A DNA stretch of 39,655 nucleotides from a virus. The stretch lies in the UHGV virus genome UHGV-0213320. One strand, given 5' to 3'. Shown here piece by piece: positions 1-39,655 of the stretch. The position numbers were made by a program, and so were the translations under genes. Positions within the stretch are counted from its first letter, which is position 1, and every line of letters begins with the position of its first letter. The notes under the pieces were generated by a model. That model searched no databases. It was given only the letters and a program-made list of their open reading frames with translations, and was not told where the DNA came from.

Positions 1-630
1 ATGCATGAGTCAGCGGATATAACAGCATACAAACTGGTTCCTGAGGGGACATATTTGCAGATATTTATTCCTGGGAAGAATCTCATGGAACCGATTATTG
101 AGAAGCACATGAGTAGTTGCAGCATATGGCTTGACGATGGAAGACACATCAGTTCCGACCAGCGCCGAAAGATTTATGCCACGGTCAATGATATATCGGC
201 TTATTCCGGGAATGTGCCGGAGGTCGAGAAAGAATGGCTTAAGTATTTACATATCAACCGGACCGGATGCGGATATTTTTCTCTGTCTGATTGCTCTATG
301 GATACTGCCAGGGAATTTATTAATACCATGCTGGATTATGCGCTGGAACAGGGGATACCATTGCTTGACTTTGCACTTAACCGTACTGACGATATAGGCC
401 ATTACCTATATGCATGTCTCAAACTTCGGAAGTGTGCTATATGCGGTCGAGAGGGTGAAATACACCATGTAGACACAATTGGCATGGGGAATGACCGGAG
501 AAAGGTTGATGATTCGGAGTACCGGAAAATATGTCTATGCCGGCAGCACCATACAGAAGCGCATAACATAGGGATGACAGAGTTTGAGAGCAAATATAAG
601 GTATATGGTATCAAGTTTGAGGAGAATTAG
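1..630 (+). CDS. Phage early protein with C-terminal HNH/zinc-binding motif (DUF968-like)
   Basis: 209 aa. C-terminal motif CAICGREGEIHHVD...CLCRQHHTEAHN (Cys pairs plus His) is typical of HNH-like phage proteins. ATG at position 1 is served by the RBS AAGAGGTG at the window end if the sequence is circular. Confidence 0.5.
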   Translation: MHESADITAYKLVPEGTYLQIFIPGKNLMEPIIEKHMSSCSIWLDDGRHISSDQRRKIYATVNDISAYSGNVPEVEKEWLKYLHINRTGCGYFSLSDCSMDTAREFINTMLDYALEQGIPLLDFALNRTDDIGHYLYACLKLRKCAICGREGEIHHVDTIGMGNDRRKVDDSEYRKICLCRQHHTEAHNIGMTEFESKYKVYGIKFEEN

Positions 631-665
631 GATTTACCGGGAGAACCGGAGGAAGGGATAGGTAT

Positions 666-938
666 ATGAAGGAACAATTTGACCAGAAGATGCTACATTT
701 TGCAGCGGCTTTGAGCGATGTGTATAAAGAGGACGATGAAAAAGAGGGCCTTGCGCTGGCCCCGCTGGAAATGAAAGAGGATGAGTTGACGGAAGATTTT
801 ACTGCAATGATTTATGCACAGTGGGTACTGTACAGGAGAGTTACGGGAGATGACATTGACATTTTGGGGTTCACTCATGTTGTAAATCGACTTGTATTTC
901 AGCAAATTATGAAAGACAACGGTATTCTGCAAAACTGA
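666..938 (+). CDS. Hypothetical acidic early protein
   Basis: 90-aa ORF, RBS GGAAGGGATAGG upstream, co-oriented in the early operon. Confidence 0.4.
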   Translation: MKEQFDQKMLHFAAALSDVYKEDDEKEGLALAPLEMKEDELTEDFTAMIYAQWVLYRRVTGDDIDILGFTHVVNRLVFQQIMKDNGILQN

Positions 939-958
939 AATTTTGGTATCTATTCCCT

Positions 959-1366
959 TTGCGGGATGATACATACAACGGGAGGGATTATTTGAAGAAT
1001 AAACGAACTGTTAGCGAAGAAGTTCAGGCAAGGGTATATAATGCGCTCCTTGTAGGTAAAGAGAATGCATTGAACAGAGATGAACTGGTATCCAAGATAG
1101 GTGAATCGGATAGAGATATACGAACCGCAATTGAGATATTAAGGCACGATAAAGTGATTCTTACATTGACAACAGGGAAAGGTTACTATATACCCCGTGA
1201 CGATGCACAGGGACGGCAAGAAACAGAGAAATGGCTTGTCAGCCAGAATAATAGGATTAAGAGTATAAAGGCAGCAGAACGTGGCGCACAGCTGTTTATA
1301 AGCCGGAATAAGAAAAAAGATAAAGGTATTCCCGGTCAGATTAGTATGTTTGGAGCTGGGTTATGA
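959..1366 (+). CDS. Hypothetical DNA-binding (winged-helix-like) early protein, TTG start
   Basis: 135-aa ORF beginning with TTG, overlapping the downstream DnaD-like gene by ATGA. Sits in a replication-gene context. Confidence 0.4.
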   Translation: MRDDTYNGRDYLKNKRTVSEEVQARVYNALLVGKENALNRDELVSKIGESDRDIRTAIEILRHDKVILTLTTGKGYYIPRDDAQGRQETEKWLVSQNNRIKSIKAAERGAQLFISRNKKKDKGIPGQISMFGAGL

Positions 1367-2022
1367 GAGATAGTGTTGTATTTTATCGCAGCTTCTGGGA
1401 AGCCATTAAGCAGCTGCCGGAAAAAGAAAGATTGGAATCTCTTACAGCAATCTTAGAATATGGACTTGATGAAATAGAGCCTAAATCGGCAGGTGTTGCA
1501 TCGGCAATGTTTTTAATGGCAAAACCACAAATTGATGCGAATAATCGCAGATACCAAAACGGAACCAAGGGTGGTAGGCCAGTAACCAAAACAGAACCAA
1601 ACAATAACCTAGAATCCAATTATAATAAACCAAGTGATAACCAAACCATAACCAAAGCAAAACCTAAGGAAAAGGATAATGTAAAGGAAAAGGATAATGT
1701 AAATGATAATAATAAAAAAACATTTACTCCACCTTCGGTGTCGGATGTGTCCGATTATTGCAATTTGAATGGATATGGCATTGACCCAGAGAGTTTTGTT
1801 GATTTTTATGCATCAAAGGGATGGATGGTTGGGAAAAACAAAATGAAGGATTGGAAAGCCTCGGTAAGAACATGGGCTAGAAGCCAGCGGCAGGAATTGA
1901 CCGCCAAAGGCAGTAAAAACCAGTTTCACAATTTTGACCAACGAGACACCGATTATGATGCATTGATGCTAAAACAGATACAGGACTGGTTAGGAGAGAA
2001 ACAGGATGAAGGAAATACATAA
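1363..2022 (+). CDS. Phage replication protein, DnaD-like/replisome-organiser family (phage conserved C-terminal domain)
   Basis: N-terminal motif FYRSFWEAIKQLPEKERLE and C-terminal motif YCNLNGYGIDPESFVDFYASKGWMVGKNKMKDWKASVRTWARSQ resemble the DnaD/phage replisome-organiser C-terminal domain. Internal KEKDNV tandem repeat. Confidence 0.65.
   Translation: MRDSVVFYRSFWEAIKQLPEKERLESLTAILEYGLDEIEPKSAGVASAMFLMAKPQIDANNRRYQNGTKGGRPVTKTEPNNNLESNYNKPSDNQTITKAKPKEKDNVKEKDNVNDNNKKTFTPPSVSDVSDYCNLNGYGIDPESFVDFYASKGWMVGKNKMKDWKASVRTWARSQRQELTAKGSKNQFHNFDQRDTDYDALMLKQIQDWLGEKQDEGNT
1669..1704 (+). repeat. Perfect 18-bp tandem duplication (aaggaaaaggataatgta x2) inside the DnaD-like gene
   Basis: Direct inspection. 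Encodes KEKDNVKEKDNV. Confidence 0.8.
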
Positions 2023-2066
2023 AAAAATACTGATGTTTGCAAATCGATGATTTGAGAAGGAAATTT

Positions 2067-2216
2067 ATGAATGATAAGCAGCGATTAATGATAGAGGGGA
2101 TGGACAGGCTCCTTAGGAGAATTATTAAATATCCGAACGATAAAGAGTTTACTGTAGAAGAAATTATAGAAGTATCTAACGAAATATATGATGAAATCGT
2201 GAAAGAGGAGAATTAG
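2067..2216 (+). CDS. Small hypothetical protein (49 aa)
   Basis: ATG at 2067 is preceded by GAGAAGG. ORF below the 60-aa track cutoff fills an otherwise empty 200-bp gap. Co-oriented. Confidence 0.35.
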   Translation: MNDKQRLMIEGMDRLLRRIIKYPNDKEFTVEEIIEVSNEIYDEIVKEEN

Positions 2217-2233
2217 CATAGAGGAGAATCGCA

Positions 2234-2488
2234 TTGGAAGAAATAAAAGCATATAAACCGAAATGCTGCAGCAAAGCATATATTACAAAACGTGCATGTG
2301 TGGAACATGAAAAAAGATGTTTGTGGAATCCAGACAATGAAGCTTGTCATACCTGCGGAAAAAGGGAAGTGGTGGATGGAGAGGAAAAACGCTGGTATTG
2401 TCCTGTAAGGGATAGGCTAATTGGTATTTTCGAAGCCGGAAATGAGATGTTACCAGTAAGTCATTGTGAGGATTGGGAACCAAATTAA
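2234..2488 (+). CDS. Cysteine-rich putative zinc-finger protein
   Basis: 84 aa with CC...C..H...C and CHTCGK...WYCP cysteine clusters. Confidence 0.4.
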   Translation: MEEIKAYKPKCCSKAYITKRACVEHEKRCLWNPDNEACHTCGKREVVDGEEKRWYCPVRDRLIGIFEAGNEMLPVSHCEDWEPN

Positions 2489-2557
2489 GAATTGATAGAG
2501 AAAGGATGGGGCATTTATGATACACGCTATATGCCCATTTAGTGGAGGAAGATAACC

Positions 2558-3520
2558 ATGGGATTAGAGGTATTTGACCATTACGAATGTGACGGTCAGA
2601 TGGAGATAGAGGACATTGCCCCGGAACGGCGGCTCACCCATCTGTCCCTGTTCAGCGGAATCGGGGGCCTGGATCTGGCTGCGGAATGGGCAGGATTTGA
2701 AAGTGTAGGACAATGTGAGTTTGCGGATTATCCTGCCAAGGTGCTGGAAAAACACTGGCCGGATGTGGAAAGGTGGAGAGATATACATGAGTTACACGCA
2801 GATGAGTTTATTCGCAGGACAGGAATCAGGGCAGGAGAACTTACCTGTATTTCAGGGGGCTTCCCCTGCCAGCCGCACTCGACTGCTGGACTGCGTAAGG
2901 CATCTAGTGATGAACGTGACCTGTGGCCGGAGTACCGGCGTGTCATTAGCGAAATTAAGCCGAGATGGGTTGTGGCTGAGAATGTACGGGGACTGCTGTC
3001 AAGCGAGGATGGACGGTTCTTTCGAGGAATACTCAGGGACTTTGCCGACCTGGGGTATGATGTTGGATGGTGTTGTTACCGGGCTGCCGATGTCGGAGCG
3101 GTACATCCCAGAGAGAGGGTTGGAATTATTGCCCACCTTAACATGCTCAGATACATGGAGCCAAAGGCTGAAATCAACGGAATGGAATGGGGAGAACAAG
3201 CACAGCATGACAATTACGCGAGCACTGATGCCGACATTGACGGCAAGCGCATGGAAAGGCGCATGCAGAAGCCAATACAGGGGAAACCGGAATGGTCACA
3301 TGACCAGTCCGTTGAATGCACTGAGGACTGGGAAAGACAGTCCAATATATTTGAACCCAAGCTACTGCGAAATTATCATGGGGTTCCCGGTGCGGTGGAC
3401 AGAATTAAGTGCCTCGGAAACGCAGTAGTGCCACAGCAGTTCTATCCGATTTTTAAGGGGATAGCGGAAATAGAACTGGAAAGCAAAACACTATATCGAT
3501 GTAAAGAAGGTGCAAAATGA
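2558..3520 (+). CDS. DNA (cytosine-5)-methyltransferase (orphan, phage-encoded)
   Basis: Motif I LFSGIGGLDLA, motif IV GGFPCQPHS (PCQ), motif VI ENVRGL, motif X GNAVVPQ. Strong RBS GGAGGAAG. Visibly higher GC than surrounding genes. Confidence 0.9.
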   Translation: MGLEVFDHYECDGQMEIEDIAPERRLTHLSLFSGIGGLDLAAEWAGFESVGQCEFADYPAKVLEKHWPDVERWRDIHELHADEFIRRTGIRAGELTCISGGFPCQPHSTAGLRKASSDERDLWPEYRRVISEIKPRWVVAENVRGLLSSEDGRFFRGILRDFADLGYDVGWCCYRAADVGAVHPRERVGIIAHLNMLRYMEPKAEINGMEWGEQAQHDNYASTDADIDGKRMERRMQKPIQGKPEWSHDQSVECTEDWERQSNIFEPKLLRNYHGVPGAVDRIKCLGNAVVPQQFYPIFKGIAEIELESKTLYRCKEGAK

Positions 3521-3750
3521 ATCTTAGTCCCACAATGATGCAGGTTACAGAACAAATGGAATTGCACGGTGAACTGATAAGATATCCTGGAGGATTTTGG
3601 TCTTGGCGAGACGTAGAAATCAAACGCAAGATTCCTGCATGGTATTGTGACGTGAAAACTCTTAGAGCACTTGGAAAAAGAGGGATTGTCAATCTTGATG
3701 AAACCAAGAAAATTTGTAAGCTAAAAACGCGATTTGGCAAAAGGAACTAA
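3517..3750 (+). CDS. Hypothetical protein
   Basis: 77-aa ORF coupled (ATGA overlap) to the methyltransferase stop. Confidence 0.35.
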   Translation: MNLSPTMMQVTEQMELHGELIRYPGGFWSWRDVEIKRKIPAWYCDVKTLRALGKRGIVNLDETKKICKLKTRFGKRN

Positions 3751-4555
3751 ACAAAACTATCTTAATGCCATACGAAGATTGCTGACAGAGATAAGCACAA
3801 AATCACTGGACCAGATGGATACCACTGATATTGATTGGTATTTATCGCGGTATGAAATTAGAAATGTATCTGCCGGGGGAAAGAAAAACCAGCCTAGTAC
3901 CTATAATAACGAGCGCAGATTTCTGTCAGCATTCTTCGCATGGATGCGCCTTGAAAAGCTTATTACAGATAATCCGATAGAGTCTATACCAGCTAAAAAA
4001 GTACCCATTAAACCAATTGATTACTACAGCCCAGAAGAATCTGCAAGGTTAAGGGATGCGTGCAAAAATATCCGTGAGAGAGCCTTGCTGGAGGTGCTTC
4101 GAAGTACTGGGGCCAGGATAGGGGAGATTGCAGAAATAACCCTGGACCAGATAGACATGAGAACAGGAGATGTATTAATTCAGGGGGAAAAAGGCGGTAG
4201 ATACCGTACTATATATTTGGATGATGATGCAAGATATTATTATGGCCTATACTTAGACAATCGGACAGATGATTGCCCATATATGTTTCCGCGTTCAAGG
4301 AAACCATATGGGAAAATGACTACTTGCGGTTTTCGAGCCATAATAAAATCCATAGGAAAAAGGGCAGGACTTACATGCAGGGTTTATCCGCACAAATCCA
4401 GAAAAACATTAGGAATGAATCTTAGAAATCACGGTGTAGAGATAGGAATTATACAGGAAATTTTTGGACATGCAAGTTCGGAAGTAACAATGAAATTTTA
4501 TGCTCAGACTGATAATAGAAGACTGCGTAGCATTAGGGAAAGGGTGGCAGTATAG
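3734..4555 (+). CDS. Small tyrosine site-specific recombinase (XerC/D- or FimB/E-like), probable TTG start
   Basis: Catalytic signature: RTGARIGEI (Arg I), HKSRKT (HxxR), GHASSEVTMKFY (catalytic Tyr). No N-terminal arm-binding domain (273 aa). The ORF overlaps the upstream gene, so the start is uncertain. Confidence 0.8.
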   Translation: MAKGTKQNYLNAIRRLLTEISTKSLDQMDTTDIDWYLSRYEIRNVSAGGKKNQPSTYNNERRFLSAFFAWMRLEKLITDNPIESIPAKKVPIKPIDYYSPEESARLRDACKNIRERALLEVLRSTGARIGEIAEITLDQIDMRTGDVLIQGEKGGRYRTIYLDDDARYYYGLYLDNRTDDCPYMFPRSRKPYGKMTTCGFRAIIKSIGKRAGLTCRVYPHKSRKTLGMNLRNHGVEIGIIQEIFGHASSEVTMKFYAQTDNRRLRSIRERVAV

Positions 4556-4560
4556 AAAGG

Positions 4561-4869
4561 ATGGACATGAGAACCAGATATAAAAACTACAGCGACTATG
4601 GTATTACTGATGATGAAGCTAAACGCATAAAAGAATACTGCCAGAACGCCATCGTAGAAGATAAGCTAACATTGTTCCAGTGTGCTATATCCTCGGCTCC
4701 TGGCCTGGAGGTGGAGATATACGAAAGCCTTGTAAGTAATATCGGATATGATAGGCTGAGCAAGCGAAAGAATATACCAATCAAACGGGATGACTTTTAC
4801 GGGTATCAAAGAAAAACGCTAGATGAATATAGGCGGTTGATGACATTGTTTGGGAGGTGGAAAGGATGA
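4561..4869 (+). CDS. Hypothetical protein
   Basis: 102-aa ORF with RBS GAAAGG 3 nt before the ATG. Confidence 0.4.
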   Translation: MDMRTRYKNYSDYGITDDEAKRIKEYCQNAIVEDKLTLFQCAISSAPGLEVEIYESLVSNIGYDRLSKRKNIPIKRDDFYGYQRKTLDEYRRLMTLFGRWKG

Positions 4870-5705
4870 CAATTAGTCATATAAAGGCAAGCGAGTTATT
4901 AAGAATTGGTGATAGCATCCGCAACCTAAGAAAAAATAAGGGATGGACGCAAAAGAAGCTTGCTATTGAAAGCGGAATTCACGAAGTACAGATACGCAGA
5001 TATGAAAATAATCATTCACTTCCTAGAGATGAACAATTGCAAAAACTTGCAACTGCTTTAGGGGTAGAAAACGATTTTTTCACACGAATGGAGAATATAT
5101 ATATGGCAGGAATTAATGATTACATAAGAATAGGGAAAAGAATAAAACAAGTAAGGATAAAATCAGGAATTTCACAAAAGGATATGGCAAAACGTCTCGG
5201 AATACCAGAATCCTCATGGTCAAATTATGAAAATGAAATTCGTGAACCAGGAATAAACTTGATATATTCGTTTTGTAAAGAAATGGGTATAACGATAGAT
5301 GAATTGATACGGATGGAGATTATGACAATTGGAGAAAACATTAAGAAATATCGCGAAAAAAAAGGATTGACACAAAAGGAATTGGGTGCAGCTTTAGGAT
5401 TAGCAGAAATTACAATTAGACAATACGAAAGCAACAAGCGTGAACCAAAATATGAAATCCTTTTTTCTATTGCAGATGCACTAAACATATCCATTGACGA
5501 TTTAATGAATATTGACACTGGAAAACGGATAAAAGAAGAAAGAGTAAAAGCAAAACTAACACAAGAAAAATTGGCCCAAAATGCGGAAATTTCTGTTTTC
5601 ACCTTACAGAAATATGAATCTGGGGACCGGAATCCTAAAATAGAACAATTAAAAAAAATAGCAAATGCTTTAGGAATATCAATTACTCAACTTAAGATTA
5701 TATAA
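4866..5705 (+). CDS. Transcriptional regulator made of four tandem HTH-XRE (Cro/C1-type) domains; candidate late-gene activator
   Basis: Four ~65-aa repeats each match the HTH_3 pattern (e.g. GWTQKKLAIESGIHEVQIRRYENN, GISQKDMAKRLGIPESSWSNYEN, GLTQKELGAALGLAEITIRQYESN, KLTQEKLAQNAEISVFTLQKYESG). RBS GGGAGGTGG before ATG 4866. Located immediately upstream of terS, the position where late activators usually sit. Confidence 0.8.
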   Translation: MTISHIKASELLRIGDSIRNLRKNKGWTQKKLAIESGIHEVQIRRYENNHSLPRDEQLQKLATALGVENDFFTRMENIYMAGINDYIRIGKRIKQVRIKSGISQKDMAKRLGIPESSWSNYENEIREPGINLIYSFCKEMGITIDELIRMEIMTIGENIKKYREKKGLTQKELGAALGLAEITIRQYESNKREPKYEILFSIADALNISIDDLMNIDTGKRIKEERVKAKLTQEKLAQNAEISVFTLQKYESGDRNPKIEQLKKIANALGISITQLKII

Positions 5706-5746
5706 AAAATGTGGGGACGATTTACATTACATGCGCATGGTAAAAT
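5706..5746 (+). promoter_or_regulatory. Candidate late promoter: 17-nt motif AAAATGTGGGGACGATT + 18-nt spacer + TAAAAT
   Basis: An identical 17-mer recurs at 15921-15937 with a 17-nt spacer and TAAAAT. Sits between the 4xHTH gene and terS, i.e. at the start of the late operon. Confidence 0.45.
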
Positions 5747-5789
5747 TAGTATAGGACTATTATGCCGTGTGAAGCACAAAGAATAAGGG

Positions 5790-6215
5790 GTGGTGATTGT
5801 GGCTTCCAGATTAACAGATAAACAGAAAAAGAAAATAATAGCTGATTATGTGGAATATGGAAGCTATCGTGCCACAGCAAAAAAATTCGGTGTTTCAGAT
5901 AACACAGTAAAAAACATATGCGCAAAAAGTGCAGATATTGCGCAGAAGTGCGCACAAAAAAAAGAACAGAACACAGCCGATATGTTGGCATATATGGATT
6001 CCAGGAAAGAACAAGCACAGGGTATTATTGATAAATATCTTGAAAAGCTGGCGGACCCGCATAAACTAGAAAATGCTACTATCTCCCAAATTGCAACAGC
6101 GATGGGGATAGTAGTTGATAAATTTATGGATAATACAAAAAAAGGAGAAAATGCAGAAGGAGTAACCATTTTGAATGATATACCAAAGCCGGGAAAGGGG
6201 AATGGTGATGCATGA
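5790..6215 (+). CDS. terS: Terminase small subunit
   Basis: 141 aa, N-terminal HTH-like segment (YRATAKKFGVSDNTVKN). Immediately upstream of and overlapping terL. GTG start (5790 or 5799) after AAGGGG. Confidence 0.65.
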   Translation: MVIVASRLTDKQKKKIIADYVEYGSYRATAKKFGVSDNTVKNICAKSADIAQKCAQKKEQNTADMLAYMDSRKEQAQGIIDKYLEKLADPHKLENATISQIATAMGIVVDKFMDNTKKGENAEGVTILNDIPKPGKGNGDA

Positions 6216-7465
6216 GTGACATAATAAATCTGACTGATGTAATCGCCCCTTCCTTTTATGACGTTCACTGGGATATCCTGGACGGAAAGCATACATATTA
6301 TGACCTCTATGGCGGGCGCGGCTCCACGAAGTCCTCTTTCATGTCCGTGGAAATTATACTGGGGATGATGCAGGACGAAAAGGACGGAGTTTTCAGCAAT
6401 TCGGCAGTATTTCGTAAGGTAGGAAACACCTTACGGGAATCTGTATTTGAACAAATTGCATGGGCGATTGATGCACTGGGGGCCAATGACCTGTGGGCGT
6501 CCAGTGTTAGCCCCATGCAGTATGTGTATAAACCCACTGGCCAGAAAATCATCTTCCGAGGACTGGACAAGGCGAAGAAAACGAAATCTATCAAGACGAG
6601 CCGAGGATATTTTAAATACCTCTGGTTCGAGGAATTGGACGAGTTTGCCGGGATTGAGGAAATCAGAACAGTGCAGCAGTCCGTCCTTCGTGGCGGGAGT
6701 AAATTTGTGGTGTTCAAGTCCTTCAACCCTCCAATCAGCCGGAGCAACTGGGCGAATGTGTACGTCAACGAGCCAAGAGAGGACAGCTGCCGGCACAAGA
6801 GCGACTATACCACAGTGCCGGAGGAATGGCTGGGAGAACAGTTTATAGCAGACGCCGAACATCTGAAAGCCACCAATCCAAGGGCATATGAACATGAATA
6901 CATGGGCAATCCCGTTGGACTGGGAACGAATATTTTTGATATGTTGGATGTGCGTACAATAACAGACGAAGAAATCAGCCGCATGGAGCGTATCTATCAA
7001 GGGCAAGACTGGGGCTGGTATCCTGACCCGAAAGCCTTTATCCGGGCGGCGTACATCCATAGCACTGAAACAATCTATCTGTTGGACGAGTTGGGCGGCT
7101 GTAAAATCCGTAACAGCCAAATGGCAGAGGATATAAAGGAAAAGGGCTATGATGATTATGAAATCCGCTGCGGCGCTGATGAACAGGAAAGCATAGTTGA
7201 CTTTAGGGATGCTGGACTTCCGGCCAGACAGGCCAATGTTGGGCCGGGTAGTGTGAAATATACCTTTGAATGGCTTCAGTGCCGGACAATCGTTATAGAC
7301 CCGGCCAGAACGCCGAGAGCATACAAGGAAATCATAGAGTATGAACATGAAGTAGACAGCAATGGGGAAGTGATTGCAGACTATCCAGACCACAATAACC
7401 ACTGGATAGACGCTCTGCGGTATGCTACAAGCCCACTGTCAATGAGGAGAGGAAACAGCGCATGA
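6212..7465 (+). CDS. terL: Terminase large subunit
   Basis: Walker A motif YGGRGSTKS, 417 aa, packaging-module position. Higher local GC. Confidence 0.9.
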   Translation: MSDIINLTDVIAPSFYDVHWDILDGKHTYYDLYGGRGSTKSSFMSVEIILGMMQDEKDGVFSNSAVFRKVGNTLRESVFEQIAWAIDALGANDLWASSVSPMQYVYKPTGQKIIFRGLDKAKKTKSIKTSRGYFKYLWFEELDEFAGIEEIRTVQQSVLRGGSKFVVFKSFNPPISRSNWANVYVNEPREDSCRHKSDYTTVPEEWLGEQFIADAEHLKATNPRAYEHEYMGNPVGLGTNIFDMLDVRTITDEEISRMERIYQGQDWGWYPDPKAFIRAAYIHSTETIYLLDELGGCKIRNSQMAEDIKEKGYDDYEIRCGADEQESIVDFRDAGLPARQANVGPGSVKYTFEWLQCRTIVIDPARTPRAYKEIIEYEHEVDSNGEVIADYPDHNNHWIDALRYATSPLSMRRGNSA

Positions 7466-7650
7466 TTTATATATTGATTTTAATTTATTTATTAATCGGG
7501 ACTATTGTTTCTGGATTTATGCAAGTAAACGGAGAGACTTCGTTGATTCCGTTGTTCTTTTGGCCGTTGACATTATTTCTTATGCTAATCTTTGGCGCAT
7601 TTAATCTTGCGTTTTTCATAGGCGAAAAAATAGCAGAAAAAATCAGGTGA
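7462..7650 (+). CDS. Small two-TM membrane protein (holin-like topology)
   Basis: 62 aa with two hydrophobic helices and a charged C-terminus (EKIAEKIR). ATGA overlap with the terL stop. Confidence 0.4.
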   Translation: MIYILILIYLLIGTIVSGFMQVNGETSLIPLFFWPLTLFLMLIFGAFNLAFFIGEKIAEKIR

Positions 7651-7654
7651 CTAA

Positions 7655-9088
7655 ATGGGACTAATAACATGGGCTAAAAAGGTGATAGGAATGATATTTA
7701 AGCGACAAGCGGAAGAAGATTTTAATGTTGAATCGGTGGTATCCCCGGAGATGGAAAGCAAGATTACAGAGTGCGCCAATATCTACCGGGGTACTCCCTA
7801 TTGGGTGAATGCTGACGATAACGTTAAGACAATCAATTTTGCAAAGGCTATTTGTTCAGATACGGCCCGGCTTGCTACCTTGGCAATCGGAATACAGATT
7901 GATGGGAGCGCGCGGGCGGCGTGGCTTCAGGAGCAGATTGATAAGATATATTTCCAGATTAGGCACTGGGTAGAATATGGTATGGCCTACGGCACAATCA
8001 TACTTAAGCCAAACGGTAAGGGACTGGACATATTCACACCTATGGATTTTATCATTACGGATTGCGATAATGAAGGTATCTATGGGATTGTGTTCAAGGA
8101 TGGCTACAGCGAAAATAATAAGTATTACACCCGATTTGAGTATCATCGGTTTGTCGAAGTCAAGGATGGGGAAAACATCTATTACCCATATTACATATCC
8201 AATAGAGCCTATGTGTCTCACTCTGCAAAAAGCGTGGGGGACCCAATAGCATTAAATAGGACTAAGTGGTCCGACTTGCTTCCAGAGACACCACCTATAC
8301 TCAAAGCTAACAATGATAAAATAGACGGACCCATGTTTGGCATACTCCGTACTCCACAGGCTAACAATGTGGATATTTCATCACCTTTGGGATTGCCAAT
8401 GTTCACAGAAGCAATCGAGGAATTAAAAGACCTTGATGTAGCATACAGCCGAAATGTTGGTGAAATATTTGACAGTGAGAAAATTATATTAGCAGACGAC
8501 CAGCTGATGTTTGGAAGCGGCACAAACATTAAGGGGCGCTATGCTGGTATGAGCAACGAAAAGCTTCCTCATTATGTAAAAAATGTATTTGGAAATGGAA
8601 CGGAATCTTTCTATCAGGAGATTGTTCCATCATTGAATACTGATATCAGAATTACTGGAATAAATAACCTACTCTCGTTTGTGGGATTTAAGTGTGGATA
8701 TTCCAACGGGTACTTTGTGCTTGATGAAAAAACAGGAATGGTCACAGCCACACAGGTAGAGGCTGACGACAGGAGAACCATACAGCTAATCAAGGATGTA
8801 CGTGACAAGCTGGAAAGTTGTCTTGACGGGGCAATATATGCTCTCAATGTATATGCTGACCTGTATGGGCTTGCTCCGGCAGGGGCCTACGAAATAACAT
8901 ATGATTTTGGAGACATTACATATAACCGAGAGGAGGACCGGGCAAGATGGTGGCAGTATGTTGTGCAGGGGAAGGTGCCGGCCTGGATATATTTTCAGAA
9001 ATTTGAAGGGTTATCCGAAGAAGATGCAAAGGCTATGGTGCAGGAAGCGCAACCTAAAGAACGTCCGGGATTTTTTGGGGAGGAATAG
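7655..9088 (+). CDS. Portal protein
   Basis: 477 aa, directly after terL. Size and position typical of siphovirus portals. Confidence 0.75.
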   Translation: MGLITWAKKVIGMIFKRQAEEDFNVESVVSPEMESKITECANIYRGTPYWVNADDNVKTINFAKAICSDTARLATLAIGIQIDGSARAAWLQEQIDKIYFQIRHWVEYGMAYGTIILKPNGKGLDIFTPMDFIITDCDNEGIYGIVFKDGYSENNKYYTRFEYHRFVEVKDGENIYYPYYISNRAYVSHSAKSVGDPIALNRTKWSDLLPETPPILKANNDKIDGPMFGILRTPQANNVDISSPLGLPMFTEAIEELKDLDVAYSRNVGEIFDSEKIILADDQLMFGSGTNIKGRYAGMSNEKLPHYVKNVFGNGTESFYQEIVPSLNTDIRITGINNLLSFVGFKCGYSNGYFVLDEKTGMVTATQVEADDRRTIQLIKDVRDKLESCLDGAIYALNVYADLYGLAPAGAYEITYDFGDITYNREEDRARWWQYVVQGKVPAWIYFQKFEGLSEEDAKAMVQEAQPKERPGFFGEE

Positions 9089-9090
9089 AT

Positions 9091-9897
9091 ATGGAAACAT
9101 TAAGATTCAAAGTAGAGAAACAACATATTGAATATATTTCTCCGCATCCATATCTTGTGGCAGGAACCGAATCGAACATAGAATACTTTATCTACATATA
9201 TCAAGGATTATCGGATATCAATGAAATAGTGTATCCCATGCTTAATGCTGGACCCACTGCTCTACCATATCAGCCCTACCAGTCCAGTACCGCAACCATC
9301 ACCCTGACGGCGCCGTTACGCGGTATCGGGGATGTACGGGACAGGATAATGTGCAGGGATGGCGTGTGGGGTGTGGAAAGGCAATTCGTGTCATTGACTT
9401 TTGACGGGAGTGAGAATTGGATTGCCTCAAACACTGGATACGCGAACAAGAATCGTTTTTGGTTTGGGGGCTATGAAAATGTTATAAGACATGAGACTAA
9501 TTCAAATGTAGGAATAAAAATATTATGTGACAAACTTCCGGGAGAATCCAGTGGAGACACTTATAGGTGTATTGATGGCATATCATCCAATATGGTTGGA
9601 CGGATTATGGTATATTTAGATGATTTTAGTTCAGGTGATGTGTCAGCTTTTAAGACTTATTTATCAACACATCCCATATCGGCCATCTTTGAACTTGCCA
9701 CCCCCACCTGGGAACCCCTCCCCTCCGCGACCCAATCCGCCCTGAACGCACTTACCACCTACACCGGCACCACCCATGTGACCATCACCGCAGGAGGGCC
9801 GGAACCGGATGTGGCGGTGGAGTACGTGCAGGATACAAACGTTGTGATTGCTGAGTTAAAAAAACTGATAGAAGGGATGCAGAATGTTAAGCCCTAA
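9091..9897 (+). CDS. Hypothetical protein between portal and gp7-like gene (possible insertion)
   Basis: 268 aa, beta-rich with a T/P-rich segment. Not the usual portal-gp7 arrangement. Confidence 0.4.
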   Translation: METLRFKVEKQHIEYISPHPYLVAGTESNIEYFIYIYQGLSDINEIVYPMLNAGPTALPYQPYQSSTATITLTAPLRGIGDVRDRIMCRDGVWGVERQFVSLTFDGSENWIASNTGYANKNRFWFGGYENVIRHETNSNVGIKILCDKLPGESSGDTYRCIDGISSNMVGRIMVYLDDFSSGDVSAFKTYLSTHPISAIFELATPTWEPLPSATQSALNALTTYTGTTHVTITAGGPEPDVAVEYVQDTNVVIAELKKLIEGMQNVKP

Positions 9898-11101
9898 TTA
9901 TCTACAGCATATAGCAGATGGAAGTGAAGAAATAGCCTCCCAGCTCCATACATACATCATACGACAGATAATAGACCGCATGATGATACGTATTGGGCGC
10001 GGAGATGATTATTTGCTTACATCCTCTGACAGATGGCGCATTCAGATATTACAGGATGCAGGATATCTGCTGGAGGATATTACGGTAGAGTTATCCAAAG
10101 TCACTAAACGGCAGGAAAAAGAAATCAAGGCTGCTATGGAAGAAGCGGGAATCAAGGCACTGGAATACGACCACAGAATATATGAAGCTGCTGGTTTATC
10201 TCCAATTCCTCTTACTCAATCCCCGCAGCTTATTCGTCTGATGGAACGTAACATGAATGCTACGATGGGAGAATGGCAGAATTATACCAGAACAACCGCA
10301 GAAGCCGCACAGAGGATTTTTATTCATGAATGCGACAATGCTTACCATCTTGTATCTTCAGGGGCTGTATCATACACACAGGCTGTCAAAGAGGCGGTTG
10401 ATAATGTAGTATCTGGTGGAGTGATAGTACACTATCCTTCGGGCCATAAAGATACCATAGAAACTGCTACAGCACGCGCGGTACGAACCGGAGTAGCCCA
10501 GGCTACAGGTGATATCTCGATTAAGCGCATGGAGGAAATGAACTGGGATATCATACTGGTGTCAGCACACATCGGAGCCAGAACTGGGGACGGGGGACAG
10601 AATCCAGGAAATCATTTATGGTGGCAAGGGCAATTTTACAGCCGGACCGGAAAAAATAAGCGCTTCCCTCCATTTTCACAGACTGGATTCGGAACGGGTG
10701 AGGGATTATGTGGGTGGAACTGCCGCCATAGTTTTGGAAGCGGGGATGGGGTAAACAATCCGTACAAAGACATCCAGACCGCAGACAACTATAAGGTTGA
10801 GCAATTGGAGAAGCGGCAGAGAACGCTTGAACGGCGCATTAGAAAGACCAAACGTGAAGTTATGGGAATGCAAGAGGCAGTAGATAAGTGCAAGGATGAA
10901 CCGGCTAAATTTGAAATGCAGCTTGAACTTGACCGTAAATCATATCTGTTACAGCGTCAGAATAAAGCATACAACGAGTTTTGTAAAACGAACGACTTGC
11001 GCACCCAGCAGGAACGGTTGCAGATTGCAAAATGGAACCGGGAGCAGGCCGCAAAGGCCAGGGGAGCAGCGAGGCGGTATCAAAATGCGAAAGGGGAATA
11101 A
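9884..11101 (+). CDS. Head morphogenesis protein, SPP1 gp7 / Mu gpF family
   Basis: 405 aa. C-terminal GWNCRHSF matches the H-NCRC signature of the gp7/MuF family, followed by a coiled-coil tail. Located after the portal. Confidence 0.75.
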   Translation: MLSPNYLQHIADGSEEIASQLHTYIIRQIIDRMMIRIGRGDDYLLTSSDRWRIQILQDAGYLLEDITVELSKVTKRQEKEIKAAMEEAGIKALEYDHRIYEAAGLSPIPLTQSPQLIRLMERNMNATMGEWQNYTRTTAEAAQRIFIHECDNAYHLVSSGAVSYTQAVKEAVDNVVSGGVIVHYPSGHKDTIETATARAVRTGVAQATGDISIKRMEEMNWDIILVSAHIGARTGDGGQNPGNHLWWQGQFYSRTGKNKRFPPFSQTGFGTGEGLCGWNCRHSFGSGDGVNNPYKDIQTADNYKVEQLEKRQRTLERRIRKTKREVMGMQEAVDKCKDEPAKFEMQLELDRKSYLLQRQNKAYNEFCKTNDLRTQQERLQIAKWNREQAAKARGAARRYQNAKGE

Positions 11102-11103
11102 AT

Positions 11104-11487
11104 TTGAATAGATGGAAACCATATAACCCTAACCCAGTTCGTAATCAGCGTGTAGGCGACTGTGCCATACGTGCAATCTGCAAAGCAACTGGACAGGATT
11201 GGGAAACCTCATTTGCTGGTGTTATGGTGGTGGCGTGCGAGAAGTCAGATATGCCGTCAGCTAACAGCGTGTGGGGGACATATCTCAGGCGCAACGGATT
11301 CCGGCGAAACATTATACCAAACGAATATCCAGAAGATTATACTGTGGAAGAATTTGCGTCAGACCACCAGAACGGAGTGTTTGTTCTTGGGCTTGATGGT
11401 CATGTGGTAACGGTTGTAGACGGATTTTACTGGGACACATGGGACAGCGGGCAGGAGATACCAATATACTACTGGGAAAGGCGATAA
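11104..11487 (+). CDS. Putative papain-like (C39-like) cysteine peptidase domain protein
   Basis: TTG start after AGGGG RBS. Motif NQRVGDCAIRAI (Gln...Cys) and GLDGHVVTVVDG (Gly-His) resemble the catalytic Cys/His dyad of the papain/C39 fold. Confidence 0.4.
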   Translation: MNRWKPYNPNPVRNQRVGDCAIRAICKATGQDWETSFAGVMVVACEKSDMPSANSVWGTYLRRNGFRRNIIPNEYPEDYTVEEFASDHQNGVFVLGLDGHVVTVVDGFYWDTWDSGQEIPIYYWERR

Positions 11488-11490
11488 CTT

Positions 11491-11784
11491 ATGGAAACAT
11501 TAAACTCTATTATGGTTGTATGTGGTTGGCTTATTACTCTTGGAGGCGCAGGAACCGTAATATATAAATTGTTGCATCCGGCATTTAAGCTAAAAAACAG
11601 AGTGGATAAATTAGAAATAAATGTGGAAAAAGATTATAAATCTATCCAAGAAATAAGAGATATGCAATCTCTTTTATGCCAGGGAATGATAGCATTAATT
11701 GATAATCGTATAACCGGTAACAACATAGAGGGTTTAAAAAAAACCAAAGAAGCTATGATAAAGCATTTGTCAGAAGGTATTTAA
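11491..11784 (+). CDS. Small membrane protein (N-terminal TM + coiled coil)
   Basis: 97 aa with N-terminal hydrophobic helix IMVVCGWLITLGGAGTVIY. Confidence 0.4.
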   Translation: METLNSIMVVCGWLITLGGAGTVIYKLLHPAFKLKNRVDKLEINVEKDYKSIQEIRDMQSLLCQGMIALIDNRITGNNIEGLKKTKEAMIKHLSEGI

Positions 11785-11795
11785 GGAGTGTTGCT

Positions 11796-11996
11796 TTGAA
11801 GGTGTATGACTTTACAGTGCCAGAACTAAATTATTTTCGTACATATTGTAACTTTACGGATGAAGAACGGGCGCTGTTTGAGTACCGGGCCAAGAACTAT
11901 CCTTTAGAGTATTGCGCTGAATTAATGAATGTTAGTGTCTCTACAGCAAAGCGGTTAAGTAGAAAAGTAAACAACAAAATAATACGTGTATGTTGA
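11796..11996 (+). CDS. Mini sigma-70 region-4-like HTH protein
   Basis: 66 aa. Motif FTDEERALFEYRAKNYPLEYCAELMNVSVSTAKRLSRKV resembles sigma region 4 (L..RER.V...R...G.S..EIA..L.VS..TV). TTG start after AAGGAG. Confidence 0.45.
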   Translation: MKVYDFTVPELNYFRTYCNFTDEERALFEYRAKNYPLEYCAELMNVSVSTAKRLSRKVNNKIIRVC

Positions 11997-12022
11997 TACT
12001 TGCGTGATACTTTTATAAGTCT

Positions 12023-12060
12023 TTGACGAACTGTCAAGGGCTTATTTTTTATGTGATAAT
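12023..12060 (+). promoter_or_regulatory. Promoter-like element (TTGACG / TGTCAA ... TGTGATAAT extended -10) with a short dyad TTGACgaactGTCAA
   Basis: Extended -10 TGtGATAAT at 12052-12060. Dyad at 12024-12038. Precedes the run of strongly RBS-ed accessory genes. Confidence 0.3.
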
Positions 12061-12088
12061 TGGTATATAAAAGAACGGAGGGGATATA

Positions 12089-12559
12089 ATGCCGCAACCA
12101 TTTATCAATCCAAACTATCTTAATGCATATCCAAACGCATACCCGTATCAGCCGCAGATGCAACCACCTATGGACCGATTGCAGCAGCTACAAGCACCAT
12201 ATCAGATGTCGCAACAAACACAAGTTCCGCAGGTTCCTCAGACGAATCAGGGAATATTATGGGTGCAGGGTGAGGCCGGGGCAAAGTCGTATTTAGTAGC
12301 GCCCAGCACATCTATATTGCTGATGGACAGCGAAAATGAGTATTTTTACATTAAGACGACCGATGCGGCAGGGATGCCAACACTTCGCACTTTTGAATAT
12401 AAAGAGATTGTTAATGGACAGAAAAAGGAATCTGTACCGACTGAAAATCTTGACGAAAAATATGTTACCAGAAACGAGTATCAGGATTTAAAGGCAAAAT
12501 ATGATGAATTGTACGGCCTTTTAGAATCCAGCACAGCGCCAAGCGGAAAGGGGAAATAA
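12089..12559 (+). CDS. Q/P/Y-rich low-complexity protein (spore-coat-like composition)
   Basis: 156 aa. N-terminus PQPFINPNYLNAYPNAYPYQPQMQPP. Strong RBS GGAGGGG. Confidence 0.5.
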   Translation: MPQPFINPNYLNAYPNAYPYQPQMQPPMDRLQQLQAPYQMSQQTQVPQVPQTNQGILWVQGEAGAKSYLVAPSTSILLMDSENEYFYIKTTDAAGMPTLRTFEYKEIVNGQKKESVPTENLDEKYVTRNEYQDLKAKYDELYGLLESSTAPSGKGK

Positions 12560-12562
12560 TAT

Positions 12563-12811
12563 ATGAATCCATTATTTAGCATGTTGGGCGGCGGCTCACC
12601 AATGGGTGGCATGATTCCTGGAATGGGTGGGGGAAATAACCCAATGCAGATGATTCAGAAGTTCATGGAATTTAAAAACAATTTCAGGGGAAACCCTCAG
12701 GAAGAAGTACAGAAGATGCTACAGTCCGGCCAGATAACTCAGCAGCAGTTAGACCAGGCACAACAGATGGCCCAGCAGTTTCAGCAGATGCTTGGAGGCA
12801 TGAAAAAATAG
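12563..12811 (+). CDS. Gly/Met/Gln-rich low-complexity protein
   Basis: 82 aa: MLGGGSPMGGMIPGMGGGNNPMQ ... QQQLDQAQQMAQQFQQMLGG. RBS GGAAAGGGG. Confidence 0.45.
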   Translation: MNPLFSMLGGGSPMGGMIPGMGGGNNPMQMIQKFMEFKNNFRGNPQEEVQKMLQSGQITQQQLDQAQQMAQQFQQMLGGMKK

Positions 12812-12866
12812 TACATAAATCAATGCGCATGATTTTGTAAATATATTTTAAAAGGAGTAAATAATT

Positions 12867-13577
12867 ATGGATTCAGGCTATAGTTTAGCAGACATTGCTG
12901 CCGCTACAGGTGGAACAAACCGAAACAATGATGGCTTTGGAGATGGCGGCGCATGGTGGATTATTATACTGTTTTTGTTTGTTTTCTGCGGCTGGGGCAA
13001 TGGCAACGGCTTTGGAAACAATGGAGCAGGAGGGGCCGGATTGCAGGGATTAGCAACACGTGCAGACATCAATGAGGGATTTGCCCTCAACGGAATCGAA
13101 AATGGTATAAGGGGAATTCAGCAGGGAATCTGTGATAGCACATATGCGCTGAACAACACCATTACCAGCGGTTTCAGTGGAGTGGACCGTAGCTTATGCC
13201 AGATGGGCTATCAGCTCCAGGATTGCTGCTGCCAGACACAGCGCGCAATTGATGGTGTAAATTACAATCTGGCGACACAGTCCTGTGATACCAGAAATAC
13301 CATTCAGACTGCAACCAGAGATATTCTGGACAACAACAACAGCAACACAAGAGCTATTCTTGACTTCTTAACCCAAGATAAGATTTCCACCTTACAGGCA
13401 GAGAATCAGACACTTAGGTTCCAGGCAAGTCAGACTGCCCAGAACGGATTTATTGATGCAGTTGGTAACTCAATCGTTGCCCAGCTTCGTCAGCCACAGC
13501 CTGTACCGGCTTATACAGTACCGGCACCATATCCATATGCATCTAACTGTGGATGCAATGCTGGTTGCGGATGCTAA
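12867..13577 (+). CDS. Gly/Cys-rich membrane protein, YjcZ-like (tiny-TM sporulation family-like) N-terminus, C-terminal CGCNAGCGC
   Basis: 236 aa. TM segment WWIIILFLFVFCGW flanked by G/N-rich repeats, CCC cluster and C-terminal CGCNAGCGC. RBS AAAAGGAG. Confidence 0.5.
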   Translation: MDSGYSLADIAAATGGTNRNNDGFGDGGAWWIIILFLFVFCGWGNGNGFGNNGAGGAGLQGLATRADINEGFALNGIENGIRGIQQGICDSTYALNNTITSGFSGVDRSLCQMGYQLQDCCCQTQRAIDGVNYNLATQSCDTRNTIQTATRDILDNNNSNTRAILDFLTQDKISTLQAENQTLRFQASQTAQNGFIDAVGNSIVAQLRQPQPVPAYTVPAPYPYASNCGCNAGCGC

Positions 13578-13848
13578 CTCGAAACGAACAGTTTTACGAT
13601 AATCTTGCTTTATATGCAGCAACATTACAAATGATTAATGTATTTTTGCTTTTGGGAGAAGCTTCTAATAATGATATTATGGAGGCATTACAACAGCAAA
13701 ATAAAGAGTATATGGAAAAGATTATCGAACAAAACAACCGTATATTGCGTATCTTGTCCGAATAGGACATGTCTACTGAACAGTAGTATTACACACATAG
13801 AGGGGTAGGCACAGGCTTGCCCTTCTGTGCATATAAGGAGGATTTATT

Positions 13849-14247
13849 ATGGCAGATTTTGTAACTGCTGGTACACAGACTGTAGAAGTCAATGCAAGCG
13901 TTCTGTTTGCAGCCAACCGGATATATTCTTGCAATTGCCCAAACATAAGGCATGAGCCGCTTTCCGGTAGAGTGGTGTTACTTCCGGGATTATACCGTGT
14001 AGGTTTTAATGGTAATTTTTCAGCCGCAGCCGCAGGTGATGTTATCTTTGAAGTGCAGCAGGACGGCGAAGGTATTCCCGGAGCAAGAATCCAGAATACA
14101 GTCGCAGCTGGAGCAACAATCAATGGTGCAGCAACTGTAGAAGTGCGGGTATGTAAGCCATGTTGCGCTACGCTCTCGGTGAAAAACGTTGGAGCCGCAG
14201 CAGCAACGGTAACAGACTCTAACCTTGTTGTTAGCAGAATAGGTTAA
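13849..14247 (+). CDS. BclA C-terminal-domain-like (C1q/TNF jelly-roll-like) protein
   Basis: 132 aa. Pattern VEVNASVLF...LPGLYRVGFNGNFSAAAAGDVIFEVQQDG...ATINGAATVEV...LSVKNVGAAAATVTDSNLVVSRIG is typical of the exosporium BclA_C fold. Strong RBS AAGGAGG. Confidence 0.5.
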   Translation: MADFVTAGTQTVEVNASVLFAANRIYSCNCPNIRHEPLSGRVVLLPGLYRVGFNGNFSAAAAGDVIFEVQQDGEGIPGARIQNTVAAGATINGAATVEVRVCKPCCATLSVKNVGAAAATVTDSNLVVSRIG

Positions 14248-14259
14248 GGAGGTAAGGCT

Positions 14260-14799
14260 ATGAGTTATAAGTTAATGCAGAATATCCATGAAGAACTGGA
14301 TAAGATTGCGGAAAAGGGCCTGAACACCAGCAATCTTGAAACCGCATATAAATTGATTGACATGTGGAAAGACATGGAGAATGTAGAGTACTGGAAGTGC
14401 AAAGAAGAGTACTACAATCAGGTAATGGACGAAATGGACGGCGGAGAATACAGCGAAGCACGCAACAAGCGTGACAGCATCGGACGTTATAGTCGTGCTG
14501 ATGGAATGTATCAGGGATATGATAATGATAGTTCGTACCGTGGAACACGTGGGAAACATTACGTCAGAGGACATTACAGCCGCGCAAATGGTCCAGCCTA
14601 TGACGATTACATGAACCAGAAACAGAGTTATCGAAGCGGTGGGAAAGATGAAGATTGCAAGCGGCGTATGCTTGCGGCACTTGAACATCACATGGATGAA
14701 TTGACCGAGGAAATAGGAGAAATGAGCCGTGACGCTGAGTGCAGAGAGGAAAGGGAGGTCATGAAACGCTATATAGAAAAACTGCGTAACATGATGTAA
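14260..14799 (+). CDS. Hypothetical charged protein
   Basis: 179 aa, RBS GGAGGTAAGG, ends at a bidirectional terminator. Confidence 0.5.
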   Translation: MSYKLMQNIHEELDKIAEKGLNTSNLETAYKLIDMWKDMENVEYWKCKEEYYNQVMDEMDGGEYSEARNKRDSIGRYSRADGMYQGYDNDSSYRGTRGKHYVRGHYSRANGPAYDDYMNQKQSYRSGGKDEDCKRRMLAALEHHMDELTEEIGEMSRDAECREEREVMKRYIEKLRNMM

Positions 14800-14802
14800 T
14801 CT

Positions 14803-14830
14803 AAAAGGCAGGATTAACTTCCTGCCTTTT
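14803..14830. terminator. Bidirectional rho-independent terminator (AAAAGGCAGGA-ttaac-TTCCTGCCTTTTT)
   Basis: Near-perfect 10-11 bp GC-containing stem with an A-run on one side and a T-run on the other, between convergent genes. Confidence 0.7.
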
Positions 14831-15791
14831 TATGATGAATTTGTACCGGACGCGTCAAAGCGTCTAGAATATCCCATCCTCTGTATATGCGGCTATGTAC
14901 CCTTGTATAAGGAACTCCGTATTTTCTGCACCAATTTGCTAGAGAGTTTGTAACGCCGTTTATTGTGAACATTAAATTCCTATTTGTATTATTTCCTTGT
15001 TGAACATCTGTAGCCAATCTACAATTTGATGGCTCATATCCCTTGGCATTATCAATTCTGTCAATAGATAAATTTTCTTCATACCCATTATTTAAAGCCC
15101 ATTTTTTAAATTTCTTATACTCTTTCCATTCTTGGCAAACAGCTATTCCTTTTTCTCCATACAAATAGTACGACTTGTGTTTTGGGCTATAGCAACGTAA
15201 CATCATATCATGCCATATACGATAAATCCGAGTATTTGTATCTCCGTGAGTAGTATTTCTTTCTATGGCAACCTCCCTGTTATAACAGCCACATGATTTT
15301 GTATGCCCACTAATTAAGTTTTGTTGATGAACAATTACCGAGTTTCCACAGTTGCATTTACATTCCCATAAGGTTTGTTTTCCGTTGCTTTTTCCGGCAT
15401 ACCGTATGGCTACTAAACGCCCAAAACGCTTCCCTGAAATATCATCCACTTTGGGAGTTCTGCAATTTTTACAGCATTTCTCGTAAGGAGATTTTAATGC
15501 GAACGCACTTGTTATAAATCGCGTTCCGCAGTCGCATGCACATTCGTATTGAACGTATGATTTTTTCATAGGAAGTTTTTTTAATATAGTCAATTTCCCT
15601 ATTTTTCTTCCTGATAGATTTTCCTTGTTTATGCAGCCGCATGATTTTGTTTTTCCGTCACGCAGATTCCCAGAATAGATTTTTCGCTCTGTTCCACATT
15701 GGCAGCGACATAAATAATACTGATTACCAAGGTATTCTAGGACTGTCCACATTCCAAACTTTTGACCTGTTAAATCAATTCTTTTTGTCAT
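14814..15791 (-). CDS. HNH(HNH_3)-like homing-endonuclease-type protein with three N-terminal zinc-ribbon repeats
   Basis: Start at the second Met (MTKRIDL) after RBS GGAAGGGG. Three repeats of L[ST]G[QRK][KR][FI]G.L.[VI]L...(Y/W).C.C.CG...........SCGC. C-terminal IYRIWHDMMLRC...YGEKGIAVCQEW...LSIDRIDNAKGYEPSNCRLAT..QQGNN matches the HNH_3/AP2-like module. Opposite strand to the structural genes. Confidence 0.7.
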   Translation of the reverse strand: MTKRIDLTGQKFGMWTVLEYLGNQYYLCRCQCGTERKIYSGNLRDGKTKSCGCINKENLSGRKIGKLTILKKLPMKKSYVQYECACDCGTRFITSAFALKSPYEKCCKNCRTPKVDDISGKRFGRLVAIRYAGKSNGKQTLWECKCNCGNSVIVHQQNLISGHTKSCGCYNREVAIERNTTHGDTNTRIYRIWHDMMLRCYSPKHKSYYLYGEKGIAVCQEWKEYKKFKKWALNNGYEENLSIDRIDNAKGYEPSNCRLATDVQQGNNTNRNLMFTINGVTNSLANWCRKYGVPYTRVHSRIYRGWDILDALTRPVQIHHKKAGS

Positions 15792-15864
15792 TAAGTAACC
15801 CCTTCCTATATTCGATATTATACCATAAGAACGAGAAACAATCAATTGGTATATAGTTAGAAAG

Positions 15865-15898
15865 TGGGGATAAGAAAAGTAAAATAATCTGGTATAAT
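15865..15898 (+). promoter_or_regulatory. Extended -10 promoter (TGGTATAAT) upstream of the KTR moron
   Basis: TGgTATAAT at 15890-15898. Confidence 0.3.
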
Positions 15899-15920
15899 GA
15901 GAGGGGATATCTAACCTTAC

Positions 15921-15960
15921 AAAATGTGGGGACGATTATTCCTTATGAATATAGTAAAAT
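15921..15960 (+). promoter_or_regulatory. Second copy of late-promoter motif AAAATGTGGGGACGATT + 17 nt + TAAAAT
   Basis: Identical 17-mer to 5706-5722. Drives the KTR zinc-ribbon gene. Confidence 0.45.
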
Positions 15961-15991
15961 GGGAGTAAGAATAAACAGAAAGGGTGAAAAC

Positions 15992-16162
15992 ATGGTAAAA
16001 GATGGTTGGGTTTACTGCCCTATATGTAATAATAAGACAAGAACAAAAATAAGAAAAGATACAGAAGCCAAGAATTTACCTGTGTTTTGCCCAAAGTGCA
16101 GGAATACAACTGTTATGGATATATATGGAAGTGAAATAAAAAGAATGCAAAGCATTAAATAG
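15992..16162 (+). CDS. Cysteine-rich KTR-type zinc-ribbon protein (moron)
   Basis: 56 aa. MVKDGWVYCPICNNKTRTKIRKDTEAKNLPVFCPKCRNT matches the Cys-rich KTR pattern (CPxC..KTR...CPKC). RBS AAGGGTG. Own promoter and terminator. Confidence 0.6.
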   Translation: MVKDGWVYCPICNNKTRTKIRKDTEAKNLPVFCPKCRNTTVMDIYGSEIKRMQSIK

Positions 16163-16182
16163 AGCCAGTCGCCAGTCGCAGA

Positions 16183-16222
16183 GCCATACAGATTACAGCA
16201 ATGTAGTTTGCATGGCTTTTTA
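16183..16222 (+). terminator. Rho-independent terminator after the KTR gene
   Basis: GCCATACAGATTACAG...GTAGTTTGCATGGC hairpin (13 of 15 paired) followed by TTTTT. Confidence 0.6.
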
Positions 16223-16511
16223 CTATATTTGAACCTCCCTCCTATAGCACATGTCCTTAACAGAAACAGGTCCTAGCTCATAGAGTAAACGGCCTGTAGG
16301 TTGAAAAGCGGATGCAATTTCCGGCATGTGCATTCCTTCTAAAGGCTATCCTCCTCCCGTAATGGAGATAGAAAAAACTTGTCAGTTATGACCTGGACGA
16401 AACTGAAAAATGATACGGCATTGTTTTGGTGGGATATCGGCGGGCTGACAGCATTTCAGAGTACATATGCGGCGCAAAAAGGCGTGACGAGGAGTTTTCA
16501 AGAAATGCAAT

Positions 16512-16584
16512 CGGGAAATAGCTCAGTTGGTAGAGCAGCAGCCTTATAAGCTGTGTGTCAGAGGTTCGATTCCTCTTTTCCCGA
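16512..16584 (+). tRNA. tRNA-Ile (anticodon UAU, AUA decoder)
   Basis: Manual fold: acceptor CGGGAAA/TTTCCCG, D-arm GCTC-AGTTGGTA-GAGC, anticodon arm GCAGC-CTTATAA-GCTGT (anticodon TAT), T-arm AGAGG-TTCGATT-CCTCT, discriminator A. No encoded CCA. Confidence 0.75.
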
Positions 16585-16733
16585 TGTAGTCGGGTCGCTC
16601 CCGGATGATGTGAGAGCACGCAGAATGCCTCACAGAAAATGACAATGCCTGCTGAAAACTACTGCGATAGTTCCAGGGACTAGGACACGGGACTGAAATT
16701 CGCAGTGTGACAATCTAAGCAGGAACTGCATCA

Positions 16734-16822
16734 TGAGGATTCGCCAAGCGGTTAAGGCACCGGGTTTTGACCCCGGCAAAGAAGGAACACTCTTTACGCT
16801 GGTTCAAATCCAGCATCCTCAG
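16734..16822 (+). tRNA. tRNA-Gln(UUG)-like with anomalous 21-nt variable arm
   Basis: Acceptor TGAGGAT/ATCCTCA (U1:A72, G2:C71), discriminator G73. D-arm UCGCCAAGCGGUUAAGGCA is near-identical to canonical bacterial tRNA-Gln. Anticodon arm CCGGG-TTTTGAC-CCCGG (anticodon UUG), T-arm GCTGG-TTCAAAT-CCAGC. Between the anticodon and T arms there is a 21-nt stem-loop (CAAAGAAGGAACACTCTTTAC) instead of a 4-5 nt variable loop. Confidence 0.6.
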
Positions 16823-16913
16823 TTTTGGACACGCCAAGTCCTACAAAATGGCAAACCGTTGGTGGACGGTTACACACCTACAAATAACCTAATAACGGAA
16901 AAGGAGAATCATC

Positions 16914-17537
16914 ATGAAAACCGAAGAATTAAAAGCACAAGGATTGACAGAAGAACAGATATCTTTTGTTATGGCTGAAAATGGGAAAGACCTCAAAAAG
17001 TTGCAGAAAGAAAACGACAATCTGAGCGCAGACCGGGATACCTGGAAAGAAAAAGCAGAAGCAGCAGAAACAACGCTGAAAGGATTTGAAGGGGTTGACC
17101 TGGAAACGATGCAGAGGGAAATATCTGACTGGAAACAGAAAGCTACGGAAGCCGAGAAAAAAGCCCAGGAGCAGCTTTACGCGCGTGACTTTTCGGACGC
17201 TCTGAAAACGGAATTTGAGGGTATTAAGTTTTCCAGCGAAGCGGCTAAACGTGCAATTATGGCAGAAGTAAAAGAGGCCGGTTTAAAACTGAAAGATGGT
17301 AAAATTCTGGGGCTGAATGACCTTTTGTCTCAAATGAAAGAAAAAGATGCTTCGGCTTTTGTTGATGATGCACAGCAGCAGGTACAGCAGAACATGGCGA
17401 GGTTTACCGCACCAGTAGGTAAGCAGAATACGCCAGGAACTATGACACGAAAGGATATTGAAGCGATTAAAGACCCGTCTGAGCGCCAGTCTGCAATCGC
17501 CAGTAACCTACATTTATTCGGTAAAGGAGAACAGTAA
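16914..17537 (+). CDS. Scaffolding protein
   Basis: 207 aa, highly charged coiled-coil composition, immediately upstream of the major capsid gene. RBS AAAAGGAGA. Confidence 0.7.
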   Translation: MKTEELKAQGLTEEQISFVMAENGKDLKKLQKENDNLSADRDTWKEKAEAAETTLKGFEGVDLETMQREISDWKQKATEAEKKAQEQLYARDFSDALKTEFEGIKFSSEAAKRAIMAEVKEAGLKLKDGKILGLNDLLSQMKEKDASAFVDDAQQQVQQNMARFTAPVGKQNTPGTMTRKDIEAIKDPSERQSAIASNLHLFGKGEQ

Positions 17538-18709
17538 TGGCAGCAAAAGCCAATTTAATTACAAGTGCAGACATACAGGTTACGGCTCGCGAAATTGATT
17601 TTGTAACACGCTTTGAAAGGAACTGGCAGCACCTCCGGGATATCCTGGGGATTATGCGTCCTATTAAGAAAACACCGGGCGCGGTGCTGAAAAGCAAATA
17701 TGCAGAAGGAACTTTACAGAGCGGTGCTGTAGGCGAGGGAGAGGAAATCCCTTACAGCAAATTTACAGTAAAGGAAAAGACATATGCGGAAATGACCATA
17801 GAGAAGTATGCAAAGGCCGTTTCCATTGAAGCAATTAAAGACCACGGCTATGAAAATGCCGTCCAGATGACAGACGACGAATTTTTGTTCCAGCTTCAAT
17901 CGGATGTAACAGAACGATTCTATACATATCTGAATACCGGTACACTTACCGGAACAGAAACCACTTTCCAGATGGCCCTTGCTATGGCAAAAGGAATGGT
18001 AGAAAACAAATTCAAACAGATGCACCGGAATGTTACAGGTGTGGTTGGGTTTGCGAATATTCTGGATGTATACCAGTACTTGGGGGCTGCTGAAATCACT
18101 GTGCAGAATCAGTTTGGTTTCCAGTATCTCAAAGATTTCATGGGATTCAATACAATCTTCCTGCTGTCCGACTCGGAAATTGCAAGAGGAAAAATAATAG
18201 CTACACCAGTGGAAAACATTGTAATGTACTATGTTGACCCAAATGAGAGCGATTTTGCACGGGCGGGTCTGGTATATACCACTGGAGCCGGGGAGACAAA
18301 CCTTATCGGATTCCATACTCAGGGGAACTACAATACAGCTGTTTCTGAAGCATTTGCAATCATGGGTTTGACCTTGTTTGCAGAATATATTGACGGAATC
18401 GCGGTTGTTGATATTACTGATAATCCCGTTCTTGGAACACTGACGGTAACTTCTTCGGCCGGAAGCGCATCAGGAAACACAAAATTAACCGTTGAACCTC
18501 CCCTCGAAACAGGACACATGTACAAGTACAAAGTGGCAGCTGATTCCGCTCCAGAAGTGAAATATGGTCAGAATGTAAAGACGTGGACAGCATGGGACGG
18601 TAAATCTGATATCAAGGCAACGACCGGGAATCATATCACAGTAGTTGAGTGTGACAATACCTATAAGGCGTTGAAATCTGGAAATGACGATGTAACGTCT
18701 CACTCTTAA
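17537..18709 (+). CDS. Major capsid protein
   Basis: 390 aa directly after the scaffold gene (ATG overlaps the scaffold stop). Size and position. Confidence 0.7.
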   Translation: MAAKANLITSADIQVTAREIDFVTRFERNWQHLRDILGIMRPIKKTPGAVLKSKYAEGTLQSGAVGEGEEIPYSKFTVKEKTYAEMTIEKYAKAVSIEAIKDHGYENAVQMTDDEFLFQLQSDVTERFYTYLNTGTLTGTETTFQMALAMAKGMVENKFKQMHRNVTGVVGFANILDVYQYLGAAEITVQNQFGFQYLKDFMGFNTIFLLSDSEIARGKIIATPVENIVMYYVDPNESDFARAGLVYTTGAGETNLIGFHTQGNYNTAVSEAFAIMGLTLFAEYIDGIAVVDITDNPVLGTLTVTSSAGSASGNTKLTVEPPLETGHMYKYKVAADSAPEVKYGQNVKTWTAWDGKSDIKATTGNHITVVECDNTYKALKSGNDDVTSHS

Positions 18710-18726
18710 AGAAAGGAGAATCCGGC

Positions 18727-19221
18727 ATGGCATATGCAGACTATGAGTTTTACACAACAAAATACTACGGCAGTTCCATACCGGATTCCCAATCATTTGA
18801 TAAGCAGGCAGAACGGGCAAGCGACTTCCTTGACATTGTAACTAGAGATAGGTTGGTTGACGGCCTCCCAGACAATGAACGAGCGCAAACCAAAATCAAG
18901 AAAGCCGTATGTGCCTTAGCTGATAAGCTGTATGGTTTGGAACTGGCAGAAAAACAGGCGCTATCTGCCGCCGCTGGAAGCATAACCAGCGGGACCGGCG
19001 GCGCAACCACGGGCGTTATCACGTCAAAGTCATCCGGTTCCGAATCAATCAGTTATGCATCTCCGTCTGAAATAGCTAACGGAGCTAAAGCCTGGAGTGC
19101 TGTATACTCTGCGGCAGGGGATGAACAGGCAACTAATAAACTCCTGTATGATACAGCAAAGGTGTATCTGATTGGGGTAAAGGACAATGAAGGGATTCCA
19201 CTTTTATATGCAGGACTGTAA
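18727..19221 (+). CDS. Head-tail connector/adaptor-like protein
   Basis: 164 aa immediately after the capsid gene. N-terminal segment typical of gp6/gp15-like connectors. Assignment by position. Confidence 0.4.
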   Translation: MAYADYEFYTTKYYGSSIPDSQSFDKQAERASDFLDIVTRDRLVDGLPDNERAQTKIKKAVCALADKLYGLELAEKQALSAAAGSITSGTGGATTGVITSKSSGSESISYASPSEIANGAKAWSAVYSAAGDEQATNKLLYDTAKVYLIGVKDNEGIPLLYAGL

Positions 19222-19558
19222 GGTAAAGATTCTGGGAACGGAATGGAAAATTGTGCAGCGTGATGAAAAAAAGGATGAAAACCTGGATGGGAAATTTAGG
19301 GATGGATATACCGATTTTTCTACACATACGATTGTGATTTGCAATAAAAGGGACGATTGCGAATTAAAGGACTATGAAGGATATAAAAATTCCATATTAC
19401 GACATGAACTCATTCATGCGTTTTTGTATGAAAGTGGTCTGGATTCTTCAAGTTCAAATACATGCGAAGCTTGGGCAACTAACGAAGAAATGGTTGACTG
19501 GCTTGCCATTCAATCTCCGAAGATTTTTAAAGTATTCAAGGAATTGGATTTACTCTGA
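19187..19558 (+). CDS. Small HExxH zinc-metallopeptidase-like protein (start uncertain, 19187 or 19208)
   Basis: RHELIHAF motif (HExxH) in a 123-aa protein. Unusual location inside the connector gene set. Confidence 0.45.
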   Translation: MKGFHFYMQDCKVKILGTEWKIVQRDEKKDENLDGKFRDGYTDFSTHTIVICNKRDDCELKDYEGYKNSILRHELIHAFLYESGLDSSSSNTCEAWATNEEMVDWLAIQSPKIFKVFKELDLL

Positions 19559-19576
19559 TTTCAGAAAGGCTAAAAA

Positions 19577-19840
19577 ATGGACATTACAACATTAGGAACA
19601 TGTGTGGCTATTGTGGCCCTGAGCTATGTGGTTGGCCTTGGATGCAAGGCGGCAAAGAAGATACCGGACGAATGGATTCCGGTCATCATGGCTGTTGTCG
19701 GTGGCATTCTAGGCGCGCTTGGTATGGGGACAATCCCAGACTTCCCGGCATCGGACTATATCACGGCTGTGGCGGTCGGTGCTGTGTCTGGTCTGGCAGC
19801 TACAGGGGTTAACCAGATGTATAAGCAGATGAATAAATAA
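19577..19840 (+). CDS. Holin-like small membrane protein (2-3 TM helices)
   Basis: 87 aa. Hydrophobic helices TCVAIVALSYVVGLGC, IPVIMAVVGGILGALGMG, AVAVGAVSGLAATGV. Charged C-terminus. Confidence 0.45.
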   Translation: MDITTLGTCVAIVALSYVVGLGCKAAKKIPDEWIPVIMAVVGGILGALGMGTIPDFPASDYITAVAVGAVSGLAATGVNQMYKQMNK

Positions 19841-19855
19841 TGGAGGGGATACCTT

Positions 19856-20323
19856 ATGTACAATGCCACGGTGACTGTTTTTAACTATTATGAATCATCC
19901 ACAACTGGCGTTGGACTTTGGTATCCCCATGTATTATCTGGCGTTGACCTTAATACCGACAAGGGCGCGATACTAAAAAAATATGGGTCAGACAGCACGG
20001 ACAACGCCGAATTACACATAGTTTACGAATTACAGGATGGCAAACAGATAATCCGCGATGCAGACGGTAAAGAATTGCCGTGGCTCCCTCCGAAGAAATG
20101 GAGGCGGCAGGTAAATGATTTGTTGGACGATACCATTACCTTTGATGCATCGGATGATTGTTTTTTTTGGGAAGGGGTATGGGATAGTGGTTCAGTAAAC
20201 GATGAAGATTATCGTGGCGGGTTTTATGCCTATATGAATAATCAGTATGACTTCGTATATTTGGTATCCTCTGTTGGAGGTCCATACTCTGTGATTCCTC
20301 ACTTTGAGATATTGGGTAAGTAG
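19856..20323 (+). CDS. Head-tail joining / minor capsid-type protein
   Basis: 155 aa, positional. RBS GGAGGGGATACC. Confidence 0.4.
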   Translation: MYNATVTVFNYYESSTTGVGLWYPHVLSGVDLNTDKGAILKKYGSDSTDNAELHIVYELQDGKQIIRDADGKELPWLPPKKWRRQVNDLLDDTITFDASDDCFFWEGVWDSGSVNDEDYRGGFYAYMNNQYDFVYLVSSVGGPYSVIPHFEILGK

Positions 20324-20324
20324 T

Positions 20325-20807
20325 ATGACAAGTAAATCGACACATTTTAAAGGCTTTTCCATTATTGATGCTGACATCAAAGTACAGCTTGATTTATCCC
20401 GATTTGATAAACAATTCCAGCGTGCGCAGTATGAGCTTGATGGAGATATCATGAATAGTATGGAACCATTTATGCCACTTAATAAAGGAACTTTTATTCA
20501 AAAAACAAGAGAAGAAAGTACAGCTTTACAAGGGACAGGGATGGTTGTTGCGGCGGCCGGTCCGTTTGGTCGGTTTCTCTACTACGGGAAAACAATGGTT
20601 GATATTGAAACAGGAAGTCCGTGGGCTAAGTACAAAAATAAGAAAGTGCTCGTCAGTCAGTACACAGGAAAAACAAACGCAAAAGAAAATCTAACATATT
20701 CAAGAGCTGGGGCAAAGGCATTATGGTTTGATGCTGCTAAGAAGAAAGATGGTAAATCATGGATAAGGAAAGCTAAAAAAATCGCTGGAGGTGGAAAACG
20801 TGGATGA
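20325..20807 (+). CDS. Minor capsid/connector protein (A118 minor-capsid-1-like)
   Basis: KVQLDLSRFDKQFQRAQYELDGDIMNSMEPFMPLNKGTF...YYG resembles the phage minor capsid (head-tail connector) family. ATG at 20325 right after the upstream stop. Confidence 0.5.
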   Translation: MTSKSTHFKGFSIIDADIKVQLDLSRFDKQFQRAQYELDGDIMNSMEPFMPLNKGTFIQKTREESTALQGTGMVVAAAGPFGRFLYYGKTMVDIETGSPWAKYKNKKVLVSQYTGKTNAKENLTYSRAGAKALWFDAAKKKDGKSWIRKAKKIAGGGKRG

Positions 20808-21306
20808 TGAACGAAAACCAATTGGAAAAGATGCAAGCGGTTATGATGTATTAACGACCGCAGTAAAGGCGTTGCTTAACCAATTCCCGGGGTTATATGA
20901 CTATGAAGCTGTTAAATTTGAAGAACTGGAAAGAGATACAGGAATTGCATTTTCAGCGAATGATGGAGCCTTAATCTTTTCTGAAACTGAGGATGTGTTA
21001 GGCGGAGTTCACCAGACCTGCCAGTATCCCTTTTATATTGTATATCGCACATCTTCCACAAAAGAGCGGCAGAAAATGAGCATACAGGAATTTCTTGATA
21101 CGTTTGGAAAATGGTTATGCCGGGAGCCGGTTGTGATTAATGGGAGTGAGCAACGATTATCAAAATATCCCACATTATCCCAGGGAAGAAAGATAACCAA
21201 AGTTACCCGTGATAACTCATTCGGCCTGGAACCGCAGGAAAGTGGTGTGCAGGACTGGATACTTCCGGTATCGATAGAATATAAATATGATTTTGAAAGA
21301 TGGTAG
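20800..21306 (+). CDS. Tail completion/connector-type protein (GTG start after GGAGGTG)
   Basis: ~168 aa, positional. Ends at a terminator. Confidence 0.4.
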   Translation: MDDERKPIGKDASGYDVLTTAVKALLNQFPGLYDYEAVKFEELERDTGIAFSANDGALIFSETEDVLGGVHQTCQYPFYIVYRTSSTKERQKMSIQEFLDTFGKWLCREPVVINGSEQRLSKYPTLSQGRKITKVTRDNSFGLEPQESGVQDWILPVSIEYKYDFERW

Positions 21307-21324
21307 AGCCAGACGCTAAGACGC

Positions 21325-21355
21325 AGAGCCTTGTGTGATGGCTCTATTTTTATTT
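21325..21355 (+). terminator. Rho-independent terminator (AGAGCC-ttgtgtgat-GGCTCT-ATTTTTATTT)
   Basis: 6-bp GC stem plus T-rich tail between the connector genes and the major tail gene. Confidence 0.5.
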
Positions 21356-21370
21356 GAAAGGAGAAAAACA

Positions 21371-21907
21371 GTGGCAACGTGGACTTATGCCGATGGAGAG
21401 GCAAAAAGAAAAGATTTTATGGTCTTTTGGATAACTGATGGAAGCACCACAAATATCACAAAAGATAAACTTGAGATTATTGGAAAAGGCGTTGAAGATA
21501 TGCCAATTTCCATGAATCCAGAGACAGAGGAAAGCCAGGATGTGCTTGGAAATAATAACTATGATATCACCGGCTATGCGGAAAGCATGACAGTGGACCC
21601 GACCAATGTGTCAGGCGAAAGTAAATATGCTCAAAAGATAGATACGCTCATGGAAGAAAGGGCAACTCTGTCAGATTTGCGGCTGAAATATCTTTGTGTA
21701 AAGCGATACAAAACCGACAGCACGGGAAAGATGCGTGCATGGGTGCAGGAGGGTGTTGTTGAGTTGGGAGACTTTGCAGGAGGACTGAAAGGTGTTTCCG
21801 CAGCGCATACGGTGCACTATGTAGGCGATAGAACTCTTGGTGCGGTAGACCCTACAACAATGGCTTTTACAGCTGATGGAGCAAGCCCTGCTTCATTGTC
21901 TGAATAA
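21371..21907 (+). CDS. Major tail protein
   Basis: 178 aa (GTG after GAAAGGAGAAAAACA). Position before two chaperone ORFs and the tape measure. T/S-rich beta-type sequence. Confidence 0.7.
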   Translation: MATWTYADGEAKRKDFMVFWITDGSTTNITKDKLEIIGKGVEDMPISMNPETEESQDVLGNNNYDITGYAESMTVDPTNVSGESKYAQKIDTLMEERATLSDLRLKYLCVKRYKTDSTGKMRAWVQEGVVELGDFAGGLKGVSAAHTVHYVGDRTLGAVDPTTMAFTADGASPASLSE

Positions 21908-21919
21908 GGAGACTAAATC

Positions 21920-22390
21920 ATGCCTAACATTCCAATAAGTATTGAAAGCCCTGTTAAATACTACGATTTTACGGACCAGCATGGTGATGTGCTGGCAACT
22001 TTAAAGTTTGTTCCGTCAGACCTTGACATATTCGAGCGGCAGCAGAATGTGTATAAAGCATTCGAGGATATGTGGATGGAATTAAAAGCAACTCTTGATA
22101 GCAAAAAGGAAAAAGAACTGTCATTAGAGATAATCAATAAATACGCCAAGTCTCTTCAGGATAAATTTGATTATCTATTTAACGCGGACACTTCTGGCTT
22201 CTTTAAAATTGCCAGCCCATTCACGCCAATGGAAAACGGAGACCCGTGGGCGTTGGTAATACTCGAAAGTGTTAAAAAAATCATAGAGCAGGAAACTGGT
22301 AAAAATTTTACGGAAATGGAAAGCAAGGCCGGGAAATATACACAACCGTATAATGCCGGTCCGGGAAAATACCCATTTCCCGTAAAATGA
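21920..22390 (+). CDS. Tail assembly chaperone (gpG-like)
   Basis: 156 aa acidic protein between the major tail and tape-measure genes. Confidence 0.5.
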   Translation: MPNIPISIESPVKYYDFTDQHGDVLATLKFVPSDLDIFERQQNVYKAFEDMWMELKATLDSKKEKELSLEIINKYAKSLQDKFDYLFNADTSGFFKIASPFTPMENGDPWALVILESVKKIIEQETGKNFTEMESKAGKYTQPYNAGPGKYPFPVK

Positions 22391-22944
22391 GCGCAGCGTG
22401 GTCCCTCCCATATTCTCTCTCTGTTAATGGAATAGACTATGAAATCCGTGAGGACTTCCGGGCAATATTAGATATTTTATCAGCCTTTGCAGATGAAGAA
22501 TTATCTGACCCAGAGAAAACACAAGCAATGCTTGAAATTCTTTACTGGCCCGTTATCCCGTCTCCGCACGATTTAACAGAAGCGGCAGAAAAAGCATTAT
22601 GGTTTATCGACTGTGGTGTGGTGCATGAAGATACTCCATCACCGCGTGTAATTGACTGGGAACAGGACGCAGGAATTATTTTCCCAGCGGTTAACAGGAT
22701 TGCAGGGTTTGAAACACGCGGATGCCAGATAATCCATTGGTGGACTTTCTACGGATGGTTCATGGAAATTGCAGACGGATTGTTTTCACAGGTTCTTTCA
22801 ATCCGACAGAAGCTATCGAAAGGAAAACGTCTGGAGAAGTGGGAGCAGGAATTTTTATTTAATAACAAGAAATTATGTGAACTTGAAGGAACAAAAGATA
22901 AGTCAAAAGAGGAGTATGAGTATTTTTCTGAGTTGCTAAAGTGA
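22387..22944 (+). CDS. Tail assembly chaperone 2 (gpT-like)
   Basis: 185 aa, ATGA overlap with the upstream chaperone, immediately before the TMP. Confidence 0.45.
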   Translation: MSAAWSLPYSLSVNGIDYEIREDFRAILDILSAFADEELSDPEKTQAMLEILYWPVIPSPHDLTEAAEKALWFIDCGVVHEDTPSPRVIDWEQDAGIIFPAVNRIAGFETRGCQIIHWWTFYGWFMEIADGLFSQVLSIRQKLSKGKRLEKWEQEFLFNNKKLCELEGTKDKSKEEYEYFSELLK

Positions 22945-22945
22945 G

Positions 22946-25402
22946 GTGATGTTTTTGCAACCGGATGGAACAGTATTAATAAATACAAAAATCAATACTG
23001 ATGGTGCAAAAACAGGGAGCGAAGATATTAAAAGAACCCTGTCTGGAACGATGGATTACATAAAGCTTCTGCCCCAGGCTTTTAAGGATATACCAAGCAT
23101 AATGAAACATACATTTTCATCTGCTTCAAAATCTATAAAAAGTCTTACACCAAGTGTACGCAATTTGCAAGATGAAGTGGACCGGTATAAAGATGCATTG
23201 TATTACGCTGAAAAGGCTGGTTATGGACTTGGCGATGCGCCATATGACAAGGCATTAGCAGGATTGCAACGGGCTAAAAAAGCAATGCAGGATTACAAAA
23301 AAAAGCTGCTCGGTGTTGATAATGAGCAAAAGAAGGCAAGCAAAAGTGGAAGTAAGCTCAATAAATCATTAAAAGGTACTGAGAAAGCATCCCGAGGTGC
23401 ACGAATGGGATTGGGCCGAATGCTTGCAACATCTATCTTATTTAGCACTGTATTCCGTGCCATTTCCGCAGTAACGGGCGGACTTAAAGAGGGAATGGAT
23501 AATCTGGCCCAGTATTCTGATGATACCAATAAAGCGTTATCCATATTGATGTCCAGTATGACCCAGCTTAAAAATTCTTTTGCTACAGCCTTTTCCCCAT
23601 TGGTTGAGTACGCAGCTCCGGCCCTAGCACAGTTTATCAATTTGCTATCCCAAGCCGTTACCTGGACAGCGCAACTGCTGGCAGCATTAACCGGAAAGGA
23701 TACATTTGTTAAAGCGGTTAAGGTACAGCAAGATTATGCTGATAGCCTGGACAAGACGAAGGATGAAACCAAAGATGCAGCCAAAGAAACGGAAAAGGCA
23801 TTAGCACCATTTGATAAGCTGATACAGATAACAACTGGGAAGAAAAAGAAAGAAGATAAGAACGAACTTAAGCCGGAGGATATGTTTACCACAGAGGAAG
23901 TATCCAATGACATTAAGTTGCAGGCAGAAGCAATAAAGAATACGCTTGGAAAGCTTTTCGACCCGCTCAAGGAATCATGGCTTGAAAATGGCCCGCAGGT
24001 AATGAAATCACTGCAAAATACTTTCTCGGCTATTAAACAACTTGCAAGTGATGTGGGCGCATCATTCATGCAGGTGTGGAACGTAGAGGGATATGGGAAA
24101 GCAATAACAGATGATTTACTAATCACATTTTCAAATCTGGTTGATACAGTCGGAAATTTAGTCACCAACTTTGATAAGGCATGGGTATCTGGCGATACCG
24201 GGACAAACATTTTAAGACACTTGGGGGATATCATTCTTGAAATAACAGGATTTTTCCGTCAGGCATCAGAAAGTTTGAAAGAATGGTCTGCGGATTTAGA
24301 TTTTACTCCTTTGCTGGAAAGCTTTGATAGGATTTTAATTGCTATAAAACCCATTGTATCAGATGTTGGAAATTTATTATTGTGGTTTCTTAACAATGTA
24401 TTGCTTCCTATTGCAAAATGGGGAATAGAACAAGCATTGCCGGCAGTATTTGATTTAATTGCGGCAGCATTAAAAGCAATACATAGTGTGATTGATGCAC
24501 TTAAGCCTTTGGGAATATGGTTATGGGAAGAATTTTTACAGCCATTAGGAGAGTGGACCGGGGGAGTTATCATAGCTGCATTAGAAAAAATTGTAGAATG
24601 GCTCACTAGATTTTCAGACTGGGTAAGTCAAAACCAGACATTGGTAGAAAATATTACACTTGCAGTACTGGCATTTTTTGCAGCATGGAAGTTTTCAGAA
24701 TTTGTATTGGGGATAGGACAATTAATAAGCAACCTTGGAGGTTTCATGGCAATTGGAGAACGTGTTATTTCACTTTTAGCAAGAACTGTATCAAATATAA
24801 ATCCCCTTGTCCTTGCTATATCAGGCATAATATCGCTGATTGCTGTGTTGGCCAAGAACTGGAATAACATGTCACCAACAGAAAAAGTTATAGCAAGTAT
24901 ACTTGCAGCTGCTTCGGCAGTAGGAATATTGGCGGTTGCTTTGGGCGCTTTGGCTGGTGGCGTAGGAGCTGGTGTTGTAGCTGCTTCATTAGCCGCCGGA
25001 ATAGCTGCTGCTACAATCGCAATTAATGCAGGTAAGCGTGCTGCATCTGCCGGATATTCTGGTGGGTATGGGGGAAGAAGTGCCTACCCCATGTCTGCCT
25101 ATGCGGCAGTTCCCTATAGAATGCCGATGCTTGCAACCGGTACAGTAGTACCACCACGGGCCGGAATGTTTGCCGCTATCCTGGGAGACAATAACCGTGA
25201 AACAGAAGTGGTATCCCCGCTATCAACTATGAAGCAAGCCCTTAAAGAAGCACTGGCAGAAAGCAATATATCTGGTGGAAATCAGATTGCCAAAGCAGAG
25301 CTAATACTTGATGGTACAAGGTTTGGTCAGCTCGTGGTTAAATTTGGGAAAAACGAAAAGAACCGTGTAGGTGTAACGATGGTAACAGAAGGGAGTGCAT
25401 AA
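22946..25402 (+). CDS. Tail tape measure protein
   Basis: 818 aa. Long alpha-helical segments plus C-terminal hydrophobic/Gly-Ala-rich stretches. Canonical position. Confidence 0.9.
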   Translation: MMFLQPDGTVLINTKINTDGAKTGSEDIKRTLSGTMDYIKLLPQAFKDIPSIMKHTFSSASKSIKSLTPSVRNLQDEVDRYKDALYYAEKAGYGLGDAPYDKALAGLQRAKKAMQDYKKKLLGVDNEQKKASKSGSKLNKSLKGTEKASRGARMGLGRMLATSILFSTVFRAISAVTGGLKEGMDNLAQYSDDTNKALSILMSSMTQLKNSFATAFSPLVEYAAPALAQFINLLSQAVTWTAQLLAALTGKDTFVKAVKVQQDYADSLDKTKDETKDAAKETEKALAPFDKLIQITTGKKKKEDKNELKPEDMFTTEEVSNDIKLQAEAIKNTLGKLFDPLKESWLENGPQVMKSLQNTFSAIKQLASDVGASFMQVWNVEGYGKAITDDLLITFSNLVDTVGNLVTNFDKAWVSGDTGTNILRHLGDIILEITGFFRQASESLKEWSADLDFTPLLESFDRILIAIKPIVSDVGNLLLWFLNNVLLPIAKWGIEQALPAVFDLIAAALKAIHSVIDALKPLGIWLWEEFLQPLGEWTGGVIIAALEKIVEWLTRFSDWVSQNQTLVENITLAVLAFFAAWKFSEFVLGIGQLISNLGGFMAIGERVISLLARTVSNINPLVLAISGIISLIAVLAKNWNNMSPTEKVIASILAAASAVGILAVALGALAGGVGAGVVAASLAAGIAAATIAINAGKRAASAGYSGGYGGRSAYPMSAYAAVPYRMPMLATGTVVPPRAGMFAAILGDNNRETEVVSPLSTMKQALKEALAESNISGGNQIAKAELILDGTRFGQLVVKFGKNEKNRVGVTMVTEGSA

Positions 25403-25812
25403 TGGCGCAGAATGGAAACGGAGTATTTACCATAGACGGTGTCAACCTCCGTCTATGGGTAAAATCCTTAAAGCGAAATTTTTCGGTCGCAGATAGTGAA
25501 AATTCTGGCCGTTTGCAGTCTTACCGGATGCACCGGGATATCATTGGTACATTTTTCAATTATACGCTTGATATTGATGCGGAAAGAAGTAATCCGGCTG
25601 ACTATGATACGTTTTATGAAATCATATCTGCTCCGGTTGAGTCTCACGATATGGTATTTCCTTATGGACAGGAAACCAAAGAGTTTGAGGCATACATAAC
25701 AAGCGGGGATGATGAAATAAAAATCAACAAGAATGGAAAAGAAGGGCAGCGTAACCATTGGACCGGGTTATCTATTACCTTTACCGCTATGGAGCCGCAG
25801 AGGAGGCCGTGA
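25402..25812 (+). CDS. Distal tail (Dit-like) protein
   Basis: 136 aa immediately after the TMP. Confidence 0.45.
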   Translation: MAQNGNGVFTIDGVNLRLWVKSLKRNFSVADSENSGRLQSYRMHRDIIGTFFNYTLDIDAERSNPADYDTFYEIISAPVESHDMVFPYGQETKEFEAYITSGDDEIKINKNGKEGQRNHWTGLSITFTAMEPQRRP

Positions 25813-25813
25813 T

Positions 25814-27607
25814 GTGTTTTTAAAGCAATCCATATTATCTGACGCAGAACAGAACACTGAGGGATTAAAGATTGTTTATGACGACCTGGCCCCTTATGCC
25901 AAAGAAAATAGTACAGCATCAATTACAAGACCTGGATTAAGACCGAGATTAGGGCTTAATCCAGGCTCTGGTTTACATCCGCGCGGGACGATAACAGAGC
26001 AAGAATTCCCGGAATTAAAGCGGGATGATATTTCTTATCCTGGATACGCTTTATGTTTTCCAAGATTTTCATTGCTAAATGGAAAGTATATTAATTTTCC
26101 AGATAATCCGCTTCCTTACGGATACATAAGCCCGGAAGTATCAAATGAGCAGGGATTGTTTGGGTATGTTAAGCAGAGCCAGGGGCTTAAACCTCAAATG
26201 GGTTTGCATCCAGGAATGTTTTTATACCCGAAATCAACAACTGAAACGTTGATTGAATCCCCCATGTTAACAGTGACATTTAATCAGAAATTTACTAGTG
26301 TAGGGTTGCTTTTTACTTTTAATATGATGTCGGGCGATTATTGCACCAGAATGAGAATTAAGTGGTACTCGGATAATAGCCTATTGTCAGATATGGAGTT
26401 TTACCCGGATTCAGTGCGATATTTTTGTAATAATTATGTGAGAGGATATAATAAGCTGGAAATCACATTTTTACAGACATCAAAACCCATCAGGCCGGTA
26501 TTTGTCACCAGAATAGATTATGGAATATACAGAGACTTTCTGGACAACGAATTGCTGGAAAGAAACTGTTTGCAAGAAATCAATGCCATATCAGAAAGCA
26601 TAAGTATCAACACTTTGAATTTTACGGTCAGAACAACATCTAATATACCGTTTGATTTGCAAAAAAAGCAGAAGCTTACACTGTATTTTAATGGAGAGTT
26701 GATAGGGAATTTTTATCTAAAAAACGGCGCAAGAAAAAACAAAACAGATTACCATATGGACGCGCATGATGCAGTGGGTGTATTGGATGGTAATGAGTTC
26801 GCTGGAGGAATATATACAGGCCAGCCGGTTTCTGAAGTATTAGAAAAAATATTTGAGAATGAAGATTTTAATTATTTATTGGATGAATCATTTTCAGATA
26901 TTCCGCTTTATGGATACATACCGTATACCACAAAGAGAAACGCATTAGTATACATATGCTTTGCTATTGGAGCTATTGCAGATACAAGCAATTATGATGG
27001 AATTGTTATATATCCACAGGAGAATGCTTTGAGTGGTGAATTCTTGCCGGATGAAGTGTTTTCCGGTGTTACATTAGAGCATTCTGATATTGTTACTGGA
27101 ATCAGGCTGACAGTACATACTTATAAAAAATCTAATGAAGCGCAAGAATTATATAATGATACTTTAAATGGAACAGCAGAGATTATTTTTAGCGAGCCTT
27201 ATCACAGTCTGGACATAGCTGGTGGAATCATTGGTCAGCACGGGGATAACTATGCCTATATAACTGGAACTGGTGGAAATGTAACACTGACTGGTAAGAG
27301 ATACAACCATCTCACCACATCAATCCTTAAAGAAAATCCAGATATTGTATTTAATAAAAACATCCGTGAAGTAACAGACGCAACATTGGTTTATAGTGGT
27401 AATGCGCAGCAAGTGCTTGACCGCGTATATGCATATTATCAGCGAGCAGAAAATGTGGTGGGGGATGTTCTTATTGGAACAAAAAAATTAGGACAGAAAG
27501 TCAAGATTGATACAGATTACGATGGATACCGCACAGGCATTATTGAGAGCTACAATTATAGCTTTTCTCCCAACGAAATTAAGGCAGAGGTAAAAATACA
27601 TGAGTAA
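25814..27607 (+). CDS. Tail-associated/baseplate protein (Tal-like minor structural protein)
   Basis: ~598 aa. GTG start after AGGAGG at 25801-25806. Second gene after the TMP. Confidence 0.6.
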   Translation: MFLKQSILSDAEQNTEGLKIVYDDLAPYAKENSTASITRPGLRPRLGLNPGSGLHPRGTITEQEFPELKRDDISYPGYALCFPRFSLLNGKYINFPDNPLPYGYISPEVSNEQGLFGYVKQSQGLKPQMGLHPGMFLYPKSTTETLIESPMLTVTFNQKFTSVGLLFTFNMMSGDYCTRMRIKWYSDNSLLSDMEFYPDSVRYFCNNYVRGYNKLEITFLQTSKPIRPVFVTRIDYGIYRDFLDNELLERNCLQEINAISESISINTLNFTVRTTSNIPFDLQKKQKLTLYFNGELIGNFYLKNGARKNKTDYHMDAHDAVGVLDGNEFAGGIYTGQPVSEVLEKIFENEDFNYLLDESFSDIPLYGYIPYTTKRNALVYICFAIGAIADTSNYDGIVIYPQENALSGEFLPDEVFSGVTLEHSDIVTGIRLTVHTYKKSNEAQELYNDTLNGTAEIIFSEPYHSLDIAGGIIGQHGDNYAYITGTGGNVTLTGKRYNHLTTSILKENPDIVFNKNIREVTDATLVYSGNAQQVLDRVYAYYQRAENVVGDVLIGTKKLGQKVKIDTDYDGYRTGIIESYNYSFSPNEIKAEVKIHE

Positions 27608-28037
27608 GTATTTAGAATCCCTTATTTTTGACCGTACGCAGTCAGACATAATAGAATTAACCGACAAGGCTTACATTGATTACAAAGACCTAAACCGTGT
27701 CGAACAGGCAATCAAATGGGTATCTTATGTCCTTAATCAGTACGGATATAGAAATACGATTGTATCTAAGACATGGAAACCGCAGGACCATAGGACGGAT
27801 TACGAAATGGACCGTCTGAAAAAAAATATAGTTGCAATAAGGAATGCATACTATACAGACAGCAACACCCCGCTAACCCCTGATAAGATAACATACACAT
27901 CAGTTTATCAGGCCAACGCCATAGAAAGAATCATTTATGATTTGGGGAATCTGATTGTAAAATCCTGTCCAGGTCCAAACCATCTTGCATTCACACTTGG
28001 AAGGAAAACATTAGGAAACAGGAGTATAAGCCTATGA
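27600..28037 (+). CDS. Baseplate/tail-fibre-associated hypothetical protein
   Basis: 145-aa ORF, coupled. Confidence 0.4.
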   Translation: MSKYLESLIFDRTQSDIIELTDKAYIDYKDLNRVEQAIKWVSYVLNQYGYRNTIVSKTWKPQDHRTDYEMDRLKKNIVAIRNAYYTDSNTPLTPDKITYTSVYQANAIERIIYDLGNLIVKSCPGPNHLAFTLGRKTLGNRSISL

Positions 28038-28501
28038 GTTTGAAAACTGATTATAAAAATGATAAATTTTCTGGAATGCGTAAATACAAAATTGAAACTG
28101 ATTCTGAAACCGGACTATCTACATTGGATGATAAAACCGAATATGTGGAGGTAGGGGACATATTCTCTGCTGATGATATCAATAATACAAATAAGGCCAT
28201 TAACAAGATAGAAGGAACAGTTAATGATATGATTGGGGCAATCAGGCTCGATTTCCCTAAAACTGGGTGGAGCACCCAGGCACCATATAAACAGACTGTA
28301 AACAATGCGGGTATAAATGATACGGATGTCCCAGTGCCAATGTTCGAGTATCCTGTCATTAATTCGGAACAGCAACAGAAAGACGTGGACAGAAGCGTGG
28401 GGTATATCACCGACATAACAACGAATAATGGATCAGTGACCATTACATGTAATTATAGGAAACCAACAGCAGATTTCATACTTGTATTGAAAGGAATATG
28501 A
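28034..28501 (+). CDS. Baseplate/tail-fibre-associated hypothetical protein
   Basis: 155-aa ORF, coupled. Confidence 0.4.
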   Translation: MSLKTDYKNDKFSGMRKYKIETDSETGLSTLDDKTEYVEVGDIFSADDINNTNKAINKIEGTVNDMIGAIRLDFPKTGWSTQAPYKQTVNNAGINDTDVPVPMFEYPVINSEQQQKDVDRSVGYITDITTNNGSVTITCNYRKPTADFILVLKGI

Positions 28502-28923
28502 CAATGAGAATCGGATTACCGTTTAAAGGAAGTGGGGTTGATGTGACCGGCCTAACCGCTACATCACCAAGAGTCAGAAAAGGAAAAACATTTTATGGAG
28601 CTGGGACTGATAATGAACAGTCTGGGACAATGCAAGATGTTGAATCGATTAATAAAAAGATGGACGTAAATGAAACATATAATATTACGCCTGGATACCA
28701 TGATGGAAATGATACATTCTTCCAAAACCTTGAAACATACAGAGGTGGATTTGTTGACCCTGGTCCTGGTAAACAGGTGATTGAAACAAAAGGAAAATAC
28801 GTAATGTATGATATTATTGTATTGGAAGTAAGCGGATTGCGACCGGAAGTGATAAAATATGGCGTGACTGTTGGTGAAGGTGAAGGGGCGGTAACTGGTA
28901 CATGGCAGGGTTTTGTAAGTTAG
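28498..28923 (+). CDS. Tail-fibre-region protein, paralog of the N-terminal half of the next gene
   Basis: Shared pattern GK..(E)..QTGT...PGY..G.....LET....GPG..Q......GKY...DI.......P.VIK.G..V...GPG.W.G.V with 28902-29843. Confidence 0.5.
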   Translation: MTMRIGLPFKGSGVDVTGLTATSPRVRKGKTFYGAGTDNEQSGTMQDVESINKKMDVNETYNITPGYHDGNDTFFQNLETYRGGFVDPGPGKQVIETKGKYVMYDIIVLEVSGLRPEVIKYGVTVGEGEGAVTGTWQGFVS

Positions 28924-29843
28924 TGGAATGGATGGTGTATATGGCGAAGTTGGCGTTACATAAATTTGGTAGTCAAGCGAATCTGGATGACTTAACAGCA
29001 ATGCCAGAGGATGTATTGGAAGGTAATATATTCCTTGGGAAAGGAAGCGAGGAGAAACAGACCGGAACACTTCCAGACAAAAAATCCCCAACAATTATAT
29101 TGTCGGCAAACGGGGAAATAAAACTTGAACCTGGATATTATTCAGGTGGGAAAATCACCCAGAACATTGAAACATTTGATGCACAGACAATCGGTCCTGG
29201 AGCAAAACAAATCACGGTCAAGACTGCTGGAAAATACGGGAATGGTGATATCACTATTAATCCGGTTAAAAACCTAACCCCTTCGGTCATTAAGAAAGGT
29301 GAATATGTTGCAGGCGTAGGTCCTGGACTGTGGGAAGGATATGTAAATGAGGACCCATATACCCCATATCTATTCGGGACATTTTATGGCTCACAGGGTA
29401 TTACATATTTTAGGTATACAACATATAGACAAGGTACTGGTACGGTAAAACTGTCAAAGGACCACATAGAAGCAAGTGCAGGTTCAGGAGAAACAGTCGC
29501 ATTTGTTTTTGACCTACCCATCAACCTTACAAATGTAAAATCGGTTACGGTCCAAATGTCTGGAACCGGAAAGGTTTGCAAGGTTATGGTATGCCGGAAT
29601 AGGGTGGAAAACTATATTGAGGAAGCATATCAGTCCGGTTCAAGCGTGCAATATAGATATAATCCGAATCTAGGTGACATATTACTTGATGGGTCAATTG
29701 GAAGAAGTAGCTCTTCCGGAGCTGAATGGGAGCAAGAAAAAACATTTACCTTAAGCGGAATAACTGGCAATGCCTACCTGTATATTGGAGCTTCTGGGGC
29801 TGCGTTTGACTACAATTTATATTTGGCTAGATTTAATCTGTAA
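28902..29843 (+). CDS. Tail-fibre-region protein (duplicated N-terminal module + C-terminal extension)
   Basis: 313 aa. Residues ~40-150 paralogous to ORF 28498-28923. Confidence 0.5.
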   Translation: MAGFCKLVEWMVYMAKLALHKFGSQANLDDLTAMPEDVLEGNIFLGKGSEEKQTGTLPDKKSPTIILSANGEIKLEPGYYSGGKITQNIETFDAQTIGPGAKQITVKTAGKYGNGDITINPVKNLTPSVIKKGEYVAGVGPGLWEGYVNEDPYTPYLFGTFYGSQGITYFRYTTYRQGTGTVKLSKDHIEASAGSGETVAFVFDLPINLTNVKSVTVQMSGTGKVCKVMVCRNRVENYIEEAYQSGSSVQYRYNPNLGDILLDGSIGRSSSSGAEWEQEKTFTLSGITGNAYLYIGASGAAFDYNLYLARFNL

Positions 29844-29852
29844 GGAGGTTAC

Positions 29853-30578
29853 ATGAATAACATAGAAAATATCCAAGAATATATACCTACTGTGTATGTT
29901 AATGACTCTGAGCCAGATTTGGATGAGACAAACTTAAACAAAACAGAACAGGCAATAAAACGGGTAACCGATGCAGCCAATAAAGCAATTGATGCATTAA
30001 AGCAACTGGACCGGGAGAAGTTAGCGTTATCTGCTATATCTAACGTATTATCTGATGCTACAGATAAGGTTCCATCATTGGCTTTAGCTAATACAATGCA
30101 GCTCGCGATTAATGACTTAAATACCAATTTGGGCGCGGAATTAGTGACTGGCGATATGTTATCCTATGCTCTTAGAATGAGTAGAGGATTTTACGTCATA
30201 CGAACTGACAATACGACTGCCAATACACCTAAAGACTATATGTCTGGATATATAGTCAAAAGATTTGACAATCCAAATCAGATAACAATTGTACTTTTTG
30301 AGTTAGGTAAAACCAAACCATATTATAACAGCTATAATGGTAGTGCTTGGTCTGGATGGGTTGCTGGTTTACAAGACTCCGATTTGGTCATAAATAGTCC
30401 CATAAAAAAGACAAAAGTAGCCCTGGAAAATGACAGGCTCTTGTTTTGGGTTTATACTGATGGAGATGCGATGATGAATGGTTATCGGGTAGACTTTAAT
30501 GGTGCGGAAAAGCGCATTTATTACGGAAAAATAACCAATGGCATTTACAGTAATATTGGTGGTACTACCTTAACGTAA
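29853..30578 (+). CDS. Tail fibre / receptor-binding protein with switchable C-terminal domain
   Basis: 241 aa, strong RBS AAGGAGG. C-terminal ~145 aa homologous to the inverted promoterless cassette at 30583-30990. The homology begins exactly at a 12-bp inverted repeat. Confidence 0.6.
   Translation: MNNIENIQEYIPTVYVNDSEPDLDETNLNKTEQAIKRVTDAANKAIDALKQLDREKLALSAISNVLSDATDKVPSLALANTMQLAINDLNTNLGAELVTGDMLSYALRMSRGFYVIRTDNTTANTPKDYMSGYIVKRFDNPNQITIVLFELGKTKPYYNSYNGSAWSGWVAGLQDSDLVINSPIKKTKVALENDRLLFWVYTDGDAMMNGYRVDFNGAEKRIYYGKITNGIYSNIGGTTLT
30119..30138 (+). repeat. Left inverted repeat of candidate invertible segment (AAATACCAATTTGGGCGCGG)
   Basis: Matches, in inverted orientation, AAATAGCAATTTAGCAGCGC at 30981-31000 (12-bp core with 1 mismatch). 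In the same codon phase in both ORFs. Confidence 0.5.
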
Positions 30579-30582
30579 TTGA

Positions 30583-31000
30583 TTATTTGATGTTACGAGA
30601 CACATCAAATGTAATATAGCCTTTATCCACCCCATCTACAAAAATCTGTACATAGTTTTGGGTATCATTAAGTTTGTTGACATACAAGGTCACTGCTTTA
30701 CCAGCGGATACTCCTGTGGTTTTGACCGCACTGGCAAAATCCGCGTCTTGAATAAAAGTGCTCCACCCAATCCAGTTGGTCGCCGAAGGCTTTCGGTTGG
30801 TATATACCCTGTTGGATGTGCTATCGTACAATACTATTGCAATATCATTACCCCGGCGGATAATCATCCCCTCCGAGTAAGTTGTAGGAGTATCAGATGT
30901 CTGTGACCCGGTACGTACATTACTAATCCCTTGAGGCGCTGACGCTGCATAAGTCAATATGCTGCCGACCACATCCGATTGCGCTGCTAAATTGCTATTT
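30583..31000 (-). other. Silent inverted alternative tail-fibre C-terminal cassette (Sv'-like) with right inverted repeat
   Basis: The minus-strand ORF lacks an RBS or native N-terminus (its 5' end reads through the antisense of gene 31034). Residues NLAAQSDVVGSILTYAASAPQG...WIGW...QDAD... align with NLGAELVTGDMLSYALRMSRG...WSGW...QDSD... of ORF 29853. Confidence 0.55.
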
Positions 31001-31033
31001 GCTATATAAAAACATACCCATGAAAGGAGTAAA

Positions 31034-31447
31034 ATGAACCAATTAAAACTATTAAACAACACAAAATACGACTTAATTACAAACGGGGTGGAAGAATCAG
31101 GCGATTACCTAACCCTGTCGTTTCTTCCCGTCCTAGATAATTTTGAAACGGTAGAATCCGAATTTAATCCGACAAATACAGAAAAAATTTACATACTTGG
31201 TTTGGACGGTCAGCCGATGGAAGTAAAAACCGGATTTACTCAGCTGGTTGAGATGCGCAAGAAAATGGATTATGTCATTTCAGCCGAAACAGTAAATACC
31301 GGAACCGAGGAAGAGCCGAATTATGAAACCAATGAAGTGAAGGATAGCATTATGGTTGTTAAACTTCGTAGGCCAGATATCCGGGATACAGTGCGTACAT
31401 TGCAAGATACAGTGGATGCAATAATTTTAAGTCAGCTGGAGGTGTAA
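31034..31447 (+). CDS. Hypothetical protein (XkdW-position)
   Basis: 137 aa, RBS GAAAGGAG, between the tail fibre and the XkdX-like gene. Confidence 0.4.
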   Translation: MNQLKLLNNTKYDLITNGVEESGDYLTLSFLPVLDNFETVESEFNPTNTEKIYILGLDGQPMEVKTGFTQLVEMRKKMDYVISAETVNTGTEEEPNYETNEVKDSIMVVKLRRPDIRDTVRTLQDTVDAIILSQLEV

Positions 31448-31448
31448 C

Positions 31449-31574
31449 ATGTATACAACATTAAAAAGGCTATATAACAATTGTAAAGGTCCATTAACTG
31501 TTGCCGAACTTAACCGGGCTGTTTCAATTGGATGGATTACAGAGCAGCAGAAAAACAGTATAATCGGAGGATGA
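31449..31574 (+). CDS. XkdX-family small protein
   Basis: 41 aa MYTTLKRLYNNCKGPLTVAELNRAVSIGWITEQQKNSIIGG, shaped like PBSX XkdX (W...IT.E.Y..I.G). Lies just upstream of the lysin. Confidence 0.45.
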   Translation: MYTTLKRLYNNCKGPLTVAELNRAVSIGWITEQQKNSIIGG

Positions 31575-31576
31575 TT

Positions 31577-32317
31577 ATGAGAGATATCACATTGTGCCAT
31601 CCACGCTTGCAGCTTTTAGCGGGTCAGTTGGTGGATGAATGCAATAAACAGGGATTAAAAATTAAGATAGGCGAAACACTGCGAACCGTGGCAGAACAGG
31701 ATGCTTTATACGCTCAGGGCAGGACTAAACCGGGGAACATTGTAACTAATGCTCCTGGCAGCAGCTACAGTTCCTATCATCAGTGGGGTACTGCCTTTGA
31801 TATCTTCCGCAATGACGGCGCTGGTGCTTATAATGAAATTGGGGGCTTTTTTAACCGTGTAGGTGCTATCGGTGTATCTTTAGGACTTGAATGGGGTGGA
31901 AATTGGAAGTCTCCTGTGGACAAGCCACATTTCCAGTTGCCGAATTGGGGAAGCAGCACATCTGGAATCAAGAAACTGTATCGTAACCCGAATGAATTTA
32001 TGAAAACCTGGGTTACGGAGGAGCGCACAGGCTGGATTAAAGATAATAACGGTTGGTGGTATCGCAGACCAGATGGAACTTACCCGACTAATAAATGGTG
32101 TATCATAAATCACCATTGGTATCTGTTTAATAAGGACGGATATGCTTGCACCAGCTGGCACCGCTGGAATGGAAGTGCATGTGACCCGGACGATGGTTCT
32201 GGGGATTGGTATTACTTTGACCCTACACCAGACGGTCCATTGGAGGGGGCGTGCTGGCATAGTCAAGATAATGGGGCGCAGAATGTCTGGTACATAGAGG
32301 ATTCTAATTCAATATAA
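31577..32317 (+). CDS. Endolysin: M15-family peptidase domain + choline-binding-type cell-wall-binding repeats
   Basis: Catalytic motif SYHQWGTAFDI...EWGGNW...DKPHFQL (M15 / VanY-like zinc peptidase). C-terminal GWIKDNNGWWY / NKWCIINHHWYLFNKDGY / GDWYYF repeats (CW_binding_1-like). RBS CGGAGG. Confidence 0.8.
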   Translation: MRDITLCHPRLQLLAGQLVDECNKQGLKIKIGETLRTVAEQDALYAQGRTKPGNIVTNAPGSSYSSYHQWGTAFDIFRNDGAGAYNEIGGFFNRVGAIGVSLGLEWGGNWKSPVDKPHFQLPNWGSSTSGIKKLYRNPNEFMKTWVTEERTGWIKDNNGWWYRRPDGTYPTNKWCIINHHWYLFNKDGYACTSWHRWNGSACDPDDGSGDWYYFDPTPDGPLEGACWHSQDNGAQNVWYIEDSNSI

Positions 32318-32355
32318 AAGCGCCAGAACTTGACTCTGACGCTTCTATAAATAAA

Positions 32356-32368
32356 GTACCATCTTCGG
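32356..32368 (+). repeat. 13-bp element GTACCATCTTCGG, inverted copy at 33754-33766, partial direct copy at 33792-33800
   Basis: Direct inspection. The copies bracket the integrase gene. Confidence 0.4.
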
Positions 32369-32372
32369 AAAT

Positions 32373-32394
32373 ATGCAACACGAAATGCAACACG
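32373..32394 (+). repeat. Direct repeats ATGCAACACG x2 (second pair at 32569-32588)
   Basis: Four copies of the 10-mer in two tandem pairs ~175 bp apart, in the lysin-integrase intergenic region. Candidate integrase arm-type sites. Confidence 0.45.
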
Positions 32395-32455
32395 GAGCCT
32401 ACAAACCGCATAAAACCGTTGTATTTTACGGGTCCGATTCCCGTCAGCAGCTTTT

Positions 32456-32505
32456 TCTTAAAACCTTGTAGATACGTAGAAAACAACGTATTTGCAAGGT
32501 TTTTT
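32456..32505. terminator. Bidirectional terminator hairpin (AAAACCTTGtagATACG...CGTATttgCAAGGTTTTTT)
   Basis: ~14-bp imperfect stem with an A-run on the 5' side and a T-run on the 3' side, between convergent lysin and integrase genes. Confidence 0.55.
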
Positions 32506-32568
32506 CATGTTTTTGAATAGCACTTCCTCCGTCTGTCACGGAGGAAATAATTATAATATTTAGGATAT

Positions 32569-32588
32569 ATGCAACACGATGCAACACG
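32569..32588 (+). repeat. Second tandem pair of ATGCAACACG repeats
   Basis: See 32373-32394. Confidence 0.45.
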
Positions 32589-32605
32589 GAAAATATGCTA
32601 TTCTA

Positions 32606-33676
32606 TCACATAATAAACTTTTCAAAGTGTTTATTGATTTTTTTATTCTGCCGGACGGATTCCAGGTCAATCACATTCCTGTATACAGTTTTCATGATAT
32701 TGTCACTGGCCCATCCTCCCCGCTGCAATATATATTGGTCTGGTACACCTATGGCGTGCATAATGGATGCAGCATAATGCCGGAGGTCGTGAAAGCGAAA
32801 ATGCGGTACATCAATCTTTTTAAGCACCCGCCCAAATCTATGTGTGATATAATCCGGGTTCATGTCAACCAGCTTCCCTTTTTTGCCAGATATCCGGTCA
32901 ATTACAAAGGCTGGCATTTCTACGTCCCGTGTGCTGTCATCCGTCTTTGGCTGCTTGATATACCATTGATTGTCTGGTCCCTTGACCATATTGTCTCTTA
33001 CATGGATAATACGACCTTCTACATTTTTATCAGTAAGGGCGCTTATCTCTCCGCGTCTGAGTGGGCCAAATGCAGCCAGTAACACGGCTATCTCTAAATC
33101 TGTACCTTTGATAGCGTCTAACAGCTTTTTAATATCATTGTCATTGGGGCAGTATAAATCGGGGCGTTTTTTCTGTGGAAGCTTTACCTTTAAGGTTAAA
33201 TCAGGCGCAAACATTTCCAATGATGCGGATAACAGGCCATAGGCATTTCTAACTGTCTTGGGAGACAGTTGTTTTCCTGCCAAATCACTTACCCATATCT
33301 GTACAGATGGATTAGATAGCTCTGAGAGCCGTTTACGCCCAAATACGCCGTCAAAATACTGCCTTTGCATACCAACATACCCTCTAAGCGTAGAAGGGCT
33401 TAAAACTCCTTTTTTGACGCTCAAATAACGTTCGATAGCTTGACTCACTGTTATATCTTCGTCCTCTTCCTCTTCCGGTACGTTGTATTGCTCTATAGGC
33501 TTGTCCTTCATGTCTAATTTCCATCTGGTAGCCATCTCCTTTGCCTCTTTACGTGATGGAGCAACAAAGCTTTTGTAATGCCGTTTTCCTTTATCATCTG
33601 TATACAGATACACTTGCACTCTGACATTTCCAGACGGCAGTACTCCTTTTTTCTTTTTCGGGGCTTTTGTAGTCAT
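32606..33676 (-). CDS. int: Tyrosine integrase (phage integrase family)
   Basis: Start MTTKAPKKKKG after RBS GGAGGAAAG. N-terminal SAM-like/arm domain, catalytic RRGEISAL (Arg), HRFGRVL / HDLRHYAAS (HxxR), GGWASDNIMKTVYRNV (Tyr). 356 aa. Confidence 0.9.
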   Translation of the reverse strand: MTTKAPKKKKGVLPSGNVRVQVYLYTDDKGKRHYKSFVAPSRKEAKEMATRWKLDMKDKPIEQYNVPEEEEDEDITVSQAIERYLSVKKGVLSPSTLRGYVGMQRQYFDGVFGRKRLSELSNPSVQIWVSDLAGKQLSPKTVRNAYGLLSASLEMFAPDLTLKVKLPQKKRPDLYCPNDNDIKKLLDAIKGTDLEIAVLLAAFGPLRRGEISALTDKNVEGRIIHVRDNMVKGPDNQWYIKQPKTDDSTRDVEMPAFVIDRISGKKGKLVDMNPDYITHRFGRVLKKIDVPHFRFHDLRHYAASIMHAIGVPDQYILQRGGWASDNIMKTVYRNVIDLESVRQNKKINKHFEKFIM

Positions 33677-33842
33677 TTTTCTTTCCTCCTTCAATTGATT
33701 TTCCTGAAAATAGGTATAAAAAATACAGCTCCGCAAATATCTTGCAAAGCCGCCCCGAAGATGGTACAATATAAGTGCGAATTATAGTGCATATCTTCGG
33801 GTATGTAGGCCGGTTCCTGTTGGCGCAGGGGCCGGTTTTATT

Positions 33843-34439
33843 TTATTTACCAATCCATCTGTTTCCGCAATCACGACAATAGTATTCATTATGCGCTTTC
33901 TTTTTTGTTCCAGTAAAAATCAAAGAGGTTCCAGCGGTAGCTATACCAAGTCCAATTTTTGCAGCAGATTTTTTCTCTTTTTTCTCCTCTTTTGTATTAA
34001 ATACTGTTAGAGGATGCAAAGGATTCAAATTTACAGATGTTTTTTGTTTTATATGATAGTTGGCTTCGTTAGACCATAAGTCCACATTATGACTTTTACA
34101 TTTAGGACATTTTAAACCTGATTTATTTTCTTTAGGAGTTTGAGCAAAAGCCTGTTCTTGCTGTTCTGTTTCAACCATAGGCAAATCAGGGCAATTTTCG
34201 GATATATAGTCTACAGCTCGTAAAATAGGTTCATTAGCTTTATATGCAAACTCAAAAGTGGTTTTTTCATTAGTACGGCTTATAAAATTCATATAACCAG
34301 ATTTGATTTTGGTTGCAAAACAATATTCAATTTTTTTCATATTAGAATATTGCAGTGTTGTTTTAGAGCCAAAAAAGTTGAAAATATTTATTTCTTCTTT
34401 TCCGATAAATAACTCTTTTGTAGTTCCTTTAATACTCAA
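33843..34439 (-). CDS. Moron protein: N-terminal PH-like domain + C-terminal zinc ribbon (CPKC...CRDCGNRW)
   Basis: 198 aa between the integrase and ImmA genes. Two CxxC pairs flank a K/E-rich linker. Confidence 0.45.
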   Translation of the reverse strand: MSIKGTTKELFIGKEEINIFNFFGSKTTLQYSNMKKIEYCFATKIKSGYMNFISRTNEKTTFEFAYKANEPILRAVDYISENCPDLPMVETEQQEQAFAQTPKENKSGLKCPKCKSHNVDLWSNEANYHIKQKTSVNLNPLHPLTVFNTKEEKKEKKSAAKIGLGIATAGTSLIFTGTKKKAHNEYYCRDCGNRWIGK

Positions 34440-34443
34440 AAAA

Positions 34444-34878
34444 TCAGTTCCTCCTTCCGATTATTTTAAAATCAAAAAGTTTTTCCCTATATCCCGTTAA
34501 TCCAGCGAGTTGTTTTTTGCTCATTCCTGGATTTTCCAATATAGTTTTGTCCGGTATTAAAAGTTCAGCAGTAAAAATGTTTGCTTCTTGCTCGGGCTTA
34601 GCCTTACTAAAAAAGGTTCCTCCAAAAAACATACATTCAGTACCTTTGTGTAGCACCCCATGACCTACTTCATGGGCTAAGACAATATCACTGTATTTGG
34701 TATCGGTAATGCGTGAGTTGATGCATATACACGGTACTCCTTCGTATTCTATGTAGTAACCCGAGTATTGACCCAGGTCATGCTTTTGTACAATAAAACC
34801 TAAATAGTCCGCAATTTCCATAGGATTTCTGGTTCCGTATTTTTCAACCAGATTCAAAACAGTATCTTTAATCTCCAA
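34444..34878 (-). CDS. immA: ImmA/IrrE-family zinc metallopeptidase (anti-repressor protease)
   Basis: HEXXH motif LAHEVGHGVLH. 144 aa immediately downstream of the XRE repressor in the same orientation. Confidence 0.8.
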   Translation of the reverse strand: MEIKDTVLNLVEKYGTRNPMEIADYLGFIVQKHDLGQYSGYYIEYEGVPCICINSRITDTKYSDIVLAHEVGHGVLHKGTECMFFGGTFFSKAKPEQEANIFTAELLIPDKTILENPGMSKKQLAGLTGYREKLFDFKIIGRRN

Positions 34879-34881
34879 TCG

Positions 34882-35304
34882 CTACTCTCCAAAGCCTTCC
34901 TGCTTTTTCTTAATCTTAGCCGCCCTACAAAGAGATAACAGTGAGTCTCTTAATAATTTATCCTCATCCTCATCCCCCGAGTAATCCTCGCCGTTAAATC
35001 TTAGGACAACCGTTTCGTTGTTCCTTATGCGCTTCATAATTTCGTCAACATCATTAATTACATTAAGCTCTTCAATGTTAGAAAGAGTGGGCTTCTTTGC
35101 TTCTGGGGATTCCTCCTTCCCAGTCATTAGATAGTCAATAGTGACTCCAAAGTAATTTGCAATTATTCTTCCTATTTCTGGCCCCACAAGCGAATGCTTT
35201 TTTTTCCAAGTGTAAATTGTTGATTGGGATACGCCTGTGTCTTTACAGAATTTATAAGCCGTTATCCCAAACTTTTTCAGAAGTAGTTCAAAAACTTCGT
35301 ACAT
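34882..35304 (-). CDS. immR: XRE-family HTH repressor (ImmR/CI-like)
   Basis: N-terminal HTH FGITAYKFCKDTGVSQSTIYTWKKK. 140 aa, divergent from the early genes, followed by ImmA. Confidence 0.8.
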   Translation of the reverse strand: MYEVFELLLKKFGITAYKFCKDTGVSQSTIYTWKKKHSLVGPEIGRIIANYFGVTIDYLMTGKEESPEAKKPTLSNIEELNVINDVDEIMKRIRNNETVVLRFNGEDYSGDEDEDKLLRDSLLSLCRAAKIKKKQEGFGE

Positions 35305-35523
35305 TGTTACCCCTTTCTTTGTATTTTAAAAATACATCGAAAAAACACAATAAAAAGTATTGACTACCTCGGTGTATAGTGGTATAGTATACCTATACAG
35401 CGGTAGAACGATGTAAAATCAATGCCATTGTATTGGTTTAGTGATGTACCTCGTCTGGTAAACAAAGTATATCACTAAACCGAAGTAAACGCAAGTATTA
35501 TTTTATAGAAAGGTGGGATTTTT
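35305..35523. promoter_or_regulatory. Lysis-lysogeny switch region with divergent promoters and operator-like dyads
   Basis: TTGACT-17nt-TATAGT (35361-35389) reading rightward. Repeated GTATAGT, palindrome GTATAGTATAC, and inverted repeat TTAGTGAT...ATCACTAA. Confidence 0.5.
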
Positions 35524-35718
35524 TTGCCAAAAATGTTTACGTGTGAAGAAGTGGCGTCTCGTTACGCTGTACAGGTCATTACTGTATGGGACTGGATTCG
35601 CAAAAAGAAGTTATCAGCAATCAAGATTGGTAGGGAGTACCGGATAAGTGAAGATGATATAAAAGCGTTTGAAGATTCTCGGCGTACGACCAACAGTATT
35701 TCTCAAAGTAGGAGGTGA
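35524..35718 (+). CDS. HTH_17/excisionase-family DNA-binding protein (Xis- or Cro-like)
   Basis: FTCEEVASRYAVQVITVWDWIRKKKLSAIKIGREYRISEDDIKAF fits the MerR-like/excisionase HTH pattern. First rightward gene. Confidence 0.6.
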   Translation: MPKMFTCEEVASRYAVQVITVWDWIRKKKLSAIKIGREYRISEDDIKAFEDSRRTTNSISQSRR

Positions 35719-35724
35719 AAGAGA

Positions 35725-36015
35725 ATGAACGGACCAAAGTTTAGGTTAGTCAGTGATGGAAAACGGTCTTATTTTGAAGTATGTGGAAAGTCTATGGGTA
35801 AAGGCGTTTCGTCTGTTTCATATATTCACGAAGCGGGCGAAAATCCAAAAGTTAGTATTTCTTTTGATTTGCATGAATTCGAATTTTTTGAAGATGGGAA
35901 GATTGATAGGGTAACAGTTGATAGTGTAATGGGTGATTTGTCAGACAGAGAGCCGTCCAGTAAGAACGGCCCTTCTGAGGAAAATGAGTTATCTCCGATT
36001 ATTACGGCTGAGTAA
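35725..36015 (+). CDS. Hypothetical early protein
   Basis: 96 aa, RBS GGAGGTGAAAGAGA. Confidence 0.4.
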   Translation: MNGPKFRLVSDGKRSYFEVCGKSMGKGVSSVSYIHEAGENPKVSISFDLHEFEFFEDGKIDRVTVDSVMGDLSDREPSSKNGPSEENELSPIITAE

Positions 36016-36165
36016 TTCAAGCTTTTTTTCAATTTCTAAAGTATGGATTGCGTTTATATTTATTGCGCATGTAGCATTTTTACCATCTTTTAGAAACAAA
36101 GCGCATTGGGTAGTACATTCAACTTTATTTGTTGCACTACTCATTAAAGGACACACATATGTCAT
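35989..36165 (-). CDS. Unannotated small Cys-containing ORF (58 aa) on minus strand
   Basis: ATG at 36165 (minus) with near-perfect RBS AAGGAGA 8 nt upstream. MTYVCPLMSSATNKVECTTQCALFLKDGKNATC... Overlaps the 3' end of gene 35725 by 27 nt. Confidence 0.35.
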   Translation of the reverse strand: MTYVCPLMSSATNKVECTTQCALFLKDGKNATCAININAIHTLEIEKKLELLSRNNRR

Positions 36166-36282
36166 TTAATATTTCTCCTTCTTATGTACTCGGCGCGGCA
36201 ACGCCTGTACTTAAATTATAAAGGAGAGGGGGAGGAATGACAAGATAATGATTTTTATTTCTTAGAGTAGGAGGTGATGGGT

Positions 36283-36441
36283 ATGAAAAAAAGAAAAAGA
36301 ATCAAAGCTTCAATTATAATCGCTCTGATTCTTAATGAAATAGTTTGTTTACTTCCGTTTGTACAATTTGATAATAGAGTAGATAAGCTCATTCTGTTTT
36401 TAATTTGGTTTTTATCGGTGAATGAAATAATTAAATGTTAG
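36283..36441 (+). CDS. Small hydrophobic protein (52 aa)
   Basis: ATG after GTAGGAGGTG. MKKRKRIKASIIIALILNEIVCLLPFVQF... Fills an ORF-less gap. Confidence 0.35.
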   Translation: MKKRKRIKASIIIALILNEIVCLLPFVQFDNRVDKLILFLIWFLSVNEIIKC

Positions 36442-36499
36442 TCCGATAAACATTTTTATTTCCTCGGAGTAAATATATTTTATAAGAAAGGATAGGAAA

Positions 36500-37198
36500 A
36501 TGAACAATTTGCAAATTATAAACATTAAGGGAGTAGAGTGCTATGAGGAAGATGGGACGGCATATTTGAAACTGGAAACTGTGGCTAGGGGATTGGGATT
36601 CACTGACAATAGTAAAGGTACTGAGTATGTCAGATGGAATACGGTGAGGCAGTATTTGAGCGATATTGGATTTTCGCAGGAAGTTGCGAAAAATGATTTT
36701 ATCCCGGAAAACGTTTTTTATCGACTTGCCATGAAGGCAAAGAACGAAGTTGCAGAGAAGTTCCAGGCAAAAGTAGCTGATGAGATAATTCCATCAATAC
36801 GCAAGACGGGAGCGTATCAGTTAAAACGCCTCACCCCAGAAGAAATCATGAGAATCCAGCTCGGAATGTTGGATGGCCATGACGCAAGGATTACAAAGCT
36901 AGAAAACAATATGACCTTGGATTATGGACAGCAGAAATTTTTGGGTAATCTTGTATCCCAAAGAGTTATTCATTGGCTTGGAGGGAAAGGTTCAAACGCA
37001 TATCGGCAGGTTTCGAAAAAGGTATTTTCAGAGTGCAATAGGGATATTAAGAATCATTTCAATGTAAATGCTAGGAACAATATCCCGAAGTTGAGATATG
37101 AGGAATCTGTAGAGTATGTAAAGGAATGGGAGCCTTGCGAAGATACAAAGATGATGATTTATGGGTATAACTCACAGATGAATTTGAACATAGCATAA
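36500..37198 (+). CDS. Antirepressor, Bro-N / ORF6N-domain family
   Basis: N-terminal ...VECYEEDGTAYLKLETVARGLGF... (Bro-N-like) and FQAKVADEIIPSIRKTGAY (ORF6N/KilAC-like PSIRKTG motif). Confidence 0.75.
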   Translation: MNNLQIINIKGVECYEEDGTAYLKLETVARGLGFTDNSKGTEYVRWNTVRQYLSDIGFSQEVAKNDFIPENVFYRLAMKAKNEVAEKFQAKVADEIIPSIRKTGAYQLKRLTPEEIMRIQLGMLDGHDARITKLENNMTLDYGQQKFLGNLVSQRVIHWLGGKGSNAYRQVSKKVFSECNRDIKNHFNVNARNNIPKLRYEESVEYVKEWEPCEDTKMMIYGYNSQMNLNIA

Positions 37199-37318
37199 AA
37201 ATGCCCCGGCGGTGCAGCAACACCAACCGGAGCCGTACCACATTACCCAAACTAATGCGGATACAGGAATATTTTACCATTTTCTCCTGTATTACGCAAG
37301 CACAGGAGGAAAATATTT

Positions 37319-37582
37319 ATGAACATTGAAAACCAGAAGGACAAGCCAACATGGGAAGGGATGGAGCAGTATTTTGCTGTAGAGGTAATAGAGCAGAGCA
37401 AGAGGAATGCAAAACATTGGTTTATAGCGTTCCTGGTAACGCTGGCGGCGCTGATAGGCACCAATGCTGCATGGCTTTATACTGCGGGTACATATGACTA
37501 TGTTTCCCAGGATGGCACCGGACTGAACAATATCAACACAGGAACGCAAGGAGATTTGAATGGGACAGAGAGCCAGGATTAA
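37319..37582 (+). CDS. Small membrane protein
   Basis: 87 aa with TM helix WFIAFLVTLAALIGTNAAWLY. RBS CAGGAGGAAAA. Confidence 0.4.
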   Translation: MNIENQKDKPTWEGMEQYFAVEVIEQSKRNAKHWFIAFLVTLAALIGTNAAWLYTAGTYDYVSQDGTGLNNINTGTQGDLNGTESQD

Positions 37583-37631
37583 AAAGAACGGCAAGAGCCG
37601 GGGAATCAAGAGGAAGAGAAGGAGATAAACG

Positions 37632-37730
37632 ATGTACATCAATCCATTTTTGGCAGGAGTTGTTTGCACTGTTATTGCAGAGATACTAATAATTATAGCA
37701 ATAGCGCTTTACCAGTATTTTAAAATTTGA
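37632..37730 (+). CDS. Hydrophobic micro-protein (32 aa)
   Basis: MYINPFLAGVVCTVIAEILIIIAIALYQYFKI, preceded by GAAGGAGATAAAC (canonical RBS). Confidence 0.35.
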   Translation: MYINPFLAGVVCTVIAEILIIIAIALYQYFKI

Positions 37731-37746
37731 TAGGAGGTAGTAAGAG

Positions 37747-37959
37747 TTGAAACTTAGTAGAGATAAAATTGATATTGCTCTGGCTAGAAATTCTTTGACT
37801 ATAACAAATCTTTCCAAACGGTATGGAGTGAGCCGAGCGCGTATGAATGTTATTTTAAATATGCGGGAAGTTACACCTGTGTGTGCTGGACGCATGGCAA
37901 ATGCTCTTGGTGTGGATGTAAAAGAGATAGTAGAAGATAATTTATCCTGGAATGTATAA
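37747..37959 (+). CDS. HTH (Cro/XRE-like) DNA-binding protein, TTG start
   Basis: SLTITNLSKRYGVSRARMNVILN helix-turn-helix. RBS TAGGAGG. Confidence 0.5.
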   Translation: MKLSRDKIDIALARNSLTITNLSKRYGVSRARMNVILNMREVTPVCAGRMANALGVDVKEIVEDNLSWNV

Positions 37960-37977
37960 ACGAAAGGAAGTGAGGTC

Positions 37978-38205
37978 GTGAAATCTAAGAAGCCGTCAGA
38001 ATGGCAAAAGGACAGCATCCGGTTGCTGATAGAAGAAGCCAAAATAAGAAATAACTTTGATGATAATGAGCTGGCCTTGTATTTGGGTTTTTGTACAAGC
38101 TCGTTTAGAGAGCGTAAAGCCAACCCTCAAAAACTGACAATAGAAAAATTACAGATACTTCTGCAATTGACCGGAAAGGAGATGAAATTTGTTGAAACAG
38201 CTTGA
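37978..38205 (+). CDS. Hypothetical early protein
   Basis: 75 aa, GTG start after GGAAGTGAGG. Confidence 0.4.
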   Translation: MKSKKPSEWQKDSIRLLIEEAKIRNNFDDNELALYLGFCTSSFRERKANPQKLTIEKLQILLQLTGKEMKFVETA

Positions 38206-38332
38206 ATACATACCTGTTGGTAAAACACACTTAAGCCCGCGGCAGAAAGACCGTATGATTATTCGCGGTTTAACCGCTGCGGTGATGGTCTTAAGCGGAT
38301 TGCTGGTGATATGCATGGCGGTGATATTATGA
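38192..38332 (+). CDS. Possible small C-terminally membrane-anchored protein (46 aa, TTG start)
   Basis: RBS AAGGAGA 9 nt before the TTG. ...RMIIRGLTAAVMVLSGLLVICMAVIL. Confidence 0.25.
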   Translation: MKQLEYIPVGKTHLSPRQKDRMIIRGLTAAVMVLSGLLVICMAVIL

Positions 38333-38517
38333 GCCGCCGCCGGAATGGCACCAACCGGGCCGGAGCAATGGTGAATGCAAGCCGGTACACCGGTTATGGT
38401 AAGCCAATAAAAAAGGTCGTCAGCTTGACAGAGCTAAACGACCGGATACAAAAAATAACTCAGTCTGATTATATCAGAGATTATGGAGGTTTGCAAGATG
38501 GAAGAAAGAACAGTTGA
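38329..38517 (+). CDS. Hypothetical basic protein
   Basis: ORF 38311/38329-38517 in the early operon. Weak RBS. Confidence 0.3.
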   Translation: MSRRRNGTNRAGAMVNASRYTGYGKPIKKVVSLTELNDRIQKITQSDYIRDYGGLQDGRKNS

Positions 38518-38677
38518 AATAAGTATTAGCGAGTATAAAAATCTTGTAGAGCTTAAAGGTCGCGTAAATTCAGCATTAATTTTTATGGATTCAGACCAGT
38601 ATGCATCAAAAGTTGTAATGAGGTCAATTTTAGAGGGAAGAACATATGACAATATAGAGAACGAAAAGGATGTATAG
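38498..38677 (+). CDS. Hypothetical protein
   Basis: ATG 38498 after GGAGG (8 nt). 59 aa. Confidence 0.35.
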   Translation: MEERTVEISISEYKNLVELKGRVNSALIFMDSDQYASKVVMRSILEGRTYDNIENEKDV

Positions 38678-38793
38678 TTACTGTTGTGATTCTTGCGGAT
38701 GTTTCCTTGACCCTGAACAATGGAAAGAATGTGACAAATGTAGGGAGAAGGACAGAGAACATCATAAACAGCATTATAAGGAGATTATAAAAC

Positions 38794-38958
38794 ATGAATC
38801 TGGAACACAAGACGATTGACGGTACCGCAATGGTATCTTATCTCCGCGAACGGCAGAGTAATTTAAAGATAGGAAGTCCTGCCAGGATGGAACTGGAAAA
38901 GGCTGTCATTTATATAGTTGGAACGCTCATGAAGGAGGGCAAAGATGGGAAATCTTGA
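38794..38958 (+). CDS. Small hypothetical protein (54 aa)
   Basis: AAGGAG upstream. Its stop overlaps the start of the annealing-protein gene (ATGGGAAATCTTGA). Fills a gap. Confidence 0.35.
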   Translation: MNLEHKTIDGTAMVSYLRERQSNLKIGSPARMELEKAVIYIVGTLMKEGKDGKS

Positions 38959-39643
38959 CTTATACGAAAAGGTCCGTTCTGTCCCAGATAGCGCCAAGAA
39001 AACCATTAAGGGAGGCCGTATAAGCGGTATGACCGATATTAACCCCATGTGGCGCATAAAAGTCCTTACTGAGCAGTTCGGGCCATGTGGGATAGGATGG
39101 TACTACATCCCAACGAATAAGTGGTTAGAAACAGCGGGTAATGAGATAGCAGCTTTTGTAGATATCGAATTATACATAAAGGTTGATGGAGAGTGGTCTA
39201 AACCAATCTCAGGAAACGGCGGGAGCAAGTTTACATCAAAGGAGAAGTCTGGAATATATGTATCTGACGAATGTTACAAGATGGCAACCACAGATGCTAT
39301 ATCGGTAGCATGCAAGCTGCTTGGGATTGGCGCTGATGTTTATTGGGATTCAGACCGGACTAAATACAGCAACGAACAAATTCCAGAATCAAAAAATGAA
39401 AAAATTTCAAAAGAAAAGAAGCTAACCGAGGAGCAGGTAAATGATTTGATAGCAGAGTGTGATAGGACTGGTAAACATTGGAGGGCCATCTGCTCTCTGT
39501 ATGCTGTAGAAAAATTTAGTGATATGGTTGAATCTCAGTATAGAGATTGTATTAAAAGGTTCAAGTCCACCCCAGACAAACCCTCTAACGAGAATCCTGC
39601 CCCTCCAGATAATATGCAGGATAGTGGACTTCCCTGGAATTAA
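38945..39643 (+). CDS. Rad52-like single-strand annealing protein (Sak/DUF1071-type)
   Basis: Pattern KGGRISGMTDINPMWRIKVLTEQFGPCGIGWYY resembles the Rad52/Sak signature (GG.R.S....... FG..G.GW). Early-region position. Confidence 0.55.
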   Translation: MGNLDLYEKVRSVPDSAKKTIKGGRISGMTDINPMWRIKVLTEQFGPCGIGWYYIPTNKWLETAGNEIAAFVDIELYIKVDGEWSKPISGNGGSKFTSKEKSGIYVSDECYKMATTDAISVACKLLGIGADVYWDSDRTKYSNEQIPESKNEKISKEKKLTEEQVNDLIAECDRTGKHWRAICSLYAVEKFSDMVESQYRDCIKRFKSTPDKPSNENPAPPDNMQDSGLPWN

Positions 39644-39655
39644 AGAGGTGTTTAT

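Follow-up and report, generated by a model that had tools for sequence, protein, structure and literature searches.

The early region of this temperate phage genome encodes a small tyrosine recombinase in addition to the prophage integrase, and the question it raises is whether this protein catalyzes the tail-fiber inversion located at 30.1-31.0 kb in the same genome. The initial annotation described the ORF as a minimal XerC/FimB-like enzyme and considered it the most plausible catalyst, which, if true, would name the enzyme of a host-range switch in common human-gut Lachnospiraceae phages. Our analysis of the window, by which we mean the whole 39,655-bp stretch of DNA, favors a different explanation, to which we assign a probability of roughly 0.6: the ORF is a stump left by a deletion and probably does not flip the fiber in this genome, and its intact relatives are a dispensable family that may serve as a trans-acting invertase. 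As for the switch, it is genuine and occurs widely; the window's copy of its candidate enzyme is broken, and the link between the family and the switch is loose.

Genome organization around the recombinase ORF

The window represents the entire genome of a temperate phage in circularly permuted form. Its final bases, AAAGAGGTGTTTAT (39640-39655), when joined to the ATG at position 1, restore a ribosome binding site (RBS) and start codon that are split across the two ends, indicating a circular genome that was opened at a gene start. The lysogeny module includes the integrase, an ImmA-like peptidase, and a CI-type repressor. Early genes span the window ends and include an HNH nuclease (1-630), a DUF6291 protein, and a C5-methyltransferase, after which the gene order is the 77-aa ORF, the recombinase ORF, the 102-aa ORF, a four-HTH protein, the small and large terminase subunits, the portal, and the structural genes (Table 1). 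As annotated initially, the prophage integrase is a separate gene and the methyltransferase is an orphan upstream of the recombinase, with the 77-aa ORF lying between the two. Members of the Lachnospiraceae, among them Enterocloster bolteae, E. citroniae, and Murimonas, are the source of the homologues. In close relatives, the 102-aa gene is found directly downstream of the recombinase, while in a ~58%-identical clade it is directly upstream. Next to it, the four tandem Cro/C1-type HTH domains of the four-HTH protein all reside within a single protein, and its gene (4857-5705) constitutes an insertion between the 102-aa gene and terS in comparison with L003/L004. Variants of this gene occupy the same spot in other relatives.

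Table 1. Positions of the principal features within the window (the slash marks the deletion junction).
Feature	Position	Strand	Remarks
C5-cytosine DNA methyltransferase	2558..3520	+	PF00145, E 2e-40; no endonuclease gene adjacent
77-aa ORF, function not assigned	3517..3750	+	overlaps recombinase ORF by 17 nt, other frame
Deletion junction	3722..3725		A-run, GCTAAA/AACGCGAT; mapped against L025
5'-truncated tyrosine recombinase ORF	3734..4555	+	273 codons from TTG; corresponds to residues 76-348 of the 348-aa family
102-aa protein, function not assigned	4561..4869	+	conserved neighbor of recombinase family
Tail-fiber gene	29853..30578	+	constant codons 1-88, then crossover core, then expressed variable C-terminal cassette
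Left crossover core	30119..30131	+	AAATACCAATTTG; two mismatches to lineage consensus AAATAGCAATTTA, one within central 4 nt
Silent alternative fiber C-terminal cassette	30583..30987	-	35% identical to expressed cassette, E 2e-14
Right crossover core	30988..31000	-	AAATAGCAATTTA (consensus); inverted orientation
Prophage integrase	32606..33769	-	387 aa; SAM_3 + Phage_integrase; only other recombinase in window

The ORF encodes a generic XerA/XerD-like recombinase

The ORF call, the Pfam matches, and an alignment to archaeal XerA and E. coli XerD all bear out a 273-aa tyrosine recombinase ORF with the R, HxxR, and Y residues. Pfam returned Phage_integrase (PF00589) with an E value of 6e-29 and Phage_int_SAM_4 with an E value of 1e-8, while the C-terminal catalytic domain carries the tyrosine recombinase superfamily motif R-K-H-x-x-R-H/W-Y, with catalytic R128, K153, H220-x-x-R223, H246, and Y256 all present. 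The best sequence and fold matches were 4a8e, 5hxy, and 1a0p, and the structural matches were as generic as those from sequence. The reported absence of an arm-binding domain applies to the family as a whole, but the window copy is additionally missing part of the core-binding four-helix (SAM-like) domain, which is complete in full-length relatives; the SAM_4 alignment of the window ORF begins only at profile position 15.

The more specific labels did not hold. In searches with Fim-type invertase profiles, the scores were 37 bits for NF007370 (cutoff 221) and 29 bits for NF007371 (cutoff 222), so the FimB-like designation is not sustained, and the window gene is far from the invertible segment rather than adjacent to it, as is characteristic of the ~200-aa FimB/FimE enzymes. 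The dimer-resolution Xer alternative, which had also been raised, likewise scored far below the NCBIfam equivalog cutoffs: 98-102 bits vs. 329.6 for XerD, 90-92 vs. 335 for XerC, and 148-149 vs. 220 for XerA. A B. subtilis-type dif sequence had no match at ≤3 mismatches anywhere in the window, a search which a divergent site would escape, and closely spaced inverted repeats of ≥14 nt were absent from 2400-6300, a region from which the native upstream sequence has been deleted. Thus, the family resembles XerA, XerC, and XerD in having a core-binding and a catalytic domain with no arm-binding domain, but differs from them in its 68-aa N-terminal extension, its phage location, its low equivalog scores, and the lack of any dif-like site found nearby. 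Overall, the protein is a generic XerA/XerD-like, armless recombinase that is distinct from the prophage integrase.

The window copy is truncated by a deletion

While the ORF and its catalytic motifs were confirmed, the notion of a complete minimal recombinase proved to be a misreading of a deletion-truncated gene. Among the best 120 of 450 homologues, nearly all are 345-348 aa (a few were called at 382), and because these cover the whole query, the difference in length corresponds to ~75 further residues at the N-terminus. Homology to the full-length relatives begins at nt 3722-3725, right after an in-frame TAA. By blastn, window 3722-4869 matches L003 1625-2773 at 95.9% identity, and the L003 gene starts at 1413. 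The other side of the junction could be placed using contig 120920 (L025): window 3492-3725 corresponds to L025 8312-8545, the counterpart of the 77-aa gene, and window 3723-4869 corresponds to L025 10215-11361, which is the recombinase interior. As these two segments abut in the window and are separated in L025 by 1,669 bp that are absent from the window, a single deletion must have removed the intervening DNA. The final codons of the 77-aa ORF were rewritten in the process. We also considered a frameshift or fusion in which this upstream ORF would be the missing N-terminus, and rejected it, as the ORF is unrelated to the N-terminus of the family and has a separate gene in L025 as its homologue.

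The deletion eliminated the conserved leader, a strong GAGGAGG RBS, the ATG, and 71 codons. At the protein level, this amounts to a conserved two-helix extension at the N-terminus (residues 1-68), together with helix A of the core-binding domain. The extension is conserved across relatives of 58-100% identity, and an AlphaFold (AF2) model of the full-length protein (mean pLDDT 82.7) places helices at residues 3-18, 25-39, and 52-72 upstream of residue 76. By alignment, the modeled helix 52-72 is the counterpart of XerD helix A in the core-binding domain, and position 6 of the NCBIfam XerD profile falls at residue 69 of the full-length protein. No Shine-Dalgarno sequence precedes the TTG at 3734. 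From these comparisons, the window ORF is shown to be the remnant of a 348-codon XerD/XerA-type gene following a 1.67-kb deletion. The deletion joined the end of the 77-aa gene to the recombinase at about codon 72, leaving a complete catalytic domain behind a TTG that has no Shine-Dalgarno sequence, and the resulting stump is probably untranslated or inactive.

Similar events appear to have occurred elsewhere, as we found three independent 5' truncations in total. In contig 106577 (L027), the junction lies near residue 55 behind an N6-methyltransferase-like gene, and in L005 (P0003) it lies near residue 57 behind a reverse-transcriptase module; the third is that of the window. Three independent losses of the 5' end indicate that the recombinase gene is dispensable and that its 5' end is a recurrent mosaic breakpoint. 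All three truncated variants have a TTG start in common and thus retain the same 273-codon ORF, which could therefore be a tolerated short form. In addition, the window ORF is uninterrupted and shares 97% identity with the full-length genes; it may thus be translated through coupling to the 77-aa ORF that it overlaps and may retain some activity. Along with the intact catalytic residues, these features would be compatible with the 273-aa protein being a complete and active minimal invertase of the 30.1-31.0 kb segment, or a functional isoform initiated at TTG76. However, with the leader, Shine-Dalgarno sequence, ATG, conserved extension, and helix A all missing, the window copy is unlikely to be an active catalyst. 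Separately, the module found directly upstream of the truncated copy in L005 (200-1628) contains an RVT_1 reverse-transcriptase gene.

The tail-fiber inverton is genuine and widespread

The tail-fiber inversion described for 30.1-31.0 kb is a real feature, as relatives of the phage carry the segment in both orientations. The flanks of L041/L043 and L044 are collinear at 98-99.8% identity, whereas a 488-bp segment between them lies the opposite way round (90-96% identity) with 13-nt overlaps at both of its ends. In 12 IMG/VR relatives, fiber residues 1-92 are essentially identical and the sequences beyond ...NDLNSNL are unrelated; the 13-nt core AAATAGCAATTTA sits at this divergence point and has an inverted copy 475-1,050 nt downstream. 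Another 73 loci, located around a baseplate gene, were added to the analysis. The core is kept to the nucleotide in fiber alleles that are merely 42-45% identical, and related cores (..AGTGATTT, ..AGTAATTT, and ..AGCAATAT) were found in more distant phages. In L061, both core copies have changed in concert to AAATTCCAATTTA (AG>TC). Fiber invertons recur widely across this group of phages (window 30119-31000 and loci L034-L119). Three contigs terminate 41-42 nt beyond the core, which might reflect a k=55 assembly graph of a sample containing both orientations.

The core can be described as a small dyad, TAAAT-NNNN-ATTTA, with LNS(N/D)L as its translation. Its arms are conserved, while the central 4 nt vary among phages and agree within a phage, which is the expected signature of a crossover region. 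The window departs from this pattern, since its two cores are mismatched centrally (ACCA vs. AGCA). A central core mismatch normally blocks strand exchange by tyrosine recombinases, Cre, FLP, and lambda Int among them. Furthermore, a search of 5.8 billion proteins for the silent cassette of the window in its flipped and fused form gave only one exact copy, which was unfused. Both observations count against an active 273-aa enzyme, whereas contig 106577, which is also truncated, retains perfectly matched cores. Taken together with the missing 5' elements, we regard it as improbable that the 273-aa protein is a working invertase; the window copy probably does not flip the fiber segment in its own genome. 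As a separate matter, a correlation between recombinase integrity and core integrity was uninformative, given the matched cores of contig 106577 and the mismatched cores of some phages having an intact recombinase.

One additional property of the cassettes was evident. At its C-terminal end, the silent cassette of the window carries a shared module of ~55 residues (..SAVKTTGVSAGKAV.LYVNKLNDTQNYVQ.FVDGVDKGYITFDVSRNIK; proteins P0130-P0135), which is joined to many different cassette bodies and found with at least three distinct constant N-termini.

Candidate enzymes for the fiber inversion

With the window copy a stump, the candidates for inverting the segment in this lineage are the intact family members, the integrase, and recombinases from outside the phage. 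A serine invertase was rejected as the catalyst because the window encodes none: Pfam searches of the ORFs tested were negative for serine recombinases, and the best tblastn match to Hin had an E value of 0.025. The close relatives of the window also encode no serine recombinase. The initial assignment of the invertase role was correct to the extent that the ORF is the only non-integrase recombinase of the window and that no serine invertase exists to compete with it. It falters in that the copy is truncated, its cores are mismatched, and phages devoid of the recombinase have the switch as well.

For the intact 348-aa family, the distribution is suggestive. Recombinase and inverton occur together in at least 13 close contigs as well as in four more distant lineages (L084/L168, L114/L172, L116/L175, and L113/L256), and Int and the family are the sole recombinases of the close lineage. 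Where intact, the gene is a dispensable accessory recombinase with a 102-aa partner gene, located just upstream of the terminase genes, and its likeliest job would be to act in trans upon the TAAAT-NNNN-ATTTA fiber cores and thereby swap the receptor-binding tip. We hold this trans activity to be a tentative proposition, at somewhat less than even odds. Based upon these genomic comparisons, the family is the best phage-encoded candidate invertase in the window's lineage, and a recombinase of the host or a co-resident prophage is a serious rival.

According to this rival explanation, the inverting recombinase comes from outside the phage, and the 348-aa family would do something else, such as resolving replicon multimers or using some other site. 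It is conceivable at odds only just below those of trans activity by the family, and a number of observations are in its favor. The family gene never adjoins the segment, as the distance from the recombinase (3.7 kb) to the inverton is ~13 kb or 26 kb around the 39.7-kb circle and relatives share this arrangement. Similarly built invertons are also present in phages without any family member. Dulem virus 35 (complete, 45,197 bp) has a fiber gene with a reverse cassette and a 12-nt core pair, and its integrase is its only tyrosine recombinase. Similarly, a long-repeat phage group has an inverton with 33-40-nt repeats, serine integrases, and cassettes that occur in opposite orientations; tyrosine recombinases are absent from ~86% of one such genome, including the early and pre-terminase regions, and the group keeps the 102-aa gene, terS, and terL with no recombinase beside them. 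However, repeats of 33-40 nt could recombine by another route, whereas the 13-bp cores of the window's lineage are too short for homologous recombination. The existence of such switches in phages lacking the family nonetheless means that we can only infer a role for the family as the fiber invertase.

The occurrence of homologues outside the inverton phages is also compatible with an external recombinase. Clostridium phage phiCs5676-1 encodes a 54% homologue at the same genomic position and has no obvious inverton; the candidate for one was discarded, as it consisted of only a chance-level 11-nt repeat. In Terrisporobacter phage TPELB_ph1, we also searched next to a 32% homologue and saw no convincing inverton in the AT-rich sequence there. 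Relatives at 28-32% identity adjoin lysis genes, including one in a ParM-carrying phage. On the other hand, no lox/dif-like site was found near the gene, and, as stated above, the close lineage has the family as its sole recombinase besides Int.

Of the recombinase genes, that of the prophage integrase lies closest to the segment, at a distance of 1.6 kb in the circular form. It is also intact, and Dulem virus 35 has an integrase alone, so a second function as the invertase might be envisioned. The integrases of inverton phages are, however, 88-96%, 55%, or ~37-41% identical, undetectably similar (Dulem), or even 529-aa serine enzymes, while the core stays almost unchanged. This variation in type and sequence against a nearly constant core argues against Int as the invertase. 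The presumed attP region contains ATGCAACACG repeats and nothing core-like. Accordingly, the integrase was largely rejected for this role, which we rate as highly improbable. The four ATGCAACACG repeats, arranged as two pairs between the endolysin and integrase genes (32370-32600), are probably arm-type integrase binding sites of the presumed attP.

Comparison with known inversion systems

The design of the fiber switch, with its constant N-terminus, invertible alternative C-termini, and host-range switching, is like that of the Mu Gin, P1 Cin, and p15B Min systems. In the Gin/Cin/Min systems, the gene of a small serine invertase adjoins the segment, and inversion involves 26-bp sites and an enhancer. 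Unlike Gin, Cin, Hin, and Min, the window has no serine recombinase. Among the tyrosine recombinases, Rci of R64 acts at short asymmetric sites within the C-terminal coding region of an adhesin, recombines inverted sites only, and has sites of which only one side is conserved. In contrast to the window, rci adjoins a multi-segment shufflon on a plasmid, a comparison made by description.

The closest parallels are from Bifidobacterium prophages. Their Rin shufflon has an XerD-like tyrosine invertase beside several cassettes and 11-bp sites (Mavrich et al. 2018, PMC6109161). By description, the window is like Rin in being a temperate phage of a Gram-positive gut bacterium with an armless XerD-like recombinase apart from the integrase, and in combining a constant receptor-binding-protein N-terminus and alternative C-terminal cassettes with a short crossover site within the coding sequence. 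It is unlike Rin, where rin flanks several cassettes, in that it has one silent cassette and a candidate recombinase that is 13-26 kb away and truncated. The second bifidophage inversion (689b-1 / Bb423phi2) involves a single ~500-bp segment with an 8-bp site, a structural-gene 3' end, a small opposing gene, and no flanking recombinase, and a trans-acting invertase was proposed for it (PMC6109161). The window shares the single segment, the very short site, and the lack of a recombinase alongside, and it differs in its core motif, its sequences, and the phylum of its host; for the bifidophage system, no particular enzyme was put forward as the invertase. In favor of an external recombinase, this second inversion is also a precedent for a phage inversion that has no recombinase gene at its side. 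Should the intact family prove to be the invertase, it would be one of the rare phage tyrosine invertases that act in trans; otherwise, these phages would rely upon an outside recombinase for their host-range variation. Either outcome bears upon the prediction of phage host range in the gut. For the window copy, a role as fiber invertase appears unlikely, whereas for the intact family it is unproven and still plausible.

A conserved two-hairpin leader precedes intact family members

Directly upstream of intact family members is a conserved two-hairpin leader (L003 1240-1412, L001 7660-7760, L275 44730-44800, and ~35 other loci), which is absent from the window. Stem 1 has the loop CACCCGCCAAGAUG (or CCCCGACCAAAGUU) and compensatory changes in 8 of its 9 pairs, while stem 2 has an AUUAUA loop that is presented upon 17 different stems with G-U pairs. 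The leader is also present in phiCs5676-1, and in Dulem virus 35 stem 1 precedes a 102-aa-like gene. There was no Rfam match to the leader. We considered the hairpins as a lox/dif-like DNA site and rejected this, because the loops are conserved yet variable in length and the stems covary and contain G-U pairs, all of which suggests an RNA rather than a DNA site. Therefore, the leader is a candidate for a new cis-regulatory RNA.

The most extended version of our interpretation would hold that the intact 348-aa family is a trans-acting tyrosine invertase of the 14-bp dyad core, encoded 13-26 kb away at the head of the packaging operon, that the two-hairpin RNA leader gates its expression, and that the window is a natural knock-out with a frozen, drifting switch. 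As a complete scenario, we consider this doubtful.

Additional features of the window and its relatives

Two further observations concern the structural and packaging genes. Within the head/tail block, the opposite strand encodes a 343-aa ORF that matched no Pfam family (14814-15845, - strand). Low GC content (0.35) and a reversed GC skew there make it a likely moron. It also contains a copy of the fiber core with one mismatch (AAATAGGAATTTA, 14973-14985), which is at the level expected by chance. In L415 (7826-9926, contig 030403) and L418, the large-terminase gene, which is 83-88% identical to that of the window, is interrupted by ~850 bp that contain a 174-aa ORF; a homing endonuclease, an intron, or an intein may have inserted there.

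What the first reader, a model, noticed from the sequence alone, without database searches (positions are those of the whole stretch)
5706..5746. Conserved 17-nt element AAAATGTGGGGACGATT + TAAAAT marks late promoters (second copy at 15921-15960)
An identical 17-mer followed 17-18 nt later by TAAAAT occurs immediately upstream of terS (start of the late operon) and upstream of the KTR zinc-ribbon moron. There is no good -35 hexamer, so the 17-mer probably replaces it as an activator-dependent or alternative-sigma promoter. The most likely activator is the 4xHTH protein directly upstream (4866-5705), which occupies the RinA/ArpU late-activator position. The mini sigma-r4 protein at 11796 is a second candidate.
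Basis: seen in the sequence. Interest (0 to 1): 0.7.

Follow-up and report, generated by a model that had tools for sequence, protein, structure and literature searches.

The report
Shared late-promoter element of gut phages
The repeated 17-base sequence is real and is very probably the recognition element of two late-gene promoters in a family of temperate phages of gut Lachnospiraceae, but the four-HTH protein proposed to read it is replaceable cargo, and two small sigma-region-4-like proteins are the better candidates.

Summary
Observation confirmed. AAAATGTGGGGACGATT occurs exactly twice (5706, 15921, + strand), followed after 18 and 17 nt by TAAAAT, with no usable -35.

It is not chance. 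The exact 17-mer occurs in 55 IMG/VR stretches, and 54 sit in the same two contexts: before terS, or before KTR/scaffold. Conservation begins at the element while the upstream context varies.

In six related phage lineages, the two sites of one genome share a lineage-specific version of the element: GGGGAC, GGGTAC, GTATAC or GG(A/T)AC. It always lies 21-22 nt upstream of a TAnnnT hexamer. This fits sigma-A -10 recognition plus a phage-encoded reader replacing -35 recognition.

The two conserved candidates are:
- A 100-aa basic protein (4567-4866) of an unannotated family, sigma-4-like in fold. It ends the early operon and abuts the terS-side element in several lineages. I favour it at about 45%.
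- The 66-aa free-standing sigma region 4 protein (11796-11996), at about 25%.

No transcription start site or binding data exist. I class it as a new member of the activator-dependent phage late promoter kind.

The parts
5706..5722 (+). Upstream promoter element, copy 1 (terS-side, 'type B'). The core AAATGTGGGGAC is at 5707-5718, inferred to span about -45 to -34.
   Evidence: Exact 17-mer. The same element with the same spacer family occurs before terS or an alternative first late gene in 6 IMG/VR stretches and 2 bacterial prophages. Variants AAAATGGAGGGACGGTT (L024) and TAAATGTGGGGACGGTT (L341) keep the spacing.
5738..5746 (+). Inferred extended -10, TGgTAAAAT (hexamer 5741-5746). Inferred transcription start around 5753-5754.
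   Evidence: Read from the sequence. Across lineages the hexamer varies only within TAnnnT (TAAAAT, TATAAT, TAATAT, TATTAT, TACTAT, TACAAT) at a constant 21-22 nt from the core. The start site is an inference and has not been mapped.
15921..15937 (+). Upstream promoter element, copy 2 (scaffold/KTR-side, 'type A').
   Evidence: Exact 17-mer. 48 IMG/VR stretches carry it before KTR, with at least 5 unrelated upstream contexts, usually a terminator hairpin; conservation starts at the element. 75 of 79 loci retrieved through the scaffold protein alone carry a member of the element family at this position.
15955..15960 (+). Inferred -10 hexamer TAAAAT of copy 2. Inferred transcription start around 15967.
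   Evidence: Read from the sequence. Invariant while the 17-nt spacer varies among relatives.
4567..4869 (+). Favoured candidate activator: a 100-aa basic protein (pI 9.07) of an unannotated family. It is the last conserved gene of the early operon.
11796..11996 (+). Second candidate: a 66-aa free-standing sigma-70 region 4 domain, encoded inside the first late transcription unit and followed by a terminator.
4866..5705 (+). 4xHTH (Xre-type) protein: variable cargo between the 100-aa gene and the promoter, and an unlikely reader of the element.
   Evidence: Four HTH_3 domains. Replaced or absent in relatives that keep the same element.
5790..6215 (+). terS-like gene, the first gene of late transcription unit 1. 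It is followed by terL (6212-7465), portal (7655-9088) and minor head protein (9884-11101).
12015..12045 (+). Intrinsic terminator after the sigma-4 gene.
   Evidence: fold dG -15.5 kcal/mol, z -4.95.
14803..14830 (.). Bidirectional terminator hairpin closing the block before the HNH gene. It explains why a second promoter is needed.
   Evidence: Fold dG -16.9 kcal/mol, z -5.1. Relatives have terminator hairpins directly upstream of the type-A element.
15992..16162 (+). Cys_rich_KTR zinc-ribbon gene (56 aa), the first gene after copy 2. It is optional cargo in the leader.
   Evidence: Pfam PF14205, E 1.6e-19. Absent at this position in G4, G5 and L040, which keep the promoter.
16180..16224 (+). 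Terminator-like hairpin plus U-run after KTR. Its effect on transcripts from copy 2 is unexplained.
   Evidence: Fold dG -20.5 kcal/mol, z -3.7. Relatives have a longer perfect hairpin.
16246..16913 (+). Leader of the scaffold operon: RAGATH-21 RNA (16246-16332), tRNA-Ile (16511-16585), tRNA-Gln (16734-16822) and the GP20-b motif (16827-16891). The scaffold gene (16914-17537) and major head gene (17537-18709) follow.

Best explanation
The 17-mer is the upstream recognition element of two late promoters of a temperate Lachnospiraceae phage.

How it most likely works:
- Host sigma-A RNA polymerase reads the TAAAAT -10 hexamer, which is TGn-extended at the terS site. There is no -35.
- In its place, the 12-nt core AAATGTGGGGAC, lying 21-22 nt upstream of the -10 (about -45 to -34), is bound by a phage-encoded factor that recruits or stabilises polymerase, in the manner of a class-II activator.
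- Promoter 1 (5706-5746) starts the packaging and head-accessory unit (terS onward).
- Promoter 2 (15921-15960) restarts late transcription after terminators and the reverse-strand HNH gene. It drives KTR and, by read-through, the RNA-motif leader and the scaffold/capsid operon.

This is the last conserved gene of the early operon, analogous to the Ltr/RinA class of late activators.

What is shown: the element, its spacing, its recurrence and its co-evolution between the two sites. What is inferred: promoter activity, start sites, timing and the identity of the factor.

The confidence of 0.5 is for the statement as a whole, including the less certain identity of the factor.
For: 1. Recurrence. 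The exact 17-mer occurs in 55 IMG/VR stretches, 54 of them in the two syntenic contexts with TAAAAT 17-18 nt downstream.

2. Module boundary. At least 5 unrelated upstream contexts occur at each site and conservation starts at the element. The spacer varies while the element and hexamer do not.

3. Surveys not selected on the motif. 75 of 79 scaffold-anchored loci and 61 of 80 loci anchored on the 100-aa protein carry a family member 21-22 nt before TAnnnT.

4. Concerted change of both sites within a genome, in six lineages:
- G1 and G4: AAATGTGGGGAC at both sites.
- G3: AAATGTGGGGAT / AAAAGTGGGGGAC.
- G2: ..ATGGGTAC / ..GGGGTAC.
- G5 (Dulem virus 35): AAAGGTGTATAC at both sites.
- G6: AAATGG(A/T)AC.
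Meanwhile the -10 drifts only within TAnnnT.

5. Lineage-specific, not a host regulon. Among 185,579 species genomes, only two prophages carry it (Enterocloster hominis and a Dorea sp. MAG); about 110 other matches are chance.

6. No copy lies in the immunity region, so it is not a CI operator.

7. Terminators precede promoter 2.

8. Evidence for gp4567-4866:
- It is conserved upstream of the terS-side element in every lineage, and its stop codon abuts or overlaps the element in G2, G4, G5, L328 and L040.
- It is basic.
- Residues just before the invariant DFY motif differ by lineage in step with the element: KRDD/KEDD with GGGGAC, GRKD with GGGTAC, SKTD with GTATAC.
- L040 keeps both promoters and this protein but has no homologue of the 66-aa protein between them.
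Against: - There are no experimental start sites, no expression timing and no binding data.
- It matches none of the Ltr family models.
- In some lineages its homologue sits mid-early region after a DUF6291 gene, far from terS, and G4 carries two paralogues.
- The lineage L364-L369 keeps a 'DD' helix but has a different element, AAATATGGTGAT, so the residue-to-base correlation is not clean.
- The 66-aa sigma-4 protein co-varies with the element just as well.
- A terminator-like hairpin after KTR leaves it unclear how far promoter 2 transcripts extend.
- A canonical TGgTATAAT lies 24 nt upstream of copy 2, so copy 2 could partly lie in a 5' leader.
Confidence: 0.5

Rival explanations
1. The promoters are as described, but the element is read by the 66-aa free-standing sigma region 4 protein (11796-11996). 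It would dock on RNA polymerase in place of, or beside, sigma-A region 4 (sigma appropriation). It would be primed by read-through from the early operon and would then amplify its own transcription unit and switch on promoter 2.
For: - The 3' half of the element (GGGGAC, GGGTAC, GG(A/T)AC) resembles the ECF -35 motif GGAAC (own knowledge). G6 has TGGAAC itself.
- Residues at the positions that contact DNA in ECF sigma-4 differ by lineage in step with the element: KR..RK in G1 and G4, KR..QR in G2, NR..KD in G5, GR..VK in G6.
- It is present in G1, G2, G4, G5 and G6.
- In the window, no terminator separates the early operon from promoter 1.
Against: - It is encoded downstream of the promoter it would activate.
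- In L369 a terminator hairpin, and in G6 a terminator-like T-run, precedes the terS-side promoter, which makes priming by read-through unlikely.
- L040 has a complete terS-to-scaffold unit with both promoters and no homologue.
- G4 variants with changed helix starts (STEK, STVK, STIN) keep the same element.
- The element lies 3-4 bp further from the -10 than any sigma-70 or ECF -35.
- To my knowledge there is no precedent for a free sigma-4 domain acting this way.
Confidence: 0.25
2. One reading: the 4xHTH Xre-type protein (4866-5705), encoded directly upstream, binds the 17-mer and activates both promoters.
For: - It is a DNA-binding protein with four HTH_3 domains.
- It is adjacent to copy 1 and translationally coupled to the 100-aa gene through an ATGA overlap.
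- An asymmetric multi-HTH protein could read a long asymmetric site.
Against: - The same or near-identical element is kept in phages where this gene is a 2xHTH version, an unrelated 117-aa gene, or absent.
- The conserved DNA spans only 12-17 nt, not the roughly 40 nt expected for four HTH domains.
- Xre-type proteins at this position vary as cargo does.
Confidence: 0.05
3. These are factor-independent sigma-A promoters: an extended -10 plus an A-rich, UP-like 5' part. The G-rich core is conserved for another reason, such as an operator for a repressor or timing factor.
For: - TGn precedes the -10 at the terS-side site in most lineages.
- The element begins with an A-tract.
- Extended -10 promoters can work without a -35 in Firmicutes (own knowledge).
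Against: - The scaffold-side copies mostly lack TGn.
- The G-rich core changes in both sites of a genome together, which implies a specific, co-evolving reader.
- There is no copy in the immunity region.
- Constitutive late promoters would be harmful in a lysogen.
Confidence: 0.1
4. The element is a loading site for a Q-like antiterminator, or a non-transcriptional DNA or RNA signal such as a packaging site, a recombination site or a structured RNA.
For: - Several terminators punctuate the late region, including one after KTR.
- Copy 1 is next to terS.
Against: - There is no sigma-A -35 to give the constitutive promoter that Q systems need.
- A second promoter placed after terminators argues against processive antitermination.
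- The scaffold-side copy is not near packaging genes.
- The two copies share no RNA structure (z -1.6 and -2.0, with different pairings).
- The fixed distance to a TAnnnT hexamer is a promoter property.
Confidence: 0.05

Closest known systems
Ltr late transcriptional regulators of Gram-positive phages (RinA/ArpU, LtrA sigma70_r4-like, LtrB DUF1492, LtrC) and their terS promoters (PMC3753634, PMC3152322)
   Same: [quoted passage not shown]
- Its target is a phage-specific promoter immediately upstream of terS that starts the morphogenesis genes.
- Some families are sigma-region-4-like or about 100 aa long.
   Different: - The 100-aa protein matches none of the Ltr family models.
- The target is a single asymmetric 12-17-nt element at about -40, not a repeat region.
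- A second copy restarts transcription before the scaffold gene, whereas Ltr phages were reported to use one late promoter.
- No function has been tested here.
T4 middle promoters (MotA box plus sigma-70 -10, with AsiA): sigma appropriation (own knowledge)
   Same: The host -10 is kept and the -35 is replaced by a phage-specific box read by a phage protein. If gp11796 takes part, a sigma-4-related step would be involved.
   Different: - The MotA box is centred at -30, whereas this element spans about -45 to -34.
- MotA and AsiA are unrelated in sequence.
- No AsiA-like partner has been identified.
Mu Mor/C and P2 Ogr/P4 Delta late activators (own knowledge)
   Same: Late promoters lacking a -35, with an activator site centred roughly at -43 to -55, and small phage-encoded activators.
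   Different: Those sites are dyad-symmetric and this element is asymmetric. There is no Pfam match to Mor, and the Ogr-type zinc finger is unrelated. The KTR zinc ribbon is optional cargo here.
[not shown]
   Same: A GGnAC-type motif preceded by A/T-rich sequence, and candidate readers with a sigma-4 fold.
   Different: - The -10 is sigma-A-like TAnnnT.
- The spacing is 21-22 nt, not about 16-18.
- No protein with a sigma region 2 was found among the roughly 40 window ORFs scanned.

Membership tests
Ltr superfamily (RinA/ArpU, LtrA, LtrB/DUF1492, LtrC) | The protein matches one of the family models (ArpU/RinA TIGR models, Sigma70_r4, DUF1492, LtrC). | tested here: not met
   gp4567-4866 has no Pfam hit at E<=0.01 and no NCBIfam hit at E<=1 apart from noise. 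None of 60 family members hits these families at E<=0.1. gp11796 does resemble Sigma70_r4.
Ltr superfamily | [quoted passage not shown] | tested here: met
   100 aa, pI 9.07. It is the last conserved early gene and is directly adjacent to the terS-side promoter in L328, L040, G2, G4 and G5. In the window it is separated from the promoter only by the 4xHTH cargo gene. Exceptions: it lies mid-early region in the L348/P0010 lineage.
Ltr superfamily | Binds a DNA repeat region upstream of terS and is sufficient to activate the late promoter. | not testable with these tools
   No repeat structure is seen within or beside the element. Binding and activation need EMSA and reporter assays.
Sigma-70 family sigma factor (alternative sigma reading of the promoter) | Region 2 (-10 recognition and core binding) together with region 4. 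| tested here: not met
   gp11796 is region 4 only, at 66 aa. gp4567 has at most a region-4-like fold. No Sigma70_r2 hit appears among the roughly 40 window ORFs scanned; several small early ORFs and the tail and lysis genes were not scanned.
Sigma-A-type promoter | A -10 hexamer TAnnnT plus a -35 TTGACA-like hexamer at 16-18 nt. | tested here: not met
   The -10 is present and conserved as TAnnnT. The -35 position matches TTGACA at 2 of 6 or fewer, and the consensus scan calls neither site.
ECF-type promoter | A GGAAC-like -35, a spacer of about 16-18 nt, and a CGTC-like -10. | tested here: not met
   A GGnAC-like motif is present, but the spacing is 21-22 nt and the -10 is TAAAAT-like in all lineages.
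Lambda-type Q antitermination (QBE at a late promoter) | A constitutive sigma-70 promoter with a -35, a sigma-dependent pause element, and a terminator soon after. | tested here: inconclusive
   [not shown]
Phage CI/Cro operator | Copies of the site in the immunity region between the repressor and the early genes. | tested here: not met
   No copy with 3 or fewer mismatches lies outside the two late sites. The only 4-mismatch match is inside the integrase gene.

The most novel reading that the evidence does not exclude
The late switch of this phage family uses two unrelated sigma-region-4-like mini-proteins with a division of labour.
- The early 100-aa protein acts as the promoter-specific activator.
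- The late 66-aa free-standing sigma-4 domain has one of two roles. It may replace sigma-A region 4 on RNA polymerase to read the displaced, ECF-like GGnAC element: sigma appropriation by a free sigma-4 module, with positive feedback. Or it may act as a sigma-4 decoy that shuts off -35-dependent host and early promoters while the -35-less late promoters stay active, which is AsiA-like logic without AsiA.

To my knowledge neither role has been described for a stand-alone sigma-4 protein.
Probability: 0.2. Interest if true: 0.75.

Novelty: new member of a known kind. Interest (0 to 1): 0.5.

Why it matters
Late-gene control is essentially unstudied in temperate phages of gut Lachnospiraceae such as Enterocloster and Dorea. 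This analysis gives four usable things:
- A precise, testable promoter architecture: a 12-nt core, 21-22 nt of spacer, then TAnnnT.
- Six natural specificity variants that could serve as swap experiments.
- Two small candidate regulators. One belongs to an unannotated family with hundreds of cluster representatives. The other is a free-standing sigma region 4.
- A cultured lysogen in which to test them, Enterocloster hominis CLA-SR-H021.

If confirmed, the result would add a fifth protein family to the Ltr-type late activators. It would also provide inducible, orthogonal promoter and activator pairs for genetically difficult gut Clostridia. And it would improve annotation of late operon starts in several hundred metagenomic phage contigs (55, 75 and 116 IMG/VR stretches for three variants).

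Tried and rejected
- **Megablast of 4500-17000 against GenBank phages.** No useful relative.
- **RNA role.** Folding both copies gave no shared structure. Rfam finds nothing at the element itself.
- **CI operator.** No copy lies in the immunity region.
- **Host regulon.** The degenerate scan of 185,579 genomes found only two prophages plus about 110 chance matches.
- **Homology between the two candidate proteins.** hhalign found none.
- **Sequence search of PDB with both family profiles.** Nothing significant.
- **Separating the two candidates by phyletic pattern.**
  - Dulem virus 35 first looked as if it lacked the 66-aa protein by tblastn, but a profile search found it.
  - MT835516 has both proteins.
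  - Only L040 lacks it, and that contig is partial.
- **Covariation of helix residues with the element.** It fits both proteins, so it is not decisive.
- **Walking downstream from the mid-early homologue lineage (L348) to find its late promoter.** No late genes were reached.
- **Fetching LtrA of staphylococcal phage 37 for a direct comparison.** Abandoned because the record has only ORF numbers.
- **Literature.** Nothing relevant for 'cysteine-rich KTR' or for the motif string. One search on 'RAGATH, GP20' was wasted on drug names.
- **AFDB fold library.** Unavailable.

Full report
**1. The observation**

AAAATGTGGGGACGATT occurs at 5706-5722 and 15921-15937, both on the + strand. TAAAAT follows after 18 nt (5741-5746, preceded by TGG) and after 17 nt (15955-15960).

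No further copy exists with up to 3 mismatches. With 4 mismatches, only one extra match appears, inside the integrase gene.

The 17-mer is the longest dispersed exact repeat in the window. A chance 16-mer pair also exists, so the repeat alone would be weak evidence.

The hexamers at the canonical -35 distance match TTGACA at 2 of 6 positions or fewer, and the sigma-70 consensus scan does not call either site. One correction: the KTR gene starts at ATG 15992, not at the GTG inside the 17-mer.

**2. Genome context**

The window is a complete-looking temperate siphophage genome, organised as follows.
- Integrase (32606-33769, minus strand) and a lysogeny module.
- An early operon running from about 35524 across the window end to 5705. 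It includes an anti-repressor, a DUF6291 protein, a C5 methylase and a tyrosine-recombinase-like protein.
- Late genes: terS-like 5790, terL 6212, portal 7655, minor head 9884.
- A conserved block of unknown genes (11032-14799). It includes a 66-aa sigma-r4-like ORF (11796) that is followed by a terminator (12015-12045).
- A terminator at 14803-14830.
- A reverse-strand HNH endonuclease (14814-15845).
- Copy 2 of the 17-mer, the KTR gene, and a terminator-like hairpin.
- RAGATH-21 RNA, two tRNAs and the GP20-b RNA motif.
- Scaffold (16914), major head protein (17537), then tail and lysis genes.

Copy 1 therefore sits at the early/late junction. Copy 2 sits where late transcription has to restart after terminators and an opposing gene.

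**3. Recurrence**

The exact 17-mer is found in 55 IMG/VR stretches. Of these, 54 lie in one of two contexts syntenic with the window.
- Type A (48 stretches): 17-mer, 17 nt, TAAAAT, a conserved leader, then KTR.
- Type B (6 stretches): 17-mer, the spacer TACATTACATRCGCATGG, TAAAAT, a conserved leader, then terS or an alternative first late gene.

The one remaining hit (L004) lacks TAAAAT and the synteny, and is a chance match.

At each site there are at least five unrelated upstream contexts. For type A these are usually the terminator hairpin of the preceding operon. Sequence conservation starts at the element, which is how the 5' boundary of a promoter module behaves.

Variants found in relatives keep the spacing:
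- AAAATGGAGGGACGGTT
- TAAATGTGGGGACGGTT
- CAAATGTGGGGACACTT, followed by TATAAT
- AAAATGTGGGGATGGAT

Two surveys that were not selected on the motif gave the same picture. A family member lies 21-22 nt before a TAnnnT hexamer in 75 of 79 loci retrieved through the scaffold protein, and in 61 of 80 loci retrieved through the 100-aa protein family.

**4. Co-evolution of the two sites**

More distant relatives carry different versions of the element, and in each genome both sites carry the same version.

| Lineage | terS-side site | Scaffold-side site | -10 hexamers |
|---|---|---|---|
| G1 (window) | AAATGTGGGGAC | AAATGTGGGGAC | TAAAAT |
| G4 (~116 IMG/VR stretches; MT835739.1) | AAATGTGGGGAC | AAATGTGGGGAC | TAATAT; TATTAT/TACTAT |
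| G3 | AAAAGTGGGGGAC | AAATGTGGGGAT | TAAAAT |
| G2 (75 stretches) | TAAAAGGGGTAC | AAACATGGGTAC | TAAAAT |
| G5 (Dulem virus 35, PP511522.1) | AAAGGTGTATAC (45120) | AAAGGTGTATAC (10403) | TACAAT; TAAAAT |
| G6 (MT835516.1) | AAAAATGGAAC | AAAATGGTAC | TATAAT; TAAAAT |

The distance from the terminal AC of the core to the hexamer is always 21-22 nt. The hexamer varies only within TAnnnT, which keeps the positions most important for sigma-A -10 recognition (the last point is own knowledge).

The sequences flanking the two sites within a genome are unrelated. Gene conversion is therefore an unlikely cause of the shared version. The simplest reading is a shared, co-evolving, phage-encoded reader.

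A degenerate scan of one genome for each of 185,579 species found the element only in two prophages: Enterocloster hominis CLA-SR-H021, and an uncultured Dorea sp. MAG whose type-A flank is identical to the window. About 110 other matches were chance. The element is therefore not a host regulon motif.

**5. What the element is not**

- Not a CI operator: no copy lies in the immunity region.
- Not a structured RNA: the two copies fold differently and not significantly. In type-A contexts the element lies downstream of terminators, not upstream.
- Not a typical Q-type late promoter: there is no -35, and a second promoter is placed after terminators.

**6. Who reads it**

- a 2xHTH version (L024, L330 group),
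- an unrelated 117-aa gene (L045/46/55),
- other sequence (the two bacterial prophages),
- nothing at all (L328, L040, G2, G4, G5).

*The 100-aa protein (4567-4866).* The conserved neighbour of the terS-side site is this protein, whose sequence starts MRTR.
- In G2 and G5 its stop codon overlaps or abuts the element. In G4, L328 and L040 it lies about 20 to 165 nt upstream.
- It is basic, with pI 9.07.
- It has no Pfam or NCBIfam match, and its PHROG family (11237) has unknown function.
- The family has 393 cluster representatives at 50% identity.
- A distant member in G6 has a classic HTH-like ...ISRTHFYRKKKMAL....

*The 66-aa protein (11796-11996).*
- Some homologues hit Pfam Sigma70_r4 and Sigma70_r4_2.
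- It is conserved in G1, G2, G4, G5 and G6.
- The 3' half of the element (GGnAC) resembles an ECF -35 motif.

*Weighing the two.* In both proteins, residues at the start of the putative recognition helix differ by lineage in step with the element. That test does not separate them.

Points against the 66-aa protein as the primary reader:
- It is encoded inside the unit it would switch on.
- A terminator hairpin precedes the terS-side promoter in L369, and a terminator-like T-run does in G6.
- L040 has a complete terS-to-scaffold unit with both promoters and no homologue.
- Helix variants within G4 keep the same element.

Points against the 100-aa protein:
- Its fold evidence is weaker.
- Its homologues lie mid-early region in some lineages.
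- G4 has two paralogues.
- The L364-369 lineage shows an imperfect residue-to-base correlation.

My estimates for the primary reader are:
- the 100-aa protein, about 45%;
- the 66-aa protein, about 25%;
- the 4xHTH protein, about 5%;
- the remaining quarter or so covers the non-activator readings of the site and an unidentified factor.

**7. Mechanism proposed**

Sigma-A holoenzyme uses the -10 (TGn-extended at the terS site). The element at about -45 to -34 is occupied by the phage factor, which replaces -35 recognition in the manner of a class-II activator.
- Promoter 1 drives terS through the accessory block, ending at the terminators at 12015-12045 and 14803-14830.
- Promoter 2 drives KTR and, by read-through, the RNA-motif leader and the scaffold/capsid operon.

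In KTR-less lineages, promoter 2 sits directly before that leader. KTR with its terminator therefore looks like a cassette inserted into the leader.

Three things remain unexplained:
- How transcripts pass the hairpin at 16180-16224.
- Why a canonical TGgTATAAT lies in tandem 24 nt upstream of copy 2 (it is also present in L023, which has no HNH gene).
- Why the element lies 3-4 bp further upstream than any normal -35.

**8. Comparison and novelty**

In function and position this is an Ltr/RinA-type late promoter and activator arrangement. In architecture (a -10 kept, a -35 replaced by a phage-specific box) it resembles T4 MotA-dependent and Mu Mor-dependent promoters.

It is not a member of those protein families by any test I could run. 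The element, its two-site layout and both candidate proteins appear undescribed: a literature search for the motif found nothing relevant.

I class it as a new member of a known kind (activator-dependent phage late promoters), with interest 0.5. The more novel possibility is that a stand-alone sigma-4 domain takes part in sigma appropriation or host shut-off. My evidence does not exclude it (about 20%).

Noticed in passing
window 16246-16891: Between KTR and the scaffold gene lie RAGATH-21 RNA (RF03097, 16246-16332, 79.7 bits), tRNA-Ile(TAT) at 16511-16585, an unusually long 89-nt tRNA-Gln(TTG) at 16734-16822, and the GP20-b motif (RF03003, 16827-16891). The mechanical ORFs 16379-16549 and 16733-16978 are therefore not genes.
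   Followed up: partly
window 16180-16224: A terminator-like hairpin plus U-run directly follows the KTR gene (dG -20.5 kcal/mol, z -3.7). Relatives have a longer perfect hairpin. Promoter, KTR and terminator together look like a cassette inserted into the leader of the scaffold operon.
   Followed up: partly
window 14814-15845 (-) and 15862-15897: The reverse-strand HNH endonuclease is present or absent among close relatives, right next to promoter 2. The insert-bearing variants carry a degenerate partial copy of the element with the wrong spacing: AAAGTGGGGATAAG...TAAAAT at 15862-15885, and AATGTGGGGATACGAAGAGTAAAAT in L002. A canonical extended -10, TGgTATAAT, lies at 15889-15897, and is also present in L023, which has no HNH gene.
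   Followed up: partly
window 4866-5705 and the same slot in L024, L045, L046, L055, L008: The slot between the 100-aa gene and the late promoter is a cargo hot-spot. It holds a 4xHTH protein, a 2xHTH protein, or a 117-aa unknown protein. In L008 the 4xHTH ORF is split in two.
   Followed up: partly
window 3734-4555: A second tyrosine recombinase-like gene (273 aa; Phage_integrase plus SAM-like N-terminal domain) lies in the early operon next to the 100-aa gene, in addition to the integrase at 32606-33769. The pair is conserved in G1 and G3, and is in reversed order in L364-L368.
   Followed up: no
window 12058-12086 and 15844-15872: A 29-nt imperfect direct repeat, AATTGGTATATA...GGGGATA, occurs twice. 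One copy lies just after the terminator at 12015-12045 and before ORF 12089. It contains TGgTATATA, a possible sigma-A extended -10 for the 12089-14799 block.
   Followed up: no
window 1666-1703: A tandem duplication with an 18-nt period (AAGGAAAAGGATAATGTA; the 20-mer at 1666 recurs at 1684) lies inside the DUF6291 ORF 1363-2022.
   Followed up: no
L370 1130-1442 and 3501-3800; L533 (MT835739.1) 13821-14072 and 10180-10503: Lineage G4 carries two paralogues of the 100-aa protein family, one mid-early region and one abutting the late promoter. In other lineages (L348, L352, L171) the single homologue directly follows a DUF6291 gene. The family may have a second, early-module role.
   Followed up: partly
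window 5790-6215: The terS-like protein has an N-terminal sigma-r4/HTH-like segment (Sigma70_r4_2, E 8.4e-6). Relatives replace the first late genes with other sets: a Cys-rich 63-aa ORF, an HNH-like ORF starting 'MNLSSIMKKLQRAIL', and a different terS, all behind the same promoter.
   Followed up: no
window 4866-5705: NCBIfam lists the Wolbachia WO male-killing protein Wmk among the matches of the 4xHTH protein (E 1.3e-33, well below that model's cut-off). This probably reflects only the shared tandem-HTH architecture.
   Followed up: no

Follow-up and report, generated by a model that had tools for sequence, protein, structure and literature searches.

A very widespread mobile accessory operon at the core of a composite insertion among the head genes of a phage of gut Clostridia

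What is a block of 5.8 kb doing in the head module of a gut Clostridia phage, between the minor capsid and scaffold genes, and what do its proteins build? The original prediction, made from sequence alone, had read this region as an accessory island of spore-coat- and exosporium-like proteins, perhaps destined for the spore surface or for the virion. We analyzed it in the context of the window, i.e., the whole 39,655-nucleotide genome UHGV-0213320. The left flank (9884..11101, plus strand) encodes a minor capsid protein, a gp7/MuF analogue (Pfam Phage_min_cap2, E = 5.5e-73) with 70% identity to the "minor capsid protein" of Dulem virus 35; the right flank (16914..17537, plus strand) encodes the scaffold protein (Pfam Phage_scaffold, E = 1.1e-27). 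The cultured relative Blautia phage Montmirail, whose minor capsid protein is 58% identical, and phiCD38-2 lack the 5.8-kb block and have a single small ORF between the two genes. This makes the block a genuine insertion, and its proposed status as accessory DNA in the head module is borne out by both the flanks and the block-less relatives. All genes named earlier were recovered at or near their expected positions, and upstream of P1–P8 there are Shine-Dalgarno-like runs that include AGG or GAGG, consistent with the strong ribosome-binding sites claimed for them.

The idea of a single unit did not hold. Positions 11104-14831, the core of this composite insertion, contain one copy of a phage accessory operon that is self-contained, very widespread, and horizontally mobile. 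The remainder consists of unrelated mobile or small elements of differing composition, namely the genes for an HNH endonuclease and a Cys_rich_KTR protein, two tRNAs, a RAGATH-21 RNA, and a GP20-b leader. The GC content of the HNH and KTR genes is 0.36 versus 0.46 for P4–P8, and CAA accounts for 92% of their glutamine codons versus 13% in the operon.

The operon was found in 84 further phage and prophage loci from gut Clostridia, in the syntenic order [P3 HTH][P1 peptidase] P4-P5-P6-(P6b)-P7-P8. P4 adjoins P6 in 77 of the 84 loci and in every one of the 59 with enough flanking sequence, making P4 a universal member. About 12 of the 84 loci lie inside a head module, and the minor capsid gene is the neighbor in only 9–10; most remaining copies are located 3′ of the lysis genes (endolysin, holin) and/or upstream of or beside an integrase gene. 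Together with the absence of the operon from Montmirail, this distribution shows that phages can do without it and that it transfers from one phage backbone to another. Many of its hosts are sporulating Clostridia, e.g., Enterocloster and C. perfringens. Butyrivibrio fibrisolvens, Faecalibacterium, Subdoligranulum, and Agathobaculum are not known to sporulate. The operon was also detected in contigs binned to the last three of these genera, and the same operon is carried by Butyrivibrio phage Ceridwen, which has no integrase. Only a lytic cycle was observed for Ceridwen on B. fibrisolvens (PMC7372960).

In several respects the operon resembles phage morons and lysogenic-conversion cassettes, such as lambda bor/lom or the toxin cassettes that Firmicutes prophages carry between their lysis genes and attachment site: terminators lie on both sides of it, it has a promoter of its own, is dispensable, mobile, and absent from relatives, and usually occupies the lysis-integrase junction. 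It differs in comprising six to seven genes and a dedicated putative activator instead of a single gene, in being kept by an apparently virulent phage too, and in that none of its products is like a toxin, adhesin, or known exclusion protein.

The operon products are uncharacterised assembly-type proteins, none of them enzymatic apart from P1. Signal peptides are absent, and a single hydrophobic segment is present, in P6. No relatives of P4, P5, P6, or P8 were found in Pfam, NCBIfam, PADLOC, or PDB, with Pfam and NCBIfam searched both with single sequences and with families. P4 (156 aa; 12089..12559, plus strand; phrog_21718, 4.8e-48) consists of a Q/P/Y-rich N terminus (14 Q and 11 P in residues 1–55), a small conserved domain, and a C-terminal helix. 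P5 (82 aa; 12563..12811, plus strand; phrog_22984, 5.8e-22) is rich in Gln (20%), Gly (16%), and Met (15%), and its family alignment reveals an NPLFxxLGG motif conserved at the N terminus and a Q-rich, helical C terminus. P8 (179 aa; 14260..14799, plus strand; phrog_28802, 8.2e-69) has helical ends and an Arg/Tyr/Gly/Ser-rich middle with RDxxGRYSR motifs; in other operons its slot is occupied by DUF7841 proteins.

The hallmark protein of the operon is P6 (236 aa; 12867..13577, plus strand; phrog_16490, 5.1e-63). Besides a short hydrophobic stretch (~15–19 residues, Gly on both sides), it has a helical region rich in N, Q, and T, a CCC that is invariant across the family (C120–C122), and a C-terminal CGC motif; there are 11 Cys in all, and the protein ends in CGCNAGCGC. 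The residue counts thus agree with the compositions reported earlier for the start of P4, for P5, and for the cysteines and ending of P6. The P6 family is large (>8000 clusters at 90% identity, 2764 at 50%), and all its members are stand-alone proteins of ~250 aa. The YjcZ/tiny_TM assignment proposed for P6 is not supported, since no Pfam or NCBIfam match was obtained and a 236-aa protein is not tiny. More generally, spore-coat families beyond BclA_C found no support: profiles of GerQ, CotJ, CotY/ExsY, and other coat families did not match any operon protein. Overlapping the P6 stop codon is a gene absent from the earlier list, P6b (~64–70 aa; 13553 or 13571 to 13765, plus strand), which has homologues in 9 loci, is annotated as a gene in public assemblies, and matches Pfam DAM-like-phage2 at 3e-6, just above the cut-off.

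P7 (132 aa, 5 Cys; 13849..14247, plus strand) is a stand-alone jelly roll of the BclA_C/TNF/C1q-like type, as had been suspected. The window protein alone falls short of the Pfam BclA_C model and the P7 family profile found nothing among PDB sequences, but 12 of 52 family members match BclA_C (best, 5e-7), and two P7 homologues carry PF18573. The AF2 model of P7 (pLDDT 88.8) was matched by Foldseek to F-BclA (9h38; 2e-8, TM 0.75) as well as to BclA (1wck), BxpB (8d02), and ExsFA (7r1m), with values across these structures ranging from 2e-8 to 3e-6 and TM from 0.69 to 0.77; the phage phi812 spike knob and cyanophage tail-fibre domains are also similar. P7 thus shares its fold with the BclA C-terminal domain (PF18573) and with ExsFA/BxpB of the Bacillus cereus group and, like ExsFA and BxpB, is a single-domain protein within ~130–170 aa with no signal peptide. 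Unlike the BclA family, it has neither collagen-like repeats nor an exosporium-targeting N terminus; it also differs from all of these proteins in being encoded by phages, including those of non-sporulating hosts, and in having no other exosporium homologue among its operon partners. The P7 slot is hypervariable, and many operons contain there an unrelated Cys-rich protein of ~131 aa instead.

P1 (127 aa; 11104..11487, plus strand) is a papain-like Cys-His-Asp peptidase with a C39/Josephin-like fold; it has no Pfam match, and the earlier call is upheld by the catalytic triad and fold. Its identity to peptidases C39 (the double-glycine leader peptidases of bacteriocin ABC transporters) and to Josephin deubiquitinases or "clippases" is just 4–15%, and, in contrast to C39 domains, it is free-standing and not fused to a transporter. 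P5 is always accompanied by P1 (28/28 loci; co-occurrence p = 4.5e-11). In Bacillus Tsamsa-like phages and in Geobacillus phage GBK2, P1 homologues stand alone in early regions, and P1 may therefore act independently of the operon. The neighboring P2 (97 aa; 11491..11784, plus strand) has one N-terminal hydrophobic segment (maximum hydropathy 1.85, residues 6–24) and no match in Pfam, PHROG, or NCBIfam; present in just 3 of 84 loci, it is lineage-specific and lies outside the conserved operon.

P3 (66 aa; 11796..11996, plus strand) is a sigma-70 region-4-like HTH protein, in agreement with its earlier designation: it matches a PHROG sigma factor family (9.5e-6), its family HMM matches the annotated sigma factor of phage Montmirail (4e-9), and its score against Pfam Sigma70_r4_2 (0.011) is below the cut-off. 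P3, the putative activator, is encoded upstream of the operon in 44 of the 84 loci. Two direct repeats, TGATACTT, 11 nt apart (11994..12012, plus strand), are candidate P3 binding sites; analogous but different 6–11-mer repeats with 9–13-nt spacing accompany the 3′ end of the P3 gene in 27 of 41 loci, compared with 22% of random regions. A terminator-like hairpin with a T-run follows (12015..12050, plus strand; hairpin 12015–12045, −15.5 kcal/mol, z = −4.95), as it does 3′ of P3 in 36 of 41 loci (9% of random regions), and would insulate the operon from upstream transcription. Directly 3′ of this hairpin is the promoter-like site of the original prediction, an extended −10 element, TGTGATAAT (12052..12060, plus strand); a T-run followed by TGnnAnA[AT]T is found downstream of P3 in 15 of 41 regions versus 2% of random ones. 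Judged by its sequence, the operon promoter belongs to the extended −10 housekeeping class and is not sigma-E/K-like. At its other end the operon is closed, together with the convergent HNH gene, by a bidirectional intrinsic terminator (14803..14831, both strands), AAAAGGCAGGA-ttaac-TTCCTGCCTTTT, whose perfect hairpin is flanked by an A-run and a T-run (z = −5.7 on the plus and −5.6 on the minus strand), as had been claimed.

This arrangement recalls the RinA/ArpU/LtrC-type region-4-only activators of Firmicutes phages and the small HTH regulators of the GerE type. Like them, P3 is a small HTH protein; it scores on sigma-70 region 4 and phage sigma-factor families, and −35-like direct repeats (e.g., TGACA or TGATA variants) lie downstream. 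P3 differs in its size of 66 aa, the lack of region 2, and a score below the Pfam cut-off, and this putative regulator would govern an accessory operon and not the late structural operon.

Our preferred reading, which we hold tentatively and rate a little short of even, is that of an autonomous accessory operon building a membrane-anchored protein assembly at the envelope late in infection. P3 made from upstream, presumably late, transcripts would bind the direct-repeat pair just past its own stop codon, an architecture that is conserved. The hairpin would block read-through, and a P3-dependent extended −10 promoter right after it would start a P4–P8 transcript, which the bidirectional terminator would end; the sequence elements for these steps are present and conserved. 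P6 may then enter the cytoplasmic membrane through its single hydrophobic segment, a putative anchor, and P7, presumably as a trimer, would assemble on it with P4, P5, and P8, all devoid of signal peptides, yielding a membrane-anchored, cysteine-rich complex. P1 may process one component, probably after Gly-Gly; P5 is the candidate substrate because the two always co-occur. The operon would thus act in the infected cell, at the envelope late in the lytic cycle, and not on spores; its presence in Ceridwen, a phage with no integrase, is evidence for a lytic-cycle role. It might, for example, exclude other phages or condition the envelope when the phage is released, and here the proposal is at its most speculative.

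The same proteins could instead form a virion accessory set, in which P7 trimers, with P4, P5, and P8 as adaptors or chaperones, decorate the capsid or tail or form receptor-binding knobs, and P6 is carried in the particle and acts on membranes, with Met/Gln-rich P5 chaperoning its hydrophobic segment until assembly. The non-enzymatic character of all products except P1, the lack of signal peptides, the location on the late strand and, in ~12 loci, inside the head module, and retention by a virulent phage are consistent with this. So is the TNF-like fold of P7, seen in phage receptor-binding proteins such as the phi812 spike knob and the cyanophage tail-fibre domains, in a slot that is swapped for an unrelated Cys-rich protein much as in host-range cassettes. 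However, the terminators cut the operon off from the late operon, its own regulator and promoter are unusual for structural genes, and it is usually sited beside the integrase, 3′ of the lysis genes. Siphovirus particles do not typically contain low-complexity Q/P/Y-rich and R/Y/G-rich proteins or a hydrophobic anchor, and no likeness to known decoration proteins was found in Pfam or PHROG; we consider a virion role unlikely, though more probable than the alternatives that follow.

A position between lysis genes and integrase, combined with autonomous regulation and mobility between phage backbones, is typical of prophage defence cargo, and a membrane protein is here paired with a protease. 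An unrecognised prophage-borne system for anti-phage defence or superinfection exclusion, with P6 as membrane effector, P1 as protease switch, and P3 as regulator, is nevertheless rather improbable: no PADLOC model was matched, no nuclease, NTPase, or sensor domain is present, low-complexity or structural proteins make up four of the six, and a virulent phage carries the operon too.

Coat proteins made in the mother cell are typically Cys-, Q-, and Tyr-rich and devoid of signal peptides. The operon products share these features, many hosts sporulate, and the closest structures to P7 are the exosporium proteins F-BclA, BclA, BxpB, and ExsFA, the last two being stand-alone like P7 itself; the original suggestion of spore-surface cargo, under which the mother cell of a lysogen would make these proteins and build them into the spore coat or exosporium, has these points in its favor. 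It is weakened by the Faecalibacterium, Subdoligranulum, and Agathobaculum contigs, by the lack of matches to YjcZ, GerQ, CotJ, or CotY/ExsY profiles, by an extended −10 promoter with an activator and no sigma-E/K consensus, and by the replacement of the BclA-like protein with an unrelated one in many operons. Since the operon also resides in a virulent phage of non-sporulating Butyrivibrio, we conclude that it is probably not spore-surface cargo, and regard that function as highly improbable. Random accumulation of unrelated morons in a permissive location 3′ of the minor capsid gene, compatible with the lineage-specific P2 and with the unrelated HNH, KTR, tRNA, and RAGATH-21 elements of differing composition, is hardly credible for the whole block, because the P4–P8 order is kept across 84 loci in differing phage backbones and co-occurrence is strong (p down to 4.5e-11); contradicted for the operon core, this explanation stands for the right-hand third of the block alone.

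In that third, the HNH homing-type endonuclease gene (14814..15845, minus strand; phrog_374 HNH endonuclease, 1.7e-96) is a separate low-GC mobile element; the family match confirms the earlier minus-strand HNH call, and translation probably starts at an internal ATG at 15791 preceded by a ribosome-binding site. The predicted zinc-ribbon protein was likewise recovered as Cys_rich_KTR (15926..16162, plus strand; PF14205, 1.6e-19), its probable start being an internal ATG at 15992 with a ribosome-binding site upstream. The two expected tRNAs were identified by ARAGORN and the Rfam tRNA model as tRNA-Ile (UAU; 16511..16585, plus strand; 73.8 bits) and tRNA-Gln (UUG; 16734..16822, plus strand; 55.6 bits), the latter an 89-nt molecule with a long variable arm that contains an 18-nt insertion relative to the Rfam model. 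Two structured RNAs had been missed previously: a RAGATH-21 RNA (16246..16332, plus strand; RF03097, 79.7 bits against a gathering score of 70.3, E = 9.6e-16) and a GP20-b motif (16827..16891, plus strand; RF03003, 39.4 bits, gathering score 36.2), which forms the scaffold-gene leader immediately 5′ of the Phage_scaffold (GP20) gene.

The window has the genome of a temperate, siphovirus-type phage, with genes in the order large terminase, portal, Phage_min_cap2 minor capsid protein, scaffold, major capsid protein, tail genes, endolysin (31532-32317) and tyrosine integrase (32606-33769, minus strand). The 5.8-kb block at 11104-16913 separates the minor capsid gene (9884-11101; Pfam Phage_min_cap2, E = 5.5e-73) from the scaffold gene (16914-17537; Pfam Phage_scaffold, E = 1.1e-27). 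All genes that the original prediction had named are present between these two: P1, a peptidase (11104-11487); P2 (11491-11784); P3, a putative helix-turn-helix (HTH) protein (11796-11996); P4 (12089-12559); P5 (12563-12811); P6, a putative membrane protein (12867-13577); P7, a BclA-like jelly roll (13849-14247); P8 (14260-14799); a convergent HNH gene (14814-15845, minus strand); a KTR zinc-ribbon gene (15926-16162); and tRNA-Ile(UAU) and tRNA-Gln(UUG) in the right part of the block. The compositions ascribed to the block proteins were correct, and the predicted ribosome-binding sites were seen as Shine-Dalgarno-like runs (with AGG or GAGG) upstream of P1-P8. A RAGATH-21 RNA, a GP20-b leader and P6b (13571-13765, plus strand) had been missed; the last is a small gene overlapping the stop codon of P6, with homologues in other loci and with gene calls in public assemblies.

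The block had been described as an insertion, and comparison with two relatives that lack the operon, the cultured Blautia phage Montmirail and phiCD38-2, supports this. In Montmirail, the gene for a minor capsid protein 58% identical to that of the window is followed by a 40-codon ORF and then by the scaffold gene; in phiCD38-2, a single 94-codon ORF lies between the two genes. Since the gap holds one small ORF in each relative, we conclude that the block is an insertion. When HMMs of the cassette families were run against 30 kb of Montmirail (structural and lysis genes), only sigma-like regulators were matched. Near-identical DNA was not present in the phage collection.

Twenty-four deposited phage records contain a homologue of P6, and its homologues fill more than 8000 protein clusters formed at 90% identity. 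At 50% identity, a profile search with P6 gave 2764 representatives, all stand-alone proteins of about 100-400 aa. By these numbers, the operon is among the more abundant functional dark matter in phages of gut Clostridia. We searched 78 genome loci (one genome per species) and six phage loci with iterated profiles of each window protein. Across these 84 loci the gene order [P3][P1] P4-P5-P6-(P6b)-P7-P8 recurred. P4 was found in 77 loci, including 59 of the 59 where at least 2.5 kb flanks P6 on both sides; family members of P7, P8, P1, P3 and P5 were found in 51, 49, 46, 44 and 41 loci, respectively. In loci L007 and L008 (Enterocloster or Dorea lysogens), P4, P6 and P8 share 88-97% identity with their window counterparts. 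The minor capsid gene adjoins the operon in only 9-10 loci. A crude classification, which used a few seed proteins as markers and left half of the loci unclassified, placed about 12 operons in a head module, about 20 directly 3' of endolysin/holin genes and about 15 immediately upstream of an integrase gene. In a very common prophage lineage (five loci read), tail genes, an Amidase_3 endolysin gene and a holin gene are followed by the operon and then by an integrase gene or the prophage end; the P6 protein of this lineage (P0097) is listed on 405 contigs. Because the contexts differ and head-module sites are few, we conclude that the operon is a unit mobile among phage backbones and that its placement in the window is a minority one. 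P2, the HNH and KTR genes and the tRNAs lie outside the mobile unit. The GC content of the HNH and KTR genes is 0.36, compared with 0.46 for the operon, and the Gln and Ile codon preferences are opposite.

Two classes of the operon were distinguished. In that of the window, P1, P5, P7 and P8 strongly co-occur (P1-P5 contingency table 28/6/0/25, p = 4.5e-11; P1-P8, p = 3e-9). In the second class the slots are filled by a small protein (about 75-83 aa) rich in Met, Gln, Asn and Pro, by a Cys-rich one of about 131 aa and by an Arg/Asp/Tyr-rich protein ending in Pfam DUF7841. Thus, the architecture is conserved while some of the parts are swapped. The Cys-rich protein, which occupies the P7 slot, has no detectable similarity to P7 and no PDB relative, and homology of the two was rejected (hhalign probability 2.5%). 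DUF7841 (2.4e-33) is the C-terminal domain of the protein in the P8 slot (locus L085, 9271-10080; locus L010, 11192-11923), and hence gains a genomic context. P6b matches Pfam "DAM-like-phage2", a helical domain of phage methylase-like proteins, barely above the cut-off (3e-6, 27.6 bits); its build, with a hydrophobic N terminus and then a helical tail, is reminiscent of small proteins of the holin type.

P3 matched Pfam Sigma70_r4_2 at 0.011 (15.8 bits, under the 25.7 cut-off) and a PHROG sigma factor family at 9.5e-6; the HMM of the P3 family matched an annotated phage sigma factor at 4e-9. Sigma factors contain region 2, which recognizes the -10 element and binds core, whereas the 66-aa P3 matches region 4 only. 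The DNA 3' of P3 in 41 loci was compared with random regions. A short direct repeat with about 11-nt spacing was present in 27 of the 41 loci (22% of random regions); its sequence varies by locus and is often a TGACA or TGATA variant. A stable hairpin with a T-run occurred in 36 of 41 (9% of random regions), and in 15 of 41 (2% of random regions) an extended -10 element, TGnnAnA[AT]T, came directly after it, followed by a ribosome-binding site and the first operon gene. The corresponding elements in the window are the direct repeats TGATACTT-N3-TGATACTT (11994-12001 and 12005-12012), a hairpin at 12015-12045 (z = -4.95) and the extended -10 element TGTGATAAT (12052-12060). At the far end of the operon, the bidirectional terminator of the original prediction proved to be a perfect hairpin, AAAAGGCAGGA-ttaac-TTCCTGCCTTTT (14803-14831; z = -5.7 and -5.6 on the two strands). 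A generic scan for promoters and terminators found the window no richer than shuffled sequence, and the signal comes from the cross-locus comparison only. The simplest reading of the conserved sequences is that transcription from upstream would end at the hairpin, P3 bound to the direct repeats would turn on a promoter that has no -35 element, and the operon transcript would stop at the bidirectional terminator.

With phage morons the operon shares a putative promoter of its own and a terminator (extended -10 elements and terminators are both conserved across loci), absence from close relatives (Montmirail and phiCD38-2) and occurrence in varied contexts, here of three kinds. We conclude that it is an uncharacterised, very widespread phage accessory ("moron"-type) operon, unusual in its all-structural content and clean in its regulatory design. 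A literature search for the cassette, DUF7841 and phage-borne BclA or exosporium genes returned nothing relevant.

The assignment of P1 to the papain-like peptidases was confirmed. Its alpha+beta fold, with the Cys at the N terminus of a helix, and its conserved triad place it in clan CA, in the C39/Josephin branch; C20, H100 and D111 are found without exception in the 46 homologues taken from the loci and in 90 from databases. Peptidase_C39 proper matches Pfam, is fused to an ABC transporter and acts on substrates with a double-glycine leader. In contrast, P1 and the 46 members have no Pfam match, and P1 is free-standing, with no transporter in the operon. Two glycine motifs were considered and rejected: a double-glycine leader at the N terminus of P6 resembles the consensus in the window but is not kept in the family, and in P5 a GG resembling the ubiquitin C terminus (window P5 ends in LGGMKK) is not conserved. 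Homologues of P1 also occur with the rest of the operon absent, in Tsamsa-like Bacillus phages and in Geobacillus phage GBK2; they lie alone in the early-gene regions of GBK2 (L091, 4980-5369) and Bacillus phage Tsamsa (L092, 5968-6363). P1 may therefore function independently of the operon, and the family could possibly act in host takeover or anti-defence.

For P7, the proposed BclA_C assignment held at the level of fold; the sequence of window P7 gave nothing against the Pfam model at E <= 0.1. The AlphaFold2 model (pLDDT 88.8, all-beta) matched in Foldseek the C-terminal domain of F-BclA (9h38, E = 2e-8, TM 0.75), BclA (1wck, 4e-7), BxpB (8d02) and ExsFA (7r1m), and then EDA, 4-1BBL and C1q; phage matches were the phi812 spike knob and cyanophage fibre domains. 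As modelled, P7 is a ten-strand TNF-like beta-sandwich. Pfam BclA_C (PF18573) was matched by 12 of 52 P7 family members (best 5e-7), and PF18573 is carried by two P7 homologues of 61-63% identity. BclA-type exosporium glycoproteins have a targeting N terminus and collagen-like GXX repeats, whereas P7 consists of a 132-aa globular domain without either.

The remaining spore-related assignments did not stand. P6 had been likened to YjcZ/tiny_TM_bacill, proteins of about 30-60 aa, but it is 236 aa long, in a family that spans 200 to 300 aa, and neither window P6 nor 74 relatives matched a model in NCBIfam or Pfam. Apart from the weak matches given below, Pfam scans of all family members gave BclA_C for P7 alone. 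P4, P5 and P8 belong to PHROG families without assigned function and have no relative in Pfam, NCBIfam, PADLOC or PDB. Family profiles of P4, P6 and P8 run against PDB sequences gave only non-significant matches (VP5 coiled coil, 0.014; influenza HA2, ~1; designed helical repeats), and weak Pfam matches to DUF2524 (P8, four members, 0.0065), HAP1_N (P6, coiled-coil) and, once, Baculo_PEP_C (0.0018) were set aside as noise. The original interpretation is thus partly supported: two structural calls were right, and YjcZ, spore coat and a spore function were unsupported. The case shows that a "spore coat" call made from composition should be checked against profiles and host range.

Among the operon products only P1 has an enzymatic fold, and signal peptides are absent from all of them. 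P6 contains one hydrophobic segment, flanked by Gly, and its cysteines in the CCC at 120-122 and in the C-terminal CGC are invariant; P7 has five cysteines, and P4, P5 and P8 are largely low-complexity. From these features we infer that the products would form a protein assembly anchored by P6, one component of which P1 would mature. The candidate for this substrate is P5, given that it occurs only together with P1 and has a conserved NPLFxxLGG motif. TNF-like knobs are common in phage fibres, and a role of the operon proteins in the virion is a conceivable alternative, one that sits poorly with an operon that is insulated by terminators, has a regulator of its own and a hydrophobic anchor, and usually lies beside an integrase. 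A role in defence or exclusion is possible, but PADLOC models were matched by none of nine cassette proteins, nor by a DUF7841 variant.

Butyrivibrio phage Ceridwen carries the complete operon (P1, P4, P5, P6, P7 and P8) and no integrase; only a lytic cycle was seen, and the authors judge it virulent (PMC7372960). That such a virulent-type phage has kept the operon suggests a function during lytic growth. The operon was also found in Faecalibacterium and Subdoligranulum contigs, although MAG host labels can err, and Prevotella and Collinsella bins are also among the operon genomes. Neither these two genera nor the Ceridwen host, Butyrivibrio fibrisolvens, are known to form spores. The proposal that the block delivers spore-surface cargo is weakened, because a phage of B. 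fibrisolvens has the complete operon; the contigs from non-sporulating hosts and the upstream TGnnAnAAT extended -10 elements weigh the same way. A spore gene set would be confined to sporulating hosts and have sigma-E/K-type promoters, and the operon shows neither feature.

We consider it very improbable that the operon encodes a protective coat built by the virus, in which very late, activator-driven, self-assembling proteins would form an exosporium-like or occlusion-like matrix in the dying cell. Its parts would be a Cys-rich protein anchored in the membrane, a trimer resembling ExsF/BclA, low-complexity proteins of two sorts (Gln/Pro/Tyr-rich and Arg/Tyr-rich) and a peptidase for maturation; the matrix would surround or sit on progeny particles or cell remnants and would be cross-linked via cysteines after leaving the anaerobic gut. 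If true, this would be a phage counterpart of spore coats or baculovirus occlusion bodies, for persistence between hosts. A lysis cassette can be dismissed: the phage has its own endolysin and Hol44-type holin, and the operon has no muralytic domain.

As read from sequence, the operon has a clear, testable design, with a putative activator, an insulated putative promoter, five non-enzymatic proteins and a proposed Gly-Gly-type peptidase. Working it out would show whether phages build an undescribed envelope- or particle-associated structure, give functions to six PHROG families and DUF7841, and explain the circulation of a spore-surface fold (BclA/ExsF) in phages of non-sporulating hosts. It could also yield a compact activator-promoter pair for genetically difficult gut Firmicutes.

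Among the other elements of the block, the KTR protein matched Cys_rich_KTR (PF14205; E = 1.6e-19, 69.9 bits against a 25.5 cut-off), in agreement with the predicted zinc ribbon. The HNH endonuclease matched a PHROG family at 1.7e-96, yet no Pfam model at E <= 0.1; it has three repeated Cys-rich N-terminal modules, and its gene stands out from the rest of the phage by a nearly exclusive use of CAA and ATA codons. In the tRNA-Gln(UUG) (16734-16822, plus strand, 89 nt) the variable arm is long, at about 18 nt, which is unusual for tRNA-Gln, and the charging identity of this long-arm tRNA with anticodon UUG is uncertain. That it serves the Gln-rich genes was rejected: 87% of operon Gln codons are CAG, and the CAA/ATA-rich genes are HNH and KTR. 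Between the KTR gene and the tRNAs is the RAGATH-21 RNA (16246-16332, plus strand), which at 79.7 bits exceeds the gathering score of Rfam RF03097. The GP20-b motif (16827-16891, plus strand; RF03003, 39.4 bits) directly precedes the Phage_scaffold (GP20) gene, so a separate leader or regulatory element for the scaffold and capsid genes is probably present 3' of the insertion.

Outside the block, a 268-aa ORF between the portal and minor capsid genes (9091-9897, plus strand) shows a weak match (3.6e-9) to the C-terminal portion of a PHROG tail-fibre family. The gap holds no gene in Montmirail and a 497-aa one in Dulem virus 35; the head module thus has a second site of variable insertion here. 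Residues 308-388, at the end of the major capsid protein (17537-18709, plus strand), match Pfam S-l_SbsC_C (4.4e-16), a C-terminal domain from the S-layer protein SbsC, so the capsid may already show an extra surface domain. The Hol44-type holin gene (19577-19840, plus strand; Pfam Phage_holin_5_2, 3e-22) is separated from the endolysin gene by 12 kb and lies within the group of head-tail connector genes, an arrangement shared with Dulem virus 35.

Follow-up and report, generated by a model that had tools for sequence, protein, structure and literature searches.

The window analysed here, a 39,655-nucleotide stretch presented as the virus genome UHGV-0213320, is by its gene content a temperate siphovirus-type genome. 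Endolysin and anti-repressor genes are also found in it. The packaging, head and integrase genes, together with the RNA features in the leader of the scaffold gene, lie as follows:

6212-7465: terminase gene
7655-9088: portal gene
9884-11101: minor head protein gene
16246-16332, plus strand: RAGATH-21 RNA motif, the left border of the cassette (Rfam RF03097, 79.7 bits)
16333-16822, plus strand: accessory cassette of 490 nt, made up of a spacer, tRNA-Ile, a second spacer and tRNA-Gln (from the alignment of the window with contig L303)
16511-16585, plus strand: tRNA-Ile(UAU) of standard length, the first gene of the cassette (ARAGORN; Rfam, 73.8 bits)
16734-16822, plus strand: tRNA-Gln(UUG), 89 nt (ARAGORN, Rfam RF00005, covariation in the family)
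16760-16764 and 16772-16776, plus strand: anticodon stem CCGGG/CCCGG
16767-16769, plus strand: anticodon TTG (UUG), inside the loop UUUUGAC at 16765-16771
16777-16797, plus strand: variable region CAAAGAAGGAACACTCTTTAC, a class-II-like extra arm of 21 nt (alignment and full-length predicted fold)
16778-16795, plus strand: hairpin of the extra arm (register energies, the relatives L317 and L034, and the excess over shuffles at family level)
16827-16891, plus strand: GP20-b RNA motif, leader of the scaffold gene (Rfam RF03003, 39.4 bits)
16914-17537, plus strand: head scaffolding protein gene (PHROGs phrog_194 and phrog_544 for the scaffold and major head pair)
17537-18709: major head protein gene, directly following the scaffold gene (PHROGs)
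32606-33769, minus strand: integrase gene

Reading along this region, a small zinc-ribbon ORF is followed by RAGATH-21, tRNA-Ile, tRNA-Gln, a gap of 4 nt, GP20-b and the scaffold gene. The tRNA-Ile(UAU), to which an earlier note on this DNA had tied the tRNA-Gln, was confirmed at 16511-16585 by both ARAGORN and Rfam. A direct view of the cassette is given by the relative L303, whose terminase and scaffold are 95% and 94% identical to those of the window. We found no tRNA genes in this contig, and according to Rfam its RAGATH-21 motif directly abuts GP20-b. At the nucleotide level, the two genomes are near-identical up to 16332, positions 16333-16822 are present in the window only, and the shared sequence resumes from TTTTGGAC, the right edge of the cassette being the 3′ end of the tRNA-Gln. 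From this pattern of presence and absence, we therefore take the two tRNAs to form an accessory cassette that occupies the head-operon leader. The order of RAGATH-21, tRNAs, GP20-b and scaffold is the same in relatives carrying either of two types of the tRNA-Gln, referred to below as types A and B; the 4-nt spacing between tRNA-Gln and GP20-b also occurs in L004, L014 and L034; and a scaffold homologue lies ∼90 to 310 nt downstream of the tRNA-Gln in all type A and B contigs, at 99% down to 60% amino acid identity. That the locus might be an att-like recombination element, as had been suggested, is unlikely given that 16 kb separate it from the integrase gene and that its position in the scaffold leader is kept in all related phages. 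A functional link to the HNH endonuclease gene 0.7 kb upstream was considered and set aside, this gene being found in the closest relatives only and not across types A and B.

ARAGORN calls a tRNA-Gln with anticodon ttg at position 34, on the plus strand at 16734-16822, exactly the coordinates of the earlier note, and the Rfam model RF00005 matches the same 89 nt from end to end (55.6 bits, E 1.7e-9; gathering score 29). The alignment to RF00005 places an 18-nt insertion in the variable region, with the rest of the model fully aligned. The acceptor stem, UGAGGAU/AUCCUCA, has seven pairs, including U1-A72, G2-C71 and A3-U70, and carries G73 as the discriminator; U8 and C9 separate it from the D arm, GCCAAGCGGUUAAGGC, which is laid out as GCCA-AGCGGUUA-AGGC. 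The T arm, GCUGG-UUCAAAU-CCAGC, has a five-pair stem. All conserved tertiary nucleotides are present (U8, A14, G15, G18G19, U33, the GUUC of the T arm, and C48), and the whole is a cloverleaf with a 7-bp acceptor and a 5-bp T stem, as in bacterial-type tRNA-Gln, with covariation in all four stems. The gene does not encode CCA, and its 3′ trailer reads UUUUGG. The initial reading of the acceptor stem, D arm and anticodon loop UUUUGAC as those of a tRNA-Gln is thus shared by the sequence, ARAGORN and RF00005, neither tool folding a different molecule or giving another anticodon. The description of the molecule as highly atypical for a glutamine tRNA is likewise apt: it is Gln-type in all respects except for its class-II-like long variable arm.

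With canonical bacterial tRNA-Gln(UUG), such as the RefSeq E. coli gene, the window tRNA shares U1-A72, G2-C71, G10, G73 and the D arm GCCAAGCGGUAAGGC, as well as the anticodon arm, U33-UUG-A37, the T arm and the 7/5 acceptor/T geometry. It differs from E. coli tRNA-Gln by a 21-nt hairpin variable region in place of the 5-nt CAUUC, by A3-U70 in place of G3-C70, by C38 in place of U38, and by the CCA that is not encoded. A BLAST search with all 89 nt against 5426 complete E. coli genomes matched annotated tRNA-Gln in 5424 of them, at 89.5% identity over query positions 8-45 (the D and anticodon arms), with the match ending where the insertion begins. Among ∼50,700 GenBank phage records, all annotated matches were tRNA-Gln and covered the 5′ part only, again ending at position 43-45, the start of the insertion; the whole gene was covered in just one record, MT838775, an unannotated phage scaffold from human faeces.

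The GlnRS/GatCAB identity set consists of a weak 1-72 pair (U1-A72), G2-C71, G3-C70, G10, U35, G36, A37, U38 and G73, and the GlnRS contacts listed are G2, G3, G10, 34-38, A72 and G73, none of them in the variable region (PMC5766645). Of the GlnRS list, the window tRNA-Gln has G2-C71, G10, U35, G36, A37, U1-A72 and G73, with U34 at the wobble position, and it departs from the E. coli identity set at A3-U70 and C38.

As for the arm itself, the 21 nt of CAAAGAAGGAACACUCUUUAC make up the entire variable region, compared with 5 nt in canonical tRNA-Gln. Gauged by alignment to the annotated E. coli tRNA-Gln and to phage tRNA-Gln of normal length (variable loop CAUUC), the net insertion is ∼16 nt, at about 16779-16794, lying after A45 and ahead of the final loop bases. 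The C at 16797, the last base of the variable region, takes the C48 position and is the partner of G15. We sought duplicate or complementary copies of the insert across the window, where the tRNA itself was the sole match. A hairpin can form in two registers of about equal energy, AAAGA (16778-16782) with TCTTT (16791-16795) at -1.6 kcal/mol, up to -1.7, and AAGGA (16782-16786) with the same TCTTT (16791-16795) at -1.5 kcal/mol. In general, the purine-rich 5′ half of the type B arm pairs with UCUUU in more than one register; the L317 variant allows the AAGGA/UCUUU register alone, and L034 allows either AAAGA/UCUUU or a third one. For the window tRNA, the five-arm cloverleaf is 0.9 kcal/mol less stable than the structure of minimum free energy, and for type A it is the minimum-energy fold itself. 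About 10% of shuffles of the window's 21 nt equal or exceed its hairpin (-1.7 kcal/mol, p about 0.1).

The picture becomes firmer across the family. We tested arm structure by shuffling within each lineage, pair counts from a hand-chosen hairpin alignment being circular. The extra arm of each of 14 lineages can form a hairpin of 3-7 bp, with individual p values of 0.02-0.3 against shuffles, and the excess over shuffles across the 14 is significant (Fisher p about 2e-6, an approximate value, the lineages being partly dependent). Swapped pairs are seen in arms with the common flanks CA...UUAC, namely AGAG/CUCU, AGCA/UGCU and AGC/GCU. In a MAFFT alignment the arms, which differ in length, fall into three registers, and RNAalifold for this reason left the arm uncalled. 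The insert of 21 nt with a 5-bp stem-loop that was originally noticed therefore stands in part: the variable region is 21 nt long and AAAGA/UCUUU exists, but the net insertion is nearer 16 nt, and the stem-loop, which can form, is weak, falls short of significance in the window by itself and reaches it only at the level of the family. With 21 nt, the variable region is no class I loop of 4-5 nt; by the definition of class II (a variable region of >10 nt with a stem-loop between positions 45 and 48), the molecule falls on the class II side, weakly so on the window's own evidence and significantly so across the family.

The earlier note had proposed looking for the same insert in related phages, and the shared architecture indeed turned up in IMG/VR, in metagenome contigs, in GenBank and in one contig binned as Dorea. 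A pattern of the anticodon arm plus the insert core matched 25 IMG/VR contigs, 24 of which carry a long tRNA-Gln according to ARAGORN. With the anticodon arm alone, 31 viral contigs were found, and 30 of these have a tRNA-Gln of 84-91 nt, the other having a normal 75-nt one. The same anticodon-arm search gave 41 matches among metagenome contigs, most of them from the type of assembly record used for metagenomes of the human gut; ARAGORN called a tRNA-Gln in 37, which was long in 35 and normal in two. A structural pattern (the tRNA-Gln D arm, UUUGA, long spacing and a T loop) was present in 80 IMG/VR viral contigs. By comparison, one-genome-per-species contigs of bacteria and archaea contained a single real tRNA match to the type A/B pattern among 185,579 bacterial species representatives. 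This match lies on a phage-sized contig of 44,420 nt that is binned as an uncultured Dorea sp., and the HNH, zinc-ribbon and scaffold genes adjoining its tRNA are 99-100% identical to those of the window. So far, the long-arm subtype has turned up almost exclusively on contigs that are phage or phage-like.

Two related types dominate. Type A is 84 nt long, has the variable region GAGAGGAACACUCAUUC, and adjoins a tRNA with anticodon CAU and sometimes tRNA-Tyr; type B, to which the window belongs, is 89-91 nt long, has the variable region CAGAGAAGGAACGCUCUUUAC and variants thereof, and adjoins tRNA-Ile(UAU). Across the phages of both types, the arm is still kept where scaffold divergence goes down to 60% amino acid identity. 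In addition, we found at least a dozen further lineages of long-arm tRNA-Gln(UUG) on phage contigs of 30-200 kb, with variable regions of 13-26 nt that are unrelated in sequence, for example AGCGAAAGCU, AGCAGUAUGUGCU, GGUGGAAACACU, ACAAUCUGUGUUGAUUGU and GGGCUGGUUUCACCACCC. The total comes to at least 14 different extra-arm sequences, all of which have a C at their end, in the C48 position. Four of the other long-arm lineages have A73, and A3-U70 is not conserved within the family. An alignment of 16 representatives revealed double compensatory changes in 12 of 20 cloverleaf pairs, an invariant U1-A72, and one broken cell in the entire covariation table. Such a pattern is what purifying selection on a tRNA leaves behind.

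Long variable arms are not confined to tRNA-Gln. At loci with a long-arm tRNA-Gln, the bystander class-I-type tRNAs almost all have standard length (Lys 11/12, Met 22/23, Thr 13/14, Trp 10/11 and Pro 7/7), and tRNA-Ile is long in 4/13 cases. At loci with a tRNA-Gln of normal length, 11/287 bystander class I tRNAs (3.8%) have ≥82 nt among the matches listed. Several long-arm Gln bodies are closer to normal-arm phage tRNA-Gln (0.94-0.96 identity) than to other long-arm lineages, which argues for repeated gain of the arm. Judging from these comparisons, long arms on class-I-type tRNAs would be a low-frequency but recurrent habit of phage tRNAs, and in gut phages of the Lachnospiraceae type the type A/B tRNA-Gln appears to be an especially successful and stable case of it.

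Several known kinds of tRNA resemble the window molecule in part. With the class II tRNAs (Leu, Ser, Tyr, Sec), it has in common a long arm that is inserted between positions 45 and 48 and has C48 as its closing base, as well as a D stem of three pairs (GCC...GGC type); unlike them, it has a Gln-type anticodon and identity, an arm stem of 3-5 bp with a loop of 4-8 nt, and neither the A73 of Leu and Tyr nor the G1-C72 of Ser. An identity as tRNA-Leu, -Ser, -Tyr or -Sec was rejected on the grounds of the anticodon UUG and of U1-A72 with G73, which are incompatible with Leu and Tyr (both need A73) and atypical for Ser. A second comparison is with nev-tRNAs, in which a leucine-type body bears a Gly or Ile anticodon and Leu is the amino acid attached. 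These are class II tRNAs whose anticodon is neither leucine nor serine and which are conserved specifically among nematodes (PMC3333845). The likeness lies in a long variable arm together with a non-Leu/Ser/Tyr anticodon; the window tRNA is not a nev-tRNA in that its body matches its Gln anticodon, only the arm being foreign, and its source is a phage, not a nematode. Finally, allo-tRNAs and selC*-like tRNAs are likewise irregular bacterial or phage tRNAs with a long arm and a non-Ser anticodon, and the combination of G73 with a long arm makes one ask whether the window tRNA might be serylated. In allo-tRNAs the acceptor/T geometry is 8/4 or 9/3 and the D stem is long and Sec-like (PMC5389517), as opposed to the 7/5 geometry, supported by covariation, and the 3-bp Gln-type D stem of the window tRNA, which is accordingly not one of them.

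A tRNA-Gln with anticodon UUG would be expected to read CAA and probably also CAG. In this phage, CAG outnumbers CAA by 279 to 104 overall and by 27 to 3 in the scaffold and capsid genes, Gln codons amounting to 4% of all codons and to 5% in these two genes. Codon compensation was rejected as an explanation for the tRNA-Gln, CAA being the minor Gln codon here; it fits better for tRNA-Ile(UAU), AUA making up 39% of Ile codons. Nor did we find evidence for a role of the tRNA in stop-codon readthrough in the window, whose plus strand contains three pairs of ORFs in the same frame split by a single TAA.

The earlier note had also raised altered synthetase recognition, with mis-charging or recoding as its result. 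We compared the window's proteins with those of four relatives without the tRNA over 7375 aligned positions at 67% identity. CAA positions were Q in 59% and CAG positions in 63% of comparisons with these relatives, the next most frequent residues after Q being the usual substitutes K, E, R and D. Ser and Leu together accounted for 4-5%, similar to what is seen at Glu and Lys codons, and an alignment of the portal protein with 64 homologues at 67-74% identity reproduced this Gln pattern. The recoding idea thus finds no support in these alignments, CAA and CAG corresponding to Gln, not to Ser or Leu, in relatives lacking the tRNA: Gln codons appear to mean Gln in this phage, with no sign of recoding, and large-scale mis-charging would therefore be harmful to it.

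Taken together, we consider it likely that the gene is a genuine phage-encoded glutamine tRNA (UUG), belonging to a recurrent subtype that joins a tRNA-Gln body to a class-II-like variable arm. It looks like a working tRNA, with every structural hallmark in place and conserved with compensatory changes across many phages. From the location of the cassette, the tRNA would be carried on the late head-gene transcript, from which RNase P and RNase Z would free it; CCA would be added post-transcriptionally, because none is encoded, and the host system would charge the tRNA with glutamine. Both GlnRS and GluRS belong to the class I synthetases, and when these dock onto a tRNA its variable region points toward the solvent. 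The extra arm should be tolerated in charging for this reason and because the contacts listed for GlnRS lie outside the variable region.

What the arm is for is a separate matter, and our leading guess is an escape from tRNA-directed attack in the host. The arm may set the phage tRNA-Gln apart from the host copy at the place where defence nucleases attack, and glutamine decoding would then survive late expression. The model here is phage tRNAs that evade defence as copies of a host tRNA altered where nucleases attack, among them T5 tRNA-Tyr versus retron-Eco7 or Septu and anticodon-loop variants (PMC11555353, PMC13096335, PMC10264068). The variable loop has been documented both as a place of cleavage and as a determinant of resistance, and T5 tRNA-Tyr resists by its distinctive variable loop (PMC11555353, PMC13096335); other phage tRNAs evade anticodon nucleases through loop changes (PMC10264068). 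These precedents involve tRNA-Tyr, tRNA-Lys and others with small sequence differences. By analogy, the extra arm could be an immunity tag against a host or competitor factor recognising the compact variable or elbow region, used repeatedly on tRNA-Gln and sporadically on Ile-UAU, Asn, Thr, Lys and Trp tRNAs, a proposal that we make tentatively and regard as rather unlikely to be correct in this form. We know of no nuclease that targets tRNA-Gln in these hosts, nor of a defence against tRNA-Gln that is linked to these phages.

The main rival accepts a functional tRNA and regards its arm as a neutral, tolerated expansion that arises repeatedly and drifts in fast-evolving phage tRNAs. Insertions would be harmless here because the variable region faces away from a class I synthetase and the D arm of tRNA-Gln is class-II-like. 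Much of what was described above is consistent with this: the arms differ greatly in sequence and length (13-26 nt; 3-7 bp in the stem), and outside types A and B no motif is common to them; the 0.94-0.96 identity of several long-arm bodies to normal-arm tRNA-Gln implies repeated gain; some 3.8% of bystander class I tRNAs are long among the matches listed; and the window's hairpin is marginally stable. Drift is, however, difficult to square with an arm that is kept in type A and B phages despite 40% scaffold divergence, with a long form that makes up 30/31 viral and 35/37 metagenome tRNA-Gln having this anticodon arm, with variable regions that are collectively more hairpin-prone than shuffles, as expected under selection for a helix, and with a type A/B pattern found in one of 185,579 bacterial species representatives, that one phage-sized. 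On balance, we see a neutral arm as a serious possibility, albeit one that is somewhat unlikely.

A few observations also count against our reading of the locus as a tRNA-Gln subtype with a class-II-like arm. The hairpin of the window tRNA is weak and ambiguous in register, demand for CAA is low, close relatives manage without the cassette, and A3-U70 and C38 are unlike the E. coli GlnRS identity set. Moreover, with ∼4% of bystander class-I-type tRNAs being long, the trait may reflect a general permissiveness of phages, not one specific to Gln.

Alternatively, the tRNA fold could serve mainly as a processing signal, with RNase P and RNase Z cutting the late transcript and thereby setting the 5′ end of the GP20-b/scaffold mRNA. 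The geometry of the locus is suggestive: in type B phages exactly 4 nt separate the 3′ end of the tRNA from the GP20-b motif downstream, this 3′ end is also where the cassette has its right edge, and structured RNA motifs flank the cassette on both sides within an operon leader. Yet processing would leave unexplained both why the UUG anticodon, the anticodon loop, U1-A72 and G73 are strictly conserved from lineage to lineage and why there is an extra arm at all; cassette-less relatives in which RAGATH-21 abuts GP20-b evidently cope, and long-arm tRNA-Gln also occurs within ordinary tRNA arrays of large phages. We therefore think this explanation improbable.

More improbable still is that the long arm, together with G73, G2-C71 and C11-G24, turns the molecule into a substrate of SerRS, with a dual Gln/Ser identity and Gln codons read partly as Ser late in infection. 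A long variable arm and G73 have been described as essential to SerRS, and in E. coli Ser was inserted by allo-tRNAs carrying G73 (PMC5389517); the window tRNA has this G73 along with G2-C71, A3-U70 and C11-G24. Its first pair is U1-A72, however, not G1-C72, and its arm has a stem of merely 3-5 bp with a large loop. Within the family, four other long-arm lineages have A73 and A3-U70 is unconserved. At the level of the proteins, CAA and CAG align with Gln, Ser and Leu together reach the same 4-5% as at other codons, and Gln codons are not avoided (4% overall, 5% in the scaffold and capsid genes). A decayed pseudogene, an assembly artefact or an attachment-site remnant, for which one could cite the unusual length, the CCA that is not encoded and a temperate phage with integrases, is effectively refuted: the degenerate pseudo-tRNA and the sequencing or assembly artefact contemplated in the earlier note are excluded because the four canonical stems covary through compensatory changes with essentially no broken pairs, and they also run against an Infernal score well above threshold, the full set of invariant tertiary nucleotides and the recurrence of identical or variant copies in >100 contigs from independent assemblies, just as an integrase 16 kb off and a conserved position in the head operon speak against an attachment site.

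The split between class I tRNAs with a short variable loop and class II tRNAs (Leu, Ser, bacterial Tyr and Sec) is among the most stable rules of tRNA structure, and the few exceptions, such as nev-tRNAs and allo-tRNAs, each drew attention. In the literature on long-arm tRNA-Gln and long-arm phage tRNAs, we found no description of a long-arm tRNA-Gln, and none of the annotated phage records among the ∼50,700 covered in GenBank contains one. The long-arm tRNA-Gln looks like a conserved, apparently undescribed tRNA design and not a defect. The class rule would gain a new exception in a tRNA-Gln that has a class-II-like arm, is conserved among many phages of the human gut and was re-invented in several phage lineages. 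Such a molecule raises the question of how annotation pipelines should handle long "class I" tRNAs, and tagged or orthogonal tRNAs could be engineered on it as a ready-made scaffold. Should the arm be neutral, the finding would be a modest curiosity that shows how much structural change phage tRNAs tolerate; if the arm is an immunity tag, it would represent a general, so far undescribed structural route of tRNA-based counter-defence. The long-arm tRNA-Gln would matter both for tRNA biology and for the conflict between phages and their hosts, as a natural test case for how GlnRS, GluRS, GatCAB and SerRS read or ignore a variable arm, and for whether the variable region is a battleground between phage tRNAs and tRNA-cleaving defence.

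The tRNA cassette of the window, a 490-nt block comprising tRNA-Ile and the long-arm tRNA-Gln, lies exactly between two structured RNA motifs, RAGATH-21 and GP20-b. In relatives without tRNAs, such as the near-identical phage L303, these motifs directly adjoin each other upstream of the gene for the head scaffolding protein, with 5 nt between them. RAGATH-21 and GP20-b may together make up a single leader unit. The relevant features are as follows.

Window and L303 features around the insertion point
Window 14814-15845, minus strand: HNH endonuclease gene
Window 16246-16332: RAGATH-21 (L303, 12387-12473)
Window 16511-16585: tRNA-Ile, anticodon UAU
Window 16827-16891: GP20-b (L303, 12479-12542)

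The HNH endonuclease gene sits inside the head module on the opposite strand. It lies upstream of both RAGATH-21 (0.4 kb) and the tRNA cassette (0.7 kb), and because it is confined to the closest relatives of the window (L004, L013, L023, L045, and L325), we consider it probably an independent mobile insertion. In L306, a related phage without tRNAs, an inserted reverse-transcriptase gene (RVT_1; 14594-15736) separates the portal gene from the minor head protein gene. Elsewhere in the window, three pairs of adjacent plus-strand ORFs (at 11485, 12557, and 29841) share a frame and are separated by one TAA, which is probably coincidence.

A tRNA-Ile with a UAU anticodon is a rare reader of AUA in bacteria, where this codon is usually read by a lysidine-modified CAU tRNA. 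By codon count, AUA makes up 39% of the isoleucine codons of the window phage. In the type A relatives, whose long-arm tRNA-Gln is 84 nt in length, the corresponding place is taken by a CAU tRNA, possibly a tRNA-Ile2.

A tRNA-Tyr(GUA) of 90 nt, longer than ordinary bacterial tRNA-Tyr, is encoded in type A phages (L015, 9856-9945; also L031, L033, L037, and L326); its D arm is unusual, apparently of 5 bp (GCAAC...GUUGC), and its anticodon is at position 38. Some type A phages also have an additional 75-nt tRNA (L038, 3862-3936; L333, 293-367), which ARAGORN calls Gln(CUG); since its body, with G1 and a GCUCAGU D loop, is unlike that of tRNA-Gln, this identity is uncertain. On contig L030, directly upstream of the long-arm tRNA-Gln, a weak 82-nt tRNA-model match (1884-1965; 29.5 bits, just at threshold), at which ARAGORN called no tRNA, may represent a second tRNA that is degenerate or atypical.

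Many contigs among the IMG/VR phage loci encode long-arm tRNAs of 83 to 98 nt with Asn, Thr, Trp, Cys, Lys, Ile, or Met anticodons, and a class-II-like D arm, GCCAAGYGGYYGAMGGC, is frequent in them.

Examples of long-arm tRNAs in IMG/VR contigs
Asn GUU, 87 nt: L065, L066, L097
Thr UGU: L105, L122, L054
Trp CCA: L090, L117, L128
Cys GCA: L051, L147
Ile UAU, 93-95 nt: L057, L134

Standard and long-arm versions of several tRNAs coexist in a single array, the large-phage tRNA array that spans a 13.5-kb locus of the 344-kb IMG/VR contig L106.

Paired tRNAs in L106
Gln UUG: 74 and 86 nt
Lys UUU: 76 and 87 nt
Met CAU: 73/77 and 86 nt
Ile GAU: 74 and 88 nt

This array also includes long Glu, Thr, and Ile-UAU genes, many having GAAA-type loops in the arm. 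Some of the long-arm phage tRNAs with non-class-II anticodons may have originated by an anticodon shift on Tyr- or Ser-type bodies.

Follow-up and report, generated by a model that had tools for sequence, protein, structure and literature searches.

The closest described systems to the locus reported here are the Rin shufflon and the unflanked inversion systems of Bifidobacterium prophages. Rin, found in prophages of Bifidobacterium and Eggerthella, uses an 11-bp asymmetric crossover site inside a receptor-binding protein (RBP) gene and an arm-less XerD-like tyrosine recombinase, and rin adjoins an array of three to five tandem cassettes (PMC6109161, PMC8778435). The second inversion locus of the Bifidobacterium tRNA-Met prophages 689b-1/Bb423phi2 has an 8-bp crossover sequence (Mavrich et al. 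2018, PMC6109161) and, because no recombinase flanks it, a trans-acting invertase has been proposed (PMC6109161). The window analysed here, the whole 39,655-nt stretch of UHGV virus genome UHGV-0213320, probably carries a switch through which a temperate siphophage of gut Lachnospiraceae (Enterocloster, Dorea) would exchange its receptor-binding tip by site-specific inversion. As a host-range switch it is of a known type, here in a new phage group and without an adjacent recombinase. As in Rin, the RBP joins a constant N-terminus to exchangeable cassettes at the C-terminus, with a short site at the junction (a 12-bp core in all relatives), some cassettes are H-type lectins, and the candidate recombinase is an arm-less XerC/D-like tyrosine recombinase. 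Unlike Rin, there are two cassettes here (three cores in relative L142), the candidate recombinase lies about 26 kb away, the hosts are Firmicutes, and the rix site of Rin, TTCCCTAACCC, differs in sequence from the core. The 689b-1/Bb423phi2 locus shares with this one a very short crossover sequence and the lack of a flanking recombinase; however, its site is CAGGGTTA and the site here is AAATAGCAATTT, the host phylum differs and the genes are unrelated. It is also represented by one genome pair; the present one is known from dozens of contexts, with a candidate recombinase and with evidence that segments are exchanged between phages.

The switches of Mu (Gin/G), P1 (Cin/C), e14 (Pin) and p15B (Min) have 26-bp dyad sites, a Fis-dependent enhancer and a co-inverted assembly gene, U/U′. 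There, as would be the case here, inversion swaps the C-terminal specificity part of the fibre behind a constant N-terminus and thereby changes host range. However, the adjacent serine invertase of those systems has no counterpart here, U/U′ is missing from a segment made up of two C-terminal cassettes only, and in place of 26-bp dyad gix-type sites 12 bp are conserved between varying flanks. An earlier note on this DNA had likened the locus to Mu Gin/G. The constant N-terminus with two inverted C-terminal cassettes holds up, both in the swapped cassettes of relatives and in an in-silico flip, but the locus is an analogue of Mu Gin/G and not a relative.

The R64 shufflon (Rci, sfx) is comparable in that a tyrosine-type recombinase is suspected here and a short core is conserved while its flanks are not, so that site asymmetry would dictate inversion only. 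The comparison with sfx sites made in the earlier note is apt to this extent, because conservation stops at the edges of the 12-bp core and the flanking sequence on both sides changes with the lineage. R64 varies pilV, the adhesin of a conjugative plasmid, by means of several segments and an rci gene next to them, whereas a fibre with two sites is the target here; sfx has one conserved arm and a 7-bp spacer, and the present core is unrelated to it in sequence and length. One recombinase acting on distant sites with a short common consensus would also recall the global trans-acting invertases of Bacteroides (Mpi, Tsr family), although these flip host-chromosome promoters or outer-surface genes rather than phage fibre coding sequence, and Mpi is a serine recombinase. 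Literature searches returned no account of such a system in phages of Enterocloster or Lachnospiraceae, and blastn of the locus against 50,697 GenBank phages gave zero matches.

Organization of the fibre locus

Table 1. Features of the fibre locus and two recombinase genes in the window
Feature	Position	Strand	Description	Database match
Receptor-binding (tail fibre) gene, predicted	29853-30578	+	241 aa	
Constant N-terminal part of fibre protein	29853..30118	+	aa 1-89, predicted helical stalk	
Left crossover core	30119..30130	+	Variant AAATACCAATTT, G->C at position 6; encodes N-T-N-L, not N-S-N-L	
Cassette A	30131..30578	+	Expressed variable C-terminus, two beta-rich domains	
Mechanical minus-strand ORF	30583-31062	-	159 aa, tail-to-tail with the fibre ORF	
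Cassette B	30586..30988/30999	-	Silent alternative C-terminus; lacks its own start codon, RBS and promoter	
Right crossover core	30989..31000	-	Canonical AAATAGCAATTT, 34 nt upstream of the ATG of the next gene	
5′ extension of the minus-strand ORF	31001..31062	-	Non-coding; antisense to RBS and start of the gene at 31034	
Downstream gene	31034..31447	+	137 aa, phrog_12931, right constant flank	PHROG
XerC/D/XerA-like tyrosine recombinase (Y-rec)	3734..4555	+	Candidate trans-acting invertase, 5′-truncated in the window	Pfam PF00589, PF13495
Phage integrase	32606..33769	-	387 aa, attP around 32430-32452	Pfam and PHROG integrase

The fibre ORF and the minus-strand ORF, whose stop codons are separated by 4 nt, have the coordinates and features that the earlier note gave them (Table 1). 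The fibre protein is taken to be a receptor-binding protein by its predicted fold. In the AF2 model, helices span residues 25-72 and 76-93, and the second stops at the junction. Residues 1-88 are 100% identical in 11 of 12 IMG/VR relatives and 98.9% identical in L012, while in these same relatives all fibre sequence past the core differs. Neither window cassette was matched in Pfam, PHROGs or NCBIfam; among other cassettes, some have matches to H-type lectin or CBM_5_12. No exact protein match was retrieved for the window fibre because of a single S->T difference, P0001 being the same protein with the canonical core.

The C-terminal domains of the two ORFs are homologous in inverted orientation (BLASTP E=2e-14, 35% identity, aa 90-190 vs 22-119). 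From this span it follows that homology begins exactly at N-T-N-L / N-S-N-L, which bears out the claim that it starts at the repeat. The distal domain of Cassette B is expressed in other fibres (84% identity in P0085 and 62% in P0027), and the entire cassette is present in identical form in L082 and L069.

With an open frame of 159 aa, parts of which are annotated by gene callers, the minus-strand ORF could be imagined as an independently expressed gene, such as a fibre chaperone or a second fibre. This is hardly credible, given that its first 21 codons are non-coding and antisense to the RBS and ATG of the gene at 31034. The same region has a 1-nt insertion in L008/L009, which shifts the frame, and a 12-nt shift in L007, with the cassette frame unharmed in each case, and conservation starts exactly at the core. 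Promoter-like sites within the invertible segment are no commoner than in shuffles, in line with the description of the ORF as promoterless, and no terminator was found in the segment. The downstream gene, 91-98% identical in relatives, must be transcribed through the invertible segment, in which Cassette B is best read as a silent tip.

Crossover cores and segment orientation

The 12-bp near-identical inverted repeat reported for the window is confirmed, with 11/12 positions matching between 30119-30130 (AAATACCAATTT) and the minus strand of 30989-31000 (AAATAGCAATTT), and it extends to 23 nt at 78%. Both copies have the same codon phase when read from the sequence, as had been stated, and in-silico inversion of 30119-31000 yields an uninterrupted, in-frame fibre of 227 aa, so that inversion would indeed fuse the N-terminus to the other C-terminus. 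Sites with up to one mismatch to the 12-mer occur three times in the window against 1.0 expected, a count reached in 11 of 100 shuffles. The genome-wide search for further sites gave a near-core, AAATAGGAATTT, at 14974-14985, which was rejected as an extra site since the count is within chance expectation. Nucleotide identity of the repeat is 10/12 over the first four aligned codons and 11/12 over the core, which does not surpass the identity of other conserved 12-nt stretches of the cassettes. Judged by sequence statistics, the window is undecisive on its own, and significance is supplied by its relatives.

All relatives have the exact 12-bp AAATAGCAATTT twice, in inverted orientation, the outer flanks being constant and the inner ones variable, and every fetched IMG/VR and genome relative has AAATAGCAATTT at the left position. 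The variant AAATACCAATTT occurs elsewhere only in the P0002 contigs L223-L226. About 40 distinct flank contexts with the exact 12-mer as an inverted pair were counted in 826 kb of fetched loci; conservation is limited to the 12 bp, and on either side the sequence varies from lineage to lineage. Conserved T residues in the outer flank at -10, -9 and -6 were left unused as site positions; they are probably compositional, because the right flanks are antisense to A-rich leaders.

As assembled, relatives carry the segment both ways, with breakpoints at the cores. Between L008 and L011, a 464-bp segment reaches 95.7% identity in inverted alignment and 54% in direct alignment, and its flanks are 100% and 98.9% identical. 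L010 and L015, a prophage of an E. hominis isolate, agree with this picture: L008/L010 and L011/L015 hold the same two cassettes with positions swapped at the 12-bp cores, which upholds the invertible architecture originally proposed. Silent cassettes are also found elsewhere as expressed C-termini, joined exactly at N-S-N-L. The silent cassette of L001 equals P0090 (100% over 187 aa), that of L011 equals P0058 (100%) and that of L009 is 96% identical to P0110; P0098 and P0005 are likewise 100% identical over 170 aa. Seven to nine cassette clusters occur in both positions.

Nine contig termini are set by the core to the base, six contigs ending 54-55 nt from the first core base and three beginning exactly there. 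This pattern is attributed to a k=55 assembly graph, which breaks where core plus cassette meets two flanks in one sample. Contig termini are thus the evidence from which within-sample heterogeneity of orientation is inferred.

Identical core-bounded segments are present in unrelated phage backbones, where the core and 100% identical cassettes adjoin unrelated outer flanks (25-38% identity), and homology to the foreign contexts L069 and L082 ends exactly at the outer edge of the right core. In L069, where the segment is displaced, Pfam gave no match for the giant protein beside it.

It could be argued that inversion is not programmed at all, and that the minus-strand cassette is a fossil or a by-product of homologous recombination or modular exchange, the 12-bp identity reflecting a conserved N-S-N-L at a domain boundary. 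The window repeat is no more similar than the remaining A/B homology and its count is not significant, the fusion of the N-terminus to Cassette B has never been seen, and a second mosaic boundary inside the cassettes, at a ..D[AS]D[FL].. linker, makes it clear that homologous exchange operates too. This alternative is nevertheless very improbable. The right core, non-coding in the resident state, is perfectly conserved in about 40 contexts, synonymous positions included; the same segment lies in both orientations between the nearly identical flanks of L008 and L011; and neither the base-precise contig termini nor the end of homology between unrelated backbones at the core edge fits such an account. 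Programmed inversion at the cores is the preferred reading. A diversity-generating retroelement was also rejected, as no RT domain was found in the scanned ORFs and the cassettes differ by whole domains, not by adenine-directed substitutions.

Candidate recombinases

As the earlier note had held, a serine invertase is lacking: PF00239 is absent from the 34 window ORFs scanned, and no serine recombinase was found near the switch in any other lineage. The best tblastn match to Hin (an approximate query sequence) had E=0.02 over 37 aa; it lies at 13888-13998 within a 132-aa ORF without a Pfam domain and was rejected as a serine invertase. More generally, the 2.5-10 kb around the switch are free of recombinase genes in every lineage, except for the window lineage's own integrase.

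The small tyrosine recombinase and the integrase had been named as candidates. Being the sole recombinase within 3 kb of the switch in the window lineage, the integrase might be thought to serve as the invertase as well. Its att core, GGGTCCGATTCCCGTCAGCAGCT, resembles a tRNA 3′ end, with ATGCAACACG arm repeats on both sides, and homology to the E. hominis prophage junction stops at 32452. Because the att core is unrelated to the inversion core, as are the arms, this second role is very unlikely; in addition, the same core occurs in further lineages without an integrase in the surrounding 10 kb, as well as in lineages whose integration site is elsewhere.

The small tyrosine recombinase (Y-rec) is the better candidate of the two by co-occurrence, although it is 5′-truncated here. 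Its family has all catalytic residues (R, K, HxxR, H, Y), and the gene, about 26 kb from the switch in the window, adjoins packaging genes. Y-rec and the switch share a contig in at least 14 IMG/VR contigs with at least four fibre contexts, and Y-rec is on 4 of the 6 long contigs found by the core pattern alone. From this co-occurrence among partly related phages, the invertase would on balance probably be the phage's own arm-less XerC/D-like tyrosine recombinase, acting in trans.

The competing possibility is that inversion is real and that a recombinase encoded by the host or a co-resident element, not the phage XerC/D-like enzyme, acts in trans on all core-bearing phages. This is unlikely, though of the alternatives it carries appreciable weight. 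The identical 12-bp core is found in phages of different backbones, none with an adjacent recombinase, and among the best 80 loci listed Y-rec did not turn up on P0053-type 37-kb contigs or on two long contigs bearing a core pair. The cultured phage phiCs5676-1 has a 54%-identical Y-rec homologue and no AAATAGCAATTT. Global invertases that act in trans, Mpi among them, have been described (as cited in PMC6109161). Against this, Y-rec and the switch occur together with several fibre types on the shared contigs counted above, and truncation of Y-rec coincides with a fixed orientation and unbroken contigs. The phage's own Y-rec is therefore retained as the candidate invertase.

phiCs5676-1 is the only cultured phage with a Y-rec homologue. 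A 16-nt inverted repeat with the same codon phase in its genome (12801/13912) was set aside as a possible switch, as no protein homology supports it (E=2.3).

State of the window copy

The window has neither two identical cores nor an intact recombinase. Its left core carries the G->C change, and its Y-rec has 273 aa against 345-348 aa in the family, without the conserved 75-aa N-terminal extension; a TAA lies at 3722-3724 and homology to relatives runs from 3722/3723. The sub-lineage with truncated Y-rec comprises the window and 14 contigs carrying P0001, all with Cassette A expressed. The truncated gene and the fibre are together on one Logan contig of 41,897 nt, and the truncated gene is linked to P0001 samples via a 77-aa ORF. 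Samples and contigs with P0138, a 348-aa Y-rec, show zero overlap with P0001 samples.

Contigs of 40-42 kb from the truncated sub-lineage pass straight through the switch. Among contigs with full-length Y-rec, 3 of 7 break at the core, and both orientations are found among their relatives. The A/B pair has Cassette A expressed in all 15 contigs and in the window, and a fusion of the N-terminus to Cassette B is absent among 5.8 billion proteins; flipping of the window's own segment is thus undocumented. Since the recombinase is without its conserved N-terminal 75 aa, the left core is altered and the truncated sub-lineage is always A-expressed, the window switch may well be frozen with Cassette A expressed. 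A co-resident prophage with an intact recombinase could complement a switch frozen in this way.

Proposed mechanism and implications

In the proposed mechanism, the fibre gene would consist of a constant helical N-terminus, the 12-bp core AAATAGCAATTT encoding N-S-N-L, and a variable two-domain tip, with a second, promoterless tip placed tail-to-tail behind a second, inverted core. Recombination of core with core would flip a segment of 0.46-1.0 kb and fuse the alternative tip in frame, and transcription would run on into the downstream lysis genes. The cores might also permit whole core-bounded segments to be exchanged between phage genomes by a site-specific route, a suggestion made with less assurance than that of the recombinase. 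More tentatively still, the core could be a docking site for recombinase-mediated cassette exchange, at which a trans-acting XerC/D-like recombinase both flips the segment and swaps tip pairs between unrelated Lachnospiraceae phages or prophages in one cell, loss of its N-terminal domain freezing one state.

The 12-bp core offers a simple search key by which receptor-binding genes, with their alternative alleles, can be found in phages of Lachnospiraceae, and together with the 348-aa recombinase it would make a compact candidate tool for swapping phage tips. The truncated sub-lineage provides a natural negative control. For thousands of uncultured temperate phages of gut Clostridia, the chief gap in knowledge concerns host range. 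If each phage doubled its receptor repertoire by such a switch, the broad or shifting host ranges in gut metagenomes would be easier to explain, and the switch would also account for assemblies of such phages breaking at the fibre gene. The effect would be larger if the same sites let unrelated phages swap ready-made tips; if cassette exchange of this kind is true, the phage community would draw on a common pool of no fewer than 40 tip families, an economy of host range resembling that of integrons.

The fibre gene and its inverted cassette

The stop codons of the fibre ORF and of the minus-strand ORF face each other, 4 nt apart, and the two products are homologous in their C-termini (BLASTP, E=2e-14). 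The alignment opens at residue 90 (N-T-N-L) of the plus-strand protein and residue 22 (N-S-N-L) of the minus ORF, at a 12-bp inverted repeat (the core) that matches at 11/12 positions, or at 78 % when extended to 23 nt. Both copies are in the same codon phase, and inversion of 30119–31000 in silico yields an uninterrupted protein of 227 aa. The earlier note's observation of tail-to-tail cassettes, with homology starting at the repeat and an in-frame fusion upon inversion, is thus confirmed. Taken by itself, the window gives no strong statistical case for the repeat: allowing one mismatch, the 12-mer occurs three times versus one expected, and other conserved stretches of the expressed cassette (A) and the silent one (B) are as similar.

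Features of the window at the switch, its candidate recombinases and neighbouring genes
Feature	Coordinates	Strand	Remark
C5 cytosine DNA methylase	2558–3520		
77-aa ORF	3517–3750		
XerC/D/XerA-like tyrosine recombinase (Y-rec)	3734–4555		All catalytic residues present
282-aa protein	4857–5705		Four tandem HTH_3 (Xre-type) domains
HNH endonuclease, 343 aa	14814–15845	−	phrog_374, E=2e-96
Near-core AAATAGGAATTT	14974–14985		Inside HNH endonuclease gene
ORF upstream of tail protein	28498–28923		
Tail protein, 313 aa	28902–29843		Upstream of fibre
Fibre ORF, 241 aa	29853–30578	+	ORF reading
Left core	30119–30130	+	
Linker boundary in cassette A	30360–30400		
Minus-strand ORF, 159 aa	30583–31062	−	ORF reading
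Right core	30989–31000	−	
ATGCAACACG repeats	32376–32398, 32570–32590		
attP core GGGTCCGATTCCCGTCAGCAGCT	32430–32452		tRNA-3′-end-like
Hairpin	32460–32503		Strong; near attP

The locus was compared in 14 contigs, 12 from IMG/VR and one each from an Enterocloster hominis genome (CLA-SR-H021) and a Dorea MAG. Flanking genes are mostly 91–100 % identical to those of the window and fibre residues 1–88 are 98.9–100 % identical, with the segment between the repeats variable in length (464–1041 bp) and content in all 14. The exact 12-mer AAATAGCAATTT closes the constant part of the fibre in 14/14 relatives, and a second, inverted copy lies 34–46 nt ahead of the next gene in each; outer flanks of these cores are constant and inner flanks variable. 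Because indels occur immediately outside the right core in three relatives (L007, L008 and L009), the 5′ part of the minus ‘ORF’ is non-coding. The downstream gene at 31034 has its RBS and ATG on the opposite strand of this stretch.

Evidence for inversion

Two cassettes are common to contigs L008/L010 and L011/L015, with their positions swapped. Aligned with its L011 counterpart, the 464-bp segment of L008 shows 95.7 % identity in inverted and 54 % in direct orientation, between flanks of 100 and 98.9 % identity. Among 179 cassette sequences, silent cassettes reappear as expressed C-termini with the junction exactly at N-S-N-L (e.g. 100 % over 187 aa, 100 % over 78 aa, 96 % over 104 aa and 100 % over 170 aa), and 7–9 cassette clusters, among at least 40 families, are found in both positions. 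Additionally, six contigs terminate 54–55 nt from the first base of the core and three start exactly at that base. In a k=55 de Bruijn graph, one cassette with two outer flanks in a sample would give the node comprising the core and 43 nt of cassette two incoming edges, and the observed termini are at the positions so predicted, which is indirect evidence for coexisting orientations within samples. Swapped cassettes, recurring silent cassettes and contig termini support the proposed invertible fibre-specificity switch for the phage family as a whole.

Candidate recombinases

No serine recombinase is present in the window, as the earlier note had stated. Of the two enzymes it named instead, the integrase is an unlikely invertase, since neither its tRNA-like att core, located via a prophage junction in E. 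hominis (window 32452), nor its arm repeats resemble the inversion core. The ATGCAACACG repeats on both sides of the attP core are presumably the integrase arm sites. Apart from this integrase of the window's lineage, no recombinase gene was found within 2.5–10 kb of the switch in any lineage.

The other candidate, Y-rec, is the stronger one. At least 14 IMG/VR contigs, from at least four fibre contexts, carry both the switch and a member of its family; these include 4/6 long contigs retrieved by the core-pair pattern alone. However, in scans that each listed at most 80 loci the gene was not seen on P0053-type contigs, and a cultured C. scindens phage that lacks the core encodes a homologue of 54 % identity; the Y-rec family is therefore only the probable invertase. 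This phage, Clostridium phage phiCs5676-1 (OR574845), carries a 16-nt inverted repeat (12801–12816/13912–13927, 88 %) in the same codon phase (I-I-E-K/T-N), linking the end of a minor tail protein gene with a reverse-oriented 104-aa ORF and adjoined by an IS200-type transposase. This could be a different switch.

Family members of Y-rec are 345–348 aa long, and their conserved N-terminal 75 aa run into a SAM-like core-binding domain. The window has a TAA at 3722–3724 that closes the frame, and homology to relatives starts at 3722/3723, a mosaic junction, with the methylase and 77-aa ORF in place of the 5′ 75 codons. The same arrangement is found in 18 public contigs, and in a lineage carrying the window's fibre with the canonical core. 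Truncated Y-rec and fibre are on one Logan contig, SRR15852991_10994; in other samples common to both they are on separate or sister-run contigs. Cassette A is expressed throughout the truncated sub-lineage (the window and 14 contigs), the 40–42 kb contigs of which cross the switch without a break, and no fusion of the constant N-terminus to cassette B was found among 5.8 billion sequences. Among contigs with full-length Y-rec, 3/7 break at a core, and relatives of these show both orientations. The correlation of truncation with fixed orientation supports the assignment of Y-rec and suggests that flipping has been lost in the window's sub-lineage. The left core of the window also has a G to C change at position 6 (S to T), seen elsewhere only in P0002 contigs in all sequences examined, which would further hinder recombination if the base lies within the strand-exchange overlap. 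The window's copy is probably a frozen derivative; a co-resident prophage could still supply an intact recombinase in trans.

Elsewhere in the window, the four-HTH_3 gene sits between the recombinase and terminase genes and is missing from relatives such as L308. The HNH protein, encoded on the opposite strand amid the head-gene module, is possibly a homing endonuclease; the near-core within its gene is within chance expectation.

Fibre tips and transcription

Among the other cassettes are matches to H-type lectin or CBM_5_12, and relatives are named ‘pyocin knob domain’ or ‘baseplate component’ by their sources. Neither a terminator nor an excess of promoters was found within the invertible segment; transcription of the downstream lysis genes thus passes through the segment whichever way it faces. 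The cassettes themselves have a second mosaic boundary, at a ..[QTN][DN][AS]D[FL].. linker joining proximal and distal domains, at equivalent positions in other cassettes and with an invariant D177 in the cassette alignment. Cassette A combines a P0002-like proximal with a P0007-like distal domain, and the distal domain of cassette B recurs in proteins P0027, P0061, P0085 and P0123. Over its N-terminal ~150 aa, the 313-aa tail protein shares ~33 % identity with a translation of the DNA directly upstream, a region coinciding with ORF 28498–28923; by this similarity the two are apparently tandem paralogues.

Possible movement of the segment between phages

Across the 826 kb of DNA fetched, inverted pairs of the exact core were found in ~40 distinct flank contexts, among them those of phages with fibres of 382 aa (an E. 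aldenensis prophage) and 1045 aa. Cassettes 100 % identical over 120 nt are joined at the core to outer flanks only 25–38 % identical, the random level. The window's entire A/B segment is also found behind the 1045-aa fibre in contig L082. In L069 (Logan ERR12528308_3969), the segment is complete, both cores included, at positions 4976–5857; it is 99.2 % identical to window 30101–31000, placed 40 nt past the stop and hairpin of an unrelated 2659-aa gene without a Pfam match and followed by aroD and nrdR. Homology to the window stops at the outer edge of the core, and both tips are silent there because a TGA just upstream closes the cassette frame. Such junctions suggest that core-bounded segments move between genomes, for which a double site-specific crossover (cassette exchange) could account.

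In L223–L226 (P0002 contigs), a single segment, comprising a variant left core, an A′ cassette and a silent ‘GNKLSKYY’ cassette, meets at least two different downstream flanks at its right core, so that the core is exactly where synteny between these phages breaks. Contig L142 (IMG/VR 2595698222_000001) has three cores, one forward and two inverted, at 2316, 2787 and 4472, which suggest a three-cassette version of the switch; this 76-kb contig also encodes a Y-rec homologue of 61 % identity.

Relation to known systems

The functional logic is that of Mu G and P1 C. However, the features that define that family are lacking: the switch has neither dyad sites nor a co-inverted assembly gene, and no serine invertase is encoded next to it. 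Most similar among the systems described are those of Bifidobacterium prophages. Their Rin shufflon has RBP cassettes, an 11-bp site and a tyrosine invertase; unlike in the switch here, rin is adjacent and several cassettes lie in tandem (PMC6109161). A second Bifidobacterium prophage locus undergoes a ~500-bp inversion at an 8-bp sequence with no flanking recombinase (PMC6109161). Rin is also found in Eggerthella prophages (PMC8778435), and tail fibres are one target of gene-altering inversions in a systematic survey (PMC9881135). For phages of Enterocloster or of Lachnospiraceae, no published account of the switch, the core or the recombinase was found. The kind of system is known; what is unusual is the remoteness of the candidate recombinase, the sharing of a 12-bp core by unrelated phages and the signs of whole-segment exchange.
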